Notes under the pieces: generated by a model
The model's database searches: none
The model's input: the letters and a program-made list of their open reading frames with translations, nothing else
What the model was told of the DNA's origin: nothing
Translations under genes and position numbers: made by a program
Shown: positions 1-64,000 of the stretch, piece by piece
How the letters are laid out: each line of letters begins with the position of its first letter
Numbering within the stretch: position 1 is the stretch's first letter
Source: Pyrodictiaceae archaeon
Lineage (GTDB): Archaea > Thermoproteota > Thermoprotei_A > Sulfolobales > Pyrodictiaceae
Length of the DNA: 64,000 nt
NCBI GenBank assembly: GCA_027036135.1
Contig: JALVSY010000016.1
Span: forward strand, 128,001 to 192,000
Direction: 5' to 3'

Positions 1-682
1 CCTCTCGTATTATCTCTGGTGTATCGCTCTTCACACCCCATAGCATGTCTATGTTAAGGGTCTTGAACTTGCCCCTAGCAGCCCTAACTGCCTCTAAGGA
101 GTGCTCTACGCTGTGGTGGAGTCGCCCGAGCTCCCGGAGCCTATCATCGCGTAATGCTTGTACGCCTATGCTGAGCCTCGTCACTCCCACTGAGCGCAGG
201 ACACTGACAGCATCATCGTTTATATCTAGGGGACTTGCCTCTGTTGACACACTTATGGCTCTTCCATAGTAGCTGCGAAGAAGATCTATGAACTCTGCTA
301 ACGAGTATACGTTTATTGATGGTGTTCCGCCACCTATGTAGACTACCTGTATCCTCGGGTTCTCCGCGACCGTTGCTAGCCACTCAGCCTCCTTCTTTAT
401 AGCGGCCATGTAGTCGGTATAGGCCTTTGGCTCGTACGCGTACCGTACAAAGCAACAGAACTTGCACAGCGGTGTATGGCAGAAGGGCATGTGGACGTAG
501 AGCGCATAGTCCCCGGGCTCGAGAGACGCTAGGTACTTGACGTGCTTCTCCCCGTTAAGGTTACTTGCCTCGATTTTCTCGAAGAAGCTTTCTACCCTTT
601 TAGTTACAAGCGGGCCAAGTATCTTACCGAGGACTTGGACTGTTCTGGGAACCGCTGAAGCATCTATACTACTTGTTGGCAT
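1..682 (-). CDS. HemN/coproporphyrinogen III oxidase-like radical SAM protein (runs off the window start; not in ORF track)
   Basis: Manual translation from ATG at 682: MPTSSID...YALYVHMPFCHTPLCKFCCFVRY...VYIGGGTPS...RLSIGVQA, the HemN-family motifs. Confidence 0.85.
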   Translation of the reverse strand, partial: MPTSSIDASAVPRTVQVLGKILGPLVTKRVESFFEKIEASNLNGEKHVKYLASLEPGDYALYVHMPFCHTPLCKFCCFVRYAYEPKAYTDYMAAIKKEAEWLATVAENPRIQVVYIGGGTPSINVYSLAEFIDLLRSYYGRAISVSTEASPLDINDDAVSVLRSVGVTRLSIGVQALRDDRLRELGRLHHSVEHSLEAVRAARGKFKTLNIDMLWGVKSDTPEIIRE

Positions 683-702
683 TTTATTTCATCTCGTCTA
701 TT

Positions 703-752
703 TTTCCCTAAACCCGGGCTATGCTTCATAGATACCCCGGGTTAATAGGAAA
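703..752. promoter_or_regulatory. Imperfect inverted repeat/hairpin in the divergent intergenic region
   Basis: AACCCGGG-CTATG-CTT-CATAG-ATAC-CCCGGGTT with partly pairing flanks. Confidence 0.4.
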
Positions 753-843
753 GGTGTCGGATATGTGCGAGCCGTCTCTGCATCCATAGCTCTTAAGCCT
801 AGGCGCCTATTCTTCATAAAGTAATACCGTTAGCATAGTATGC

Positions 844-3054
844 TTGGTGGAGAGAGACAACCCTGATACACTCGCCTCTCCTCAGGAGAAACACCGCCAA
901 GACTACGAGGGCCGGACAGCATTGGTAAGACCGGGAAGCGTTGCTCAGCCTATAGGGATGGTTACTGGAGATGCTAGGCCAGACTACTTCATATTTACAG
1001 CGGATCCTGATAACATACCGCCGCTCTACGACTACGTCTATGTTGAGGCCAAGGAGGTTCCACCGGGCGAGACAGAGCCAGTAACTGTAAAGATTCTTGC
1101 GCAGATACGCGGCATTAAGCGCTCAGCAATCGGAGTCTCCCCCGAGCACCCATGGCCCGTTCTGCGCAACCTCTCCCTCCCAAGGGGCAGCGACACCGTC
1201 GTGGCCGCCGCGAAGGTTCTCGGGTACAAGTGGCGCGGAGGGATATACTATCCGCGGCACGCGCCCCCCGTAGGTACATGGGTCTACTTGGCCCCGGACA
1301 AGCTCCTCGAGGAATTCTACTCCGTTGAGGAGGCTAGAAGGCTTCATGTGGGCTACCTTATCTCGAGACCAACTGTTCCGGCCTTCCTCGATCTTGAGGG
1401 AGTTAAGCGTCACGTAGCAATCATAGCTGCTACTGGTGCTGGCAAGACATGGGCAAGCGTGGTACTCATAGAGGAGTTACTGAAGAAGGGAGCAACAATA
1501 ATCGTGCTTGACCCCCACGGCGAGTACACTGCCATGAAGAGGACTGTTCATAGACTAGGCAAGGGCTACGAGAACGCAGTGAGGATTATCAAGGGGCACC
1601 GGGAGCAGGACGGTGATATACAGTACAGCATCAGCATCGCCGATATGACTGCCGAGGAGCTCGCCTCTATAGCTGGCGTGCCCTCGAAGGCCACTAGGAT
1701 AAGGAGCGTAATCTATGGCGCGAAGAGGCTCTCTAGGTGGATGGCTGAGGCAACCGGCGAGCCTAGGTGGAGGGGACTAAGAGGCATAATAAGAATAATA
1801 CAAGCAGCTATCGATGCCGCTGAGATTACCAGGACACAGGGGAATATGAGGCTTGAAGTCTTTGCCCAGAACCTAGCTACGAGGCTCGCTATGAAAGCTG
1901 GTAAGGCCCAAGATGAGCTAAAAACTATTCAGCAGAGGCTCCGAGAACTCACAGCTCTCGACGAGGGTGTCGGAAAAGGTATTAGGAGACTATGGCTGAG
2001 CCTCGGCAGAGATACGTCACCAGGCTATGACGCGATAAGGTACCTCGACGAGCTCGTGAGGATAGGCGTCTATGGTACTCGTACCATCCCGCTTGACGTG
2101 TTGCTTGAGCCGGGCACTGTGACGGTAATTAATCTTGCTGGTCTTAGAGCCGAGGTACAGGATCACCTAGTCTACAATATCCTCTACAGAGTATTTAGTG
2201 CACGACTACGCTACCTTAGACGACTACCAGGAGAGAGCTACCCATACCCTGTTGTCGTTGTGCTCGAGGAGGCTCATAGATTCGTTCCCCCGAGAACCCA
2301 GAGGCAGACGAGAAGCAGAGACATAGTTGCCACAATAGCCTCTGAGGGTAGGAAGTTCGGCGTATTCCTGGTAGCTATAACTCAGAGGCCTAGCCGGCTT
2401 GACCCCGATGTGCTGAGCCAGCTCCAGGGCCAGATAATCCTCAGAATAGTTAACCCAAGGGACCAGGAAGCTATACGTGACTCTAGCGAGCAGGTAAGCC
2501 AAGACTTACTAGATAACCTGCCAGGGCTGAATACAGGCGAGGCAGTTGTTGTTGGGCCATTGTCTCCGGCGCCCATTATGATGAGGCTACGTGACCGCGT
2601 ACTGAGCTATAGTGGAGGCGACATAAGCCTCGTAGAGGCATGGAGCGGTACTAGGAGTGATCTAAGAGTCATCGAGGAGCTTCGCAGAGAGATCATGGAG
2701 AAGGTGACTAGTATCACGGGTGACCGCTATGCTGGTGTCGCAGAGGCTCTCTCGGAGCTAACTGGGCTCGATATATCGCCTAGCTCTGCTGACCATGCGC
2801 TGAGACTTATTGTTAGGGAGAGTGTATGGGCTAGTTTCAACGAAGAGTTGGGAATAGTCTCTGGCGAGGTCGTTTACCATGATGGCAGGAGCTGCGAGGC
2901 CCGGGTAGACCTCGAGTCTAGGAAAACTAGTTGCTCGTGTTGCGGCGAGAGGCTCTGCGGTCACGTAGTCGCTGTCCTTATCCGAGCACTACTCGATGAT
3001 CTCCTAGCGCCTACACGTGGTGTCTCTGAGGAGCCTTGGTCAGAGCTGCTCTGA
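844..3054 (+). CDS. HerA/DUF87-family ATPase with N-terminal HAS-barrel-like region and C-terminal SWIM-type zinc finger
   Basis: RHVAIIAATGAGKT (Walker A), LDPHGEY, VVLEEAHRF (Walker B), EGRKFG, TQRPS; C-terminal CSCCGERLCGH. Confidence 0.85.
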   Translation: MVERDNPDTLASPQEKHRQDYEGRTALVRPGSVAQPIGMVTGDARPDYFIFTADPDNIPPLYDYVYVEAKEVPPGETEPVTVKILAQIRGIKRSAIGVSPEHPWPVLRNLSLPRGSDTVVAAAKVLGYKWRGGIYYPRHAPPVGTWVYLAPDKLLEEFYSVEEARRLHVGYLISRPTVPAFLDLEGVKRHVAIIAATGAGKTWASVVLIEELLKKGATIIVLDPHGEYTAMKRTVHRLGKGYENAVRIIKGHREQDGDIQYSISIADMTAEELASIAGVPSKATRIRSVIYGAKRLSRWMAEATGEPRWRGLRGIIRIIQAAIDAAEITRTQGNMRLEVFAQNLATRLAMKAGKAQDELKTIQQRLRELTALDEGVGKGIRRLWLSLGRDTSPGYDAIRYLDELVRIGVYGTRTIPLDVLLEPGTVTVINLAGLRAEVQDHLVYNILYRVFSARLRYLRRLPGESYPYPVVVVLEEAHRFVPPRTQRQTRSRDIVATIASEGRKFGVFLVAITQRPSRLDPDVLSQLQGQIILRIVNPRDQEAIRDSSEQVSQDLLDNLPGLNTGEAVVVGPLSPAPIMMRLRDRVLSYSGGDISLVEAWSGTRSDLRVIEELRREIMEKVTSITGDRYAGVAEALSELTGLDISPSSADHALRLIVRESVWASFNEELGIVSGEVVYHDGRSCEARVDLESRKTSCSCCGERLCGHVVAVLIRALLDDLLAPTRGVSEEPWSELL

Positions 3055-3232
3055 CGGACTACTCCTTCTATTTAAGCTTATTCCTACATCGCCTCGGGGC
3101 AAGCGACCAAGAGGTTTTAACGCACAGCCATGAGTAGAGTACTTGCAGAGGTGCTACACACCACCCATCGCCTATCTACTCAGGAGAATAGAGAATCCCT
3201 CTTGACCACGCGTAGAGGAGGGCTGGTATGGT

Positions 3233-4099
3233 GTGTCCATAACAGTAGCGCTCATACACATGAGGCTTAAGCCCCTAGCCAAGAAGAGTAATCTCGAGAA
3301 AGCAAGGAAGCTCGTGAGAGAAGCAGCGCTAAAGGGTGCAAGCGTCGCCGTGCTTCCCTCCTTTGTTAATACGGGTCCCTTCTTCCTCTACTATCCACGT
3401 ACTCGTAACAAGTCAATAGCCCGTAACCAGGCTGAACGTGTACCTGGTAGCACCTTCGAGTACTTGTCGATGATGGCGATAGAGAATGGCATCTACTTGA
3501 TAGCTGGCCCCATAGTTGAGAGAGCTGGGCCGAAGATGTTCCTCACGACACTAGTGATAATGCCCAATGGCGCGCTGCTTACAAAGTATCGTAAGATAAG
3601 TTGTAACATTGTTGACGAGGATCTAGGGATAAGCCCTGGCAGAGAAGTAGTAGTATTCAATGAAGTAGGTAGAGCAATGGGCATAATGTCGGAGGACGAT
3701 ATCTACTACCCAGAGATAGCGCGCGCCCTCCTCCTGGGGGGCGCAACAGCATTTGTCACCACGCTAAGGCCCGGCGAGGATGTGAACAAGGTTAAGCTTA
3801 CACTCCTAGCCAGGAGCATGGAGAATAAGGTACCAATACTCGCTGTTGGAGGCGCGTTCGAGACCGTAGAAAACGTAATAGATATCCCGACAATGGTTGT
3901 TGACCCGCAGAACGGTATCGTAGAGGAGATCAATGAGCCCAAGGATACTTTTCTCCTAGTAGAGGTAATGGAGAAGCCTAGCAACATGCGGGACATAGTT
4001 GATGCAAGCCTACGAGCAAAAACCCTTGCATCAATACTCTGCAAAGCAGCCAAGGAAAGCCTAATAGAGAACCTTGTATCGAAATACCGCCAACAATAA
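3233..4099 (+). CDS. Carbon-nitrogen hydrolase (nitrilase) superfamily protein, catalytic Glu and Cys apparently lost
   Basis: Fold motifs NLEKARKLVREAA, VAVLPS, YRKI, PG, YPEIARALLLGGA, ARSMEN. Confidence 0.8.
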   Translation: MSITVALIHMRLKPLAKKSNLEKARKLVREAALKGASVAVLPSFVNTGPFFLYYPRTRNKSIARNQAERVPGSTFEYLSMMAIENGIYLIAGPIVERAGPKMFLTTLVIMPNGALLTKYRKISCNIVDEDLGISPGREVVVFNEVGRAMGIMSEDDIYYPEIARALLLGGATAFVTTLRPGEDVNKVKLTLLARSMENKVPILAVGGAFETVENVIDIPTMVVDPQNGIVEEINEPKDTFLLVEVMEKPSNMRDIVDASLRAKTLASILCKAAKESLIENLVSKYRQQ

Positions 4100-4282
4100 T
4101 CATTAATTAAAATCCAACAATACTACGGAAAATGCAAGCTTAGTACTATTGATAAAAACCACTACGCCGGGCAGAGTGCTAAGCCTAGGATTATCTATAC
4201 GTGCCCCGCTTCTCTTAATGCTAGCTTATGGGATGCTCCTCTTATGCTAGCACTAATTGTGTGGCCCTTTACGCCTCGTTTT

Positions 4283-4339
4283 ATAACCTGGTTATCTGTT
4301 CAAAGCCAACTTATTTTTAGACCTGGTTAACACGAGTTA
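4283..4339. promoter_or_regulatory. Palindromic candidate operator(s) upstream of the thiamine-binding protein gene
   Basis: Perfect ATAACC-T-GGTTAT at 4283-4295; the core ACCTGGTTA repeats at 4321-4329. Confidence 0.5.
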
Positions 4340-4364
4340 AATAATATCGTGGAGAGGAGAAGCC

Positions 4365-5549
4365 ATGAGCAGAGCGGTCCTCGTCTCACTTGTAGTTATA
4401 GTGGCTATAGTTGCTGGTCTCGTGGGCTACTACGCGGGTAAGGAAGGCACGAAGACTCAGACAATAACAGTGACTCCGGCTGGGACGCAAAAACCGAGCA
4501 CCGTAACTGTTACAATGACGCCTAAGCCCAAGAAGCTTAAAGTATATGTCTACAGCGACTTCATGGCGTGGGGCTCCGATCCTAAGTTATTCGACAAGCT
4601 GGTAAGGGATTTCGAGAAGGAGACAGGAATAAGCGTTGAGATACGTAAATTCGATGACGCCAGGACTATGGTTACGACCGCTATAGCTGAGTACAAGAAA
4701 GGAGTAAAGACAGCTGATATACTCATAGGCGTTGATAGCCTACTAGTAGCCGAGTTAAAGAATAACAATATGCTCCAGTGCTACTTATCGCCATTCGCTG
4801 ACCCTAAGCTAGCAGAGGCGCTTGACCCAGAGAAGTGCGTGACGCCCATAGACTATGGTCTTATCGCCCTTGTCTATGATCCTTCGAGGCTATCTAAGGA
4901 CGAGCTAGCAATGATAGAGAACGGTGTTACCCTCAGTGAGCTAGTCAAGCTAGCGCCCAGAATAGTGACAGAGGACCCAACTAAGAGTAGTCCTGGGCTA
5001 AACTTCCTACTCTACACAATAGCCCTAGCTAACAAGGCCGGGCTTGACTGGAAGACACTATGGAAGCAAATGAAGAATAACAAGCTACTCGTACTAGGCT
5101 CTTGGAGCGACGCATTCAACGAGTTCATGCGCAAGGGTAGTACCAGAGCCATAGTCGTGAGCTATGGTACTGATCCAGCATATAGCGCGTGGGAGAACCT
5201 CAGACACGGCAAGCCAATGAAGCCCAGCATTAATGCAACAGTACTAGTACTCAACGGCAAGAGGTATGGATGGGTACAGGTAGAGGGTGTTGCTATACTC
5301 AAGGGAGCAGACATGGATGCTGCCAAGAAGTTTGTTAACTGGCTACTAAGTATTGAGGTACAGAGCCTCATACCAGAGAATCAGTGGATGCTGCCAGCAA
5401 GGCCCGGGGTGTCTCTCCCAGTGTTCTATAAGTATGCATTGACCGAGAAGGATGTAGACGAGTTAGCAAACACTCTGCTACCGCCCCAGGAGATTTCAAA
5501 GAACCTAGAGAACTGGCTAACACAGTGGCTAAGCATCATGAGCAAGTAA
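4365..5549 (+). CDS. Thiamine ABC transporter substrate-binding protein (ThiB/TbpA-like)
   Basis: N-terminal TM anchor plus Thr-rich linker; VYVYSDF, PIDYG, DPTKSSPG, VVSYGTDP, QVEGVAI, NQWMLP. Confidence 0.8.
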   Translation: MSRAVLVSLVVIVAIVAGLVGYYAGKEGTKTQTITVTPAGTQKPSTVTVTMTPKPKKLKVYVYSDFMAWGSDPKLFDKLVRDFEKETGISVEIRKFDDARTMVTTAIAEYKKGVKTADILIGVDSLLVAELKNNNMLQCYLSPFADPKLAEALDPEKCVTPIDYGLIALVYDPSRLSKDELAMIENGVTLSELVKLAPRIVTEDPTKSSPGLNFLLYTIALANKAGLDWKTLWKQMKNNKLLVLGSWSDAFNEFMRKGSTRAIVVSYGTDPAYSAWENLRHGKPMKPSINATVLVLNGKRYGWVQVEGVAILKGADMDAAKKFVNWLLSIEVQSLIPENQWMLPARPGVSLPVFYKYALTEKDVDELANTLLPPQEISKNLENWLTQWLSIMSK

Positions 5550-5605
5550 TGAGAGCAAGCAAATACATCGCCTAAATAATAGCCTAGCGGAGAATAATGA
5601 ACTAA

Positions 5606-6595
5606 TCATTGCGTTTTTCCCTCATGCTGCTCCTCCGTCCTCCTTACATGGCGCCGAGCATACCTCTTCATACTACGTGGTGGAGGCCTCGTTCTACGAG
5701 CCGGAACGAAGACTACCAGGGCACGGAGAACCTCGGGGACCTCGTGTACTAGTTTTCGCGCTATCCGCATCGACTCGCGATGAGCTGTTCCAAGAGTCAT
5801 GCCGGGTGGTGCTTCTAGCCATAGTTCTACCTCATAGAATGTACCGTAGCTCTCTATCTTGAGGCGCCTAACCCTGCTATACCTTGTTGCTTGCCTAACA
5901 GTGCTTAGTACTTTGGCTCGGATCTCCCTGTACACGTGATGCGGAGTAATACCTATGAGGTGATATACTGCTTCCTGGGCTATCCCTATCACACCATAGG
6001 ATACATAGATACCCATAATTATCGAGGCTATTTGTTCAACAAGGGTACTGCTTAGGAGATTAGACAAGACTATCGCAATGCCACCGGCTAGCTCTAGTAC
6101 AAAGTCCAGACTTAGCTTCTCAGCGATAGCACGGATACTTACTATTCTTAGCCCTACTTGGCTAAGCCCCCGCCTAGCTAGTTTCTCAAGCACAAGGCTA
6201 GTGGCACTACTCGTGAAGAGGTATAGTGAGTAAATCGCTGGAGTAATGCCCACGTGGCTACTAAGTAGGTTCCTTATTATCGCTAGCACTGTTACTACAA
6301 GGGCTATGAACGAGGTTATTAGGACGGCTAGCGACTCTATTCTTAGAACCTCGTACCTTGTGCGATAAATGAGGGCCCGTGACGCTGCTATCTTGAGGGC
6401 TACTGCTAACCCGCCAAACGACATAGCTTCTACAAGCCAGATTAATCCCTCCATTAGTATTACATCAGAGCCAGTAACCATATATAGGATTATGCCGACC
6501 AACGATAAAGCAAGAGAGACAAGCGATATAATGTACGTTGTTCTTACAGCCCTAGTAGCCGTCAATATCTTCCTCACAGCTATCCGTCTCACCAA
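5606..6595 (-). CDS. Cation diffusion facilitator (CDF) family transporter, divergent
   Basis: About 6 TM helices, RIESLA motif, C-terminal dimerisation domain (PPGMTLGTAHRES...VFVP). Confidence 0.7.
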   Translation of the reverse strand: MVRRIAVRKILTATRAVRTTYIISLVSLALSLVGIILYMVTGSDVILMEGLIWLVEAMSFGGLAVALKIAASRALIYRTRYEVLRIESLAVLITSFIALVVTVLAIIRNLLSSHVGITPAIYSLYLFTSSATSLVLEKLARRGLSQVGLRIVSIRAIAEKLSLDFVLELAGGIAIVLSNLLSSTLVEQIASIIMGIYVSYGVIGIAQEAVYHLIGITPHHVYREIRAKVLSTVRQATRYSRVRRLKIESYGTFYEVELWLEAPPGMTLGTAHRESMRIARKLVHEVPEVLRALVVFVPARRTRPPPRSMKRYARRHVRRTEEQHEGKTQ

Positions 6596-6831
6596 GGCCG
6601 CCTACCTCCTCAGCCATAGCGCCTGCTCGGATCAAATTGGCGCAAGGCAATAGACAGTAGGAGCATAGCGCTTATCCTTATTTGACCAGCTGCGAGCCTC
6701 TACCTCTTAGCCCAGGATGCTTGAAAATAGTGACTAATTAGCCTAGATTTACATAGCGCTAAGAGTAAAACCATGTTCTAGTAATGGGGCATGCAATCAT
6801 GCAGCTTCAAATGGTATTGATTAGTGCTGTT

Positions 6832-7614
6832 TCATTGCTGGGTGCTTGTCTCTGCTTGGCTGGGTAGCTTAACTCTTATTCGGACCTCTTCAAGGCCCTT
6901 ATCGGTTATCATGAATGGTACCCAGCCATAGGCTACGGGTACGCCGCGAGCCTTCTTGATCAGTATTTCTTTCACGGAGTAGCCTGCCTCCATGGCTGCT
7001 GAGTGGTACCTCGTAACTATGAACACGTCTACCATGTACTCCATCGTTGCGGCTATATCGGCGTATAACTGGGTGGGTGTATGCAGCGTAGCGAATACTG
7101 GCATGCCTCGTTTCTTCGCTATGAGTATTCTCAGCATATTGACAAAGTCATAGACCATGTTGGCGTCATGCCACTGGAAGAACGGGTTAAGACTGTCAAG
7201 AACAATGGCTCCCTTACCTCTTATACCCTTTGCATCTAGTACCCTTGTTATAGTGGATATTGCTGCGTGTATATCCAGGCTTCTGAGGCGATCAGCTATG
7301 GGTGCTTCTGTCTCGTAGCCATAGCGTCCACCATACCCATCTATAAAGACTAGTTTCCCTTCATTGACAAACCTTCTTGCCTCTATACCCTTGAACTCAA
7401 GTGACTCTATTATATCGGCCGGGTCATCGTCAAGTGCTAGGTATATGATGGGCTCGTCTCGGTTCAAGAGGCTTGCTGCTATTTGTTGGATTATATAGGT
7501 TTTTCCGGTTCCGCCCTCGCCTGCTAGGAGGACGAAGCTATTACGCCAAATACCTTTGGGGAGAAGCTTGTCTAGAAGGGGTATGTTAAATCTTATGAGC
7601 ATTTCTTCTCCCAA
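6832..7614 (-). CDS. KaiC/RAD55-like RecA-superfamily ATPase (single domain)
   Basis: LDKLLPKGI, GEGGTGKT, IVLDSL, EYMVDV, IKKARG. Confidence 0.85.
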   Translation of the reverse strand: MGEEMLIRFNIPLLDKLLPKGIWRNSFVLLAGEGGTGKTYIIQQIAASLLNRDEPIIYLALDDDPADIIESLEFKGIEARRFVNEGKLVFIDGYGGRYGYETEAPIADRLRSLDIHAAISTITRVLDAKGIRGKGAIVLDSLNPFFQWHDANMVYDFVNMLRILIAKKRGMPVFATLHTPTQLYADIAATMEYMVDVFIVTRYHSAAMEAGYSVKEILIKKARGVPVAYGWVPFMITDKGLEEVRIRVKLPSQAETSTQQ

Positions 7615-7752
7615 GGCGAGCTTCTACCACAGTTAATGTATTCCCTGCTAGAGTAAAAATATACATATTGGTTTAGACTAGGAATAGTACATAAATACGA
7701 CTCGAAGAAGACCATAGTATCTAGAGAATGTGCTTGAACCACATGTTCTCTG

Positions 7753-8427
7753 GTGCTGGTCTTGAAGTGGTTTAAGGAGAACGGGCCTGCTTATACTATT
7801 CTCCGTGTATTGCTTGAGCCCGGCGAAGAGGTATATGCCGAACCTGGTGCACTAATGCTGACGCGTGGAGACATAGATGTCAAGACGAGTAGCGGCGGTA
7901 TAGGGAAAGCGTTGGCAAGGAAGCTTCTCGGCGGCGAGAGCTTCTTCATTAATAGGTACCATGCTTTAAGCGAGGCTGAGATATGGTTCGTGCCATCAAC
8001 CCCAGGTGATATAGAGACTATAGAGATGAGCCACGATGAGTGGATAATCCAGGACACTAGTTACCTCGCTCATAGCGGCGATATAGATATCAGCGCTAAG
8101 TTTACCGGGCTGCGAGGCCTCATAGCGGAGGGTAGCTTGTTCTGGCTACGCGCTAGCGGCAGCGGCTTGCTATGGGTCTCAAGCTACGGGGCTATCCGGA
8201 GAGTAGAGGTAGGATCGGGAGAGAAACTCATCGTAGATAACTATCACTTCGTGGCAATGCCCGCTGACACGAACTATGTCGTGAAGAAGTTCGGCGGCCT
8301 TAAGACATTCCTATTCGGCGGCGAGGGCTTCGTCATAGAGGTTAGGGGCCCTGCAACAATCTATGTCCAGACCAGGATACTGCCACCGCTAGCGAAGCTA
8401 CTTAGTAGATACATCTCGAGAGACTAA
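7753..8427 (+). CDS. TIGR00266/AIM24 family protein
   Basis: AEPGALM, GGESFF, PGDI, FGGEG, YVQTR repeats. Confidence 0.9.
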   Translation: MLVLKWFKENGPAYTILRVLLEPGEEVYAEPGALMLTRGDIDVKTSSGGIGKALARKLLGGESFFINRYHALSEAEIWFVPSTPGDIETIEMSHDEWIIQDTSYLAHSGDIDISAKFTGLRGLIAEGSLFWLRASGSGLLWVSSYGAIRRVEVGSGEKLIVDNYHFVAMPADTNYVVKKFGGLKTFLFGGEGFVIEVRGPATIYVQTRILPPLAKLLSRYISRD

Positions 8428-8445
8428 GGACCAGGTGTCTCTCCT

Positions 8446-9426
8446 TCAGGGAGGTGTATGTCTCCAGAGAGATATCGGTGAAGGCTCTACAAGGCCTGGC
8501 CTATTTTTCCCTTCCCTAAGCCTTCTAAGCGCCCTCGATATTGGCTCTGCGTCAAACGCTATGGTTGTGTGAAGCGCTGCTAGGCCAACGTACTCGCCGA
8601 ATCTCCGGTGAAGCTCTGCATCAACAGCTTGTTCAGGGACACCGTAGGCCTCTGATGCTAGGCGCTTAAGCCACCTATCAAGGGGGAGTGCACCATAGTC
8701 CCGGCAAGCGAGGAGCCTCATCAGTGCCAGTGTATATTTTCCTACTCCTCTTACCTCTCTTGCCTCATCTATATCACTGCAACCTAGCTCATATATTCGC
8801 CTCCTAATTGCCTCCATTACTGTTCTGGCTCGGTACCCAAGCCCAGCCTTCCTCAAGAGGTCTAAGCTAAGGTTCTCGGGCAGGGGTGTCTCGAGGTATA
8901 CGCCCATACCCTTTGCTGCGAGCCTCCTAGATACTAGTCTGTGGAGGCGATAGAGCATACCCCATCCCTGCTTGAAGCTCGCGTTTTGCTGGCATACCGC
9001 TATGAGGAATGCCGCCCAGATACTGGTGCCACGGAGCCTTAGCCCGGGCATTGTCTCGGCCACACCGCCCACAAGGGGGTCGCCGCGGGCTCTTCTCCAG
9101 TAGTCTGTGAGGTCTTCCCATATGCCTAGGCGGTACTCGAGCTCGCCGAGCTTTTCTTCCCAGCAATTATTCCCGGGCTCGCTGAATACCTTGAGGCTTA
9201 GAACACCATTATCCTCCGAGAGTACTGCTATGGCTCCTCTACAGAGCTCTATTCTGTGAACGCTGCCGTCGTACATCCAGCCAAAGCTATACGTCATGGC
9301 TGTGTGGTGGAAGCTATATCCCTTATCTGTCTCCACGAGCGCCTCGTATACCGGCCCCAATAGCCTTACATCCTCCAAGACCTTGCTCCCACCTATGAGG
9401 CGGGCAACAACGCTTAAGTCTAGCAA
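8446..9426 (-). CDS. HhH-GPD DNA glycosylase (AlkA/Ogg-like)
   Basis: AVCQQNAS, GLGYRAR, HhH VRGVGKYT, PLDRW. Confidence 0.8.
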   Translation of the reverse strand: MLDLSVVARLIGGSKVLEDVRLLGPVYEALVETDKGYSFHHTAMTYSFGWMYDGSVHRIELCRGAIAVLSEDNGVLSLKVFSEPGNNCWEEKLGELEYRLGIWEDLTDYWRRARGDPLVGGVAETMPGLRLRGTSIWAAFLIAVCQQNASFKQGWGMLYRLHRLVSRRLAAKGMGVYLETPLPENLSLDLLRKAGLGYRARTVMEAIRRRIYELGCSDIDEAREVRGVGKYTLALMRLLACRDYGALPLDRWLKRLASEAYGVPEQAVDAELHRRFGEYVGLAALHTTIAFDAEPISRALRRLREGKNRPGLVEPSPISLWRHTPP

Positions 9427-9567
9427 AGAAACGCCGAGGCTACGCAGTAGGCCCCTGGCTCTCTCCTAGATGGGTGGGAGCCCTGTGGCCCAGGATAACT
9501 CCCCACGTATTACGGTATTTAGGCCTTTACCACGAATGCCTCAAATGACGGGACTAGGAGGGTCACT

Positions 9568-10035
9568 ATGCCGAGTAACGCGGAGCTAGCAGCAATCTTA
9601 TCAGGGTTCCTGCCCGGTTATGAACCTAGGTACGCATACATAGTCCTTTCAAGACTACTCGGGAGCACACAAGCACTAGTTATTAGTATAGGTGAGGCAG
9701 TTCTATTAGCAGTCTTGCTCGGCCTTGTAGCCGAGGAGACATGGGAGCTATTGTTGCGCCTCTCTACGCGGATCAAGGCCCTAAGAATCCTTGTGAGACG
9801 CATAGTCTCGGCACAAGAGAAGGCAAGGAACCTAATAGAGCGTTACGGCGTAATTGGTCTCTCTCTCTTCGTAGCAGTTCCTCTCCCTGTCACCGGTATC
9901 TACACGGGCTCTGTAGTAGCTGTGCTACTTGGCCTTAATAAGCGGGCAGCGATACTCTCGCTCGTCCTTGGAGGAGTATCGTCCGTCCTTATAGTGGCTG
10001 TGCTAAGCGAGCTAGGTGGGAGAATAATTGGCTAG
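9568..10035 (+). CDS. Small multi-drug export (COG2426) membrane protein
   Basis: LPGYEPR, YGVIGLSLFVAVPLPVTGIYTG. Confidence 0.85.
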   Translation: MPSNAELAAILSGFLPGYEPRYAYIVLSRLLGSTQALVISIGEAVLLAVLLGLVAEETWELLLRLSTRIKALRILVRRIVSAQEKARNLIERYGVIGLSLFVAVPLPVTGIYTGSVVAVLLGLNKRAAILSLVLGGVSSVLIVAVLSELGGRIIG

Positions 10036-11215
10036 GGCTCCGCTAGGCACTGTAAGGGTACGCGGCGAGGGAGCTAGGCTCGTTGAGAAGAAAGGAGCAC
10101 TAATGATTTACCGTAAGTGGGTTGAGGCCCGGGGCGTTGAGCACGGCGAGCTAGTTGTCGTGGAGAACGAGAGAGGAGAGACTATTGGTTGCGGCTTCTA
10201 TGACGAGGTGGGCCCGGTTGCGCTGAGGCTCGTTGAGACACTTGATTGCTCGTTCGCGTCACCTGAGGAGGCGCTCTATACCCTCTTGGAGAGAAGCTAT
10301 GATGCGAGGAGACGGGCTGGTCTCGTGGGTGCTGAGAAGGGGTATCGCCTAGTACATAGTGATGGCGATTATCTTCCGGGGCTCATAGTTGATGTCTACT
10401 CGGAGCTGGCTGTGACCCAGCTGAGTAGCGCTGTATGGGACAAGTACCGGGACCTCGTAACGAGGCTAGTAGTTGAGGTTACGGGTGCTCGCCATGTGTA
10501 CGAGAAGAGTGTGCAGCGTACCCGGCTAGACATAGGGCTTAAGCCCTTCGAGAAACTACTCTACGGCGACAAGACGACCACAGTTATACGGGAGGGCGAT
10601 TCAGTCTTCTTCGTAGATGCTAGGCATGGCCAGAAGACTGGGTTCTTCTTGGACCAGAGAATGAACAGACTAGATTTTGGGCGGCTCGCGAAGGGCCGTG
10701 TGCTTGACCTCTTTAGCTATACTGGTGGCTTTGGCATACATGCTCTTGTAGCAGGAGCCGAGAGAGCCGTCTTCGTGGAAGAGGACGAGAATGCGATAAG
10801 GATTCTCAGAAAGAACCTCGAAATAAACAGGGTAGCGGATCGCGCACAGATAGTTAATGAGAACGTGTGGGGCTTCCTGGGAAGAAAGCACGGAGAACTA
10901 TACGACGCCGTGGCTGTTGATCCGCCCGCCTTTATCCCGCACCCAGGAGCATATGTACAGGGCTCGAGGGCTTATAGGAAGCTCTATTCCAGAGCCCTTA
11001 GGCTGGCTAGTAGCGGTGGCCTAGTATTCCTAAGTAGCTGTAGTGCCCACTTACCGAGACAAGACTTCGCCTCAATCGTTGCCGAGGCATTCCAGTTAGC
11101 AGGCAAGGACTACCTGCCCCTCGGAGATATTAGAGGGATGCCACCGGATCACCCGGTTAGGCCCGTTGCGCCGCACTTATCGTACCTCAAGGCCTTCTTC
11201 GCCATAGCGTACTAG
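10028..11215 (+). CDS. Class I SAM-dependent rRNA m5C methyltransferase (RlmI/YccW-like, PUA domain)
   Basis: SDGDYLPGLIVD, GQKTGFFLDQR, LDLFSYTGGF, DPPAF, SSCS, YLK. Confidence 0.9.
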   Translation: MARAPLGTVRVRGEGARLVEKKGALMIYRKWVEARGVEHGELVVVENERGETIGCGFYDEVGPVALRLVETLDCSFASPEEALYTLLERSYDARRRAGLVGAEKGYRLVHSDGDYLPGLIVDVYSELAVTQLSSAVWDKYRDLVTRLVVEVTGARHVYEKSVQRTRLDIGLKPFEKLLYGDKTTTVIREGDSVFFVDARHGQKTGFFLDQRMNRLDFGRLAKGRVLDLFSYTGGFGIHALVAGAERAVFVEEDENAIRILRKNLEINRVADRAQIVNENVWGFLGRKHGELYDAVAVDPPAFIPHPGAYVQGSRAYRKLYSRALRLASSGGLVFLSSCSAHLPRQDFASIVAEAFQLAGKDYLPLGDIRGMPPDHPVRPVAPHLSYLKAFFAIAY

Positions 11216-11302
11216 GGGATAGATGTCCTCCCGGAGGAGCAGGGGCGCTTATGTAGTATGACTCGTGGCTAGTTGTTCTCTGGGAGTAGGTGGCGAGTCC
11301 AA

Positions 11303-12868
11303 TTGCCCCTCGTCATTAAGGATGTAGGCGAGGAAGTAGGTATTGTTCTTAGCAATGCTACCTCGTCTATAGCCCCAATAGCGCTTCGGCGCGACAAGGA
11401 GCTAGCTGTCCGTGAGGAAGACCTAGTGCTTATCGAGGACGCTAACATAGGGGAAGGCTACTACATGTTAGGCGTTGTTAGATGGCTAACTCGCTACGAG
11501 CCCTTCCTGCGCAGGAGTACCCATAACGTCTACATAGAGCACCCTGAGGCCCTAACCTCTGAAGTAGTCATGCCGTTCTCTAACGCTTTTGTGGAAATCT
11601 ATGGAGCGGTTTGTGATGGTTCAAGTATCTGTGGCGGCAGGGGCTTTGTGAGCAACGTTTACCCGCCTACCCCTGGGAGCAAGGTCTATAGAGTGGTTAA
11701 TGCCGAGCACTTATCCAGCTACTTGACGGTTTCATCACCCATTAGTGTTGGCGTGCACAAGTATAGTGGCTGGAGACTGCCCCTTGACTCTGCCTGGCTT
11801 AATTACCACGTAGGAGTCTTCGGCGCCACGGGTACTGGTAAGAGCAGACTAGTCCTACGACTCTTATCCGAGATAATCCGGGCAGGTTATAACCTAATAG
11901 TGTTCGACCACAATGGTGTGGACTATGCACCCTTCGCGCAGAGACTTGGAGGCGAGGTAATTGATGCTTCTAGTATACGCATTGAGCCGCGCATATTCTC
12001 TTCAATAGTAGCAAGGCTAGTTGATGTACAGGGTATGCAACGCGACGTTGTAGAAGTTGCAGCGCTCTGCTACTCTATGAAAGTCTATAGGGACAACGGG
12101 GACAAGTACAATAAGTACTCGCTAAACGAGTGCAACAACTTCATAGGTCCGCCACGCGGCGCGACACTGACAAAGAGACAAACAAACAATAGGGAGGAGA
12201 GGAGCCCCAAGGACGAGTTCCTCTACGTGCTTGAGCGTGCCACACGGTTCCTCTATACCCGTGGAAGCGATGCTGCTCTTGTAAAGCTCAGGCTCTTAAC
12301 AAGGCTAAACGTACCTAGCCGTGTATTTGATAAGCTCCGTGAACGCGTACTAGAGCCCGAGGACATAGTCGCCAGGGCTCTAGAAAAGCACCTAGTAATC
12401 ATTGATATGAGTATAGAGCAGGACATAGAGGTAAAGAGGGGGATAATCGCCTCCATTGCTGAGGCTGTGTGGGGCCATATAGCGCAGCGGGGGGAGGCCC
12501 GGATAGGCATAGTGGTTGACGAGGCGCAGAACTATGCCTGCGAATACTGCGGTGAGTCGGCAAAAGCTCTTGAGACCGTTGCGCGGGAGGGAAGGAAGTG
12601 GAAATACTTTCTTATAGTGGCTAGTCAGCGTGTTAGCCGCGACATAAGGCCAGGTATAAGGAGCAACCTAGGTACTGTGTTCTTCTCAAAGCTACAAGCA
12701 ACCGGTGATCTCCAAGAACTCTCAGGCTACCTAGACCTAGGAAGGGTGTCCGAAGCAAATCTCGCGATGCTTAGACGTAGAGAATTCTACGCAGCGGGTC
12801 TAATGAACCCGCTTAGGAGACCCATGCTACTAGTAGTAGATGATATTAGCTCTCTGGTATCGAAATAA
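11303..12868 (+). CDS. HerA/DUF87-family ATPase (second paralog); TTG start after AGGTGG
   Basis: YHVGVFGATGTGKS, FDHNGVDY, VVDEAQNY, EGRKW, SQRVS; N-terminal HAS-barrel-like region. Confidence 0.85.
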   Translation: MPLVIKDVGEEVGIVLSNATSSIAPIALRRDKELAVREEDLVLIEDANIGEGYYMLGVVRWLTRYEPFLRRSTHNVYIEHPEALTSEVVMPFSNAFVEIYGAVCDGSSICGGRGFVSNVYPPTPGSKVYRVVNAEHLSSYLTVSSPISVGVHKYSGWRLPLDSAWLNYHVGVFGATGTGKSRLVLRLLSEIIRAGYNLIVFDHNGVDYAPFAQRLGGEVIDASSIRIEPRIFSSIVARLVDVQGMQRDVVEVAALCYSMKVYRDNGDKYNKYSLNECNNFIGPPRGATLTKRQTNNREERSPKDEFLYVLERATRFLYTRGSDAALVKLRLLTRLNVPSRVFDKLRERVLEPEDIVARALEKHLVIIDMSIEQDIEVKRGIIASIAEAVWGHIAQRGEARIGIVVDEAQNYACEYCGESAKALETVAREGRKWKYFLIVASQRVSRDIRPGIRSNLGTVFFSKLQATGDLQELSGYLDLGRVSEANLAMLRRREFYAAGLMNPLRRPMLLVVDDISSLVSK

Positions 12869-12899
12869 AATGTGGCTTGAGTCCCTATAGCATGATAAT

Positions 12900-14105
12900 T
12901 TAGCGTTTTCTTCTTTCATAGATATACCTCTTCTCTGGATTAGTATGGCTCATTACGATTACGTGTTCTCCTCGGAGCCCTTCTTCTCGGAGCATATCAA
13001 CCAGGTGCTTGATTACTCTACGACGTACCAGTTCTAGCATGTATGACTCAAGTCTGACATAGCTATCTATGAGGTCTATTGGGTAAGGAAAACCTGTAGC
13101 TGGGTTTGTGAGCATGGATAGTATGGAGAGTATTCGCTCCATGCCGAGCCCACCGTAGTCTAATACCTCGACGCGAATGGCTTGCCGAGGGCCTTGGCGC
13201 GGTTTATAGAACGCTACCACTATATTGCCGTACTCTGGCCTCTTTTCTAACAGCTCCTTGACACCCTCTACATAGCCCTTTACGTTCTTTCCTCTCTTCT
13301 TCCTATCCTCGGCTATTATCTCGGCATACTTGGGCACGAGCTCTGAGAACCTTCCCAGCACCACATAGTTTCCGGGCTTAAGAACTATGCTCATCACTGC
13401 TTTATCGTTAAGGGGCAAGGACTCGCCATTGTTTAGGACTCTTAGGAGCCTAGAGTAGCTCCGCTTCACTACCCCAACAAGCGTTATTTTCTGTTCCCTA
13501 GCCCGCTCAAGGACACTTATAGTAGCCTTATCTAGTCTACTTAGCACCCTGCTCTTCTCGATGCTTTTCCAGGGCCGGAACAATAGCTTGTAGGGTACTA
13601 GCTCGCCGTCAAAGAGGATCATGCGTGGCCTTAGTTTTCCCTCAGCGTGTTTTCTCAGAACCCTCATAGCAATCTTTTTCTCGAGTATCTTAGCGTAGAG
13701 CGGTATACGATTCCTCATCTCCTCGTCATCCGCGAAGAGAATCTCGACAAGAGACTCTACTGGCTTCTCATCTCCTTGGGCTACGCCGCCATAGCCTATA
13801 TAGCCAGCGATGATAGCGGCTAAGTGTCCCCCGACAAGATCTACTCCCCCATCCATTGGGAAAGTAGAGTCAATAGCCACCCCTGGCAAAGGCTTATCAT
13901 AGCCAAGTACACCCCACTCAAGCTTATCAAGGATCTTCATCACTTTGTCAAAGTTGTCTCGGAACTCAATAATCCTCCCAGCAATTCTCTCAGCAAGCCT
14001 TCTGGTCTCCTCAAGCATACTTTGTACAGCGGGCGTAAACTCAACTAGCTCAGTCTCCTCATCTAGTAGTCCAAACCTACGAAGAATATCTTCCTCGCTC
14101 TCCAT
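12900..14105 (-). CDS. NurA-domain nuclease
   Basis: GVAIDST, LFDGEL, VGVVKR, GFPYPIDLID motifs; start taken at the ATG of MESEE. Confidence 0.8.
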   Translation of the reverse strand: MESEEDILRRFGLLDEETELVEFTPAVQSMLEETRRLAERIAGRIIEFRDNFDKVMKILDKLEWGVLGYDKPLPGVAIDSTFPMDGGVDLVGGHLAAIIAGYIGYGGVAQGDEKPVESLVEILFADDEEMRNRIPLYAKILEKKIAMRVLRKHAEGKLRPRMILFDGELVPYKLLFRPWKSIEKSRVLSRLDKATISVLERAREQKITLVGVVKRSYSRLLRVLNNGESLPLNDKAVMSIVLKPGNYVVLGRFSELVPKYAEIIAEDRKKRGKNVKGYVEGVKELLEKRPEYGNIVVAFYKPRQGPRQAIRVEVLDYGGLGMERILSILSMLTNPATGFPYPIDLIDSYVRLESYMLELVRRRVIKHLVDMLREEGLRGEHVIVMSHTNPEKRYIYERRKR

Positions 14106-14314
14106 TACTACTCTTCCTCGTAATAACTGGGAACCCCCAGGCAAGGAATATGGTAACGTACTACCTTGTATCACTTGCTATAGTAGGTGCAGCGTAAACT
14201 CGGTTGCTAGGTTTCACCGTCATAATACTACATTAGGTTTCGTAAGGACTACGAGTGTCCTTGATAATTTTTTAAGCTGGTATCTGTGAGTAGTGGCAAA
14301 GAGGGGGTATTGCG

Positions 14315-14488
14315 ATGGCCGGCGTACGTGACCCTGAGATAATGAAGATAGTGTACAACCGTGTACTCAACAAACTAGTCTGTAGGAAGTGTGGTGCGCT
14401 TAACCCTCCTGGTGCGAAGAAGTGTAGGCGCTGTAAGAGCAAGAACTTGAGACCCAAGAGAGCGTTCATAGGCATGAAGAAGGGCTAG
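14315..14488 (+). CDS. rpl40e: 50S ribosomal protein L40e (not in ORF track)
   Basis: [48 protein letters not shown]. Confidence 0.95.
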
Positions 14489-14508
14489 TGCTTTTCTCTG
14501 AACCATTG

Positions 14509-14928
14509 TTATTCTTTCTCCTCTACCCTGCTTAGTATTCTCCTAGCTCCATCGAGGGCGTATAGGACTAGTTCTCTCAATTGTAGCGCGTTATCAACGC
14601 ATTCTGCTGGTACATCGTAGACGACTGTTAGGAAGCCATCATAGTCGAGGGCATACTTGTAGGTGGTGCTTGTGAAATTTTCGCGGAGTATGCTACCTAG
14701 TGCTTCCTGGTAAGGCTCAACATCTAGCGGTATCGCTATGCGGAGCGTCTTCGTATCTTGCTCCACGCTGAATACTATGCCTAGCCTACCATGTTTCGGA
14801 TCCTCGTACTCAGCTACTAGCATACCCTCCATTCTCCTATAGGTGAGACCGAGTGCTCTTATCATCGATTCTAGCTCTGAGAGGTCGGAAACCATTCCAC
14901 CAGCCCCTCTACATTCTAACCTAGTCAA
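14509..14928 (-). CDS. YbjN/CesT-like chaperone-fold protein
   Basis: ILRENFTSTTYKYALDYDGFLTVVYD resembles the YbjN family. Confidence 0.5.
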   Translation of the reverse strand: MTRLECRGAGGMVSDLSELESMIRALGLTYRRMEGMLVAEYEDPKHGRLGIVFSVEQDTKTLRIAIPLDVEPYQEALGSILRENFTSTTYKYALDYDGFLTVVYDVPAECVDNALQLRELVLYALDGARRILSRVEEKE

Positions 14929-14940
14929 GTTCTCCCAGGC

Positions 14941-15987
14941 CTAGGCTATGGGTTGTGGTTCTAGTCCTCGCTTCCTTAGCATCTCCTCAACTACTTTTAT
15001 GGCTTCACTGAGTGCACGCTCAAGCGGGGCATGAGTGCTCATTGCCGCTGCCTGGGAATGTCCGCCGCCTCCGCCACCTAGTCTCTTAGCGAGTTCCTCC
15101 ATGATATCACGGCCTAGGTGTATACCGTGCTTTTCCTCAACCTCTCTCCGGGCTCTCGCTACTACTCTCGTCTCGGAGCCGTGCTCGGAGACTATTATCG
15201 CTATATCCGCTCCTAGGTCTAGTAGTGCTCGGGCCGCACTGGCTTCATAGGCACCTACATGGGTTATCGCTACTATTAGTTCACCTGCCCTCATTAGGTG
15301 CATTCTCTTTGCTGCCTTGAGCCTTGCTATTCTCTGCGAGATATCTGGTGGAGGCGACTGCAGCGCCTTCAGTACAAGGCCTAGGTCTGCTCCCTCATCA
15401 ATCATGTCTGCTGCAACTCTTAGTACACGGGGAGTTGATAGAAGAAAATGCCTCGTATCATACACTATTCCCGCAAGAAGCATCTCTAGCTCCTTCTTCT
15501 CTAGCTTTTCGCCCAGCCCTTCCCTAATTAGTAGGTAGACGAGCTCGCACGTAGAGCGGGCACCCGGGTCATATATCGCTAGCTCGGCGTCAGCAACAAT
15601 GCTATTAGAGCCGTGGTGGTCAATAACTATCTTCGTGACTTCCTTCGCGAAACTAGCTAAACGGCCAAGCTGTTCATAGGAAGCTGTATCAACTATAATA
15701 ACTAGCGCCGATTCCCTCGGCGCCTCGTCTTCGAGCTCACCAGGCTCTATGCCTAAGAGCTCCCTAGTAATCCTCTTAGATACCTGGTTCATTCCTTCTG
15801 GAAGCAACAGTCTTGCATCAAAGCCCCCTCTCCGAAGAACGTTGCGCACCACGTAGACCGCGCCAACTGCATCGGGGTCAGCGTTACGATGAGCAGTCAC
15901 GACTATGGGGGTACCAGCTTCCTCTACGAACTCAATTAGTCTCTTCGCCGCCTCTCTTAACTCCCCTTTCTCTGAGTCTTTTCGCAA
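14941..15987 (-). CDS. DHH/DHHA1 family phosphoesterase
   Basis: HRNADPDA, IVDT, IDHH, GIVYDT, GGGGGH. Confidence 0.92.
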   Translation of the reverse strand: MRKDSEKGELREAAKRLIEFVEEAGTPIVVTAHRNADPDAVGAVYVVRNVLRRGGFDARLLLPEGMNQVSKRITRELLGIEPGELEDEAPRESALVIIVDTASYEQLGRLASFAKEVTKIVIDHHGSNSIVADAELAIYDPGARSTCELVYLLIREGLGEKLEKKELEMLLAGIVYDTRHFLLSTPRVLRVAADMIDEGADLGLVLKALQSPPPDISQRIARLKAAKRMHLMRAGELIVAITHVGAYEASAARALLDLGADIAIIVSEHGSETRVVARARREVEEKHGIHLGRDIMEELAKRLGGGGGGHSQAAAMSTHAPLERALSEAIKVVEEMLRKRGLEPQPIA

Positions 15988-16264
15988 GCCATGTCACCGC
16001 TTCATTTATTGCCTCCGCTATTATCTCGTCATAGGATAGAGGGGCTATAACGCGCCCAGTTGCCTTGACATCAACCGCTAGGTCAAGTTCCCTTCCCTGC
16101 TTTTTTAGATCAGCGGTAATGGTTATCTCTAGCTCGTCGAGCCTCCTCTTTACACGGTTCTCGATCTCTCTTCGTATATGCTTCTCGAGCTCTACTAGTA
16201 TTTCCTCAAGCTCGTCCTCGCTGAGAGGGCTGCGCTCAAGCCCAACACTGATAGTCTTTGGCAA
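15932..16264 (-). CDS. DUF3194-like protein
   Basis: Size and conserved position between pfdB and the DHH gene. Confidence 0.6.
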   Translation of the reverse strand: MPKTISVGLERSPLSEDELEEILVELEKHIRREIENRVKRRLDELEITITADLKKQGRELDLAVDVKATGRVIAPLSYDEIIAEAINEAVTWLAKRLRERGVKRGGEETN

Positions 16265-16399
16265 AGCCTAGCTATCCCCCGTAAGGAGTACGGAATCCGA
16301 CTATGTACTGTCTGTATGTAAAAACAGGAGGACAAGGCTCTCCTATATCACTACTCTAGAGAGACAAGAAATAGGGAATGCCTTGGCCACTTGCTGTTC

Positions 16400-16771
16400 T
16401 TAGCCTGCCCCCTGCTTACCTAGTGTCGTCTTTGTCTGTAGCTCCCGGATCTCCCTGGCTAGCTGGTCTAGTTGTTTCTTAACCTCCTCCTCTTGTTTCT
16501 TGAGCTTCTGGAGCCTTATCTCGAGTATCTCGAGCTTGTCCTTGAGCTCTTGGACTAGTTTCTCCTTGTCAACCCTAACCAGGATACCAGCCTGCATCTT
16601 ATAGACTGGCGCATCGCTACCAGCCTCTTCTAGGAGCTTTAAAACCCGCTGCGTCTCAGCTATCTCTGCCTCAACAGCTGCTCTCTCCTGTGCCAGCCTA
16701 GTATACTGCGCTTGTAGGCCTTGGAACCTCGTAAGCTTATTCTCTATCTCCGGGGGAAGCCTCTGAGCCAT
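16400..16771 (-). CDS. pfdB: Prefoldin beta subunit
   Basis: QRLPPE, VYKMQAGILVR, coiled coils. Confidence 0.92.
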   Translation of the reverse strand: MAQRLPPEIENKLTRFQGLQAQYTRLAQERAAVEAEIAETQRVLKLLEEAGSDAPVYKMQAGILVRVDKEKLVQELKDKLEILEIRLQKLKKQEEEVKKQLDQLAREIRELQTKTTLGKQGAG

Positions 16772-17021
16772 GGAGTCCTCCACCTACTGCTCTAACCGCT
16801 TCAAGGGTTGTAGCTGCTAGGCCAAGATAAGCGTTTATCAAAGTCCTTGCCGCTGATAAGTCGCGGGCCCGGATAAGTATCTCTACCCGGTTGTCGCTAA
16901 CAAGTATCTCTACACTACCCCGGTGAGGATCAGGCGGGTTACGAGCCTCAACACCAAGCGCCTGGTTAAGGGCCCTTACCTCGCGCTGGCTCAACCCTTC
17001 TAGCCTTATACGTGCTAAAAC
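16737..17021 (-). CDS. pcc1: KEOPS complex subunit Pcc1 (start approximate)
   Basis: IRARDLSAARTLINAYL; conserved position next to pfdB. Confidence 0.75.
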   Translation of the reverse strand, partial: VLARIRLEGLSQREVRALNQALGVEARNPPDPHRGSVEILVSDNRVEILIRARDLSAARTLINAYLGLAATTLEAVRAVGGGLHGSEASPGDRE

Positions 17022-17610
17022 CCGATACAAGGTCCTCAACACCCACGATGCGCAGAGTAGGCCCGCATACTCTTCCACTACCAGTGCATAGAAACGTTAC
17101 CTCCGCCAAGCCCTCGCTAAAGGGCCTAATAACCGCCACCACATCCACACTATCATCGTCACGAGAGAGAACAATTTTGCCAAGAAATACACGGGTCAAC
17201 GTATCCGCTAAGCTAAATAACGTACTAGAAGGGGGAGCATCCAAGAAGACACCGAGGCTTCTTGCACCAAAAGCTCTCTGAGCCCCTGGCGTCTCACGTG
17301 AGAGCTTTACACCCTTCATTACTATTCGTGCTATAAGCCCGAGCCTTGTATCAGGCGGTTCAAGGGGCTCATATACGCGTAGAGAACCTGGGTTACCCTT
17401 CCATACACTAACAATTATTACTCTCTTGGCGCCCCGTGCAATAGCCTCGTAGTAGAGCTCCTCTAGCGTAGCCTTACCCCGTGTTAGCTTCACCGCGTTA
17501 GGGAGCACAGAGACTAGGTCCTTAACGAAGCTGCGAACTCTCTGTGAGGGCCTATGAGAGGTCGTAACAAGGATACTTACACGCTGTGCCACTAATTGTT
17601 CACCACTCAA
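16966..17610 (-). CDS. Brix/Imp4-domain ribosome biogenesis protein
   Basis: TTSHRPSQRVRSFVKDL, RGK, WKGNP. Confidence 0.9.
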   Translation of the reverse strand: MSGEQLVAQRVSILVTTSHRPSQRVRSFVKDLVSVLPNAVKLTRGKATLEELYYEAIARGAKRVIIVSVWKGNPGSLRVYEPLEPPDTRLGLIARIVMKGVKLSRETPGAQRAFGARSLGVFLDAPPSSTLFSLADTLTRVFLGKIVLSRDDDSVDVVAVIRPFSEGLAEVTFLCTGSGRVCGPTLRIVGVEDLVSGFSTYKARRVEPARGKGP

Positions 17611-17735
17611 TCAGAGGCCAAGGCTATATAGAAGCCGTGAAGAGGCGATAAAGCAGGCCTAACTAATTACAACAATGCCTGGTACAAAACCCGGTCAAGA
17701 ATATAGGTAGAAGCACTAGCTAAGCCAGCACTCTC

Positions 17736-18002
17736 TTAGTCTCTACGTACTATTATGCGTGGGAAGTGCTTACTAAGCCCCGTCCTAGGCACATAGGCGC
17801 CTCCAGCCCACACTGCCCCACACTTAGTGCACATCCATAGCCCGGTACTGATTCTCTTAACGTGGCCGCGAGTACCACAGAATGGACACTCGTGGTCAGC
17901 GTATCTCCTCTCCATTACCTCTTTCCATCTCTTACGGAGCGTGGCGCCGTATCTGGGCCCGAAGCGGCCAGCTATCCCGACAGCCCTTGTTCGGCGAGCC
18001 AT
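17736..18002 (-). CDS. rpl37ae: 50S ribosomal protein L37ae
   Basis: AGRFGPRYG, CPFC...WMCTKC, GGAYVP. Confidence 0.97.
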   Translation of the reverse strand: MARRTRAVGIAGRFGPRYGATLRKRWKEVMERRYADHECPFCGTRGHVKRISTGLWMCTKCGAVWAGGAYVPRTGLSKHFPRIIVRRD

Positions 18003-18092
18003 ACCCTTGTCCCCGGAGCACTCCTCTGTTGAAGGGGGTTATTATTTAAGACTAGTTCTAGTCTCTTCTTATTCCCGGTCTGTTATGTCGAT

Positions 18093-19094
18093 TTACTCTG
18101 GTTCCTTGCCTTCCTCTTCTTCTACAACTGTCTCCTCTACTACCTCGGGTTGCTCTATGGTCTCGGCTTCTAGGTGCTCACGCCTCGGCGCTGGCTGCGG
18201 GGGAGCGGTCTCCTCAGCCTTCTCCTGCTTTGATAGTTCTTCCTCGAGCCTAGCCCTATACGGCACAACTACTTCTTCGAGCTTGCTGAGATAGGTCTTG
18301 GCCTTATTGAGGGCTATGGAGACCGCTGTTAGCACCTCCTTGTAGTCTAGGCTACCCATACCAGTCTTCTGCATACCAGCAATCAGGCCATCGTCTGATA
18401 CAGCTACTACTAGCCTCGTATCCGCTACCTGCTCCTCCTCATACGTGGGATCTACTAGTAGCTTGCCAGAGATCTTTGCTAGGGTAACCGAGACTACCTT
18501 GTGATTTATCGGTAGCATCATTGTGTACCTTGTTCTATCAACCCTGTAGCCGTCCTCCATCTTGACCGGCGTTGGCAGCCTTGTGACGAGGAGAGCAGCC
18601 ATACTCCCGAGCATTGAGGCGTCGAAGAGGTTACCGTCATGGTTGAGCACGTATATGTCGACGAATACTCGCCAGACATGCTTCCCCGGCTCAAGCACTA
18701 GCTTGTCCAGAGCAACTGCTCTTATCTCTCGCAGGCTCCGGTCAATAACCCTTGCAAGCTCTATTGCGTTCTCATCCGGTGGACCTGGCTCGAAAGTAGG
18801 TGATGCCAATGGAACGAACTCTGCGTGGACAACGAGCACGCCTTCATTAGGGGTGTCGGGGAACGGTGCGACTATGTCTGTCTTAACGCCTACTAACACA
18901 ACAGTGTGACCTAGGCGGACGAGCGCCGAGCCCTCGGCCTTCTCAACGTAGCCCGGTACTATCTCTATGTTCCTTATCTCGTCTAGCCGCCTCCCATCTA
19001 GCCTTACTCCACGAGCCAGTAGGGTCTCCATAGTATAGCGCTTAAGCTTAGGCATAACTGGTTGAAACGAGGGAGTAATGCTCATGGCTATCAA
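18093..19094 (-). CDS. rrp42: Exosome complex component Rrp42 with acidic C-terminal tail
   Basis: [33 protein letters not shown]. Confidence 0.95.
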
Positions 19095-19858
19095 CCCGTA
19101 GTAGATGTTTCAACCTCTACATACTTTTTACGAAGAGCCTCTTTTTGCAGCTTGTAAATCTCGAGAATGCCCCTACGCGCGAGCTCAAGGGCATTGATAA
19201 ACTCATCGTGTGTAAGAACACCGTTGAGCTGGAGCAACAAGACCTTGTCAAGGCTAGGCGCCATTGCTACCGGCATATCAGCCTCGGCATAGTTGTCCTC
19301 AACCTCGTTTATATCCAGCACGAGGACGCCATCAACTTTGCCGACGGCTACGCCTGCAACAAGATCCCTCATAGCGATACCCGCATCGGCTAGAGCAAGG
19401 CTAGCAGCAGTAATGGCGGCTGTCCTTGTACCGCCGTCTGATTGGAGAACCTCCATATAGACGTCTATCGATGTACGTGGATACATCTCTGTCAACACTA
19501 CGGACTCCAGCGCTTCCCTAATAACCTTCGATAACTCCACCTCCCTCCTAGTAGGCGCTGGTGTCTTCCTCTCCTCGGTAGAGAAGGGCGCCATGTGGTA
19601 TCTGCAGCGAATAATAGCTCTATCAGGTAGGGCTACGTGGCGTGGAACAGCTTCTCTCGGGCCATACACCGCTGCGAGAACCCTGGTAGCACCATACTCT
19701 ACTAGCGCAGAGCCGTCAGCGTTGCCGAGCACGCCTACCTCTATCCTTATGGGTCTTAGCTGCTCCGGCAGTCTACCGTCTATCCTGACAGCCACCTTCT
19801 CGCCGTTTCTCTCCTCCCATCGAATGAGCGTGGGTTTCTCCGCTCCAGTACCACCCAT
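19091..19858 (-). CDS. rrp41: Exosome complex exonuclease Rrp41
   Basis: [24 protein letters not shown]. Confidence 0.97.
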
Positions 19859-19861
19859 TGC

Positions 19862-20581
19862 TTAGACCCCTCTCCTTTCTCTCTCTTTGCGGATAAACTC
19901 CCTTACTCTCTCAGTTAGCCCCGTTGTATGAGCTTCTGCCTCTATCTTCTTTATTGATAATATGAGTACCTCCTCTATGTCTTTGTTAGGGCACTTTATG
20001 AGTATCCGCCCATTCTGGCCTACGAGGATCTCGCACCCAGTCTCCTTTATCAGCATATTCACCATTGAGCCCTTCTTGCCTATGACTCGTGGAACCCTGC
20101 TAGGCTTAATCTCGACAATAGAGCCCTCGGTTACTCTTCCAAGCCCCTTACCCTTGATTGTGAGAAGAGGGTCTCTCGCCCTGTCAAATGCTATGACTTT
20201 TGCTACCACATAGTCGCCTACATCAAGGTATCTCTTAAGGCTATCCGTGACTGGGTTAAAAGGTTTATCTAAGGCCTCTTGAACAGTCAATATACCCTTA
20301 TACGGCGACGATATGTCTATCTCCCAGTGCGTTAGCCCTATGTCCTCAACAAGCCCTATTACTATATCACCTGGTCGCGGGATATAGGCGCCCTCCAAGG
20401 GGATTATATTTATCTTGTACATGTCGTCTACTTGCTCAATGCTTACTAAGCCAGTTATCGTAGTGTAGAACTTTTTCCCTCTTCTCTCGATGAACAGAGA
20501 CTCTGCCTCTACATCATCTCCCTCAGCTATCAAGTCTCCTGGCACAACTATCGATCTCGGGCTCACGTGTATCTTTGCCAA
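19862..20581 (-). CDS. rrp4: Exosome RNA-binding protein Rrp4
   Basis: VVPGD, YIPRPGD, KH VPRVIGKKGSM, GQNG. Confidence 0.95.
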   Translation of the reverse strand: MAKIHVSPRSIVVPGDLIAEGDDVEAESLFIERRGKKFYTTITGLVSIEQVDDMYKINIIPLEGAYIPRPGDIVIGLVEDIGLTHWEIDISSPYKGILTVQEALDKPFNPVTDSLKRYLDVGDYVVAKVIAFDRARDPLLTIKGKGLGRVTEGSIVEIKPSRVPRVIGKKGSMVNMLIKETGCEILVGQNGRILIKCPNKDIEEVLILSIKKIEAEAHTTGLTERVREFIRKERERRGV

Positions 20582-20587
20582 GGCTTG

Positions 20588-21301
20588 CTACACCACACTT
20601 ACTACCTTTATGTCCACATTGCCCTGGGTTATTTTACTAAGTTTATCTATGACTTCTTGCTGCAAGCCAGCAGGAATCTCTAGCTCTGCTACAAGGCTCC
20701 CGTCTGTGCGCCAATTCATGTTCTTTACCTCGCCTAGCTTCGCTAGAACAGAGGAGACTCTCCCCGAGTACTCAGAGGGTACAACTATCTTTAGCAAGGC
20801 CTTAGCGAGCTTTATTGGTATAACACGGCTAATAGCTCTGATTATCTGGGGTACCTGTTCCTCGACACTTTTGTAGAGGTCTATACCTACCCTTGCCTGC
20901 TCCATTGCCGCCTCTATCCTCGCCGGAGGGATAGGGAGCTTGGTCTTAGGATCAATTGCGTTCCTAGCAATATAGTTAATGATCTGCCTCTTCTTAGCCT
21001 CTATGAGCGCGCGTCGCTGTTCAGCAGTTAGTTGGAGCTCTCCTCGGCGAACAATAATAGCAGCTATCTTGACGACATCATCTGTGCCAAATACCTTGCG
21101 GAGAAGCTCTGGAGAAGCGCGAAGCCCCTTGCGCAAATCGGTATAGACAGCGTCGCTAATAACTAGGTCCTCTAAGCTGACCTCTTTGCCCTGCTTATAA
21201 TCAAAAGCTAGATCGGGGTTAACTAGTACCTCGAAACGCTTACCAGCTATCTCGAGACGCGCAACAACTGGCTCATGCTCGCCCTTACTCTTCCGAGGCA
21301 T
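20588..21301 (-). CDS. Ribosome maturation factor SBDS/SDO1
   Basis: FEVLV, VFGTDD, GELQLT, PPARIE. Confidence 0.95.
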
Positions 21302-21306
21302 ACTCG

Positions 21307-22038
21307 CTAGACACCAAGTTTTTCTAGAAGCTTCTGGAGCTCCTCTTTAGTTAATTTCCGGAACTTGCCAGTAGCCTTCTCAACTAAGCCTATCTCGAGA
21401 GTCTCAACACTAGGCTTGCCCTCCATAGCTGAGGCCACAGCCTTTATCCCGAGCAGCATTGCCTCCTCAAGGCTCATGTCGTCACGGTATTCGCGCTGCA
21501 GGACCTCTATTGCTTGTGAGCCTCCCTGGCCGAGGCCATAAGCCTTGTAGCCTATGTACTGGCCACTTGGCTCGGCGACGAAGAGCTTAGGCCCAGCCTC
21601 GTCAATACCGATTATCATCAATGTTATTCCGAAGGGCCTTACGCCTCCATGCTGTGTATATATCTGCATTAGGTCGCATATCTGCCTAGTTAGGTACTCA
21701 ACCGGTATGCGCTCACCATAGACGAACTTATACTGGATTGCTAGTTGTCTCGCATAGTCTATCAATACTCTGCCATCACTACCAAAGCCGACAAAGCCGG
21801 CCCCAATATGTTCGTCTATCATGTACACTTTCTCTAGGTGCTCTAGGTCAATAAGCGGGGATGTCTTCCTCTTCTCCGCGACAATGACCGCGCCCTCGGG
21901 AACCCTTACACCGACCATCGTCCAGCCACGCTTAGCGGCCTCCATGGCGTACTCTACTTGGAATAGCCTACCATCTGGCGAGAACATCGCGGTGGTTCTA
22001 TCATATCCCATCATAGCCGGTGGCGCCGGGAAGGACAA
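21307..22038 (-). CDS. psmA: Proteasome alpha subunit
   Basis: [28 protein letters not shown]. Confidence 0.97.
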
Positions 22039-22152
22039 GATAACCAGCCCCCAAGCCTAGGAATGAGGCGCGACAGTTTAAAAATAAAAGCATTTCTAGA
22101 ACCCGCCTAGGTTCAAGTATTAAACACGCTGCCAAGCATTCTTCATAGCGGA

Positions 22153-22219
22153 GCCGGTGATGACGAGTCCGAAAACAGAGACAATAGGCCGCTATGAAGA
22201 ATCTTCTCGCCCCTGAGGC
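22153..22219 (+). ncRNA. C/D-box guide sRNA (candidate; D guide likely targets 23S rRNA domain V)
   Basis: GTGATGA - 12 nt - CAGA ... ATGAAGA - ATCTTCTCGCCC - CTGA; GCC/GGC terminal stem. Confidence 0.75.
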
Positions 22220-22273
22220 ACGACAAGTTAATGAGAACCCTTCTCTTATACCATTGCATCTCGTGGGCCTCTC

Positions 22274-22346
22274 GGGTGCCACCGGGCCCCAGACACCCAC
22301 AGCCGTGGGCTGGATGAAGGGGCCTGCGCGCATCTATGTCACAATA
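22274..22346 (+). ncRNA. Candidate H/ACA guide RNA
   Basis: Lower stem GGGTGC/GCATCT, internal pocket, upper stem GGCCCC/GGGGCC capped by an AGA...GATGA K-turn, ACA 16 nt after the upper stem. Confidence 0.5.
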
Positions 22347-22357
22347 CACTACTAGTC

Positions 22358-22416
22358 GTGATGAGCGCGTCCTTCGTGCAGAGCCAAGGGCGATGAAAGT
22401 AAGGCCCCATTGCTGA
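22358..22416 (+). ncRNA. C/D-box guide sRNA (candidate)
   Basis: GTGATGA - GCGCGTCCTTCGTG - CAGA ... CGATGAA - AGTAAGGCCCCATTG - CTGA. Confidence 0.65.
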
Positions 22417-22449
22417 ACAAGTAGCTAGGGAAGAAGCAGGCTTGGTAAT

Positions 22450-23088
22450 ATGCAGAGACGTGTCTCCAGGGTACTCCGCGCCCTAAGAAAGAGCGCGAAA
22501 AAGGGTCGCCCTTGCCTCGGCATAGTTGTTATTGCTGGCTTAGCGCGCTTAACGCCCTCCGAGACTTGGGCAGCCGTGGAGGAGCTTGAGGCGAGGGGCC
22601 TAGCCCGGATAAGTGGTGATCGTGTTTGCTATACTGGCGCTCTTGATCGCGTTGAGGAGGTCTCCCTAGGCCCTCTTATTAGCCGTGTATTGGAGCGTAT
22701 TCGTTCTAGGCGCGACATAGTTCATAGCGCTGAGGTGGTTAGGGGCTCTATACCCTTTGTGGATATTGTTATCGCTAGACGTGACGGCATTGTCTTCCTC
22801 GTGCGTCTAGTGAAGCGGGAGCCACCTGAGCGCCTAGTAGCTATTGCAAGGAAGCTAGCCAAGGTAGCTAGACGTGTCGCAGGAGACAAGGAGGAGTTAC
22901 CGATAGGGCGTTTAGCCCCACGAATCATCGTACCAGTGTTAGTGAGTGAGCACGGGGCCCCAAGGATAATCGAGGGCGTAGTCTTTAAGCCTACTGAGAA
23001 GCTTTTTGAGCTCGTGCTTAACCCCTGGCCTGAGATAAATCATCCACTTACCCGAGTCTATAGAGTTCATCAGAGTTCTTCTACATAG
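22450..23088 (+). CDS. Hypothetical protein: winged-HTH plus degenerate restriction-endonuclease-like domain
   Basis: N-terminal wHTH pattern (LARLTPSETWAAVEELEARGLARI); VDIVIARRDGIVFLVRLVK. Confidence 0.5.
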   Translation: MQRRVSRVLRALRKSAKKGRPCLGIVVIAGLARLTPSETWAAVEELEARGLARISGDRVCYTGALDRVEEVSLGPLISRVLERIRSRRDIVHSAEVVRGSIPFVDIVIARRDGIVFLVRLVKREPPERLVAIARKLAKVARRVAGDKEELPIGRLAPRIIVPVLVSEHGAPRIIEGVVFKPTEKLFELVLNPWPEINHPLTRVYRVHQSSST

Positions 23089-24260
23089 TAGTCCTCAGCG
23101 GCTCTTATAGCCGTGTCTCGTATCTTCTCATACTCTGCTCGTAGGGTCTCTGGCCTAGCCCTCGTTGTTACCGGGCCGCTCCCTAGCCTACAATACTCCT
23201 TGGTCTTCGCGGCCTCTTCGTATATACCTATTCTTCTACCGATGCTAATTATTTCCTCTTTATCGAGGCCGGCAAGAGGCCTTATCAACGGGATTTTTAG
23301 GGGTACAACACGCGCCAAGGCGTAGAGGTTGTGAAGCGTCTGACTAGAGACCTGGCCAATGCTCTCCCCCGTGAATATTGCTTTGTAGCCCTGCTTCTCA
23401 GCAACCACTTCAGCAGCCTTAAACATCACAGCCCTCAGCACTACTTGGGCGTAGTCGCGCCTAACACTCGTCCTTATAGCCTCCGTAACCGCTCTGAAAT
23501 CAACTACGTAGAGCTGTGGACTGTAGCCGTGAAGCCATAGCTCTACGAGCCTCTTGCCAACACGCTTAGCATCGTTAACCGAGCGAGGAGAAGCAAGGAT
23601 AAAGTGCAGGAGATCAACCTCAATGCCACGCTTAGCAGCCATCCATGCTGCGACCGGCGAGTCAAGTCCTCCGGAGAACAGTGTTAGGGCTCTTCCCTCC
23701 ACCCCTATGGGCAAGCCACCTGGCCCGCGTCGGAACCCCTTATGGACGTATGCCTTATCCCCTCTTACCTCGACAAAGACTTCTACCTCCGGGTTCTCTA
23801 GGTCAACCCCTGCTGAGTAGTTGTAGAGGGCTGATCCGACTTCCCGGGCAACATCAAGGCTCGTGAACCCCTCGACGCCGGCGCGCTTAGCTCGTACAGC
23901 GAACTTCCTCCCCTTGACCCACTCCGCCGCCACAAGCTTAACTCTCTCAGCTAGCTCTCTGAGATCATGATACTCTATGATATATGCGATTGTTGAGCCG
24001 TGGATACCGAATGTATGTGTTGCAGCGAGAACGGCTCTCTCGAGATCATTATCACTATCACACCTACCAACTAGCCGTGCTTGTATTATAGCTGGTCTCT
24101 TGCATCTAGCCTCAAATTTCTCGAAAGCAGCTACTAGGTTCTCAACTAGTCTTACCTGGAAACGAGGCCTAACCCTATCCGACTTGAGAACTATCTCCCC
24201 GGCAAGGGCTGCATAGAAAACCTTCTCCATAAACTTCTCCGAGCATGGACGAGGTAACAC
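23070..24260 (-). CDS. thiI: tRNA 4-thiouridine sulfurtransferase (THUMP plus PP-loop)
   Basis: GEIVLKS, FAVRAKR, GGLPIG, SGGLDS, TGESIGQVSSQT. Confidence 0.92.
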   Translation of the reverse strand: MLPRPCSEKFMEKVFYAALAGEIVLKSDRVRPRFQVRLVENLVAAFEKFEARCKRPAIIQARLVGRCDSDNDLERAVLAATHTFGIHGSTIAYIIEYHDLRELAERVKLVAAEWVKGRKFAVRAKRAGVEGFTSLDVAREVGSALYNYSAGVDLENPEVEVFVEVRGDKAYVHKGFRRGPGGLPIGVEGRALTLFSGGLDSPVAAWMAAKRGIEVDLLHFILASPRSVNDAKRVGKRLVELWLHGYSPQLYVVDFRAVTEAIRTSVRRDYAQVVLRAVMFKAAEVVAEKQGYKAIFTGESIGQVSSQTLHNLYALARVVPLKIPLIRPLAGLDKEEIISIGRRIGIYEEAAKTKEYCRLGSGPVTTRARPETLRAEYEKIRDTAIRAAEDYYVEEL

Positions 24261-24282
24261 TAAGCAGGAAATAGGGGTTTCT

Positions 24283-24954
24283 TCACCGGAGCCCTACTAG
24301 CTCTATGGATTTCCTCACAACCCTTTCCACGAGATCCCTTAAAGGCTCTATATCACCGGATCGGAGAAACTCCGGTTCAATGCCCTTAGTTTGCGCAAGA
24401 TTCACTATGCTATCCACTTCCTGTCTTAGGAGAACTGGTAGGTATACCGTTACGCCACCACTTCTCCTAGCATAACTGGTTATGCCTCTACAGAGACCCT
24501 CAACATCAATATCAATAATCTTCTTCCTCGTCTTGAATATAAATGTCTTGAAGTAGATCTCTCTCCCTATTAGTGGGCGTAGAGATGCACATATAACTAA
24601 CTCGTCAAGGGCGATTGGGTCGCCGTAGAGCCTCCTGCAAGGCATAGGATCAATTATTTTGGGCTCAGTTATATTCTTTAATGCTGTCTCACTGTTATCC
24701 GTGTAGACATAGACTGTGTTCATCCATAGAACCTTCTCTGGCACGTCATTAGAGTCTACTAGCAAGTAGCTAGTATCGTGGAACAAGTAGCTCCTAGACT
24801 TTATAATCTTCTCGATTTCCTCTTTATCCATATTCCTCGCTACTGCTAGCCCACTGGCCAGTGGATGCTTTATACCGAAAACCTCGTCTAGAATCTCAAA
24901 GAGCAAACCCGGTATACGTATCGCTCCTTGGCCAAGTGCCTTAGAGAACTCCAA
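24283..24954 (-). CDS. Hypothetical protein
   Basis: 223 aa ORF co-oriented between the ThiF/MoeB gene and thiI; no recognisable motif. Confidence 0.6.
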   Translation of the reverse strand: MEFSKALGQGAIRIPGLLFEILDEVFGIKHPLASGLAVARNMDKEEIEKIIKSRSYLFHDTSYLLVDSNDVPEKVLWMNTVYVYTDNSETALKNITEPKIIDPMPCRRLYGDPIALDELVICASLRPLIGREIYFKTFIFKTRKKIIDIDVEGLCRGITSYARRSGGVTVYLPVLLRQEVDSIVNLAQTKGIEPEFLRSGDIEPLRDLVERVVRKSIELVGLR

Positions 24955-25093
24955 GCCCCCGTATCCCTATTGTTGTATATTGGTGTGTTAGTAGTGGTGT
25001 TCTTAGCTATTTTCACTAGGAAACAAGTATCTATATCTTTATTAGTGCCTGTACAGCTCTACTTAGGTTCCGAAACATTGTTACTGAAATTAT

Positions 25094-25822
25094 TTAGCAT
25101 ATACAGTTCTTGCGGGGGGTAAGCTCGAACTTAAACATCTCCATCGAGTAGGCATCTATGACGAGCATCTTGCCCTTAGCTACTTCGCCTACACCAGTCA
25201 CATACTTCACAAGCTCCGTGACAGCTATAGAGCCCACAATCCCGACGACCGAGCCTATTAGGGGAATTTGTTGAGGTGTCCTAAGCTTTGGTGGAAGCAC
25301 GCATCGTAGACAAGGAGTTTCTCCTGGTACTATTATTGTAACTTGTCCCTGGAAGCCATGTATACCTGCATATACATAAGGCTTGCCAAGTCGATAGGCG
25401 GCCTCGTCTATTAGGAACCGAGTCTCCCAGTTATCGAGACCATCAATAACTATGTCTACCTTCTTCAACAATTCCTCAACGTTTTCCCTCGTTATACCCT
25501 CTGTCACAACCTCTATCTCTACATTAGGGTTTAGTTTCCTTAGCTTCTCAGCCGCCGAGATGGGCTTCGCCTTGCCTATATCGTCCGTCCAGTGAAGTAT
25601 TTGTCGGTTAAGATTACTAAGCTCAACTATATCATTATCAACTAGGACTAGCTTACCGACGCCGACAGCTGCCAGGTAAATTGCCTCAACAGAGCCCAGG
25701 CCACCAACACCAGCAACAAGTACCTTTGTGTTCTTAAGCTTCCGCTGCCCCTCAACACCAAGTATCGGTAGTTGCCTAGCATACCTCTTCATCTCGTGGC
25801 TGGCAAGCCCGCCGCTGCCCAC
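25094..25822 (-). CDS. ThiF/MoeB/UbaA E1-like adenylyltransferase
   Basis: RYARQ, GVGGLG, SNLNRQ, DGLDN, PCLRC, C-terminal CIC. Confidence 0.92.
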   Translation of the reverse strand: MGSGGLASHEMKRYARQLPILGVEGQRKLKNTKVLVAGVGGLGSVEAIYLAAVGVGKLVLVDNDIVELSNLNRQILHWTDDIGKAKPISAAEKLRKLNPNVEIEVVTEGITRENVEELLKKVDIVIDGLDNWETRFLIDEAAYRLGKPYVYAGIHGFQGQVTIIVPGETPCLRCVLPPKLRTPQQIPLIGSVVGIVGSIAVTELVKYVTGVGEVAKGKMLVIDAYSMEMFKFELTPRKNCIC

Positions 25823-25944
25823 GAAGAATCACCAGATACCTCCCCTTTCCTCGGCTACGCTTATTCCCCGGAGGAGCCTATTATCGTTAAGCGTGCCTCT
25901 TCTCAGAGAAAGACATGGTAGTAGACATAGCCTAGTGCAGCAAT

Positions 25945-26017
25945 TAATAGGGGTCGGATCGTCGTGAGGTCTTCACAGCATAGCTCTGTCTGGGACGGCG
26001 TCGCCATCCCCCTATTA
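25945..26017 (-). ncRNA. Candidate C/D-box sRNA with 9-bp terminal stem
   Basis: Minus strand: TAATAGGGG-GATGG...CAGA...GTGAAGA-CCTCACGACGAT-CCGA-CCCCTATTA; the C box is degenerate. Confidence 0.5.
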
Positions 26018-26093
26018 GGCTCTACCGTGGCCAAGAGGCCCTTTATAGCATTTTAAGTACAAGTGACGAGGCTTATAGAACACGGTAATAGAT

Positions 26094-26813
26094 ATGAAGG
26101 AGCATTTACTAGCGCTACGGGGCCGCGACTCCGTTGGTAATGTAGTTATTCTCCCACTAGGTTCTCTCGAAAATCATGGAGTCTTACCCCTTGGCACGGA
26201 TACGCTTATAGCGAGCTGTGTCGCGGAGAGAGCTGTTCTAGACACCAGTTGCCCCAATGTGCTCGTAGCACCTGTTATCCAGTACACGGTCTCGATAGAG
26301 CATAGTATTCCCCGCGTGACAGTTGAGCCCGATACATTTACCAGGTACCTGGTAGAGGTCTCTAGGAGCCTGCTTGAATGGAGCAAGGGCTTGATACTCG
26401 CTGTTTTTCATGGGGGGGTTTATCCGGTTGCCTACATGGCTGCTAGGAAGCTACGAGCTGAGGGCTTCAACATAGCTGTTTTCGACTCATGGAGGACTGT
26501 TACTAGTTACCTAGAGAAACGTTACGACGCTGAAGTAGGGTTAATGCATGCAGACCCTGTAGAGGCTAGTCTCCTCCTTGCATGCGGCTATAGCATAGGG
26601 ATCAGAGAGGCCGGAAAAGAAGATGTCATCAATGCTCTTAAGACGAGCAAACAACGAGAACCCAAACATGCTCCATGGGTTCATAGAGATGTTCCCGACC
26701 TCTACCCCAACGAGGAGGTAATTGCCTCGAGAGAGCTCGGGAGAGAGCTTCTAGATTTTCTCGCCAAGAAGCTCGCGGATTACACGTGTAGCCTCGCCAG
26801 GCGGGACCCCTAG
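26094..26813 (+). CDS. Creatininase-family amidohydrolase (ArfB-like deformylase candidate)
   Basis: PLGSLENHGVLPLGTD, EH, HGG, HADPVEAS; adjacent to rib genes. Confidence 0.75.
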   Translation: MKEHLLALRGRDSVGNVVILPLGSLENHGVLPLGTDTLIASCVAERAVLDTSCPNVLVAPVIQYTVSIEHSIPRVTVEPDTFTRYLVEVSRSLLEWSKGLILAVFHGGVYPVAYMAARKLRAEGFNIAVFDSWRTVTSYLEKRYDAEVGLMHADPVEASLLLACGYSIGIREAGKEDVINALKTSKQREPKHAPWVHRDVPDLYPNEEVIASRELGRELLDFLAKKLADYTCSLARRDP

Positions 26814-27911
26814 TACCTTGTAGGATTGCATTCTCTTAACAATTGTCGTGACGGGATCATTGCTCCAGCTAAGCTCTGGTATGAGAGCCAGCGACGCACC
26901 CATTGCTAGAGAGTTATATTCCTTGCTCCAAAGGCCTAGGAGTCTGACACAGCTAGAAGTTATACTTAATAACAATGCCTCAGCTAGTTCCCTTGCCTTG
27001 CTCCGGGAAACAGGGTGCACGGACAAATAGGCATACGATGCCTCCTCAACCACAAATGGCGGTATCCATGCCGCGTTATCTGTTCCGAGAGCCACATTGG
27101 TCTCGGCGACTAGCGCGGGGAGGAGATCAAGTCGGGGAAGCCTACCTGTGTGATACATGTTTGAGCGAGGACAGAAGATGATACCTATACCCTCCCGGGC
27201 TACTTGCATTAACTCATCATCACTGAGCATGGTTAGATGCACAACTGCATGGGGCTTAGCCTCGAGAGCCACTTTGTAATCTTCTTTCTCGTAAAGCTCC
27301 CTGGTCTCCGATACATGGACGTGAACATATCCATAGACTCGGTGAGCAAGCTGTACGAGTTCTACTAGCTCCGGCAGTGCAAGGTCGAAGACAGTATCGA
27401 GACCAACACCTCCATATTTCTCTAAAAGCTCCCTGTATTCTGTATACACTTTCTTATTTGGTTGAGCGAGTACGCGGAGGCTTAACCCATGCTTATCGGT
27501 AACACGGGCAACAAGACCGGCTCCTACCTGGCCTAGCTCAGCATATACACCGAGAAAAAGAGTTCCGCGATTCCGTATATTGGTAGCCGCAATAGAGAGT
27601 CTTTCCTCCAAGGTATCAGGGCTTAGCCTCGATAGGAGACTATACTTTAGCCCCCTTGGTAGCTCCACTAAGTCTTCTAGGCGCCTATCCTCGCCCGTCT
27701 CAGCTATGGCATAGTCCAGTAAATGGAGATGAGCATTACACAGCCCAGGAAGAATTACTACAGGGAGCTTCCTGGCCCCGGGTGGGCACCCTGGCGAAAA
27801 ACCAGCTATGACGCCGCCGTCTATCTCTATACACGGCCTAGTGACTAGCTCTATGCTCTTATCATTCGGGTTTATAGCGTAGAGTGCTTCAAAGAACACA
27901 CGGTTACTCAA
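26751..27911 (-). CDS. Metal-dependent amidohydrolase superfamily protein
   Basis: PGLCNAHLH, HVHVSE, VVHLT, CPRSN, LGTDN. Confidence 0.85.
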   Translation of the reverse strand: MSNRVFFEALYAINPNDKSIELVTRPCIEIDGGVIAGFSPGCPPGARKLPVVILPGLCNAHLHLLDYAIAETGEDRRLEDLVELPRGLKYSLLSRLSPDTLEERLSIAATNIRNRGTLFLGVYAELGQVGAGLVARVTDKHGLSLRVLAQPNKKVYTEYRELLEKYGGVGLDTVFDLALPELVELVQLAHRVYGYVHVHVSETRELYEKEDYKVALEAKPHAVVHLTMLSDDELMQVAREGIGIIFCPRSNMYHTGRLPRLDLLPALVAETNVALGTDNAAWIPPFVVEEASYAYLSVHPVSRSKARELAEALLLSITSSCVRLLGLWSKEYNSLAMGASLALIPELSWSNDPVTTIVKRMQSYKVLGVPPGEATRVIRELLGEKI

Positions 27912-28365
27912 TGAACACTGTTTCCCCGCTGAACTTTGCTTTCTCCAATGCCTTCATGCGACGAGCCAGCTTGATCGCGGCCTCTACAGCTCTCCTAGCA
28001 TAGTCATCTACTCTCTCAAGGGCTTGCATCCTGTTCATCCCTGGCCCCGAGATTCCCAGGGTTACGGGCTTCCCGTACTTCTCGGCTAGGTCCACTAGCT
28101 TCCTGGCAACCTGGTGGGCTATGACCTCGTCGTGCTTGGTGGCGCCCGTGATAATGGCTCCTAGCGCTACGACGGCATCTACATCGTCTTTGCGCAAGAG
28201 CTTCTCGACAAGCAGTGGTATATCATATGCACCGGGAGCCTTAACTACATAGGCCACTATCGCGCCAAGGAACTTGGCATGGTTCATGGCTCGCTGAAGC
28301 ATAAGGTACGTTACGTCATAATTGAACTCAGAGACAACTATACCGAGCCTAATTACTTCTGCCAC
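27904..28365 (-). CDS. ribH: 6,7-dimethyl-8-ribityllumazine synthase
   Basis: IVVSEFN, PGAYDIP, GATKHD, PVTLGISGPG. Confidence 0.95.
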   Translation of the reverse strand: MAEVIRLGIVVSEFNYDVTYLMLQRAMNHAKFLGAIVAYVVKAPGAYDIPLLVEKLLRKDDVDAVVALGAIITGATKHDEVIAHQVARKLVDLAEKYGKPVTLGISGPGMNRMQALERVDDYARRAVEAAIKLARRMKALEKAKFSGETVFIE

Positions 28366-28423
28366 TCTTCTACCCCAAGCACATCGCCACGATATGGGCC
28401 CAAAAAGTTTACTCTAAGATCCT

Positions 28424-28876
28424 CTAGGCCGTGATGATTTCCTTAAGAAGCTTTAGAGCTTCTTGTATGGCTCGACGCGCTTCTATTGATAAACCCTCGC
28501 CTATTCCTACATCTTTAACTCCGAGTAACAAGTAGACGACCTTGCCAGTGTACGAGGATATATACCTGTGCATTAATCTAGGATTAATGTTATGAGTTGT
28601 CCAGAGGATCTGAGAAGGAGGTTCATTAATTATAGTTACGCTACCTGCCTCTACGCCTAGAGCAGCATCAACTATTATTAGAAGCTTAGGTCTTATCTCC
28701 TTTATATGATGAGTACATAGTTCAAGCCCCATAGGGCATTCAAGCACGCAACTATACCTTCTTCGCCTGAGCTCCTGTACTAGATAAAGAGCCGCTGCAT
28801 CATCCCTGCGGAGAGGCGAACCAATGCCTACTACGAGTGTCTTACACTTCCTCTGTTCTCCAAGGCTTTGGTTCAC
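28424..28876 (-). CDS. Hydrogenase maturation protease
   Basis: VVGIGSPLRRDDAA, IIVDA, TTH, GEGLS. Confidence 0.88.
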   Translation of the reverse strand: MNQSLGEQRKCKTLVVGIGSPLRRDDAAALYLVQELRRRRYSCVLECPMGLELCTHHIKEIRPKLLIIVDAALGVEAGSVTIINEPPSQILWTTHNINPRLMHRYISSYTGKVVYLLLGVKDVGIGEGLSIEARRAIQEALKLLKEIITA

Positions 28877-29225
28877 GTGGATCTCCTCTTAGTAGTGCTC
28901 TCTTAAAAACCGGCGGCGGAATCTCGTTAGAAATATTATATGCTTTCCTCGGGCATATATCAATGCAATGATAGCAGAATACGCATAGACCATAATCTAT
29001 TACTGGTATTTTCTTTTTCTTCCCCCCATATGTTATCTCTGTCATCTTTATAGCTCCTGTTGGACACTCGACAGCGCATAAGCTACAACTAATACACTTA
29101 TCTGGATTAACTATGTGTAATCCCCGATATCTTTTGGTTGGATTAGGCTTAGCTTTCACCCCATACTCTATGGTAACGGGCCTTCTTAGTAGATTTTTGA
29201 GAAGTTCACGAGCCAGTTTAAGCAC
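28842..29225 (-). CDS. NuoI-like 2x[4Fe-4S] hydrogenase subunit
   Basis: YRGLH; CISCSLCAVECP and CVFCYHCIDICP. Confidence 0.9.
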   Translation of the reverse strand: MLKLARELLKNLLRRPVTIEYGVKAKPNPTKRYRGLHIVNPDKCISCSLCAVECPTGAIKMTEITYGGKKKKIPVIDYGLCVFCYHCIDICPRKAYNISNEIPPPVFKRALLRGDPREPKPWRTEEV

Positions 29226-29233
29226 TTACACCT

Positions 29234-30394
29234 TCACCTCCTCTTTCTCACAATCTTCCGAATGGGCTCCAATCGCTGCTCACCAGTTCGTTCATCTACA
29301 ACCATTATTCTCTCCATGCATGATATGCAAGGATCAAAACTCGCAAGTATCACTGGCACATCAGATAACGTTGCATCACGATAGGCAAAGACGCTGTTTA
29401 GTATATTTGTAAAGCTAGGTGTTCTTATCCTCACCCTATAGGGGGTTCTCCCACCTCTGCTCACTACGTGATATATGAGCTCGCCTCGAGGAGCTTCGAC
29501 ACGAGATATAGCTTCTCCCGGCCTAAAGGTACGCGGAGGAATTCTTAGTGCGGCTATGGGGCCTTTTGGTAGTTTGTTAATTGCTTGTCTTATTATCTTT
29601 ATTGATTCAAGTGATTCTTCTAAACGTACAAGTACTCTAGCTAAGCAATCTCCTTCCTTACGAGTTACCATATTGAAGTCCACTTCGTCGTACCAAGCGT
29701 AGGGCGTGTCTTTTCTTACATCGATTCGTACTCCGGAGGCCCTAGCTGTTGGGCCGACTAAGCCGTATAAGAGGGCTTCATTATACTTAATCACGCCTAT
29801 GTCTTCGAGTCTAAGTCTTAGGAGTTTGTCGTTCTCGTAGACGTCCCTGTAGTATAGTATTCGTTTCTCGATATAGTCTAGGGCTCGCTTTATTTTCTCT
29901 ACGATTCCGTCATCGATGTCTCTTCGAACACCGCCTGGCCACACGTAGTCGGATAAAACTCGGTTGCCAGTAACAAGTTCTTTAAGCAACATTATCTTTT
30001 CCCTATCCCTCATTATGAGCATGAAGAGACTCTCAAAACCCAGTATTTCGGCCATTACGGCGGCAAGTAGCATGTGGCTGTGAAGTCTCTCCAGCTCCAT
30101 AGCTATGGTTCGTAGAGCAAGCGCTCTTTCAGGGAGCTTAATGTTGTTCAGTTTCTCAAGGGCTTGGACATAGCATGTTGCATGCATCAAGTTGCATATG
30201 CCGCATACACGGGTCGCTATATATAGTGTTTTTAGCCACGTGTTTCTCTCAGCCAGCCACTCGATGCCTCTATGATTGTAGCCAGTCACTATGTCTACTC
30301 CTACAACCTCCTCGCCACGGACACGGACACGTAGAAGTATCGGCTCATGGAGAGCGGGGTGTTGAGGGCCTACTGGTATTTCAATTACAGGCAT
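29234..30394 (-). CDS. Group 4 [NiFe]-hydrogenase large subunit
   Basis: GPQHP, HRGIE, L1 RVCGIC, EAPRGE, L2 DPCISCMER plus C-terminal extension. Confidence 0.95.
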   Translation of the reverse strand: MPVIEIPVGPQHPALHEPILLRVRVRGEEVVGVDIVTGYNHRGIEWLAERNTWLKTLYIATRVCGICNLMHATCYVQALEKLNNIKLPERALALRTIAMELERLHSHMLLAAVMAEILGFESLFMLIMRDREKIMLLKELVTGNRVLSDYVWPGGVRRDIDDGIVEKIKRALDYIEKRILYYRDVYENDKLLRLRLEDIGVIKYNEALLYGLVGPTARASGVRIDVRKDTPYAWYDEVDFNMVTRKEGDCLARVLVRLEESLESIKIIRQAINKLPKGPIAALRIPPRTFRPGEAISRVEAPRGELIYHVVSRGGRTPYRVRIRTPSFTNILNSVFAYRDATLSDVPVILASFDPCISCMERIMVVDERTGEQRLEPIRKIVRKRR

Positions 30395-30400
30395 TGTCTT

Positions 30401-30871
30401 TCACCCCTTCCTACTTGGAGAAGCCTGCTTAAGTAAGGGCTTCATTGTACCCATGTCTGGTGGCTTAAAGAAGCCGTCGCGAAGCCACTTATTGCCCCTA
30501 AACATTACGCCAAATAGGTCGTAGATCTCCTGCTCGTAAGGCTTAGCACCTGGGACAACCTCGATGAGGGACTCGGCAATCGGCTTATCTCTAGGAACAT
30601 GGGTTCTCGCATCTATTATTGATTTATGTTTTAGAGACCAGAAGAGATAGCGTAGCTCTATTACACCCTTGTCGGGATAATCTATAGCATTAATGCTCAT
30701 TAGGTAAACCTCTCTCTCAGTTTCATCTATGAGAGCTTTTGCGAAATCTACTATGTCGCCCTGTCTCTCTAGCATCACCTCATACCTGCTGGATTCGACT
30801 CGTTTAAGCTCTAATTCCTTATCCTTAAATTTCAGCCTCAGACTCAAGTCTCTCAGCCTCGATCCTTTCAT
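30401..30871 (-). CDS. NuoC-like hydrogenase subunit
   Basis: AIDYP, YEQEIYDLFGVMFRG. Confidence 0.88.
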   Translation of the reverse strand: MKGSRLRDLSLRLKFKDKELELKRVESSRYEVMLERQGDIVDFAKALIDETEREVYLMSINAIDYPDKGVIELRYLFWSLKHKSIIDARTHVPRDKPIAESLIEVVPGAKPYEQEIYDLFGVMFRGNKWLRDGFFKPPDMGTMKPLLKQASPSRKG

Positions 30872-31370
30872 GCTTGAGGAGCTTTACGATAGCCTCGATT
30901 ATGGCATCAGGTCTCGGAGGACAACCAGGTACATAGACGTCTACTGGAACCACTTTGTCGGCTCCACCAACGACGCTGTAGCTATGCCGAAACGCGTGCC
31001 CGCTTATCGCGCAAGTACCCACGGCGATAACGTACTTAGGATTAGGGGTCTGCTCATATAATCGCTTCAGCCTCTCGGCCGCTTTTTTGGTCAAGGCACC
31101 CGTCACGATAATGATATCTGCATGGCGCGGATTAGGGGCTAGCTTTACTCCGAAACGCTCTGGATCATAGAGAGGAGTAAGAGCTGCTAAAACCTCGATG
31201 TCGCAGCCATTGCATGCGCCGGTATTGAAGTGTAGTATCCATGGCGACCTTGAAATAAGCCTAACACTGTGTGGTGGTTTTTCTCTCCCGTTTTTCTCCA
31301 TACTATCCCCATTTTCAATATTTTTGTTACTTCTTTCTGATAACATGTAACCCGGCTCTGAGCGGGTCAA
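30825..31370 (-). CDS. Hydrogenase small subunit (NuoB-like)
   Basis: CNGCDIE, PRHAD, GTCAISG, PGCPPRP. Confidence 0.93.
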   Translation of the reverse strand: MTRSEPGYMLSERSNKNIENGDSMEKNGREKPPHSVRLISRSPWILHFNTGACNGCDIEVLAALTPLYDPERFGVKLAPNPRHADIIIVTGALTKKAAERLKRLYEQTPNPKYVIAVGTCAISGHAFRHSYSVVGGADKVVPVDVYVPGCPPRPDAIIEAIVKLLKHERIEAERLESEAEI

Positions 31371-32746
31371 GGAAGCATCACTCCCAGAAGCGAGAAAATC
31401 GGGGCTGGAAGAACACCGACTACAATGGCTATAATCGCCAGAGTGAGAGGAATAAGTAGAAGTCTTCTCGGAGGCTCGCTAGGCAGACGACGAGGCGCTA
31501 TGACAACTGGTCTCCAGAATACGCGGAGCCAGTACCTAAGAGCATAGGCTGCTGCAAGGAATAACGCGATAACTAGTATTGCTATAGCTATCGGGTTTAA
31601 TGCAGCTTCGGCTAGGGCTATTATTACTGTTATTTCTCCCGGGAAGAGGGCAAAAACTGGTGCGCCTGCTAGGCTTAGGGCTGTAACGAATCCTATGAAT
31701 GCTGTCAATGGCATTGTTTTTGCATAAAGGCCCATATCCCGTATATTATCGCTTCCCGCTTGTTTAGTTAGTATTGATGCTAGGAGGAAGAATAAGGGTT
31801 TCACAATTCCATGGGCAAACATTATGTATAGCGCGCCTGCTGCAGCAAGCCTACTAAAGCTTACTAGCCCTGCGTACATGAAGCCGCCGTGGCTAATACT
31901 GCTATAAGATGCTATAAAGCCTAGACGACGCGCTAACAGCGCAGCCAATGCTCCTACGATTGCTGAAGTAGCGCCAAGCCAGAAACCAATGAATGCGGCA
32001 CTCTGAGGCAGATTAAGCCATTTTATGCTGTACAATAGCCTATAAAGACCATATGCCCCCGCACTAGTTACTATGCCAGAAATAATAGCTGCGCTCGAGC
32101 CAGGTAGAGAAGTGTATGTCCTGGGAAGCCAGGTATGAAACGGAAACACTCCAAGCTTTATTGCAAAAGCCACTAATATAAGCGAGAAAGCTACAAGCCC
32201 ATAACCTGTTCCAAGTACTGATGAGCCGAAGATCGCTGCTTTTTCTGATGCAAGTATACCTATCGCAACTAGGAGTAGTAGCGAACCTGCATGCATATAT
32301 ATGAAGAATTGTAATGCAATTCTCTTATCCCAGAGGTATACTAGGAAGGACGATGCTAGTAGCATTAGTTCCCAGAAAATGTAGAATAGAGTCAGACTAT
32401 AGGCATAGGCTAGCCCTATCATGGTAAAGTGTATAGATGTTATTGCTAGTCCAAGCTGCTCTCTCTCCTCCTTCAGCGTCCTAGCAGCCACGAGAGCAGC
32501 TGCAGAGACTATTCCGCTGAGTAATACTAAGAGAGCGGATGCGCCGTCAGCAGCTATGCACATAGGTAGGCCTAGTTGCTTTAACCAATAATAGCAGTAG
32601 GATCCTCCTTTATAGCCTAGTATTCCTAGTAAAGTAGACAGAATAATGAGTATCACAGTTGCTCTTAGCTTATTGTAGATGCTTGTCACTATAGCTAAGA
32701 GCGCCACCGCCATAGAGGCCACGAACCATATTAATGCGTCTAGCAT
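31367..32746 (-). CDS. NuoM/MrpD-like antiporter-type subunit
   Basis: FWELM, IKLGVFPFHTWLP, AHG, FPGE. Confidence 0.85.
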   Translation of the reverse strand: MLDALIWFVASMAVALLAIVTSIYNKLRATVILIILSTLLGILGYKGGSYCYYWLKQLGLPMCIAADGASALLVLLSGIVSAAALVAARTLKEEREQLGLAITSIHFTMIGLAYAYSLTLFYIFWELMLLASSFLVYLWDKRIALQFFIYMHAGSLLLLVAIGILASEKAAIFGSSVLGTGYGLVAFSLILVAFAIKLGVFPFHTWLPRTYTSLPGSSAAIISGIVTSAGAYGLYRLLYSIKWLNLPQSAAFIGFWLGATSAIVGALAALLARRLGFIASYSSISHGGFMYAGLVSFSRLAAAGALYIMFAHGIVKPLFFLLASILTKQAGSDNIRDMGLYAKTMPLTAFIGFVTALSLAGAPVFALFPGEITVIIALAEAALNPIAIAILVIALFLAAAYALRYWLRVFWRPVVIAPRRLPSEPPRRLLLIPLTLAIIAIVVGVLPAPIFSLLGVMLP

Positions 32747-32752
32747 TCCCTG

Positions 32753-34024
32753 TCACCCTATGAGATTGATTATCCCTGGATAGAGGCCTAGGAAGAGGAG
32801 AATTATGACATATATTAGAGAGAAAATATTATATCCTTTCAATATAGAGTCGCGGTTAAGACTCATCAAGTACCTCATTACATAAGCCGCCGCCACCAGG
32901 AAAAAGAAGCTAGCAGTAACTGCCATCCATGGATATCCTATTCTAGCAAAGAATGTTATTACTGAAAGCTTCGCAGTAAACCCGTAAAATGGCGGAAGCC
33001 CCATTAAGCTAAGCAAAGCTGGCACAATCGAACCAATAGTATCCTTATCCTTTACAGAGGCGAGTGCTAGAGCTAATGCCATATTACTTGACGTTATAAA
33101 GTATACCACAACATTGAAAGACACTATACCGCTAAGCGCACAAGCAACTCCAAGGAGTAATGTATAGCCAGCATCGCTCACCATGCTAAAGCCAAGCATT
33201 CTTCGTACACTTAACTGCACCAATGCCGAGAACTCGCCAATAGCCATACTAGCCGCAGCTAGTATGGCGAGAACCCAGGCAAGTATTAGTCCCATTGCCT
33301 TGGCCGCACTTATTAGTCTAAAGAACACGTAAAGGGTAGGGGCATCAACAAGGAGTATAGCTAGCGTTATTCCGACTATGGGTGCGTTAGCAGCCACGTC
33401 GGGCAGCCATGGATGGAATGGTGCAAGGCCCACCTCTAATGCGAGGCCCGTTATTAGGAAGATGAGCCCAAATACTAGGCTTGGGGTTGTTACACTGATA
33501 TCTGTAAGGCTATAGACGTGATTTGAAACGAGCAATGCTGTTCCAGCTATTACTAGCGCTCCTGCGAGTATTGACGTAAAGAAGTACTTCACAGCAGCCT
33601 CTTCGGAGCCCTTATAGCTGAGATATATGCCTGTAAGCGATAAAGCTCCAAGCTCTAACCCTAGAATCAGTATTGCCGGGTTAATAGATAAGGTTATTAT
33701 TATACCTGCATACATAGTCCAGGGTATGAGGGGGGCAACTACATGATCTATTTCGCGCCAGAGCATTGCTATAATAAGGCTAGATGATACTAAGAGGAGT
33801 ACAAGCATAGCAATACTATGCTTGTCGAAGCCGAGAAGGGGTAAACCATTAACAGTAATGACTCCGCCTCTCTGTGTAACTAGAAGTACTGCTACTAATA
33901 TTAGTGCAATAAGCGATGACATGGTTGATGTAAGTTTCTTGTCTCGTAGTAGCATCGATATAAGTGAACACAGTACTACTATGAGCGTAAGCGTGATTAG
34001 AGAGGCCTCTGGTCCAAGCATCAC
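32753..34024 (-). CDS. NuoN-like antiporter-type subunit
   Basis: EAAVKYF, APFHPWLPDV, RRMLGFS, LSLMGLPPFYGFTAK. Confidence 0.85.
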   Translation of the reverse strand: MMLGPEASLITLTLIVVLCSLISMLLRDKKLTSTMSSLIALILVAVLLVTQRGGVITVNGLPLLGFDKHSIAMLVLLLVSSSLIIAMLWREIDHVVAPLIPWTMYAGIIITLSINPAILILGLELGALSLTGIYLSYKGSEEAAVKYFFTSILAGALVIAGTALLVSNHVYSLTDISVTTPSLVFGLIFLITGLALEVGLAPFHPWLPDVAANAPIVGITLAILLVDAPTLYVFFRLISAAKAMGLILAWVLAILAAASMAIGEFSALVQLSVRRMLGFSMVSDAGYTLLLGVACALSGIVSFNVVVYFITSSNMALALALASVKDKDTIGSIVPALLSLMGLPPFYGFTAKLSVITFFARIGYPWMAVTASFFFLVAAAYVMRYLMSLNRDSILKGYNIFSLIYVIILLFLGLYPGIINLIG

Positions 34025-34028
34025 ATTC

Positions 34029-35849
34029 TCACCTTAAGAGCGCAAAGGCTGCTATTACGAGGAGAACCATACCAAGAGCGTAAAGTGCATAATACGCACT
34101 CATTCTTCCACTTCTCCTCGGCACTATGGCTTCAAGCTCACTAACAATTATTTTGATGGAATTATCTAGACCTACGTCAACTACGCGTAGCATACCTATC
34201 CCGAGCAGAGTAAAGACGAAGCGCAGCGATGGTACAAGATAATCTACGTAAAACCTATCAATGTAGAAGCCTTCTAGAAGCGTTGAGTAAATATATCTTG
34301 GCACTAAGAGCCTTCTTCTATAAGCCTCAACTACTAGTACTATACCGGTTATTGCCAGCGCTAAGGCTATGCCTATGAAGGCTATATTTGTGCTTAAATG
34401 AAGCCCCGGCCCTATTAAGATGGGTGATGCAAGCGTCAAGAACGAGAGAACTAAGAGAGCAGTTGCCATGGGTACTGGTACTCTCGTTATAGCCTCAATG
34501 CCTTCTTTTCTGGGCCTGGCCAATACTAGGTAGTAGAATAGTTTGAAGCTGTAGGCAGCAGTAATGAGCGAAGTTACTAGTAATACTATGGAGGCGGAAA
34601 GAGAGACTTTACTTACGAATATTATGAGTTCATCCTTTGTCCAGAAGCCATTGAACGGTGGAATACCTGCAAGTGCCATAGTACCGCAGAACAAGCTGAG
34701 GGCAAGAATAGGTGATTTACGTGCAACTCCCATAGTGCGTCTGAGATCTCTTGCTGTCTCGGGGCCGAGTAGGGGCTCTAGCTCATGTATTACTACTCCT
34801 ACGCAGAGGAATAGTAGGGCCTTGAATACCGCATGGCTTATGACGTGGCCTAGCGCGGTATCAACGCTACCTATAATCGCGAGTGCTGCTCCTAGCGCAG
34901 TAAATATGTAGCCTAGTTGGCTTATAGTTGAGTATGCTAGCAGTCTCTTAGCATCATATTGTGCTAGTGCTGAGAGAGCAGCATAGAGAGCCGTTATTGC
35001 ACCAACCCACATAACTATGCTGGGTAGGTACGTTGATGCAATAAGCGGTGAGAGTAATAAAGCGAGCCTCGCTATAAGATAGACGCCTGCTTTAACCATT
35101 GTAGCTGCGTGTATTAGTGCTGATACTGGTGTTGGGCCCTCCATTGCGTCTGGTAGCCATACATGGAGCGGAAGCTGCGCGCTTTTCGCAATAGCTCCTA
35201 TGAGAGCTGAGGCGAAGAACACCGAGGCTACATGAGGCGACGTCTCCTTGAGTGCTATAAGGCTTAATGTATGTGTATGTATGTAAGTATATGCTATTCC
35301 TGCAAGGAAAACTACGTCACCTAACCTTGTTGTGACAAAGGCCTTTACTCCTGCTATGCCAGCTCTCGGGCGCTCGTAGTAATGACCTATTAAGGTGAAG
35401 CTGCATAGCCCTACACCTTCCCAGAATGCATAGAGCGCGGCTATGTTGTTGGTCAGTACGAGGCCCTGCATTGATGCTATGAATAAGAGCATGAAGGCAT
35501 AGTACCTTGCATAACCAGGGTCTCTTTCCATGTAGCTTACGGAATAGAGTATGACCAGGAATCCTATTAGACCGATAATTATGCTAAAGATTTTGGAGAG
35601 GTCATCAACTACTATGCTGAAGACGGCCTTGGCTGGGATAAAGGGAGTGTATATCGAGGCTACATTGTAGACTCCTTCAAGGCCGCTTCGATAGAGCAGT
35701 ATTGAGGCTATAAGTACGACAAAGGATGCGCTAAGCGCTACTAGCTCAGATGCGCGACGCCCTATCACTCTGCCAAGGACTAGTGCTAAGGGCGTCGCCA
35801 ATAATGGTAAGAATACGAGTAATCCCAGATAATCAGCTGGACTCATCAC
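34029..35849 (-). CDS. NuoL/MrpA-like antiporter-type subunit
   Basis: WEGVG, KSAQLPLHVWLPDAMEGPTPVSALIHAATMV, HAVFKALLF, GFWTKD. Confidence 0.92.
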   Translation of the reverse strand: MMSPADYLGLLVFLPLLATPLALVLGRVIGRRASELVALSASFVVLIASILLYRSGLEGVYNVASIYTPFIPAKAVFSIVVDDLSKIFSIIIGLIGFLVILYSVSYMERDPGYARYYAFMLLFIASMQGLVLTNNIAALYAFWEGVGLCSFTLIGHYYERPRAGIAGVKAFVTTRLGDVVFLAGIAYTYIHTHTLSLIALKETSPHVASVFFASALIGAIAKSAQLPLHVWLPDAMEGPTPVSALIHAATMVKAGVYLIARLALLLSPLIASTYLPSIVMWVGAITALYAALSALAQYDAKRLLAYSTISQLGYIFTALGAALAIIGSVDTALGHVISHAVFKALLFLCVGVVIHELEPLLGPETARDLRRTMGVARKSPILALSLFCGTMALAGIPPFNGFWTKDELIIFVSKVSLSASIVLLVTSLITAAYSFKLFYYLVLARPRKEGIEAITRVPVPMATALLVLSFLTLASPILIGPGLHLSTNIAFIGIALALAITGIVLVVEAYRRRLLVPRYIYSTLLEGFYIDRFYVDYLVPSLRFVFTLLGIGMLRVVDVGLDNSIKIIVSELEAIVPRRSGRMSAYYALYALGMVLLVIAAFALLR

Positions 35850-36138
35850 GGCTTCTCACCTCCTCGGAGAAAGCATCTATAGTCGTGACACCTCTCCTCC
35901 GCGAAGCGGAGAAAGCGACGGCAGCCGCGATGCCCGCCATTACGGTTTCAATGAGGGCTAGGAACACATAGAGCCCTGTATCACCGCCTACAAGGACTAT
36001 GGATGCTGTGGCTGCTCCAGATACAAGTTCGATACCGATAAGTACCCTAAGAAATGAACTATAACGCGTAAGTGTGACTAAGCCAGCCCCTATTAATACA
36101 CCTATCACTGTAGCATAGAGCGGACAAGCCCCGGTCAC
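35833..36138 (-). CDS. NuoK-like membrane subunit
   Basis: 3 TM helices, LIGIEL and ALIET acidic residues. Confidence 0.7.
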   Translation of the reverse strand: MTGACPLYATVIGVLIGAGLVTLTRYSSFLRVLIGIELVSGAATASIVLVGGDTGLYVFLALIETVMAGIAAAVAFSASRRRGVTTIDAFSEEVRSRDESS

Positions 36139-36566
36139 GCCAGGTCACCTCGTTGTAAAAGCACTCTTACCAGGAGAAACGCGACAAGAACAATTATCGA
36201 TGATAACCCGACAAGGACGGCGCCTAACCTAGTAACGGGGCTAGGCGTGCTACACGTGAAGCGTGACGAGATTATAGCGAAGGTTAGAATAATTACAATT
36301 GCTGCAAAGATGCCAGCAATCGGCATGGCACCTAGCTCTCTGCCGGCAAGCCTAGGGGCTAGGAACATTATTGCAGCAGTAAAACCAGCTACTAATGAGA
36401 TCTGCATGATAGCTGCCGCATAGGCTCCTATGTTGAGCATGAGCAGTGCTAGGGAGATTAGTGCAACACTAGTAGCTATTATAGCTGCTTCATCACGGTT
36501 AGCCAAGGAGGCATAGACAGCTGATATAATTGCTATAAAGCCTATGAGCAAGCTGACTGCGCTCAT
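36135..36566 (-). CDS. NuoJ-like membrane subunit
   Basis: About 5 TM helices; AYAAAIMQISLVAG resembles the NuoJ A..Q...Y.G motif. Confidence 0.65.
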   Translation of the reverse strand: MSAVSLLIGFIAIISAVYASLANRDEAAIIATSVALISLALLMLNIGAYAAAIMQISLVAGFTAAIMFLAPRLAGRELGAMPIAGIFAAIVIILTFAIISSRFTCSTPSPVTRLGAVLVGLSSIIVLVAFLLVRVLLQRGDLA

Positions 36567-37531
36567 GAGGCAGCACCTCCTAGCATTAGTGATAGGAAGG
36601 CTATGAGGATCGATAGGGGTACTAGGTAGCCCCAGGAGAGCTTAATCATGTCCTTGAGTCTTATACGGGGTGTTGATGCATCAACAATTATTGATAAAAA
36701 TGCTATAACTAAGCCTATAGCGAGTAAGCTTATGACGGCAAAGACTCCTTGAGAGGGCTGTGGAGCTAGCAATAGGGATACGTAGAAGAGAAGAGCCGTT
36801 ACACCATGGACCTCGTGACCTAGTCTCATGAATGCTAGTTTTCTCCCGGAAAATTCGGCTTCAAATCCACCAGCTACCTCGGTTTCGGCTTCAGCTATTG
36901 TGAAGGGATCTTCTCCCAAATCCGCTTGAACTAGAATGAAACCTACTAGAAGAGCGAGGAGCCAGAGGGGGAAGAGGAAAGGCTTATGCGCTAATCCTTC
37001 CCAAAGCTTGGCCCTAATAACATCCATGTCTAGGGAACCTGTGGTGGCATACGCGACGCCTACAAGGCTTATCAAGCCTATATCATAGCTCATTAAGAGT
37101 CCTATGAACCTAAGCCCACCGATGACACTATATGGGCTTCTAGTAGATAGTGATGCAAGGCCGAGAAGTGCTGCTGCTAAAGAGAGACAAACAGGTATCA
37201 ATAAAGCGTTATAGCCTATATCTCCTAGGCCGCCGAGCCCCCAAGGCAGAAGGAGACATGCAAAAGCAGCAAGACTTATACTCCAAACAAGTGCTGCAGC
37301 AGCAACTGCTTCGTGCATTGTAAGTGGAGTTATGTCTTCCTTTCCAAGGAGCTTCACTATGTCTATGAGAGGCTGGGCAAATCCTCGGAGTCCCGTGTAG
37401 GTAGGTCCCATTCTATTCTGCATACGTGCCTCAATTTTACGCTTCAAAGCTTCAAAGCTCAGAGCAAGAGAAACAGCTGTCAACAAGCCCGGATATATTA
37501 GAGCGCTCACAAATAGCTCAAGAACGTTCAT
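36563..37531 (-). CDS. NuoH/HycD-like membrane subunit
   Basis: RKIEARMQNRMGP, QPLIDIVKLLGKE, PFTIAEAETEVAGG, PRIR. Confidence 0.92.
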   Translation of the reverse strand: MNVLELFVSALIYPGLLTAVSLALSFEALKRKIEARMQNRMGPTYTGLRGFAQPLIDIVKLLGKEDITPLTMHEAVAAAALVWSISLAAFACLLLPWGLGGLGDIGYNALLIPVCLSLAAALLGLASLSTRSPYSVIGGLRFIGLLMSYDIGLISLVGVAYATTGSLDMDVIRAKLWEGLAHKPFLFPLWLLALLVGFILVQADLGEDPFTIAEAETEVAGGFEAEFSGRKLAFMRLGHEVHGVTALLFYVSLLLAPQPSQGVFAVISLLAIGLVIAFLSIIVDASTPRIRLKDMIKLSWGYLVPLSILIAFLSLMLGGAAS

Positions 37532-37844
37532 ACTTCCTCCCCGCGACTAATAGGGGAGGGACAAAAGCCACTACAAGCAATGGGAGCAAAGCGAGCCTAT
37601 CCCGGGTAGCGCAGAAGAACGACGCTATGGGCACCGACTCCGCTATGGCAAATACTACCAATACTATGGGGTACGGTGGGTCAAGGCTCTTAGCTTCCTG
37701 GCCTTTTTCACCACATGCATAAGGTAGTGTAGCTTCTCCCCGTCTCCTAGGTCTAGGGGCTAGTATGAATGCTGCTATGTAGTACGCAGTGGATGCTATT
37801 AATATTAGCGTGAAAGCAGCGAGATAGTAAAAATACTGGGCCAA
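37518..37844 (-). CDS. NuoA-like membrane subunit
   Basis: 3 TM helices with PYACGE loop. Confidence 0.7.
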   Translation of the reverse strand: MAQYFYYLAAFTLILIASTAYYIAAFILAPRPRRRGEATLPYACGEKGQEAKSLDPPYPIVLVVFAIAESVPIASFFCATRDRLALLPLLVVAFVPPLLVAGRKYERS

Positions 37845-37992
37845 AACCCTTTCCCATTATTAATAGGAATAATTACGTTCTATTTATTTATTGCACCGTT
37901 CACACCAAGAATGGTACTCGCCTACCATACGTACATAATAAAACTTATTCACTGTTATTTTAGTGTACAAGGAAAATAACTAAAGCATAATC

Positions 37993-38469
37993 TTAAGGAA
38001 TTATTGGGCCTGCGTCTGGATAGCCTTGCCTTCGCCCTGTGCCTGCTCGTCTCGTTAATTCCTCGGGGTTTCTTAGCAATAGGTAAAGGTTTTCGGCGTG
38101 CTTTTTTGCCCTATCCACGGCTATTCTGTACAATTCTTTTTCGCTGCTGGTCTCGTCCTCGTGCACTGTTACATCTATTATTGGTTTCTCTAGCTCTAGC
38201 TCAACTAGCTGTATCGCGAGGGAGTAGACTGCATAACTGATTTTGTCGGTGAGGCTCTTCCCTACCCAGCCGAAGACGATGCCCGCCTCGCATTCCTGCT
38301 CCTTCATGAGCCGCTTTATCGCCACGGGTATGTCCTTGATCCCGGGCACTGTTCTTCGCACTATTACTGCGTCAGGCATAAGTAGCTGAAGAGTCTCGAT
38401 CGCGTGTTTAGCCATGTCTACTCTAGCAAAGGTTGTATCTACAATACAGATCTTCGCCAAGGTTCTCAA
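37993..38469 (-). CDS. ribC: Archaeal riboflavin synthase
   Basis: DTTFARVDM, TVPGIKD, VHEDE, AGTGRRQG. Confidence 0.93.
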   Translation of the reverse strand: MRTLAKICIVDTTFARVDMAKHAIETLQLLMPDAVIVRRTVPGIKDIPVAIKRLMKEQECEAGIVFGWVGKSLTDKISYAVYSLAIQLVELELEKPIIDVTVHEDETSSEKELYRIAVDRAKKHAENLYLLLRNPEELTRRAGTGRRQGYPDAGPIIP

Positions 38470-39130
38470 CCTCCCTTATTATCCGGCTTCCCTCGAGGAG
38501 TACAAGGCCTCTTTCCTCGGCAATTTTCCTAGCCTTCTCTACGCTTAGTGCTGTTCCCTTGTCAAGCATCTCAACTATAACAGTTGAAGGTGTTAACCCT
38601 GCGAGCATTGCTAGGTGCAGAGATAGCTCGGTGTGCCCTCTTCTCTCACTTAGCCTTCTTCCCAGAAGTATCGGTACGTGGCCCGGGGCTACGAAGTTCT
38701 CGTAGAAATAGTGCTTGGCTTCATCGATACTACCGTTTATTATCATGCCGAGGACTTTGTCTAGTTCCCTTATTGTTAATGCTCTATCATTATCCCTTAT
38801 GCCTGTCTTGGCCCTGGCGCTGTTTACCCATATGGAGAAGGCTGGCTTGTCGCCGTAGCCTAGTGTGCGCCTCGTTAGTGGAGCCAGTTCTGGTATTGAG
38901 GCATATATCTCGTGGGCGTATGCAAGGCCCAGTTTCCTCCCAGCAAGGAGTGGCATGGAGTAACATATTAGGCCCCCTGCAAGCGTCCTCATCTCATAGA
39001 TGGTCTCGGGTGTGACGAACGAGGCGTGAATAACATAGTCTACTTCGTTCTCTCTTCTATAATCATCGTGTATTAGGACGGGCTTGCCTAGGCGGAGAGC
39101 CCGGATAGCTTCCTCTAGTACAGAGTCCAT
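38423..39130 (-). CDS. ribB: 3,4-dihydroxy-2-butanone-4-phosphate synthase
   Basis: DDYRRENEVD, GGLIC, TGIRDNDRA, PGHV, RRGHTE. Confidence 0.93.
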   Translation of the reverse strand: MDSVLEEAIRALRLGKPVLIHDDYRRENEVDYVIHASFVTPETIYEMRTLAGGLICYSMPLLAGRKLGLAYAHEIYASIPELAPLTRRTLGYGDKPAFSIWVNSARAKTGIRDNDRALTIRELDKVLGMIINGSIDEAKHYFYENFVAPGHVPILLGRRLSERRGHTELSLHLAMLAGLTPSTVIVEMLDKGTALSVEKARKIAEERGLVLLEGSRIIREVENLGEDLYCRYNLC

Positions 39131-39238
39131 AACTACCAAGCGCCTCCTCGATAACTGCTCCGGGTACGTGCCCCGCACCACGGCGGAGCCAGAGATTGTC
39201 TACGAGTCCTTACTCCAGCTCGGGCTCCCCTAAACACT

Positions 39239-39997
39239 TTAGCTCTCCACTAATCGTCTTAGTCTCTCCGAGAGACAAGGCTCGATGGGCGGCTCCTCTA
39301 GCCGTGACTCGCAGCACTTACTAAGCACTGTATATGCGACGTGTACGCATTGCCCACAGGGGCAGAGCTCTACACAGCTAAGCCTTAGCCTTGGGGACCC
39401 AGAGCGATCACGGAACCCTATGCCTATATAGTCATTAACTATGCTTACCCCGGCTCCAAATACATAGGGCGTTATTGTTGCTCTTAGTTCATCAACGACA
39501 TGTTGTCGTAGAAGGCTGTAGTTCAGTGCGCCCCCTCCTTCGACGAGGACACTCTTGATATCATAGTTTTCTGCAAGTATTTGTAGTGCTTCCCGTAGGT
39601 CTACTTCACCTCTATCACCAAGAGTATTTATTTTCACGACGTCTGCTCCGAGCTCTCTTATCTTCTCGATCTTCTCCTTGTCATTACTAGCTGTTATTAC
39701 TATTACTTTTGGCCCTGGTTCACGGAAGATGCGTTGATTTGGGCTAACTCTTAGTTTTCCGTCAACGATTACTCGGTAGTACTTTGTTGTCCTGGGCTCT
39801 AGTCGCTTACGCAACGTAGAATCATCAATAATAATCGTGTTTGCTCCGACCATTACTGCTTCGTGAGCGCCTCTTAGGAGCCGGAGCCTGGCCAAGTCGT
39901 AGTTGCAGCTTAGCTCGCTAAATCTCGTGGAGGAGGCTATGCGTCCATCAATAGTCATGGTCGAGAATATCGTGACGTAGGGGCGCTGGCTCATCAT
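39239..39997 (-). CDS. Pyrimidine nucleotide reductase (Rib7/RibD C-terminal/ArfC)
   Basis: MTIDGRIA, VMVGANT, VLVEGG. Confidence 0.88.
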   Translation of the reverse strand: MMSQRPYVTIFSTMTIDGRIASSTRFSELSCNYDLARLRLLRGAHEAVMVGANTIIIDDSTLRKRLEPRTTKYYRVIVDGKLRVSPNQRIFREPGPKVIVITASNDKEKIEKIRELGADVVKINTLGDRGEVDLREALQILAENYDIKSVLVEGGGALNYSLLRQHVVDELRATITPYVFGAGVSIVNDYIGIGFRDRSGSPRLRLSCVELCPCGQCVHVAYTVLSKCCESRLEEPPIEPCLSERLRRLVES

Positions 39998-40006
39998 CGT
40001 CGCCTC

Positions 40007-40552
40007 CTAGCTTGGGAGGGCTCTTTTCGCTCTCTTAATAGTGCCACTGGTCCGTACAGGGACTATAACTGCTCTTCTTCGCCCAATTCTGCGCACGAGG
40101 CCCATGGCTGCAAGGACAACGTACTTGGTATCATGCGTGCAGCGTATTATCCCCACCGCTCTCTCCGGATCATAGTAGACTAGCTGAACCCTACCAAGAG
40201 CTACTGAGAGCTGGCCGCCGAGCCTCTCAACAGCCTTGAGTATGGCCTTCTCTACCTCCTGGGGGGAGGGCGGCTCCTCTCCCTCGTACACTATGTAGAA
40301 TGCAATGTATCTCCTCCTACGCTTGGCCCTCAGCTTTGCGAGGAAGTCCTCTGCTTCGCTACTCCGTAGTGCCGCCAGCGCCGCCCTGGCAACCAACTTG
40401 TTCTGTCTAACCACTTTCTCCAATGCTTTCTCAAGAGAACTAATTCTTTCCTCGATAATCCCCGTCCTCTTTGTCACCAGGTAAGAGTAAAGACTAGCTG
40501 CAATACCTACCAAGAGAACCAGGGCCGATAACAAGTACTCAGTACTTATCAC
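40007..40552 (-). CDS. rnp2: RNase P subunit Pop5/Rpp14 with N-terminal TM helix and coiled coil
   Basis: RRRRYIAF, GIIRC, RTSGTIKRA. Confidence 0.88.
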   Translation of the reverse strand: MISTEYLLSALVLLVGIAASLYSYLVTKRTGIIEERISSLEKALEKVVRQNKLVARAALAALRSSEAEDFLAKLRAKRRRRYIAFYIVYEGEEPPSPQEVEKAILKAVERLGGQLSVALGRVQLVYYDPERAVGIIRCTHDTKYVVLAAMGLVRRIGRRRAVIVPVRTSGTIKRAKRALPS

Positions 40553-40555
40553 GCC

Positions 40556-41203
40556 TTATCCCCTTAGCCTCTTCGAGTAAAGTATTGACGAGGGATAACC
40601 GGTCACGGAGAGCGAGGCAATGTTCTCTGGAACCCCGAACGAGACAAGCAGCGCTTTCATCGCTGCTGGGCTCCAAAGTTCCCATTTACTCCGAGCACCG
40701 CTAGTTATTACCAGCATTGCCTCGTACGCTGCTGCACGTCTCGCAATTATCATTATGCCTCGAAGGCTTCGGCGCGGATCATCGCTATAGAGTAATGGTA
40801 GGAGAGATACCTCTACTCCTGCGCCGCTCTCGCGGAGGAGACGGGCCTGACTCTTATCCATATACCTAGCCATCCCGGGCGGGAGTTGCACGAGAGCAAC
40901 TCGAGGATCCTTTGCAGCGTGCCTCGCTACCTCAGCGCTCTTGGGTTTCACAACTACTAGGTCGTAGTAAGGGCTTATTCTCCTCAATACTTTGAGTGCT
41001 TTACCCCAGCTATCAGCTTCTATAGTCATCCTAGTATATGCCTCGAGACCTGCCTCGATAAACGGCTTGGTATAGGCTCTTGCCTCTCGTGGATTAGGAT
41101 TATCTATAGCAACACATCTTACACCCATACCCGCGAGTAGAGGCGCGATTCTGTGCGCATCCTCTAAGCTCCTAGGCGCTACATGGAGATCGCATATCTT
41201 CAA
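40556..41203 (-). CDS. rnp3: RNase P subunit Rpp30
   Basis: DLHV, ITSGARSKWELWSP; position in the superoperon. Confidence 0.88.
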   Translation of the reverse strand: MKICDLHVAPRSLEDAHRIAPLLAGMGVRCVAIDNPNPREARAYTKPFIEAGLEAYTRMTIEADSWGKALKVLRRISPYYDLVVVKPKSAEVARHAAKDPRVALVQLPPGMARYMDKSQARLLRESGAGVEVSLLPLLYSDDPRRSLRGIMIIARRAAAYEAMLVITSGARSKWELWSPAAMKALLVSFGVPENIASLSVTGYPSSILYSKRLRG

Positions 41204-41652
41204 GCTAGGAGCCCCAGCTCCCTAAGAATTTCCTCAGCTCTCTTTAGCCGAGGCGCACCACGAAGCTGTATAACTACGTGAACCACGTCGTCTCCATCGT
41301 AGAGCCTTAGCTCGCCCATGTAGGCGTCCTGCTTACTAAACCTGATAAATAGGCGTCCGCTTCGCTCGTCGTAGCGTGAGTCAAAGAGCGCGGTCAAGAT
41401 CTTCTTGTCCTGTTCATTAAGCATCTCGCCTAGCCTCTTAACGAATTCCTCCGCGTCTTTGCCCTCGAGACGTGCAACGATACGTGTAATCGGGTTATTA
41501 TAGTGACCCTCAACAGTCGCTCTCTCAGTCCTAACCTTGTTTCTAAGTGCCTCCGGGACTACGTTCATTAGGGCTTTCTCAACCTTCTCTGGATCCTCAG
41601 TTGCATGCGCATGCGCTGCTAGCTCTACTCGGACAACCCTGGTATAGGCCAT
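41200..41652 (-). CDS. RNA-binding protein (DUF54/COG1325)
   Basis: HATEDPEKV, GHYNNPI, FIRFSKQ. Confidence 0.9.
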   Translation of the reverse strand: MAYTRVVRVELAAHAHATEDPEKVEKALMNVVPEALRNKVRTERATVEGHYNNPITRIVARLEGKDAEEFVKRLGEMLNEQDKKILTALFDSRYDERSGRLFIRFSKQDAYMGELRLYDGDDVVHVVIQLRGAPRLKRAEEILRELGLLA

Positions 41653-41880
41653 GTCTTTGCTCCTCCCAGCTATTAGCTATCTTGCCTAAAGGAGATTAAT
41701 AACACGAATAATAAGTTCCCGTCCTTGTCAGCGAGCTGACCAGGAATTACCATGGGCCTTGGAATCTTCTTGTATCAGGCCTTAGGGTATACGGGTTCCT
41801 TAAGGTATTGGTGTGATAAAAGCCCTCGTGGATATGGAGCAAGAAATTCCCTTCACTTGAGCCTTGGTGGTGAAGGGTTT

Positions 41881-42561
41881 TTACTGCAGGTCTTCTTTGT
41901 GGTACTTCTCTCTGATCTCGTCGGGTGCTATGAGGCGTGCACCGCGATGGGCCTCGTGGCGCTTCTTGAGCTCTCTTTCCTTCTGCTTCTTCTTCCACTT
42001 ATACTTGTGTGTTCCCTTGAGGCCTCTGGACTTGCGTAGTCCTCTCATCTTCTTGCCAGCACTGGTTAGTCCTCTGAATACTCTGCCGCGGTTCTGCTTC
42101 TCACATATCCATTTCAGTTCCTTGTCCTCGCATATTGCCGGGTGGTTCCTATCAACCAGTATTACCTCGTACCACTTATACTCTCCATCCTCGGCCACGT
42201 AGTAGCTGTTGAGAACCTCCATGTTGGGGTACTTCCGCGCCGCTCTCTCCTCTGCTATTAAGCGGGTCGACTTGGCAGGTGCGTAGCCATAGACACCCAT
42301 CCGCTTCGGTCTCCTACCCTTGTTTGGCCTAGGCCTGTTTAGGCCTCCCTTACGCACCCGTACCCTTACCACTATTATCCCTGGCTTCGCCTTATAGCCG
42401 AGAGTCCTAGCCCGGTCTATCCTTGTTGGCTTCTCTACTCGGACTACGCTTGGCTGTCTACGCCACTCCATTAGTCTCTTCTTCCAGAGCTGAGCTAGTT
42501 CTGGTACCTCGTATCGCTGTTTCCAAGTCTCACGGAGATAGTGGTAGAGTCCATGAGCCAT
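41881..42561 (-). CDS. rpl15e: 50S ribosomal protein L15e
   Basis: [29 protein letters not shown]. Confidence 0.97.
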
Positions 42562-42669
42562 TAAGCTTCTCCCCGCTCCTTTGCTATTGTGGTTGTATCC
42601 CCAGTGCTAGGGCTCACACACCCCTTTAAAACACTATAGACTAGGAGGCTCCGTGATCACGTAGAAAGT

Positions 42670-42748
42670 AGGAGAGGGTGATGATTTGCCCGCATATCCG
42701 ACGAGCAGCTTCCTATGGGGAAGTGTGCGCCCCGGCTGACTCCCTCCT
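42670..42748 (+). ncRNA. C/D-box guide sRNA (candidate)
   Basis: Stem AGGAGAGG/CTCCCTCCT; GTGATGA - TTTGCCCGCATAT - CCGA ... AGTGTGCGCCCCGG - CTGA. Confidence 0.65.
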
Positions 42749-42753
42749 CTAGC

Positions 42754-43980
42754 TTAGCCTTTATGAGCCGCTGCTGCAACTATTTTTATCACGTCGTTGT
42801 CCTGTAGCTCGTAGTCCTCGCCTACACGTGTCTTTGTCTTAGCATTGATGGCGTATAGGAATGTTTTCCCAAGATCCGTGTGCACCATGTATGCTAGCTG
42901 CCTTGCAGTTGTCCCCTTTGGCACGAGGTATGCATCGGGTAGGATTCTACCCTTGCTATCAGTGAACTTGTGTATATCCTCGACAGGGTAAACCACTATC
43001 ATCTCTAGTAGCTCAAAGAAAGTCTTGTTGATTACCTCTTGAACGCCCGTTGAGCCCCATTTCCGTAGTACATGCTCACGTATATACTCTAGTGCCTGCA
43101 ACTGTTTCCTACTCAGCTTGTTCTCGTTGATTATCTCGAAGTCAGGGTCGCCGGGGAGGTATCTTATGAGCCCAGCTCTTGCTGCTCTTCGAAGAGCTAG
43201 CTCAGCAGCAGCACTTGTAGGCACGACTGGGTAGCTAAGCTCTTTCCTGAGCCGCTTAATGCCCTCCTCTGCGCCTGGTAGATCGGCCTTGTTGGCGGCT
43301 ATTATCATTGGTTTTGCGAGGCGCAATCCCCTAGCAAGGTTCCTTAGATCTTCGCGGCTCCAGCTAGTTATAGGCTTCCTTGATAAATCAGCGTATTCCA
43401 GTGCCTTCTCAACGTGGTATCGTCGAATGCTTAGCCCGCTAAGCCTCTGAGTTAGGGCCTCGACAACGTTTTGCCCGGTTGTTGAAACCTTCATGGCGAA
43501 GCGGTCCCAGTCATTGAGTATTATGCTATAGATCCATTCCTCTATCTCGTTCTCTAGCCACCTAACCTCTTCTACCGGGTCATAAGTGCCTGGTGGCACC
43601 GGGTTGCCCTGTGCATCCGTTGAGCCAGACGCATCAACTATCAATATGATAGCGTCTGCTCTGCGAATAGAGTCCAGGAACTTGTTACCCAGTCCTTTAC
43701 CCTCGTGAGCACCGGGTATGAGACCGGGAGTATCAATTATCTTCACGGGGATGAATCTCCACCCATCAATACAGTATCCCGAGGCCGGATCGCAGCGAGG
43801 AAGACCGAGCTCCACGTGTACACAGCGCTTACGTACATACCCTACACCAGTATTAGGCTCAAGCGTAACGAACGGCCTATTACCTAGCTCGACAGAGGCA
43901 AGTGTCGCTGCAGCGAAGAACGTTGATTTACCAACGTTTGTCTTACCTACTAGCCCTGCTAGCCTTTCTGGCGGAGGCAA
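42754..43980 (-). CDS. ychF: YchF/Obg-family ATPase/GTPase with TGS domain
   Basis: GKTNVGKST, DTPGL, GLGNKFL, NKAD, HTDL. Confidence 0.9.
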   Translation of the reverse strand: MPPPERLAGLVGKTNVGKSTFFAAATLASVELGNRPFVTLEPNTGVGYVRKRCVHVELGLPRCDPASGYCIDGWRFIPVKIIDTPGLIPGAHEGKGLGNKFLDSIRRADAIILIVDASGSTDAQGNPVPPGTYDPVEEVRWLENEIEEWIYSIILNDWDRFAMKVSTTGQNVVEALTQRLSGLSIRRYHVEKALEYADLSRKPITSWSREDLRNLARGLRLAKPMIIAANKADLPGAEEGIKRLRKELSYPVVPTSAAAELALRRAARAGLIRYLPGDPDFEIINENKLSRKQLQALEYIREHVLRKWGSTGVQEVINKTFFELLEMIVVYPVEDIHKFTDSKGRILPDAYLVPKGTTARQLAYMVHTDLGKTFLYAINAKTKTRVGEDYELQDNDVIKIVAAAAHKG

Positions 43981-44165
43981 GGACTTCCCACCTATACCAT
44001 CTTCTAGAGCGAGGCCTGGGTCAACAAAAATAGTATCTTGTGCCCACTCTGCTACGCTACATGGATGTAATGCTTCATCGACATTGCTTGAAGAAGTCGT
44101 CCTCGCTAGCGCAGGGTTGAGATTGTAAAAAAGAACTGTAATATATCGCAGTAGACGAGGTAGAG

Positions 44166-44594
44166 TTAGTAATCGCCTACTATTTCTTCGTCGCTGAAGA
44201 AGACCTTGTACTCCCTCTCGAACGACTCCTTGCTGTCACTCGCGTGTATCACGTTGGCTCCTATGTCCAGTGCGAAGTCGCCGCGAATAGTGCCTGGTGG
44301 TGCCTGCCTGCCGTCAGTCGGGCCTATCATTAGTCTTACCACGTTTATAGCGCTGTCACCTTCTAGTATCATTGCGACCACGGGGCCGCTTGTAACAAAG
44401 TTGACAAGTTCCTCGAAGAAGGGCTTCCCCTTGTGGACCTCGTAGAGTTTCTCGGCTTCTTCTCTGCTCAGCCACTTCATCTTGAGCGCCTTTATCTTCA
44501 AGCCTTTTCTCTCGAAACGGGCTATTATCTCGCCAACGAGGCCCCTCTTAACACCATCCGGTTTTATCATGACGAAGGTCTTTTCAACCGCCAC
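44166..44594 (-). CDS. ndk: Nucleoside diphosphate kinase
   Basis: [21 protein letters not shown]. Confidence 0.97.
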
Positions 44595-44729
44595 GCCTTA
44601 TCCTCCTCCTGCCGAGGAGCTTGGTTATTGCCCTAGGACTTGTAAACTCTTATGCCGCTCCACGGGACTAGGCAGGCGCGAAAGCTGAATATCTAGGGCC
44701 TTATTGCTAGTCCTATCGGGCAGCAAGCA

Positions 44730-45614
44730 ATGACCGTGGGCGTTATAGGTCTGGGGCGGATGGGCTCAGCGGTTGCTCGGCGTTTAGCCGAGAAGGGCTT
44801 TGAGCTAGTTCTGTGGACGCGGGATCGGGAGAAACTAGGGAAAGTGGCAAAGGAGCTTGGTGCTGAGGCTGCTTCTTCTCCCCGGGAGGTCGCCGAGAAA
44901 GCGGATGATACTCACATAGTGGTTAGTGATGATCATGCACTCTACGGGGTAGTTACTGGCCCGGAGGGTGTTCTTGGTGCCCAGGAGCCAACAACGATAA
45001 TTAACCAGGTAACATGCACTATTAAGGCATCAACGAGCATCGCTGAGATGACCTCTAGCAAGGGATTCGGGTACGTAGAGGCTCCTATAATTGGTGGGCC
45101 TAGAACCGTTGAGCGGGGCGAGGCTATTATACCTTGTAGTGGTGAGGAGGAGGCTTGTGGTACAGAGAGCCTACTTGCTCTTGGCTCTGTGGTGTATCTT
45201 GGTCATCCACCCAAGGCTCTTGCAGCGAAACTTGGCTTCAACCACGTGTTCTTGGGGATAGTTAGTGCTCTTGCCGATGCATTCGCGTTGGCTGAGGCCT
45301 ATGGTATTGAATGGGAGAACTACGTTAACCTAGTTCTATCGAAGACCTGGCTCCGGGGCATAGTTGAGCGCTACGGTGATAGGCTACGACTAGGGGGAAA
45401 GACTAGTTTTGCTTCCAAGCTAGCAGCTAAGGATGCACGATACGTTGCTGAGGCGCTTGCAGAACTAGGACTCGATGCAAGCCTAGCAGCCGCAATAACT
45501 AATCACTATGCAGCAATGATTAGGGAGGGCTACGGCGATGCTGACTACCCATCAGTGGCAGGGTTCTTCGCCATGCTTGGCCGCAAGCTAAGGGAGGGCA
45601 AGGCAAAGAACTAG
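44730..45614 (+). CDS. NAD(P)-dependent beta-hydroxyacid dehydrogenase family protein
   Basis: GLGRMG, EAPIIGG, AAKLGFN, KDARY. Confidence 0.85.
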   Translation: MTVGVIGLGRMGSAVARRLAEKGFELVLWTRDREKLGKVAKELGAEAASSPREVAEKADDTHIVVSDDHALYGVVTGPEGVLGAQEPTTIINQVTCTIKASTSIAEMTSSKGFGYVEAPIIGGPRTVERGEAIIPCSGEEEACGTESLLALGSVVYLGHPPKALAAKLGFNHVFLGIVSALADAFALAEAYGIEWENYVNLVLSKTWLRGIVERYGDRLRLGGKTSFASKLAAKDARYVAEALAELGLDASLAAAITNHYAAMIREGYGDADYPSVAGFFAMLGRKLREGKAKN

Positions 45615-45660
45615 TACCCACGATGCACCATTCTCGTCGGGCAATGGGTGCACCGAGCGA

Positions 45661-46533
45661 ATGAATAATACAAGCCTACTGGGCTTAGCCGCTATTATAG
45701 CTACTACTCTCTCATGGAGCCTAGCCCCGGTCTTTATTAGCAGAGCATCTAGCCGGAAGAGACTAGACCCAGTAGTGTTTAATGCTGCTCGAATGCTCTT
45801 CGCAATGCTGATACTGGTTCCTCTCGCATACCTAGCCGAGGGATTCCCCTATAAGACTCCGTGGCTTAGCCCAGAGTTCGAGGCTGGTGTATGGATTGGC
45901 GGTGTCTTTAGCACTGTTGTCGGGGACACTCTCTTCGTCTACAGCGTTAGCGTTGTTGGTGCAAGTATAGCTCTACCAGTCTCCTACCTTTTCATAATAT
46001 GGAGCGCTCTCTACGACTACCTAACCGGGTCTATTGGTAGCCGAGTCCTAGTAGCTGCTGGTCTCGCATTCCTAGGTGTGTGGCTTGTAGCCCAAGACAG
46101 TACTAGCAAGGACAAAGGACCAGGAATTGTTCCCAGAGCCATACTTGCTGCTATTGGCACCTCACTCGTATGGGCTGTTAGCATGTATGCCTATAAGCTA
46201 GCCATGAGTGTTAGCGGCGAGTACTCTGTAGCCGCTGCGCGTTCTATAGCAACTGTGCTGGTCTTGTCACCGTATGTGGCTAGAATAAGAGAGCTTAGAG
46301 GTGTATTGCTTGATACTTTTCTCAGTTCGTTCTTTGGCTACTTCTTTGGGACAATTACGTTCCTAGTAGCCCTAGGACTGCTGCCTGCGAGTATAGTTGG
46401 AATCGGCATAGCCCTAACACCCTTTGTTACTCAGCTATTATCTATTCCGCTGGCCCGCGAGAAACCTGGCCTCACAACAATAATAGGTGGACTGCTGCTA
46501 GGCATAGCGATAGCACTTACAGGGACCCATTAG
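45661..46533 (+). CDS. DMT/EamA family transporter
   Basis: About 10 TM helices in two EamA-like repeats. Confidence 0.8.
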   Translation: MNNTSLLGLAAIIATTLSWSLAPVFISRASSRKRLDPVVFNAARMLFAMLILVPLAYLAEGFPYKTPWLSPEFEAGVWIGGVFSTVVGDTLFVYSVSVVGASIALPVSYLFIIWSALYDYLTGSIGSRVLVAAGLAFLGVWLVAQDSTSKDKGPGIVPRAILAAIGTSLVWAVSMYAYKLAMSVSGEYSVAAARSIATVLVLSPYVARIRELRGVLLDTFLSSFFGYFFGTITFLVALGLLPASIVGIGIALTPFVTQLLSIPLAREKPGLTTIIGGLLLGIAIALTGTH

Positions 46534-46609
46534 CGGAGAGCAAGGCTGAGGGCATTACTATAGCTAGGATGTTGGCCAGGTATGGAACAAAATCCTTTAT
46601 GGTGACTGC

Positions 46610-46795
46610 TTAGTGCCGGAGTGGTGTATACTTCTTTGTCCACTTGAGCTTCCTCGGGTCTCTCTTCATCTTCCATAGCTTGAAGCACTTACTGCTACAG
46701 AACCAGAGCACTGTACCATCATTCCTAACGTACATGAGCCCTGTGCCGGGCTCTATCTCGCGGCCACAATATGCACACGTATGTACTATGGGCAT
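46610..46795 (-). CDS. rpl24e: 50S ribosomal protein L24e
   Basis: CAYCG...PGTG...FCSSKC...PRKLKWT. Confidence 0.97.
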
Positions 46796-46801
46796 GGCTT
46801 A

Positions 46802-47053
46802 TTACCTCCTCCTACCTAGTTTACGTGCCTCACGCTCAGTCTCACGTAGTATAACTATGTCTCCCAGCCTGACCGGACCTAGGACATTACGCGTAAGTAC
46901 TCTACCCTTATCCCTACCCTCAAGTACTCTTACGCGTACCTGTATGACCTCGCCATGTACGCCAGTACGCCCTATGATCTGTATGACTTCTGCAGGGAAC
47001 CCTATCTCCTCTATTATATTGAAGTCTTTTCGCTCGCCGCTCTTCTGGCTCAA
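46802..47053 (-). CDS. rps28e: 30S ribosomal protein S28e (TTG start likely)
   Basis: [25 protein letters not shown]. Confidence 0.95.
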
Positions 47054-47138
47054 AGCGTACCCCAGCGACACGAGTAACTAGTGGGGCCTTTAAGAAGCTC
47101 GCCCTAGTCTCTCGCCAAGCACCCGGGGGCTGAGAAAG

Positions 47139-47867
47139 GTGCGCGAGCTAGCAGAGACAATTTTGTCAAAGGCAGGGCTACGCGATGCTCAGAGACTATT
47201 AATATCGCCTAGGAGGATCCTAGCAACACTATACGCGTTCTCGATATGCAATAGACTAAGCGATTGCTCCTCTGCCACGGGAGCTATAGCCGGTCTTTAC
47301 ATAGAAGCGTTGATTGAAGGAGAGCAGCTTGATACTAGCAGGCTTCCAAGCCATATCCGTGTACATGTTGAGAGAGCACTAAGCGAGGTAGAGGACGCTG
47401 CGCTACGAGCACCTACCTCGCTTTACGCGCAGGTAGGCCTTGACGCGGACTTGCTTGCCAGGATGGGTGCCGTCTCGCTACTCAGCAGGGGACTTGTCAC
47501 GAGGCTTAGGGATTTCTTCGCGTTGTTTGCTGAGGCTCTTAGCTACGCCTATGCGTCTGACTACATAGTGTACACGAAGCCTGCGAAGAGCCTTATCCAG
47601 GTACTCAAGCCCCATACAATAGCTATGGCTAAGTGGGCCATAGAGGAGCTGTCATCATTGGGGATAAGTGCATCAATAAAAGCTGAGAGGACAGCTGGAG
47701 GCCTAGTAGCCTACATCGATATACATGAGTGCTTGGGCTCACGTGTCTCGAAGCTTGCATCCGTTAAGCCTACTAACAACTGTATATTGTACCGACTAAA
47801 CTACGAGTGCGCACTCGGCACAATAGAGTATGAATTATGTATACCGGAGTCTACGAGAACACGCTGA
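47139..47867 (+). CDS. Hypothetical protein, degenerate HD-domain-like
   Basis: DADLLARMGAVSL resembles the HD-family DADxLDxxGA motif; no HD dyad seen. Confidence 0.5.
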   Translation: MRELAETILSKAGLRDAQRLLISPRRILATLYAFSICNRLSDCSSATGAIAGLYIEALIEGEQLDTSRLPSHIRVHVERALSEVEDAALRAPTSLYAQVGLDADLLARMGAVSLLSRGLVTRLRDFFALFAEALSYAYASDYIVYTKPAKSLIQVLKPHTIAMAKWAIEELSSLGISASIKAERTAGGLVAYIDIHECLGSRVSKLASVKPTNNCILYRLNYECALGTIEYELCIPESTRTR

Positions 47868-47959
47868 CAAGGGGCTACAAGAGGACAAGACTCGGCCAGA
47901 TATAGTTAAAAAGAAATGATTCTGAAATAATTCTACCATGCCCCGTTTAGGACTTGGTC

Positions 47960-48346
47960 TTAGCTAGTAGCTGCCTTAGTCTTTAGCTCGTTAACTGCCT
48001 TAACTATCTCGTCTACTAGATCCTTTGCCTCACCGGGGTCGATTATGCATGCGCTAGCTGCTGCAACCTCTATTCCTGCAGCCTCGCCTAGTCTCTTCTT
48101 ACTTGGCACGTAGACGTATGGTACCTTCTTCTCCTCACATAGGAGTGGCAGATGAGCTACTATCTCTGGTGGGTCAACATCCTCGGCTATTAGTACTAGC
48201 TTTGCTAAGCCTCTCTCAACGCACTTGGTTGTCTCATTCGTCCCTTTCTTTATCTTACCAGTCTTCCTAGCTATTTCGAGCGCCTTATAGGCCTTCTCGG
48301 CTAGTTCCTCGGGTACCTCGAACCTAACATAGAAGGGCTTGCTCAT
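47960..48346 (-). CDS. rpl7ae: 50S ribosomal protein L7Ae
   Basis: [24 protein letters not shown]. Confidence 0.97.
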
Positions 48347-48380
48347 GGCTCATCCTCCTCCCGGGGCCGGTCGTCGCCCC
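48347..48380 (-). promoter_or_regulatory. Candidate K-turn in the rpl7ae 5' UTR
   Basis: GCGACGA-CCGG-CC-CCGG-GAGGAG-GATGA-GC immediately before the ATG. Confidence 0.55.
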
Positions 48381-48445
48381 TCCTCTAGTGAGGGCAACAG
48401 CGCTGCTAGGGGTATAGAAAACTAGCGCAAAACTGGGGAAGAGGC

Positions 48446-50227
48446 TTATTCGTGGGAGAATATCGCCACTATATTCCTTACATTGCCTTCCTCGTCGCTT
48501 TCCACGGCGTCTATTCTCGCGAACCCTATTCTAACGAGTTGTACTACCTCGCCTCTTCTAAGGCTCCTTGCAGCCTCTTCTGCAAAGCCGTGTTCGCGAC
48601 GAAGCTCGAGTCCCTCCGGAACAACTAGTTCGAGTGGAGTAGCGTGTTCTGCTACGACCCACTGTATTATAGGGGCATTATGTTTCCTTGCTTCATCGAG
48701 GCTCCTGCTATGGTATTTAGCCTTTATTGGTTTCTTGCCCGTCTCTATTATTTCTATGTTGAACGCCTCCATGAGCCTAATTACCTTGTTTCTCTCCACT
48801 GCCTCTAAGTCACTACTAGAGACATAGATAGTGGCTTTGGGTCCTCTCACCGTTATTTTCCTCGAGCCTAGCTTGCCGTTGGGATGATATGGTATCTCGA
48901 ATACCTCCTCTTTCCAGGGGATCGCCTCGACGAGTACGGGGACGGGATCTATGACGGCCATGATTCTCTTCGCTTTGGGGTCTATTATTGAGCGGTTAAT
49001 TGCTGCTAGGTTGGCGAAGCTTATGCTAGCATCTGTATATTTGACGCCTACTTCTAGTATTAGTCTTCGTATGGCCTCTGCTGTGAATCCTCTTCGACGG
49101 AGCCCAGCTATTGTAGCGAATCGGGGATCGTCTATTCCGCTAGCTGTGCCTGCTTCGTAGAGCCTTTTGAGCGCGGATTTGCTCATTATGAATCCTTCTA
49201 GTTTTAGTCTCCCAAAGTGTATGACCTCGGGGTATTTCCAGCCAAGGCATCTGTATACGTATTTCTGCTTCTCAGTATTCTGCATATGCTCCTTAGCCCT
49301 AAGTATATGGGTTACGCCCATTAGGTGGTCATCAACGCCTGCTGCCAGGTTATAGGTTGGCCATACAACGTACCTATCGCCGACGAGGGGGTGTGGATGC
49401 TTACCTGTATCAATTATTCTGAAGGCTACCCAGTCACGTATACTTGGATCTGGGTGATTTGGATCAGTCTTGACTCTTAGAACAGCCTCGCCCTCTGCAA
49501 AATGCCCCTCAAGCATCCTGTCCCATAGTTCTAGGTTCTCTTCGATGCCTCGTAGTCTTGGAGGATATTTCTCGAGTAGTCCTTTGTCTCTGTACCTCTT
49601 ATACTCTTGGCCCGGCAAGTCATCTATGTAGGCACAGCCTTTCTTTAATAGCTTCCTAGCTATGTCGTAATAAGTTTTCATTCTCAGGCTCTGTATATAT
49701 TCCTCATCCCACTCTATGCCGAGCCATTTTAGGTCCCGGCGTATAAGCTCGTAAGCCTCTGGTAGCGGCGTCTTGGTTCTTGGGTCTGTGTCCTCGAATC
49801 GTAGTATAAGCTTGCCCTTGTACATAACCTTGTACTCGTGGCTGAGTATTGCTGGCCGTGCATTACCCAGGTGTATTGCGAAGTCAGGGTTAGGCGCAAA
49901 GCGCGTAACTACTTTACCCTCCTCGGCACCCGGTAGCGGTGGTAATGTTTTCTCCCTTTCTTCTTTCTGCTTCCTCGTCTCCATTACCCAGCCGTACTCT
50001 TTCTCCAGTAGCTGTTTTTGCTTCTCTAGAGGAAGACTATTTACCTCCTTGACTATCTCCGCAACTATTCTCGCTACTTCGCGCGCATAGGGCCTGAGAT
50101 CAGGACGAGCAGCCATTATCTTGCCCATAACGGGCCCTGTTGCTGCTCGTCCGCCGTGCTCCACGGCATTTAGTAGAGCATAGGCCCTTGCCAGCTTCTT
50201 TACTTCATCTACGCTGAATCCTGATAT
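48446..50227 (-). CDS. gltX: Glutamyl-tRNA synthetase (probable ATA start at 50227)
   Basis: TRFAPNP, HLGN, RFEDTD, MSKS; the GluRS-like N-terminus VDEVKKLARAYALLNA lies upstream of the first GTG. Confidence 0.93.
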   Translation of the reverse strand: MSGFSVDEVKKLARAYALLNAVEHGGRAATGPVMGKIMAARPDLRPYAREVARIVAEIVKEVNSLPLEKQKQLLEKEYGWVMETRKQKEEREKTLPPLPGAEEGKVVTRFAPNPDFAIHLGNARPAILSHEYKVMYKGKLILRFEDTDPRTKTPLPEAYELIRRDLKWLGIEWDEEYIQSLRMKTYYDIARKLLKKGCAYIDDLPGQEYKRYRDKGLLEKYPPRLRGIEENLELWDRMLEGHFAEGEAVLRVKTDPNHPDPSIRDWVAFRIIDTGKHPHPLVGDRYVVWPTYNLAAGVDDHLMGVTHILRAKEHMQNTEKQKYVYRCLGWKYPEVIHFGRLKLEGFIMSKSALKRLYEAGTASGIDDPRFATIAGLRRRGFTAEAIRRLILEVGVKYTDASISFANLAAINRSIIDPKAKRIMAVIDPVPVLVEAIPWKEEVFEIPYHPNGKLGSRKITVRGPKATIYVSSSDLEAVERNKVIRLMEAFNIEIIETGKKPIKAKYHSRSLDEARKHNAPIIQWVVAEHATPLELVVPEGLELRREHGFAEEAARSLRRGEVVQLVRIGFARIDAVESDEEGNVRNIVAIFSHE

Positions 50228-50720
50228 ACTTGACCACCTCCTCGGGAGCTATAATTACTATATCCTCTTCTCTCTCGCCTATTGGCGAAGAATATATGTA
50301 AACTACAATACCTGCTACGTGAGTCTTTATTCGCCTCATCTCTCTTTTCCGTGTAAGCACGACTCCGAGCGTGTCCCACTTCTTCACCTTTACTCCTTCA
50401 CAAACTTCCAACGCTACCCTTATGCCCTCAACTGGTATAGGTTCAACAGCTGAGCCGCGTTGAACAAATAGACCCGTATTGTACTCGGGGGGAAGCACTA
50501 CTACGAAGCTCTTAGTGACACGCTTCTCAACAAGGTCTATGAAGTCTATCGTGGATCCGTATACTTGTTTACCGAGACAGATAGCGTCCTTCTCATTGCT
50601 ACACCTATTGGTTACTTTCCCTACACCGTCCCTTATTTCGAGGAAAACGTCGGAGACTACATCTTCTACATAGAGCTGGGGGATTGCATAAGGTGATTTT
50701 ACACAATTTTCTTCAACCAA
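50205..50720 (-). CDS. DUF2118-like protein (barrel-sandwich/biotinyl-lipoyl-like)
   Basis: VEG...EGVKVKKWDTLGVVLTRKREMR...GIVVYI; position in the idsA-gltX cluster. Confidence 0.65.
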   Translation of the reverse strand: MVEENCVKSPYAIPQLYVEDVVSDVFLEIRDGVGKVTNRCSNEKDAICLGKQVYGSTIDFIDLVEKRVTKSFVVVLPPEYNTGLFVQRGSAVEPIPVEGIRVALEVCEGVKVKKWDTLGVVLTRKREMRRIKTHVAGIVVYIYSSPIGEREEDIVIIAPEEVVKYIRIQRR

Positions 50721-50812
50721 GGCTGATGCCCGCTAAGAATCAATGTCCGCTTAATTATACTCATATCTCGTAGAGAAAATACATACATTGACTGGGCTCA
50801 CGAGGGACCTAG

Positions 50813-51814
50813 TTACTTTGTCCTAGTAGCGGCGAACTCTGCTAGGTCGACTAGTATTTTCTTCGCCTCGTTATCGGGTAGCACGCTTAGAGCTGCTATA
50901 GCTTTGTCCGCGTATTCTCTTGCCAGCTTCTCTGCATAGTCTATTGCCCCGCTCTTCTTGATTAGGCTTGCTGCTTCTTCGAGTTCTTCTCGGCTAGCTT
51001 GCTTATTGCCGAGAATTGATACGAGTTTCTCCTTCTCATCGCCTTCGAGCTGGTTTAGCGCATATATTATTACTAGTGTCTTTTTGCCCTCCCTAATATC
51101 GCTGTACACTGGCTTTCCTATCTCTTCCTCCTTGCCGGCAACGCCTAGTATGTCGTCTCTGATCTGGAAAGCTATCCCGAGATTGCGGCCATAGAGGGCT
51201 AGGCTTGAGAGTATTGATTCATCCTCGGTAGCTACAAGCCCGCCTAGTATGGCAGATGCCTCGAAGAGGGCACCAGTCTTCTTGTATATCATTTGGAAGT
51301 AGTCATCTATATCGACATCCTCTAGTTGCTCGAACATCATGTCGAGGGCCTGGCCCTCGGCTATGACGGCTGATGCGTGTGCAAGTGTCTTTAGTGCCCG
51401 TGTAATCATGTTATGAGGTATGCCTTTTGCTTCTGCATCGCCTAGAACCTCGAACGCTTTAGCGAACAATAGGTCGCCGGCTGTTATAGCCATTGCTTCT
51501 CCCCATAGCTTGTGCACTGTTGGTACTCCTCTGCGGAACTCATCCCTATCCATTATATCATCGTGTATGAGCGTGAAGTTGTGTACTAGCTCAACTGCTG
51601 CTGCGAAGGGGAGTGCTTTCTCGGCGACCTCCCCCAGGGCCTCGGTGACCGCTATGACTATTGCTGGTCTGAGCCTCTTCCCGCCTGCACGTATAAGGTG
51701 GAGAGCAGCGTTGTATAGGTCGTCGGGCTTGCCCTGTACACGGGCATAGATATAGCCATTTACGAGCCCTGCTACCCTCTCAAGGTACTTTACTATGTGC
51801 TCGGGGAGCTTCAT
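50813..51814 (-). CDS. idsA: Geranylgeranyl diphosphate synthase (polyprenyl synthetase)
   Basis: GGKRLRP, HDDIMD, RRG, GQALD, FQIRDD. Confidence 0.93.
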   Translation of the reverse strand: MKLPEHIVKYLERVAGLVNGYIYARVQGKPDDLYNAALHLIRAGGKRLRPAIVIAVTEALGEVAEKALPFAAAVELVHNFTLIHDDIMDRDEFRRGVPTVHKLWGEAMAITAGDLLFAKAFEVLGDAEAKGIPHNMITRALKTLAHASAVIAEGQALDMMFEQLEDVDIDDYFQMIYKKTGALFEASAILGGLVATEDESILSSLALYGRNLGIAFQIRDDILGVAGKEEEIGKPVYSDIREGKKTLVIIYALNQLEGDEKEKLVSILGNKQASREELEEAASLIKKSGAIDYAEKLAREYADKAIAALSVLPDNEAKKILVDLAEFAATRTK

Positions 51815-51850
51815 CTAGTACACCTCTATATCCGAATAGATAGGCATTGA

Positions 51851-52987
51851 TTAAGAGGAGCAGCTTCTACCAGGCTCAACTAGTAGTCTTGTACCCCTAA
51901 GATATAACTCTGTATCTATGCCTCTAGCCTCGAGACGCTGCCTAAGAGTAGGGTCTATATCTAGCTCTGTTTTCCTCAACTCGGCTAGTGTACTAGAACC
52001 CGTAAGGAATAACGCTACCCGTAGCTCAAAGACAAGCTGCTCAAGGAAGTCCCTGACCCCTTTTTCTAATCGTTCCCCATAAGCCCTTATCACGGGCAGG
52101 GCTACCCCGGCGATATCCGCTCCGAGAGCTATTGCCTTGGCGACGTCAAGCCCTGTCCTTATACCGCCACTGGCTATTATGCAGGAGTCTGGAGAGGCCC
52201 AGCGCACCTCTATCAGTGCCTGTAAGGTTGGGATCCCCCAGTCAGAGAAGACTCGAGCCCCCCGAGCCAGCTTATCCATACCTCTGGCCTTCGCCCTATA
52301 CATCTCAACCTTGATCCAGCTTGTCCCACCTGCTCCTGAGACATCGAAGAACCTTACTCCTCTACTACGCAGGGCGAGCGCGACTTCATAGCTAAGCCCT
52401 TGCCCCGTCTCCTTCACAATGACAGGCTTATCTAGCTCGGCTACAATATTAGCTATTTTCTCTAATACCCCCCGATACCCAGTGTCGCCTTCCGGCTGAA
52501 ACGCCTCCTGCCCAGCATTGAGGTGTATCGCGACAGCATCGGCATCAATCATTTCTATGGCCTTCCTAACCTCTGCAACGCTATAGCCTTTAACAAGCTG
52601 AGGTGCACCAATATTAGCCACTAGTGGGATTTCTGGGCCGCACCTACGGGCAATACTAAAGGTTGATGCAAGCTCTGGCCTCTCTATTGCTGCCCGCTGG
52701 CTGCCAACACCCATTGCTAGGCCTAGCTCTTGAGCCGCTTTGGCTATCGCGCAATTTATCTCAGCAGCTACCTCGTGGCCCCCCGTCATACCAGTTATCA
52801 TTATCGGTGCTTCTAGCCTCTTACCAAGAAAGCGTATGGATGTATCTACATTCCCTAGATTGATCTCGGGTAGCGCTGTGTGCCGGAGTTCTACGTGCTC
52901 GAAGAGCGTTGTTTTCCAAGCATGCTCGACATCACTGTCAAGCGCTATGCGTATGTGGTCTAGTTTTCGTAAAGGCGTGTGGTTCAT
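51851..52987 (-). CDS. fni: Type 2 isopentenyl-diphosphate isomerase
   Basis: RKLDH, GMTGG, GSQR, KETG, GAGGTSW. Confidence 0.95.
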   Translation of the reverse strand: MNHTPLRKLDHIRIALDSDVEHAWKTTLFEHVELRHTALPEINLGNVDTSIRFLGKRLEAPIMITGMTGGHEVAAEINCAIAKAAQELGLAMGVGSQRAAIERPELASTFSIARRCGPEIPLVANIGAPQLVKGYSVAEVRKAIEMIDADAVAIHLNAGQEAFQPEGDTGYRGVLEKIANIVAELDKPVIVKETGQGLSYEVALALRSRGVRFFDVSGAGGTSWIKVEMYRAKARGMDKLARGARVFSDWGIPTLQALIEVRWASPDSCIIASGGIRTGLDVAKAIALGADIAGVALPVIRAYGERLEKGVRDFLEQLVFELRVALFLTGSSTLAELRKTELDIDPTLRQRLEARGIDTELYLRGTRLLVEPGRSCSS

Positions 52988-53000
52988 AGCACCGTTTCCT

Positions 53001-53825
53001 CTAAGGCCTTATTACTGTCCCGGGCCCTACTCCCTTTATTGCCCCTATAATTCTTCCCTCTTTGAGGCCATTGACTATCCAGACTTCTCTAATGCTACTA
53101 CACCAGTTTTCTCTTATCGCGTCTAGTTTCCGCCTAATACCCCCGGTCACGTCTACGTGGCTGCTTCCACCAGCATGCTTAGTGGCTAGCTCAAGTTCAT
53201 GTAGTCTCAGCTCGGGGATGGGCTCGCCGCTATCTGTGAGAATGCCGTCAACGTCGCTTACATAGATTACTTTTGTCGCGCCAATGCGGCACCCCATCTC
53301 CATAGCTAGCTCGTCTCCCGACACAATACACCATCCCTCATGGCTCTCGCACGGGTATATGTCGCCATAGGTTAGGGGGACCACGTCCTTGCTGAGAGCT
53401 TGTAGGGCTTGTTGCCAGCTACAATTAGGTTGAAGTCCTCTTGGCGAGCATATCGCGTGCGGCGGGTATATGAGTGAAGGAATCCCGTTGAGCGCGAGTA
53501 CGTCTGCCACTAGTAGAGCAAGCTCGTTCATTGCCGCCGCTACAACGTATAACGCGTGTGCTGCTACCGAGTCATGCTCTCGTTGCTGCGCAGCTGCATA
53601 GTGCCCGTAGCTTCCTCCTCCGAGAACTATTGCTAGCTTTGCTCTTGTGTATATCTCTGCTAGCTCCTTCGCAACTCTGTTCATCGTGCCAAGGCTCGGC
53701 GTGAACGCCTCATCTTTACGCGTTATAATGCTTCCCCCTAGCTTTATAACAAAAATACTACTTCGTCTCCTAGCCTTGCCCCTGGCCTGCATACCCCATA
53801 TACCCTCTGGAGAGATGGAGTCCAT
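53001..53825 (-). CDS. Isopentenyl phosphate kinase (true start probably ~53790)
   Basis: IKLGGSIIT, GGGSYGH, VSGD, DVTGG. Confidence 0.88.
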   Translation of the reverse strand: MDSISPEGIWGMQARGKARRRSSIFVIKLGGSIITRKDEAFTPSLGTMNRVAKELAEIYTRAKLAIVLGGGSYGHYAAAQQREHDSVAAHALYVVAAAMNELALLVADVLALNGIPSLIYPPHAICSPRGLQPNCSWQQALQALSKDVVPLTYGDIYPCESHEGWCIVSGDELAMEMGCRIGATKVIYVSDVDGILTDSGEPIPELRLHELELATKHAGGSSHVDVTGGIRRKLDAIRENWCSSIREVWIVNGLKEGRIIGAIKGVGPGTVIRP

Positions 53826-54601
53826 TTACACCCCGGATCTGGGATACCTGCACCATAGAGCATATAGTATGCAGCATTCTCTATGCGCTCATATATTGAA
53901 AGGTCAGGTACTACATTGTCTTGACTATTCTCCCTAAGCTTAGCGGCTACCTCGATAACGTTAAGGCCTAGGAGCCTAGTTATCTCGGAATAGATAGGAT
54001 CCTCCAGCCTCCCTGTTATGTCGTCACCTATGTCTTCTTCGCCTACAAGCTCTAGGACTATCTCCCTATTACTTGGCAAATCTACGGGTTCTTCCCCCCT
54101 CCTATATATCAGGCTTTTTCCACGAATTATTGCTGCACGCATAGCCTCTAGATAATCGAGACCTACTCCACTCTCTCTATCTATATCATTAGCTGCTTGT
54201 AGCACCTCATCCATGGCTAACTCATAGCCACCAAGCTCTGAAACTGCTTGCACTATTGCAAGGCTCGCAGCAGCGTATATCGAGGAAGCGGGGGGGAATG
54301 AGACGCCTTTTACAGATATATCTAGTACCACGTGTAATGGTTGCTCCAGCCTAGCTGAGACTTCATCAACGAATGACTTTATTGCTAGCTCGTATCTCCA
54401 TCCCAGGGATACGCCGCTGGTCTTAACAGATGATGCCCTCTCTGCCTCCTCTATTCCAACTGCTATAGAAACAAGGCTTTGGTCCTTGCTGCGTAGAACT
54501 ATGTATGGATTAGACTTCCCGGGAAGAGGCACGCCATAATAGACTATCACTAGGGGCATACTATATCGCGTCTCTTCTCTGCTAAACCCATTATTACCCA
54601 A
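53744..54601 (-). CDS. Highly divergent GHMP-kinase-like protein in the mevalonate kinase position
   Basis: Position between MEMO1 and ipk; SIYAAASLA and AANDIDRESG resemble GHMP elements; the glycine loop is missing. Confidence 0.5.
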   Translation of the reverse strand: MGNNGFSREETRYSMPLVIVYYGVPLPGKSNPYIVLRSKDQSLVSIAVGIEEAERASSVKTSGVSLGWRYELAIKSFVDEVSARLEQPLHVVLDISVKGVSFPPASSIYAAASLAIVQAVSELGGYELAMDEVLQAANDIDRESGVGLDYLEAMRAAIIRGKSLIYRRGEEPVDLPSNREIVLELVGEEDIGDDITGRLEDPIYSEITRLLGLNVIEVAAKLRENSQDNVVPDLSIYERIENAAYYMLYGAGIPDPGCKWTPSLQRVYGVCRPGARLGDEVVFLL

Positions 54602-54619
54602 TATCTTTCACCTGCCTAG

Positions 54620-55486
54620 CTAAGTGATCTTTATGGAGGCATATCCAACCACGCTTGTATCCCCGCCAGCTATGTCGCCGCTCGTCGCATAGGCTAGTAA
54701 CTTTGCTTGTTGAGCGCCTCGGAGCAAAGAATAATGTATTGCTGCTACAATGGGCCCGGGCCCGCAAACAGGAAGAGTATTATCCATTATCGTCTCGTAC
54801 ACCTTAGCTGCATCTAGCTCCTCGATCGCACTGATAATCCTCTTATCGTACTGGTATGCTTCGTCACGCGTAACATAGTGACTTAGATCGCTCGTAGCTA
54901 TGACTACGATACGTCTGCCGAACTCTTTCTCCGCCCCATATATTGCCTCGGCTAGCCTCTTAGCGTTCTCTATTGACTGATCATACATAGTTATGGCAAT
55001 TATTCTGAAGTTGTTCCCGAACAAGTATTGCAGGAACGGCAATTGGACCTCGATACTATGTTCGAAGAGGTGGGCTTTTTCATCGATGCTTTCCTCTCCG
55101 AGGAGCTGGGCAAGCTTCTCTACAAATTCTTCATCAACACTAGTCGTGCCTAGTGGGGTAATCCATTCCCCTCCGGGATATACCGCGAGAGGAGCACCAA
55201 GCCCTGTATGATTAGGGCCTATGATAACAAATGTTTCAGCACCACCGCTGAGGCCTAGCTCGTAGTAAGCATGGGCAGCTATGGGCCCGCTATACATTAC
55301 GCCAGCGTGTGGAACTATTAGAGCTTTTATCTCGCCGCCTTCCTCAATCTTCCTGCTTTTCTCGGGTAATTTTCCTGGGCCAAGAGGGTGTTGAAAACAC
55401 CACTCAATTTGTGAGCGTAGCGCGTCCCTGTCTGGCTCATAGAATATGCCTGCTACTGATGGGAATCGTCTAATTCGCTTAAGCAT
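54620..55486 (-). CDS. MEMO1/AmmeMemoRadiSam protein B family
   Basis: VAGIFY, VPHAG, GPNHTG, EHSIEVQLPF, SDLSHY, VVGYAS. Confidence 0.93.
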   Translation of the reverse strand: MLKRIRRFPSVAGIFYEPDRDALRSQIEWCFQHPLGPGKLPEKSRKIEEGGEIKALIVPHAGVMYSGPIAAHAYYELGLSGGAETFVIIGPNHTGLGAPLAVYPGGEWITPLGTTSVDEEFVEKLAQLLGEESIDEKAHLFEHSIEVQLPFLQYLFGNNFRIIAITMYDQSIENAKRLAEAIYGAEKEFGRRIVVIATSDLSHYVTRDEAYQYDKRIISAIEELDAAKVYETIMDNTLPVCGPGPIVAAIHYSLLRGAQQAKLLAYATSGDIAGGDTSVVGYASIKIT

Positions 55487-55618
55487 TCATGTACGCCCAT
55501 TAGTACTTGCGTGTACAGAGCTATATTTATGGTAATAAGGAGGTTACGATGATTAGAGATTAAGTGTATATGCCGAAAAACAATCATGAACTAAGTTATT
55601 TGGAGACCTGGCTCAGTG

Positions 55619-56251
55619 TTACCAGCGTCTCCGCGGCCTGAACTCGAATGCCTCCGGAGGCTCTGGGAGGTCTTGGTCCGCTCTAAGCTTTCCTTGTTCT
55701 CTTAGGATTTCCCGTGCTAGAACCCAGTATGTGAGTGCTAGGCTTCGTCTACCCTTGTTGTTTACTGGTATGATTAAGTCGAGGTTGTCTATCCTATTAT
55801 CGGTGTCTGCTAGAGCTACAACTGGTATACCCATGCGGGCTGCCTCGTCGACAGCTTGGCTATCTGCTCTGGGGTCGCTCACCAGTATCACATCTGGCTC
55901 AAGGTACCACTCAAGGCTCGGGTTTGTAAAGGTGCCAGGCATTATTCTCCCGAGAACTGTTTTGCAGCCAACATAGGTGCAGAATTTCTGTACTGGTTTC
56001 TGCGCGTACTGCCTAACGGCGACTGCGACTATTTTCTGGGGCTCGAATCTTGCAAGGAATTTCGCGGCTATGCGTAGGCGTTCATCGGTCTTCCTTATAT
56101 CGAGTATGTAGAGGCCATCGGGCCTGACTCGGTATACGAAGCGGCGCATATATGCTGTACAGATGTGTGTACCTATGTGCATACCAGCTGATAGGTACCT
56201 CTCTAGTGGTAATAGGAGCTCAATAGTTTCCCTAGCCTGCTCGCCGCTCAT
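55619..56251 (-). CDS. rps2: 30S ribosomal protein S2
   Basis: [28 protein letters not shown]. Confidence 0.97.
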
Positions 56252-56415
56252 AGTACTGCTTCCCCTCTGCGGAGACATGGATACCGGGTCTAAATATGCA
56301 TGATGCTCTACGTCCTCCGCGTCTGCCTCTAGGCCCCTGCTGAGCCCCGAGAGGCTTAGGAAAAACACGGGATACTAGCAATGAACGAAAGAGCATTGAG
56401 GAGAATATTATGCCC

Positions 56416-56616
56416 TTAGAGTATTCGTTTAAACTTCCTTACCTCATATATTGCTGGTACATGCGCTAGGAGGGTTTTCCTGCAACAATACCTCTTGACG
56501 CCGAGATCGTCTAGAACTTTTTCTGGGTCTTCTCCATTCTTTACTCTGCGATAGAACTCTTCCCAATATTGTGCCAAAGGTGCGCCGCAAGTAAAACAGC
56601 GAATAGGGACTATCAT
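56416..56616 (-). CDS. rpoN: RNA polymerase subunit N (Rpo10)
   Basis: [13 protein letters not shown]. Confidence 0.97.
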
Positions 56617-56623
56617 TTCCTTG

Positions 56624-57085
56624 TCACCTGTAGCTCTTCTGCCATCTCCTTCTAGCGCTCCTACGCATCGGCTTCTCTGGCTCAGTCTGCCTGGGGTCGC
56701 CAGATAGCATCGATCTATCGTATTCCTCGTATATCTTTCTCAGAGCCTCGCTACCAGTGTAGGCGACTAGGCCTCTTGCTATAGCCATCCTCACTGCATC
56801 TGCCTGGCTCATGTAGCCTCCACCGTGGACATTAACCTTTATGTCAACGCTGTTAGCTATATCCTCGCCAGCGAGTAGCAGGGGCTCCATCATCTTCCAG
56901 CGCGCCATCTCAATAGGCCATATCTCTAACGGGATACCATTTATCCATACACGTCCCTTACCGGGCTTTATCACTGCTCTCGCGATGCTCGTCTTCCTCT
57001 TACCTGCAGCCACTACTATCCGTACAGGTTTCTCTGTTTGCAGGTATGCGCCGAGGAGCCTAGGTCTCGCGGCCTCGCTGCTCAT
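56624..57085 (-). CDS. rps9: 30S ribosomal protein S9
   Basis: [16 protein letters not shown]. Confidence 0.97.
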
Positions 57086-57564
57086 TGCTTACTAAGCACC
57101 CCCCTCCATCCCAGCTTCTGTGCGAGTTCTCCTACACGTATAAACTTATGTCCCAGCCTGCTGGCATCAGCGAAGCTGAAGCGTGTGAACTCTTTGTTTT
57201 GGAGCTCCTTTGGCACACCTATGTATATTCTTAGTCTTCGCATTGCTTCACGGCCTTTCTGTTTCTCCTTGGGCAGCATACCCGTTATTGCCTTTTTCAC
57301 TATGAATATTGGTGAACGTGGCCTATGTGGTCCCCACTTATAGGGGTTAACATGTACCTTTAGTTCCCACCATATGCGATAGCTGTGGAATACCCTGAGA
57401 GGATCGCCACTTATCACTGCTTTCTCCGCATTAACTATGTATACTCTATAGCCTTCCAGAAGCTTCTTGGCAACGGCTGCCGCCATTCTTCCAAGTATCT
57501 GGTCTGTGGCATCAATGTATAGTACTCTCTCCGGCGGCTTAGGTGCCTCAACCTGCATAGTCAT
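57082..57564 (-). CDS. rpl13: 50S ribosomal protein L13
   Basis: IDATDQILGR, NAEKAVISG, GMLP. Confidence 0.97.
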   Translation of the reverse strand: MTMQVEAPKPPERVLYIDATDQILGRMAAAVAKKLLEGYRVYIVNAEKAVISGDPLRVFHSYRIWWELKVHVNPYKWGPHRPRSPIFIVKKAITGMLPKEKQKGREAMRRLRIYIGVPKELQNKEFTRFSFADASRLGHKFIRVGELAQKLGWRGVLSKQ

Positions 57565-57584
57565 GGGTAAGCACCCCGAGTAAG

Positions 57585-57956
57585 TTATATGATTATCTTT
57601 ACGTTGCTGCCACGCGGGTTCTCTTCTGCTAATTGGAGTATGTGAAGTACGCGGCCTCCAGCGCTAGTTATTTTGCGAACAGCTTCAGCGCTAAATGCTA
57701 TTGCAGCAACAGTTACTGGGTGATCGATGCTACCTGCTCCTAGTACCTTTCCAGGGACTACTACGGTGTCGCCAGCATTTGTGTATCTGTTTATCTTGCT
57801 TACATTAACCTCTACTCGTAGTCTCCTGGGTCTCTCTAGGAGCTCCGCTACGTATCGCCATATTGCTGCCTTGTACTTGTTAGCAGTACTTCTTAGCCGG
57901 CGTATAGTCATTCGCAGCACTATGTTTGTTGGCCCCGTTCTCTTCGTTACCTGCAT
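57585..57956 (-). CDS. rpl18e: 50S ribosomal protein L18e
   Basis: TGPTN, VVPGKVLG, NPRGSNV. Confidence 0.97.
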   Translation of the reverse strand: MQVTKRTGPTNIVLRMTIRRLRSTANKYKAAIWRYVAELLERPRRLRVEVNVSKINRYTNAGDTVVVPGKVLGAGSIDHPVTVAAIAFSAEAVRKITSAGGRVLHILQLAEENPRGSNVKIII

Positions 57957-57970
57957 GTCTCTTCACACCC

Positions 57971-58822
57971 CTAACTTTGTCCCCGGCGTAGCTCCCTTAT
58001 CTGTGCTAGGAGGTTTTCAGCTTTCCTAACAATTGCGCTAATTGCCTCTAGCAAGATGGTCTCGGGTGGCAATGCACCTGTAGACTCAACCTTGAGTATG
58101 AATTCCTTATCATCATAGGTTAGCTTAGCTCCCTTCTCGCATTTCTTTGTAACACACCAGTAAAGGCCGGAGGTGTTTATGTCGTCGAGTATCCTTAGTG
58201 TGCCTTTGCGCATGTTCTTTATCTTCTCTGCTATCTGGGGGTAGCTCATCTCTATGCACTTAACACACTCATTACTCATCTCATCTAGGTCAAATTCCAG
58301 GACTGGAACATACTTGTGTGCAGCAACGCTTACTGGCATCCACTTTGCATGCTCTTTCCCGTAGCCGAGGCGAGCATATGCTTGGAGGCGGAGCCTCTGG
58401 TCTGGGGCCATTAGGACTATTGGCATATTATCGTAGACTGGTTTTACGTCTGGGTCACTAGTCTCTAGGTCTCCGCTATAGACCATTCTTTCTTCCTGTG
58501 GCCCTGTCTCAACCTCTAACCGAAAAGTTACATAGCAATCAAGGTCTCCTAGTTTCGCATTTACGCATTCTTCTGGCCGCTTATACTTCTCTAGAGCCTC
58601 TTTACTGGTAAGAGGTATCATAGCCAATCTATGAGCTATTATCTCGTCATAGAGCACCGTGTTATTATCGAATACCTCTACAAGGTCAATAGCCATAACT
58701 GGTACATCGGTGTAGCTTGCTCGCCTAACGGCGTTTACGAGGGGGAGGGGATAGCCCTTGATACGTATTCTTATTGTGTTTGCGGCCCTCTCTACTATAC
58801 ATATGCTCCTTTGCTCATCCAT
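57971..58822 (-). CDS. rpoD: RNA polymerase subunit D (Rpo3)
   Basis: NAVRR, DEIIAHRLAMIPL, GKEHAKW, ESTGAL. Confidence 0.95.
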   Translation of the reverse strand: MDEQRSICIVERAANTIRIRIKGYPLPLVNAVRRASYTDVPVMAIDLVEVFDNNTVLYDEIIAHRLAMIPLTSKEALEKYKRPEECVNAKLGDLDCYVTFRLEVETGPQEERMVYSGDLETSDPDVKPVYDNMPIVLMAPDQRLRLQAYARLGYGKEHAKWMPVSVAAHKYVPVLEFDLDEMSNECVKCIEMSYPQIAEKIKNMRKGTLRILDDINTSGLYWCVTKKCEKGAKLTYDDKEFILKVESTGALPPETILLEAISAIVRKAENLLAQIRELRRGQS

Positions 58823-58943
58823 ACCACATACCTCGATAACGTAGAGCTGAGGCCCCGTATAGGGCAATAGGTTATGGAAAATACATTGGAGTGATAAACT
58901 GACCCTGGTTTAGAGAATTGAAACTTAAAATGGCTTCATTATG

Positions 58944-59345
58944 TTAGACGCGGCGTCCTCTTCTACCGCCTGGCCTTCTCGTAGTATCGTGCGGCAGCGG
59001 TGTTACATCTTCTATTCTTCCTATTATGAATCCTGCACGTGCAAGCGCCCTTATTGCTGCCTGTGCACCTGGACCCGGCGTCTTTGGGCCGTGACCACCA
59101 GGTGCTCTGACCTTTATGTGAAGAGCGACTATGCCTTTCTCCATTGCCTCTTGCGCGACACGGCTTGCTGCGAGCATAGCGGCGTAGGGGCTTGGCTTCT
59201 CTCTATCGGCTTTTACCACCATGCCTCCGCTGGCGCGTGCAACTGTCTCTGCACCAGTTAGGTCGGTTATGTGGATTATTGTGTTGTTATAGCTCGAGTA
59301 GATGTGCGCAACTCCCCATTTTATCTCACGAGCCGAGAACGCCAT
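58944..59345 (-). CDS. rps11: 30S ribosomal protein S11
   Basis: [26 protein letters not shown]. Confidence 0.97.
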
Positions 59346-59366
59346 GCAGGCTCACCTCTCATGGAG

Positions 59367-59909
59367 CTAGCCTTGCTCCGGAGCTTGTTGCTCGGAAGTA
59401 GTTGTCTCGGATTCCGTGAGACGCGCTCTTAGTGGACTAGTAGGTGCATAATCTATCAAGTCTTCTTCATGTCTTTTGACAAGGTAGCCTGGGCTACGTA
59501 TCCGTCTCCCAGCTATCGCTATGTGGCCATGTACTATTAGTTGACGGGCCTCGTAGATTGAGCGGGCAAGTCCTTTGCGGTAAACTATTGTTTGTAATCT
59601 TCTCTCGAGGAAGTGCTCAGCTGTTAGGCCTAGGACATCGTCTAGGGTTGCATTCTCGGAGAGGACTCCTAGCTCGTGAAGCTTAGCTAGGAGGAATTTT
59701 GCTTGTTTCTCCCTAGCCTCGGGTGAGAGAGCTAGTAGGCGACGGGCACGGTGCCTAAAGTAGCGTGCAAGAGTCTCTAGTTTCCAGAGCTCCCTCTTGT
59801 TGCGAAGCCCGTACTTGCCTACTAATTCTATCTCTTTTACTAGGCGCTCCTTTATCCATGGATGCTTGGGGCCAACCCACGTCTTTCGAGGCTTCTTGGG
59901 ATCACCCAC
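59367..59909 (-). CDS. rps4: 30S ribosomal protein S4
   Basis: MGDPKKPR, YGLRNKRE, ERRLQT, HGHI. Confidence 0.97.
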   Translation of the reverse strand: MGDPKKPRKTWVGPKHPWIKERLVKEIELVGKYGLRNKRELWKLETLARYFRHRARRLLALSPEAREKQAKFLLAKLHELGVLSENATLDDVLGLTAEHFLERRLQTIVYRKGLARSIYEARQLIVHGHIAIAGRRIRSPGYLVKRHEEDLIDYAPTSPLRARLTESETTTSEQQAPEQG

Positions 59910-59928
59910 AGCTTATCACCTACTCCTC

Positions 59929-60402
59929 TTATCTCCTTCTCTTCACTCCTATCGTCATACCCAGGCGGCCGGTTGTGGCTGTTCTCTGGCCACGTACCTT
60001 GAGGCCTAGTGCGTGGCGTATACCTCTCCAGCTCTTTATTCTCTTCTCCCTCTCTATGTCGCGGCGCACATAGTATATAAGATCGGCTCCTATTAGGTGT
60101 AGGTCCTTGCCAGTCTCGTAGTCCTTCCTCCTATTAAGCATCCATGCAGGAACGCCGACAGCAAGAGGGTTTGAGAGAGCACTCTCTATTTTCTCTACCT
60201 CAGCATCTGTTAGGAATCCTATGCGCTTGTTCGGATCTATTCCCAGTAAGCGGCAGAGAGTAAGGGCTAGGTTTACCCCAACACCCTTAATGAGGGCCAG
60301 GCCATATGGAACCTTTAAATCACCGGGTATATCTGTGCCCGCAATCCTAACAATATACCTGTATTGCTGCTCGCTCAGCCCGTACCACCTCGCTACCCAC
60401 AT
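59929..60402 (-). CDS. rps13: 30S ribosomal protein S13 (start ATG 60402 or CTG 60378)
   Basis: IKGVG, NRRKD, RHALGLKVRGQRT. Confidence 0.97.
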   Translation of the reverse strand: MWVARWYGLSEQQYRYIVRIAGTDIPGDLKVPYGLALIKGVGVNLALTLCRLLGIDPNKRIGFLTDAEVEKIESALSNPLAVGVPAWMLNRRKDYETGKDLHLIGADLIYYVRRDIEREKRIKSWRGIRHALGLKVRGQRTATTGRLGMTIGVKRRR

Positions 60403-60439
60403 CCCGCGGAGAAGCCTATGCAGACCCCCTCTATAAGTG

Positions 60440-60514
60440 AAGCTGCTCAGCCGCCACGGTAGGCGTCAATGCCCCCTAGGGGCTCGAATGGGCAAGTCCT
60501 CATCACAGCAGCTT
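60440..60514 (-). ncRNA. C/D-box double-guide sRNA, likely targeting 16S rRNA helix 18 (530-loop region)
   Basis: AAGCTGCT-GTGATGA-GGACTTGCCCAT-TCGA-hairpin-ATTGACG-CCTACCGTGGCGG-CTGA-GCAGCTT; guides complement the recalled 16S sequences GGGCAAGUCU and CCGCCGCGGUA. Confidence 0.85.
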
Positions 60515-60625
60515 TATTCCTACCTATAATAGTGTTTCCCCGCCATTCTTAGATATACTCTTCTTGCATTGCACCCTCTCTGAATGAGAGAATAGGAGAA
60601 GAACGAGTTTGATATATGCATGCTC

Positions 60626-60700
60626 TGGTGCCGCCGCGGGGATTCGAACCCCGGACCGCCCGGTCTTCAGCCGGGCGCTCTCCCGCTGAGCTACGGCGGC
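60626..60700 (-). tRNA. tRNA-Phe(GAA), CCA encoded
   Basis: GCCGCCG...CCCGG-CT-GAA-GA-CCGGG...GGTTCGAATCC...CGGCGGC-ACCA. Confidence 0.97.
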
Positions 60701-60887
60701 ACCCGTGAAGATTACAGCGATATAGGTCCCCCTTCTTAAGACTTGCCGCTTACAAGACCATACTGGTCTCAGCTTTTCCGGCTATCTTCATCCCGTTGGG
60801 GATGGTCAAGAGACCCTCTTCTCAGCACCACCAAGGCAAATATACCCCTGGGAGGGGAGTATAAGACTTCGTAATTGGGCTTGAGGA

Positions 60888-60966
60888 GCGGCGGTCGTCT
60901 AGCCTGGACTAGGACGCCGGCCTTCCAAGCCGGTGATCCCGGGTTCAAATCCCGGCCGCCGCACCA
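60888..60966 (+). tRNA. tRNA-Gly(TCC), CCA encoded
   Basis: GCGGCGG...CCGGC-CT-TCC-AA-GCCGG...GGTTCAAATCC...CCGCCGC-ACCA. Confidence 0.97.
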
Positions 60967-61524
60967 ATTCCACATACCTTACAGGGACCTTCTCCTGCAA
61001 TTCATACAACTCCTACGTTTCATACATCACATTAAGCTGTGAAACACAAGTATACGAATCCATCCAGAGTATTAGGGTATTAGAAGAGCCCCGTGTTGGC
61101 CTGGTACTCTCAGTCGGACTCAAACATGTTAGACCATAAAACGGGTCTGCGTATTCTGCGCTTACCCTTAGAAGTATGGGAAGCGGGCTATTATGAGGGC
61201 TCTCAGTGTTATAACGTATCACGCTCTGGCATTGTTTGAGCGGCAGCAGGATACCTGGCGACAGCCTCCTACACTATTCTCCGGAAGGTTAGTTTCATGT
61301 CCCGAGTTCAAGCAGCTAATAGCAGCCACCAAAAGGCTGCGAGCGCTAAGCATACTTTAAGATAACGACATCATAGACTATGGCCCAGCTCTAAAGGTGC
61401 TGACAATCGCCAAGCAAGACGAGCATTCAGAACAAGTGCTATCACACTTCGTGGTGTGAGAGTTCCGTAAAGATCTTAAAGAAGATGTTAGGCATAAGCT
61501 TTTGCAGGCATTAGGCTTGAGTAG

Positions 61525-61665
61525 AGCTGGGACTTCGGACACTACCTATCTGAGAGGAGGAAGAAGTCCAGAAAGGGTGTTGTGAAGAAGCAAATCACGT
61601 ACTACCACAACCTGCTCGAATAATATCTCGAAGACAGAAAGCTTGCGAAGAGTCTGGTGGAATAG
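61525..61665 (+). pseudogene. Possible remnant of an SSV-type tyrosine integrase
   Basis: SWDFGHYLSERRKKSRKGVVKKQITYYHNLLE*YLEDRK resembles the F..yL......t...Y...L..yL core-binding-domain pattern; in-frame stops. Confidence 0.3.
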
Positions 61666-61739
61666 CAGTTACTACCGCAGCTTGTAGGAGGACCGGAAGC
61701 CATCTTAAACAGATACACTCCACTTGAAAAACCTAGAGC

Positions 61740-62385
61740 TGCTATCTGAGCCATGCTTTTCTTTAAGAGTGCAAGAGTAAACTCTTTCTTTGCTCTTGAT
61801 GCTGTCTGGGTAATAATTTGCCCGTCTCTATGTTATTTCAAAAGGTTTTCTAGCTTATTAAGTTATGTCAAAACTCTTTCAAAACATCTAATGGTTTCTT
61901 CATAAACAACATGGTTTTATATACGCTCTATTTATTGAAGTATTTAGCTGCATAGAAACAGCTCTCGGCAATGTATTCCTCACAAGAATGTATGTCTTAA
62001 ACTATTTTATTCTAATTCAGCCTCTAGCCATCTTACATATCTTTGTTTTAAATATTGTCTAAGATTTACTAATATTCTTAATTAACTGTTTGATTAAAGT
62101 AGCTATTCTATGAACGCTTATTCTATTCCTGATGATACATGTATAGATGTATTCCATTAATCCATCATAGTCAAGTCCTAGTTTTCAAGTAAGTGGACAC
62201 ATGCATATAATCGCTACTATATCTCATAGTAATGTTTTTATCTAGCTAAATATTTCTTCATTAAAATTACTGATTTCTTTGTTATCAATGTTATGTTGAA
62301 TACTAAAAATGATTTTGGAGAAGTTTCCTAATTCATTAATACATGCTTCGCAGCTGCTCAATGCCCTCTTTTCTTTGATTTTATT
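61740..62385 (-). pseudogene. AT-rich decayed gene with several in-frame stops
   Basis: Protein-like frames, e.g. NKIKEKRALSSCEACINELGNF...EEIFS*IKTLL*DIVAII...*KLGLDYDGLMEYIY and VVYEETIRCFERVLT*LNKLENLLK*. Confidence 0.45.
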
Positions 62386-62690
62386 CTACATGTTCTATGT
62401 ATCATACTTTTCTACATCAGGCCAGGATTAAGTACCAGCATTAGGTGAACTGGAGTTCCTAGCAGAAACATATCAGGATTTGAAATTTGAGGCGGGAATG
62501 AGAGAACTATCATTAGGCCTAAGACTTCATAGGGGGAAACTAGTGCCGAGTTGAATCTTCGCAGGCATATAAGCTAAAAACAAAGTGTCACATAGCACTA
62601 GAGTTGTGTGAAAGAGGCAAAGAATGATAATAGGCATGGGTTCAAAGTTCAAAATACATTATCAAGATTAATTGATGTGCCGGCACCCCA

Positions 62691-64000
62691 TTAAGCATCA
62701 AACACCTTCTGGTTACTCCTCGTTAGCCAATATGTTAGCTTAATTTTCTCCAAGCCAAGCGTCATAAGTGAGGATCTATCTTCCATAAATCGATTTATAC
62801 AAATAAGCTTTAGATGAATATCACGTAGTACTTGTGGGCTTAATTCCCTGGCTCTCGAAAGAGTGTTGCGGGCTTCTTCTAATACATGACGCAGCCCAGC
62901 CAAGTACGGGTTGGGGCATCTATAGTGTTGAGGTTGGGGACTACAATGGAGCCTCAGAATGAAATCGTATATATCCTCTCTCCGGAGCCTAAGAGCTAGC
63001 GATCCTCTCGGTTCCCCGGATGACAAGCCGCGACGGGCATATCTAGGGCCTATCGGGATGGCATCAGGGTCAAAACGCTCTAATTCGAGGCTATTTATTA
63101 CACAGTCCAGGCTACTAAGTTCTCTAATTGTATTATCGAGGGTCTCCGCGGCATATTTCGTATTCAAAGTATAGAGAGCTCTGGCGGCATCCCCTAGCAT
63201 CGACCTAATCCTCTCAAGTACTGTAGGCAAGGCACTTACTATTCTATTAAGGCATTTTGAGGAGAGCGTAGTCGCAATATAGTAATATATTTTATAGAAG
63301 TTAAGGAGACTTAGGTCCTCTCCACTTAGGACATCATCTATGTAAAGAAGCATAATACTTGTATTAACGTCCCTCCCAGCAAGACTATATTCTGTTACAA
63401 ATGTTACTATCCCGTTCAAACAAGACTTGGGCTCAAGCTCGTCTGTATTAATGCCCATAAGCGCTAAATCGTTAACATTAATATTGACATCTCTTATAAC
63501 TCTTGGAAGTGTTAAGTCATCATATATATAAGGAGTAAAGCCTGAAGGAACTAGTATGTCAGCTTTGAAAACTGTGATAGTACGTGGCCTAATACTGGTA
63601 TTTCCGAAAGGAAGCTCTACTCTTACACCAGTCCAGCTAGATTGCCTTGAGGTAGTTCGGACCTTTAGACAGATAAGGCCTTGATGCAGCGATATAAATA
63701 TCAGTTTATGTTTTACCTCATTATATTCAACTGTACCTCCATCAAGGAGTGAGGCCAGGGCATACCTAAAGTTCCGGTAGTGTGGCGGCGGCTGTGTAGC
63801 CGCTTGAAGGAGGGCACGGCTTGAAATTCTCTGTGTTTTCGTGCTAGTTTCACGGGCAATTATAGTGTTCGTTAGCGGAGTATATTCGCCGTTTATTTCG
63901 ATAATCTTATCTGTGAGAACTTTTTCGGCAAGAACGGATCGAAGCATATCGTGTTGCTGCCAGCCGATTATATAGGTTTGCATATAGGGTATCTGCATCT
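62691..64000 (-). CDS. Hypothetical protein, probably the C-terminal part of a gene starting beyond the window
   Basis: Open frame of at least 435 codons reaching the window edge; no confident family. Confidence 0.65.
   Translation of the reverse strand, partial: MQIPYMQTYIIGWQQHDMLRSVLAEKVLTDKIIEINGEYTPLTNTIIARETSTKTQRISSRALLQAATQPPPHYRNFRYALASLLDGGTVEYNEVKHKLIFISLHQGLICLKVRTTSRQSSWTGVRVELPFGNTSIRPRTITVFKADILVPSGFTPYIYDDLTLPRVIRDVNINVNDLALMGINTDELEPKSCLNGIVTFVTEYSLAGRDVNTSIMLLYIDDVLSGEDLSLLNFYKIYYYIATTLSSKCLNRIVSALPTVLERIRSMLGDAARALYTLNTKYAAETLDNTIRELSSLDCVINSLELERFDPDAIPIGPRYARRGLSSGEPRGSLALRLRREDIYDFILRLHCSPQPQHYRCPNPYLAGLRHVLEEARNTLSRARELSPQVLRDIHLKLICINRFMEDRSSLMTLGLEKIKLTYWLTRSNQKVFDA

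Follow-up and report, generated by a model that had tools for sequence, protein, structure and literature searches.

A predicted energy-converting [NiFe]-hydrogenase operon of the Hfo type in a Pyrodictiaceae archaeon

The operon and its hydrogenase module

The window, meaning the whole 64,000-nucleotide stretch of Pyrodictiaceae DNA analysed here, contains 12 open reading frames (ORFs) on its minus strand that fill the span 37844-28424 exactly according to the ORF list, in the order A-H-J-K-L-N-M-B-C-D-I followed by a protease. Adjacent genes overlap or are spaced by a gap of 4-8 nt, and this packing bears out the initial annotation, in which a single operon A-H-J-K-L-N-M-B-C-large subunit-I plus protease had been claimed. 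The features are listed below with the evidence for each.

37845..37992, minus strand: possible promoter in an AT-rich upstream region (sequence read directly)
37518..37844, minus strand: A subunit, tentatively NuoA-like, 108 aa (position, hhalign, low-confidence model)
36563..37531, minus strand: H subunit, NuoH/MbhM-type, 322 aa (Pfam NADHdh)
36135..36566, minus strand: J subunit, tentatively NuoJ-like, 143 aa (position, hhalign, low-confidence model)
35833..36138, minus strand: K subunit, NuoK-like, 101 aa (sub-cut-off Oxidored_q2, alignment)
34029..35849, minus strand: L subunit, NuoL class including the C-terminal extension, 606 aa (TIGR01974, tree)
32753..34024, minus strand: N subunit, NuoN class with acidic TM7 and TM8 residues, 423 aa (PDB ranks, tree)
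31367..32746, minus strand: M subunit, NuoM class, 459 aa (PDB ranks, tree)
30825..31370, minus strand: B, hydrogenase small subunit, 181 aa (Oxidored_q6, CxxC)
30401..30871, minus strand: C subunit, NuoC-like, 156 aa (Complex1_30kDa)
29234..30394, minus strand: D, [NiFe] large subunit, 386 aa (motifs, tail, PDB match)
28842..29225, minus strand: I subunit with two [4Fe-4S] motifs, 127 aa (Pfam Fer4 families)
28424..28876, minus strand: HycI-type maturation endopeptidase, 150 aa (TIGR00072)
28348..37993, no strand: 9.65-kb segment missing from a complete same-genus genome (blastn against L156)

The AT-rich region 37845..37992 is a possible promoter candidate, in which a AATAAATAAATA stretch lies ~40-50 nt before the TTG start; no RNA run was found to contain the stretch. 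In a single pairwise comparison, with the same-genus copy G105, all 12 genes gave dN/dS values of 0.03-0.46. Pfam detected no Mrp, NuoE/F/G or FpoF families in the 12 ORFs or in the flanking genes examined. Eight of the 11 Nuo/Fpo core subunits are backed by above-cut-off Pfam matches or by trees, K by a sub-cut-off match and an alignment, and A and J by weak matches.

The operon encodes a hydrogenase module made up of B with a CxxC site, C, D with its four Cys and cleavable C-terminal tail, I, and a HycI-type protease of its own. D matches Pfam Complex1_49kDa (257.8 bits) and NiFeSe_Hases (42.8 bits), its best PDB match is MbhL (6cfw_L, 242.9 bits), and it shares 72% identity with Pyrodictium proteins, including that of Pyrodictium delaneyi. 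It carries the motifs RVCGIC (L1, RxCGxC) and DPCISCMER (L2, DPCxxC), the latter followed by a 24-residue tail, and the Ni-ligand positions C64, C67, C356 and C359 are invariant in an alignment of 17 homologues. With the four Ni-binding Cys, the cleavable tail and the adjoining protease all seen, the earlier claim that D is a hydrogenase rather than NuoD stands. B (Pfam Oxidored_q6, 121.5 bits) has the motifs CNGCDIE, GTCAISG and PGCPP, which align with HycG and HyfI; at the first site, CNGCDIE aligns with HycG CNGCEIE, a CxxC arrangement in contrast to the CC of NuoB and FpoB. C matches Pfam Complex1_30kDa (71.8 bits), and I has two 4Fe-4S motifs (Pfam Fer4 families), its best NCBIfam respiratory-complex models being NuoI/FpoI, every one under its cut-off. 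The protease passes NCBIfam TIGR00072 (57.8 bits, cut-off 47.45), scores 19.3 bits in Pfam, under the cut-off of 23, and matches E. coli HycI (BLASTP pairwise E 9e-8), with D25/D26, D70 and H95 invariant in an alignment. Besides the 24-aa tail of D and this adjoining protease, the genome encodes the maturation protein HypD.

The membrane arm

The three antiporter-like subunits are counterparts of NuoL, NuoM and NuoN. L matches Pfam Proton_antipo_M (249.8 bits) and Proton_antipo_N (47.1 bits), exceeds the cut-off of NCBIfam TIGR01974 NDH_I_L (414.3 against 407.5 bits), aligns over its full length with Nqo12 (12-598) and E. coli NuoL, and conserves all 10 of the charged or His positions checked. 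M (Proton_antipo_M, 130.6 bits) has E. coli NuoM as its best PDB match (122.8 bits) and retains E126, K197, H286, H312 and E371, with S228 at the TM8 Lys position. N (Proton_antipo_M, 67.4 bits) has ND2 and NuoN as its best PDB matches and retains E124, K146 and K352, while K217 and K247 of NuoN are replaced by E197 and D227; acidic residues occupy these TM7 and TM8 lysine positions in every hydrogenase-linked N examined. With the lysines of TM7 and TM8 missing from N, and that of TM8 from M, pumping by these two subunits is uncertain.

A careful 50-row tree places L as sister to NuoL/FpoL (support 99/98), M within the NuoM/FpoM class (96/87) and N with NuoN/FpoN (95/88), and the PDB bit-score ranks agree with these classes. 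Mbh-like single antiporter subunits form a clade of their own in that tree (100/100), which excludes L, M and N of the window. The L/M/N phylogeny had been set beforehand as the refuting test, and no grouping with Mbh-like subunits, HyfB/D/F, HycC or EchA was seen; the complex I-type membrane arm claimed earlier is thus upheld by trees in which all three fall with the Nuo/Fpo classes. A quick tree of 65 rows took in five further lineages with other gene orders; in it, single clades united the hydrogenase-linked L, the M and the N subunits (SH-aLRT 98, 100 and 100, respectively), each clade being sister to the Nuo/Fpo clade and not within it. L, M and N of the window are also distant from the Nuo subunits that the organism itself encodes.

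The remaining membrane subunits are more divergent. H matches Pfam NADHdh (189.9 bits) and has a long stem and no settled position in the H tree. K scores 23.3 bits against Pfam Oxidored_q2 (E 5.4e-5), under the cut-off of 26.1; its E37, the equivalent of NuoK Glu36, is invariant in an eight-sequence alignment, which also shows an acidic TM3 residue and a C-terminal Arg in common. Neither A nor J matched a Pfam or NCBIfam family, and nothing credible was found when five-sequence profiles of each were compared with the PDB. A gave a weak hhalign match to a small NuoA/FpoA alignment (probability 72%, E 3.4e-5) spanning TM1, the PYxCGE loop and TM2; its low-confidence model (pLDDT 61.6) has three predicted helices, and it is the first gene in orthologous operons. 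J likewise gave a weak match to a small NuoJ/FpoJ alignment over TM1-3 (probability 42%, E 2.6e-4), with five predicted helices in a low-confidence model (pLDDT 58.4), and a complex prediction of J with H, A and K reached 0.60 against 0.19 for the best control, which is weak support. Gene position, the hhalign matches, helix count and operon conservation tentatively suggest that A is NuoA-like and J NuoJ-like.

Distribution, proposed function and alternatives

The complex is rare, being present in seven of 325 genomes of the order. Six genomes and a single metagenome lineage keep the order AHJKLNM-BCDI: A-H-J-K-L-N-M-B-C-D-I recurs in G105, G046, G036 and G010 and partially in G098, and the same order is found on metagenome contigs L171-L173, which belong to an unrelated lineage. 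The operon occupies an indel of 9.65 kb that interrupts a riboflavin cluster, with window positions 27643-28347 and 37994-39088 matching L156 9501-10215 and 10344-11438 by blastn. GC content is 0.44-0.48 within the segment vs. 0.50-0.52 in the flanks, and no flanking direct repeats or nearby tRNA were found around it. Since the operon is absent from one complete same-genus genome, it is dispensable. The gene order conservation, the rarity, the riboflavin-cluster indel and the acidic N residues are new here.

We consider it highly probable that the locus codes for an Hfo-type (Fpo/Nuo-like) enzyme, an energy-converting group 4 [NiFe]-hydrogenase bound to the membrane, for which H2 and ion activity are predicted. 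Reduced ferredoxin from the genome's 2-oxoacid:ferredoxin oxidoreductases would be the donor, the operon itself having no ferredoxin gene. Electrons from ferredoxin would travel via I and B and reach the NiFe site, where protons would be reduced to H2, and the free energy would be relayed via H/A/J/K to N, M and L, moving ions outward; the overall reaction should be reversible. The transfer from ferredoxin to protons releases little free energy, too little to move four ions. Combined with the changes in N and M, this points to fewer than three antiporter modules pumping in the manner of complex I.

As the main direction in the organism, we lean toward H2 evolution. Less likely, though a serious contender, is the same enzyme running mainly in reverse, with an ion gradient driving H2-dependent ferredoxin reduction for biosynthesis. 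Methanogen Eha/Ehb and Ech are known to work in this way. The genome also has group-1-like and group-3-like hydrogenases, so H2 uptake belongs to its physiology and reverse operation is plausible; the 650-aa large subunit of a group-1-like uptake hydrogenase and HypD are encoded upstream of the window, no more than 20 kb away, and a multi-module arm might drive an uphill reaction with considerable force. Reverse operation is also argued for Hfo in the accessible text of Loh et al. (2021; PMC7886697), where the Hfo of Bathyarchaeia is proposed to carry out gradient-driven, H2-dependent ferredoxin reduction. However, in this genome, rated 99.6% complete, there is no CODH and no match to HpaB_N (used as marker for 4-hydroxybutyryl-CoA dehydratase), and autotrophy by the routes these marker families represent is therefore unsupported, while six POR_N matches point to ample catabolic ferredoxin reduction. 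The presence of POR_N with the absence of CODH and HpaB_N fits a ferredoxin-producing heterotroph.

It is unlikely that the complex is a recent Pyrodictiaceae chimera, in which an Mbh-type B-C-D-I module lost its Mrp arm and gained a captured Nuo-like A-H-J-K-L-N-M arm. Such an origin would suit the gene order, which sets the membrane block beside the BCDI block, and the D tree of 48 rows, in which the D clade of the window (100/100) lies inside a 21-row clade (100/100) with Desulfurococcales hydrogenases whose loci read B-C-D-I, then Mrp F/G/B/C/E, one antiporter subunit and H. However, the same order occurs in the unrelated lineage of L171-L173, the hydrogenase-linked L, M and N of five further lineages form single clades sister to Nuo/Fpo, and those of the window are distant from the Nuo subunits of the same organism; in a D tree of 55 rows, Hfo-type and Mbh-type D are interleaved within a 30-row clade, from which the direction of change is not readable. 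A non-hydrogenase relative reducing quinone, sulfur or another acceptor (Nuo, Fpo, Mbx/Mbs, Ehr) is very improbable: although the top NCBIfam model of D is a NuoD model (350.7 bits, slightly below the cut-off of 360), D has all four Ni-ligand Cys, a cleavable tail and an adjoining protease, B has CxxC as in HycG and HyfI where NuoB and FpoB have CC, NuoD and FpoD in the same motif comparison lack both D motifs, and a canonical Nuo cluster exists separately in the organism.

Comparison with known systems

The Hfo-type hydrogenase proposed here shares features with several known complexes. Ech (4e) is also a ferredoxin-linked group 4 enzyme, with D 40-46% identical to that of the window, but it has six subunits and one antiporter-like subunit rather than three, and its large subunit stops at DPCxxCxER without any tail. 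Like the window enzyme, E. coli Hyf and Hyc (4a) belong to group 4, have a tail and are accompanied by a HycI-type protease, and Hyf also has three antiporter-like subunits; the background on antiporter counts in the initial annotation was incomplete in that it omitted Hyf and the Aminicenantes-type locus L024, each with several antiporter-like subunits. Hyf/FHL was nonetheless rejected as an identification, given that HyfB/D/F and HycC fall in clades other than those of L, M and N, and that HyfG and HycE are fused proteins of 555-569 aa on a distant branch of the D tree whereas D is unfused at 386 aa. FHL also has a formate dehydrogenase partner, and none is encoded in the operon.

Complex I (Nuo/Nqo) and Fpo have the A/H/J/K/L/M/N/B/C/D/I set in common with the window, with A and J tentative in the latter, and L carries the C-terminal extension in a full-length match to Nqo12 and NuoL. 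However, D forms the quinone site in those complexes and is predicted to bind NiFe here, the NuoEFG or FpoF input module has no counterpart in the operon, and the NuoN TM7 and TM8 lysines are E and D in N. Complex I or Fpo proper was rejected on the four Ni-ligand Cys of D and on the CxxC, not tandem Cys, of B. The MBH of P. furiosus (PDB 6CFW) provides the best solved match to D in MbhL, both having a C-terminal tail, and its presumed donor is ferredoxin, as for the window enzyme, while the Desulfurococcales Mbh-like 4g enzymes share the D clade of the window. Both have MrpF/G/B/C/E-type subunits with one antiporter-like subunit, whereas the window has no Mrp and three Nuo-class subunits; Mrp-linked MBH (4d, Mbh-like 4g) was rejected on this absence of Mrp families from the operon and on the position of L, M and N outside the Mbh-like clade.

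To our knowledge, no 4g enzyme, nor any of the 11-subunit composition, has been biochemically characterised, so the second refuting condition set beforehand, an already characterised enzyme of this make-up, does not apply either. The architecture itself is not novel, contrary to what the initial annotation had implied: an 11-subunit Fpo-like hydrogenase of subgroup 4g, named Hfo, was published from genomes in 2021 with Pyrodictium delaneyi as a named carrier, and the accessible text presents both Hfo and the Hfo-like P. delaneyi cluster from genomes only, without biochemistry (Loh et al., 2021; PMC7886697). The P. delaneyi homologue is placed there beside subgroup 4g-6, with which the earlier 4g-like guess agrees. 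Judged by this published description, Hfo and the window have in common a set of eleven Nuo/Fpo-like subunits, with A and J tentative in the window, and a Cys-bearing D, and both are without an Mrp module or an NADH or F420 input module; they differ in that the Bathy-6 Hfo follows the Fpo order A-B-C-D-H-I-J-K-L-M-N, whereas the window has A-H-J-K-L-N-M-B-C-D-I and a protease. Fpo-order hydrogenase versions are also found at the metagenome loci L174-L177. Overall, the locus is a further example of an Hfo-type hydrogenase and not a new kind.

Operon content and genomic setting

The interval 28424-37844 is wholly occupied by 12 ORFs on the minus strand, with adjacent ORFs either overlapping by 4-47 nt or spaced by 4-8 nt, and transcription runs in the order A, H, J, K, L, N, M, B, C, D, I, protease (letters follow Nuo/Fpo-type naming). 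The following subunits were identified through Pfam and NCBIfam:

28424-37844, minus strand, 12-gene operon containing
H, NuoH-type subunit
L, N and M, antiporter-like subunits
B, 20-kDa or small-subunit type
C, 30-kDa type
D, 49-kDa or NiFe large subunit
I, two-cluster ferredoxin-like subunit

The initial annotation held that D is a hydrogenase large subunit with Ni-binding Cys and a tail, and that a maturation protease is encoded in the operon; both statements stand. D carries RVCGIC close to its N-terminus and DPCISCMER close to its C-terminus, followed by 24 residues, and the product of the last gene passes the NCBIfam hydrogenase maturation protease model (57.8 bits vs. a cut-off of 47.45) and aligns with E. 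coli HycI across almost its full length, showing no variation at the Asp, Asp, and His positions. In alignment, the CNGCDIE motif of B is the counterpart of CNGCEIE in E. coli HycG and of CC in NuoB/FpoB. K falls under the Pfam cut-off and has the invariant NuoK TM2 Glu as well as an acidic residue in TM3. All 12 genes show dN/dS values of 0.03-0.46 against the same-genus copy (a single pair). Among the RNA runs listed, none covers the operon.

A and J have no family match in Pfam/NCBIfam, and profile searches against PDB sequences returned chance-level matches or none. From their AlphaFold2 models, which are of low confidence (pLDDT 61.6 for A and 58.4 for J), helix counts alone were used, with three helices predicted in A and five in J. 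In complex prediction, J as partner of H, A, and K scored 0.60 vs. 0.19 for the best of three controls and was graded "weak support," the runs having at least 93% contact agreement and partner pLDDT of at least 69. Among solved complexes the pass mark is attained by 58 of 80, and among mismatched pairs by 2 of 110; 7 of the 80 solved complexes and both passing mismatches do so at scores of 0.60 or lower. This pass may mirror a resemblance to similar solved complexes instead of binding. Both genes keep the same places in orthologous operons, and together with weak profile-profile matches, helix counts, and the J prediction this weakly ties A to NuoA and J to NuoJ.

D shares 95% identity with the copy in the same-genus genome G105 and 72% with proteins that carry the names Pyrodictium abyssi and P. 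delaneyi. The order A-H-J-K-L-N-M-B-C-D-I recurs in G105, in two Pyrodictium genomes (G046 and G036), and in G010, a genome of another family, while the G098 operon has the same order and is cut by a contig end. The N subunit found a match in 7 of 325 genomes of the order (E ≤ 1e-25) and in 4 of 401 sampled genomes of the phylum, all four already known. The operon is absent from G066, a complete genome of the same genus in which the two riboflavin genes at its borders lie side by side.

In the window, the operon interrupts a riboflavin cluster (27904-28365 and 37993-39997), with DMRL synthase on one side and a DMRL-synthase-like gene, DHBP synthase, and RibD_C on the other. Since the same genes are adjacent in a complete same-genus genome (locus L156), the window carries a 9.65-kb indel, with a GC content of 0.44-0.48 for operon and indel vs. 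0.50-0.52 for the flanks. Neither direct repeats nor a nearby tRNA were found at the indel borders. In G046 and G036 the operon lies ~470 kb away from the ribH homologue. Elsewhere, the window encodes two HerA-type helicases and a NurA nuclease (844-3054, 11273-12868, and 12900-14174), and its remaining genes are of the housekeeping kind (exosome subunits, proteasome alpha, SBDS, ThiI, RNase P Rpp14, GluRS, and polyprenyl synthase).

G010 has the operon in full (L117, G010:C1:1-15000), and NCBI lists the N-subunit protein of this genome under Desulfurococcus sp. In every tree, the D, L, M, and N proteins of L117 nest among the Pyrodictium copies, and this looks like a transfer between families. 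G010 also encodes an Mbh-like D with 56% identity.

Ancestry of the membrane arm and the catalytic module

The class of the three antiporter-like subunits was approached by PDB comparison and by phylogeny. L scored highest against NdhF (290.5 bits), Nqo12 (265.8 bits), and NuoL (243.4 bits), with Nqo12 and NuoL matched over their full length, and lower against MrpA (209.4 bits), MbhH (159.5 bits), and HycC (73.7 bits). The top PDB match of M was NuoM (122.8 bits), and those of N were ND2 (57.3 bits) and NuoN (53.7 bits). In a careful IQ-TREE tree of 50 antiporter-like proteins, the window L clade is sister to NuoL/FpoL together with the organism's own Nuo L (branch supports 99/98), M falls inside the NuoM/FpoM class (96/87), and N joins NuoN/FpoN (95/88). 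Mbh-like clusters have a single antiporter subunit, which forms a separate clade (100/100), and HyfB/D/F, HycC, and EchA are placed apart from L, M, and N. The phylogeny proposed in the initial annotation therefore sides with the Nuo/Fpo classes and not with Hyf or Mbh-like subunits; Thermococcales Mbh/Mbs and Bacillus Mrp are outside this tree and were compared by PDB scores only. Excluded from the antiporter trees are one fused protein (L054, 1095 aa) and the CooM-type proteins of 1270-1294 aa encoded at L026, L040, and L067.

In extended quick trees, which are unrooted, the hydrogenase-linked subunits (those encoded beside a Cys-bearing D) form one clade each for L (8 rows, support 98), M (9 rows, 100), and N (9 rows, 100), and each clade adjoins the Nuo/Fpo clade of the same class. 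Judged by these trees, the hydrogenase-linked arm is old and coherent.

Other multi-antiporter loci were encountered. At two bacterial loci, L024 (Aminicenantes) and L023 (Chrysiogenales), three antiporter-like genes precede K and then B-C-D-H-I; their D is Cys-bearing with a long tail, and they represent another hydrogenase type with several antiporter-like subunits, which fall outside the window-type L, M, and N clades. L150, in a Methanosarcina genome (G121:C20), encodes B, a C-D fusion that lacks Ni ligands, and two antiporter-like subunits, one grouping with HyfF and the other with HyfB/HycC, and may be an Ehr-like complex. At L021, on a Desulfurococcaceae contig, two Mbh-like antiporter subunits of 532 and 540 aa, each other's nearest relatives, flank the B-C-D-I genes on either side.

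The catalytic module has a different set of neighbors. D trees took in 34 of the 80 genome-contig loci (L004-L024, L054, three Coo-type, and nine Ech-type). Among the 48 D-type proteins of the careful tree, the window D clade (6 rows, 100/100) lies inside a 21-row clade (100/100) with Desulfurococcales hydrogenases. At 13 of the 80 genome-contig loci, B-C-D-I is followed by a gap of ~3 kb, an antiporter subunit of ~530 aa, and then H; in the Thermosphaera case this gap holds the genes for MrpF, MrpG, MbhD, MnhB, MrpC-like, and MnhE, which is an Mbh-type arm. The D subunits of Hfo-type and Mbh-type loci are interleaved in a 30-row clade (98) of the unrooted extended tree. On this phylogenetic evidence, the catalytic module is common to Hfo-type and Mbh-like enzymes.

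A recent replacement of the arm within Pyrodictiaceae was first favored from the D tree and the Mbh-type neighbor loci. It was later downgraded by wider-family data, because metagenome loci carry the same arm, L, M, and N each form single clades, and D is interleaved. Separately, L119/L167 (G003:C2:38000-66000) is a lone B-C-D-I hydrogenase module with a 60% identical D; over ~15 kb on its downstream side and 10 kb on its upstream side, neither H nor any antiporter-like or Mrp-type gene was found.

The metagenome loci widen the family. A profile of six N orthologues, run against 1.84 billion representative proteins, returned five clusters at 292-630 bits, with the next at 178 bits. A scan with the acidic-type N alignment gave 80 metagenome loci, several of them hydrogenase-linked, and supplied the context of P0245, a distant acidic-N protein for which the 401-genome phylum sample had yielded only already-known genomes. 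L171-L173 have the order A-H-J-K-L-N-M-B-C-D-I with the protease gene divergent upstream, L174-L176 have B-C-D-H-I-J-K-L-N-M, L177 has A-B-C-D-H-I-K-L-N-M, and L179 carries I-D-C-B on one strand and P-A-H-N-L-M on the other. D is Cys-bearing and tailed in all of L171-L177 and L179.

Acidic residues in subunit N

Key positions were compared with E. coli residues which we take to be the known complex I sites, their numbering having been checked on the E. coli sequences. L keeps 10 of 10 positions (E144, D178, K222, H247, D299, H335, H339, K343, K405, and D406). In M, the Glu of TM5, the Lys of TM7, two His, and the Glu of TM12 are retained, and Ser stands at the TM8 Lys position. This loss is not special to hydrogenase-linked M, since Gly occupies the NuoM K265 (TM8) position in the NuoM-class subunits of three other clusters, the organism's own Nuo (L120, G000:C7:652000-670000) and two archaeal or metagenomic Nuo/Fpo-like ones (L147 and L178).

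In N, K146 is retained together with the TM5 Glu and TM12 Lys, and E197 stands where NuoN has K217 (TM7) and D227 where NuoN has K247 (TM8), in an alignment anchored by the PFHxWLPD and GFxxK motifs. The TM7 and TM8 Lys are replaced by Glu/Asp in all eight aligned hydrogenase-linked N subunits, and in that of L115, but in none of four Nuo/Fpo-type references, and hydrogenase-linked N usually has an additional Asp at the NuoN H305 position. Among the best 61 of 150 representatives, these positions hold Glu and Asp in 10, Lys and Lys in 48, and a mixture in 3. In the metagenome loci, the TM7 residue of N is acidic wherever D is Cys-bearing (8/8) and is Lys wherever a Cys-less D occurs with a motif-bearing ORF (13/13); the other loci comprise 53 with Lys and no D gene on the locus, 5 with neither, and 1 with a Cys-less D and no motif-bearing ORF. 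As the 80 loci include close relatives, these counts describe a pattern and are not a test. The literature searched, at title and abstract level, holds no mention of acidic TM7/TM8 residues in hydrogenase-linked N, and in the text of PMC7886697, figures and supplements apart, the words lysine, glutamate, NuoN, FpoN, and transmembrane are absent.

Electron transfer from ferredoxin to protons releases far less free energy than that from NADH to quinone, and on thermodynamic grounds a four-ion stoichiometry would therefore not be affordable. One tentative reading, which we regard as possible but rather doubtful, is that the L/N/M arm of hydrogenase-linked loci constitutes a separate lineage, marked by the acidic N, beside its sister, the complex I/Fpo membrane arm. 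The carboxylate string could make N a passive extension of the H/A/J/K carboxylate relay or, alternatively, could form a cation (Na+) site, and either would reduce the ion-to-electron ratio to a level that ferredoxin-to-proton transfer can pay. If this tentative reading were true, the switch from acidic residues to Lys in N would mark the transition from a low-energy hydrogenase to a high-energy quinone reductase, and Hfo-type enzymes would be the closest living model of the complex I ancestor. The conserved acidic swap of two key lysines offers a hypothesis, testable by mutation within the family, of how ion stoichiometry would be matched to driving force.

Physiology and relation to known hydrogenases

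The genome, rated 99.6% complete, also encodes a canonical Nuo cluster. A 650-aa group-1-like [NiFe] large subunit and HypD are encoded upstream of the window, 6-17 kb before its start (G000:C16:110793-112544 and C16:121354-122439), and a third hydrogenase has a 485-aa Vhu/Shy-like large subunit on contig C30. POR_N has six matches in the genome, and the CODH family and HpaB_N have none. This inventory fits a heterotroph that would make reduced ferredoxin from 2-oxoacids and could dispose of it as H2, with H2-driven ferredoxin reduction being a live alternative.

Complex I is thought to have descended from membrane-bound hydrogenases, and no enzyme that represents the step between a hydrogenase with one antiporter and a pump with three has, to our knowledge, been studied. 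Hfo-type enzymes bridge this gap on paper only. The window operon is a further Pyrodictiaceae-related example, from the near-complete genome of a hydrothermal-vent archaeon, and because cultured Pyrodictium relatives with complete genomes (G036 and G046) carry it, purification and cryo-EM are realistic.

The 11-subunit architecture, whose novelty had been implied, is not new: Hfo was published from genomes in 2021, where it is introduced as the first [NiFe] hydrogenase to share all 11 subunits with Fpo/Nuo (Loh et al., 2021; PMC7886697). In the text of that paper its D subunit is classed as subgroup 4g, P. delaneyi and Ca. Methanomethylicus are named as carriers of Hfo-like clusters, and no 4g enzyme is said to be characterized. 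Two further papers agree that subgroup 4g is loosely defined, and it is polyphyletic in a 2026 paper (PMC13582414). Among the literature searched, as far as the texts available extend, this architecture is described only in PMC7886697, and the relation of the window operon to the Hfo of Bathy-6 is taken from its description there. The window operon belongs to a hydrogenase kind already known from genomes. New here are an alternative gene order that is conserved, a rare and patchy occurrence, the setting as an indel, the supported class-level orthology of L, M, and N, and the acidic signature of N.
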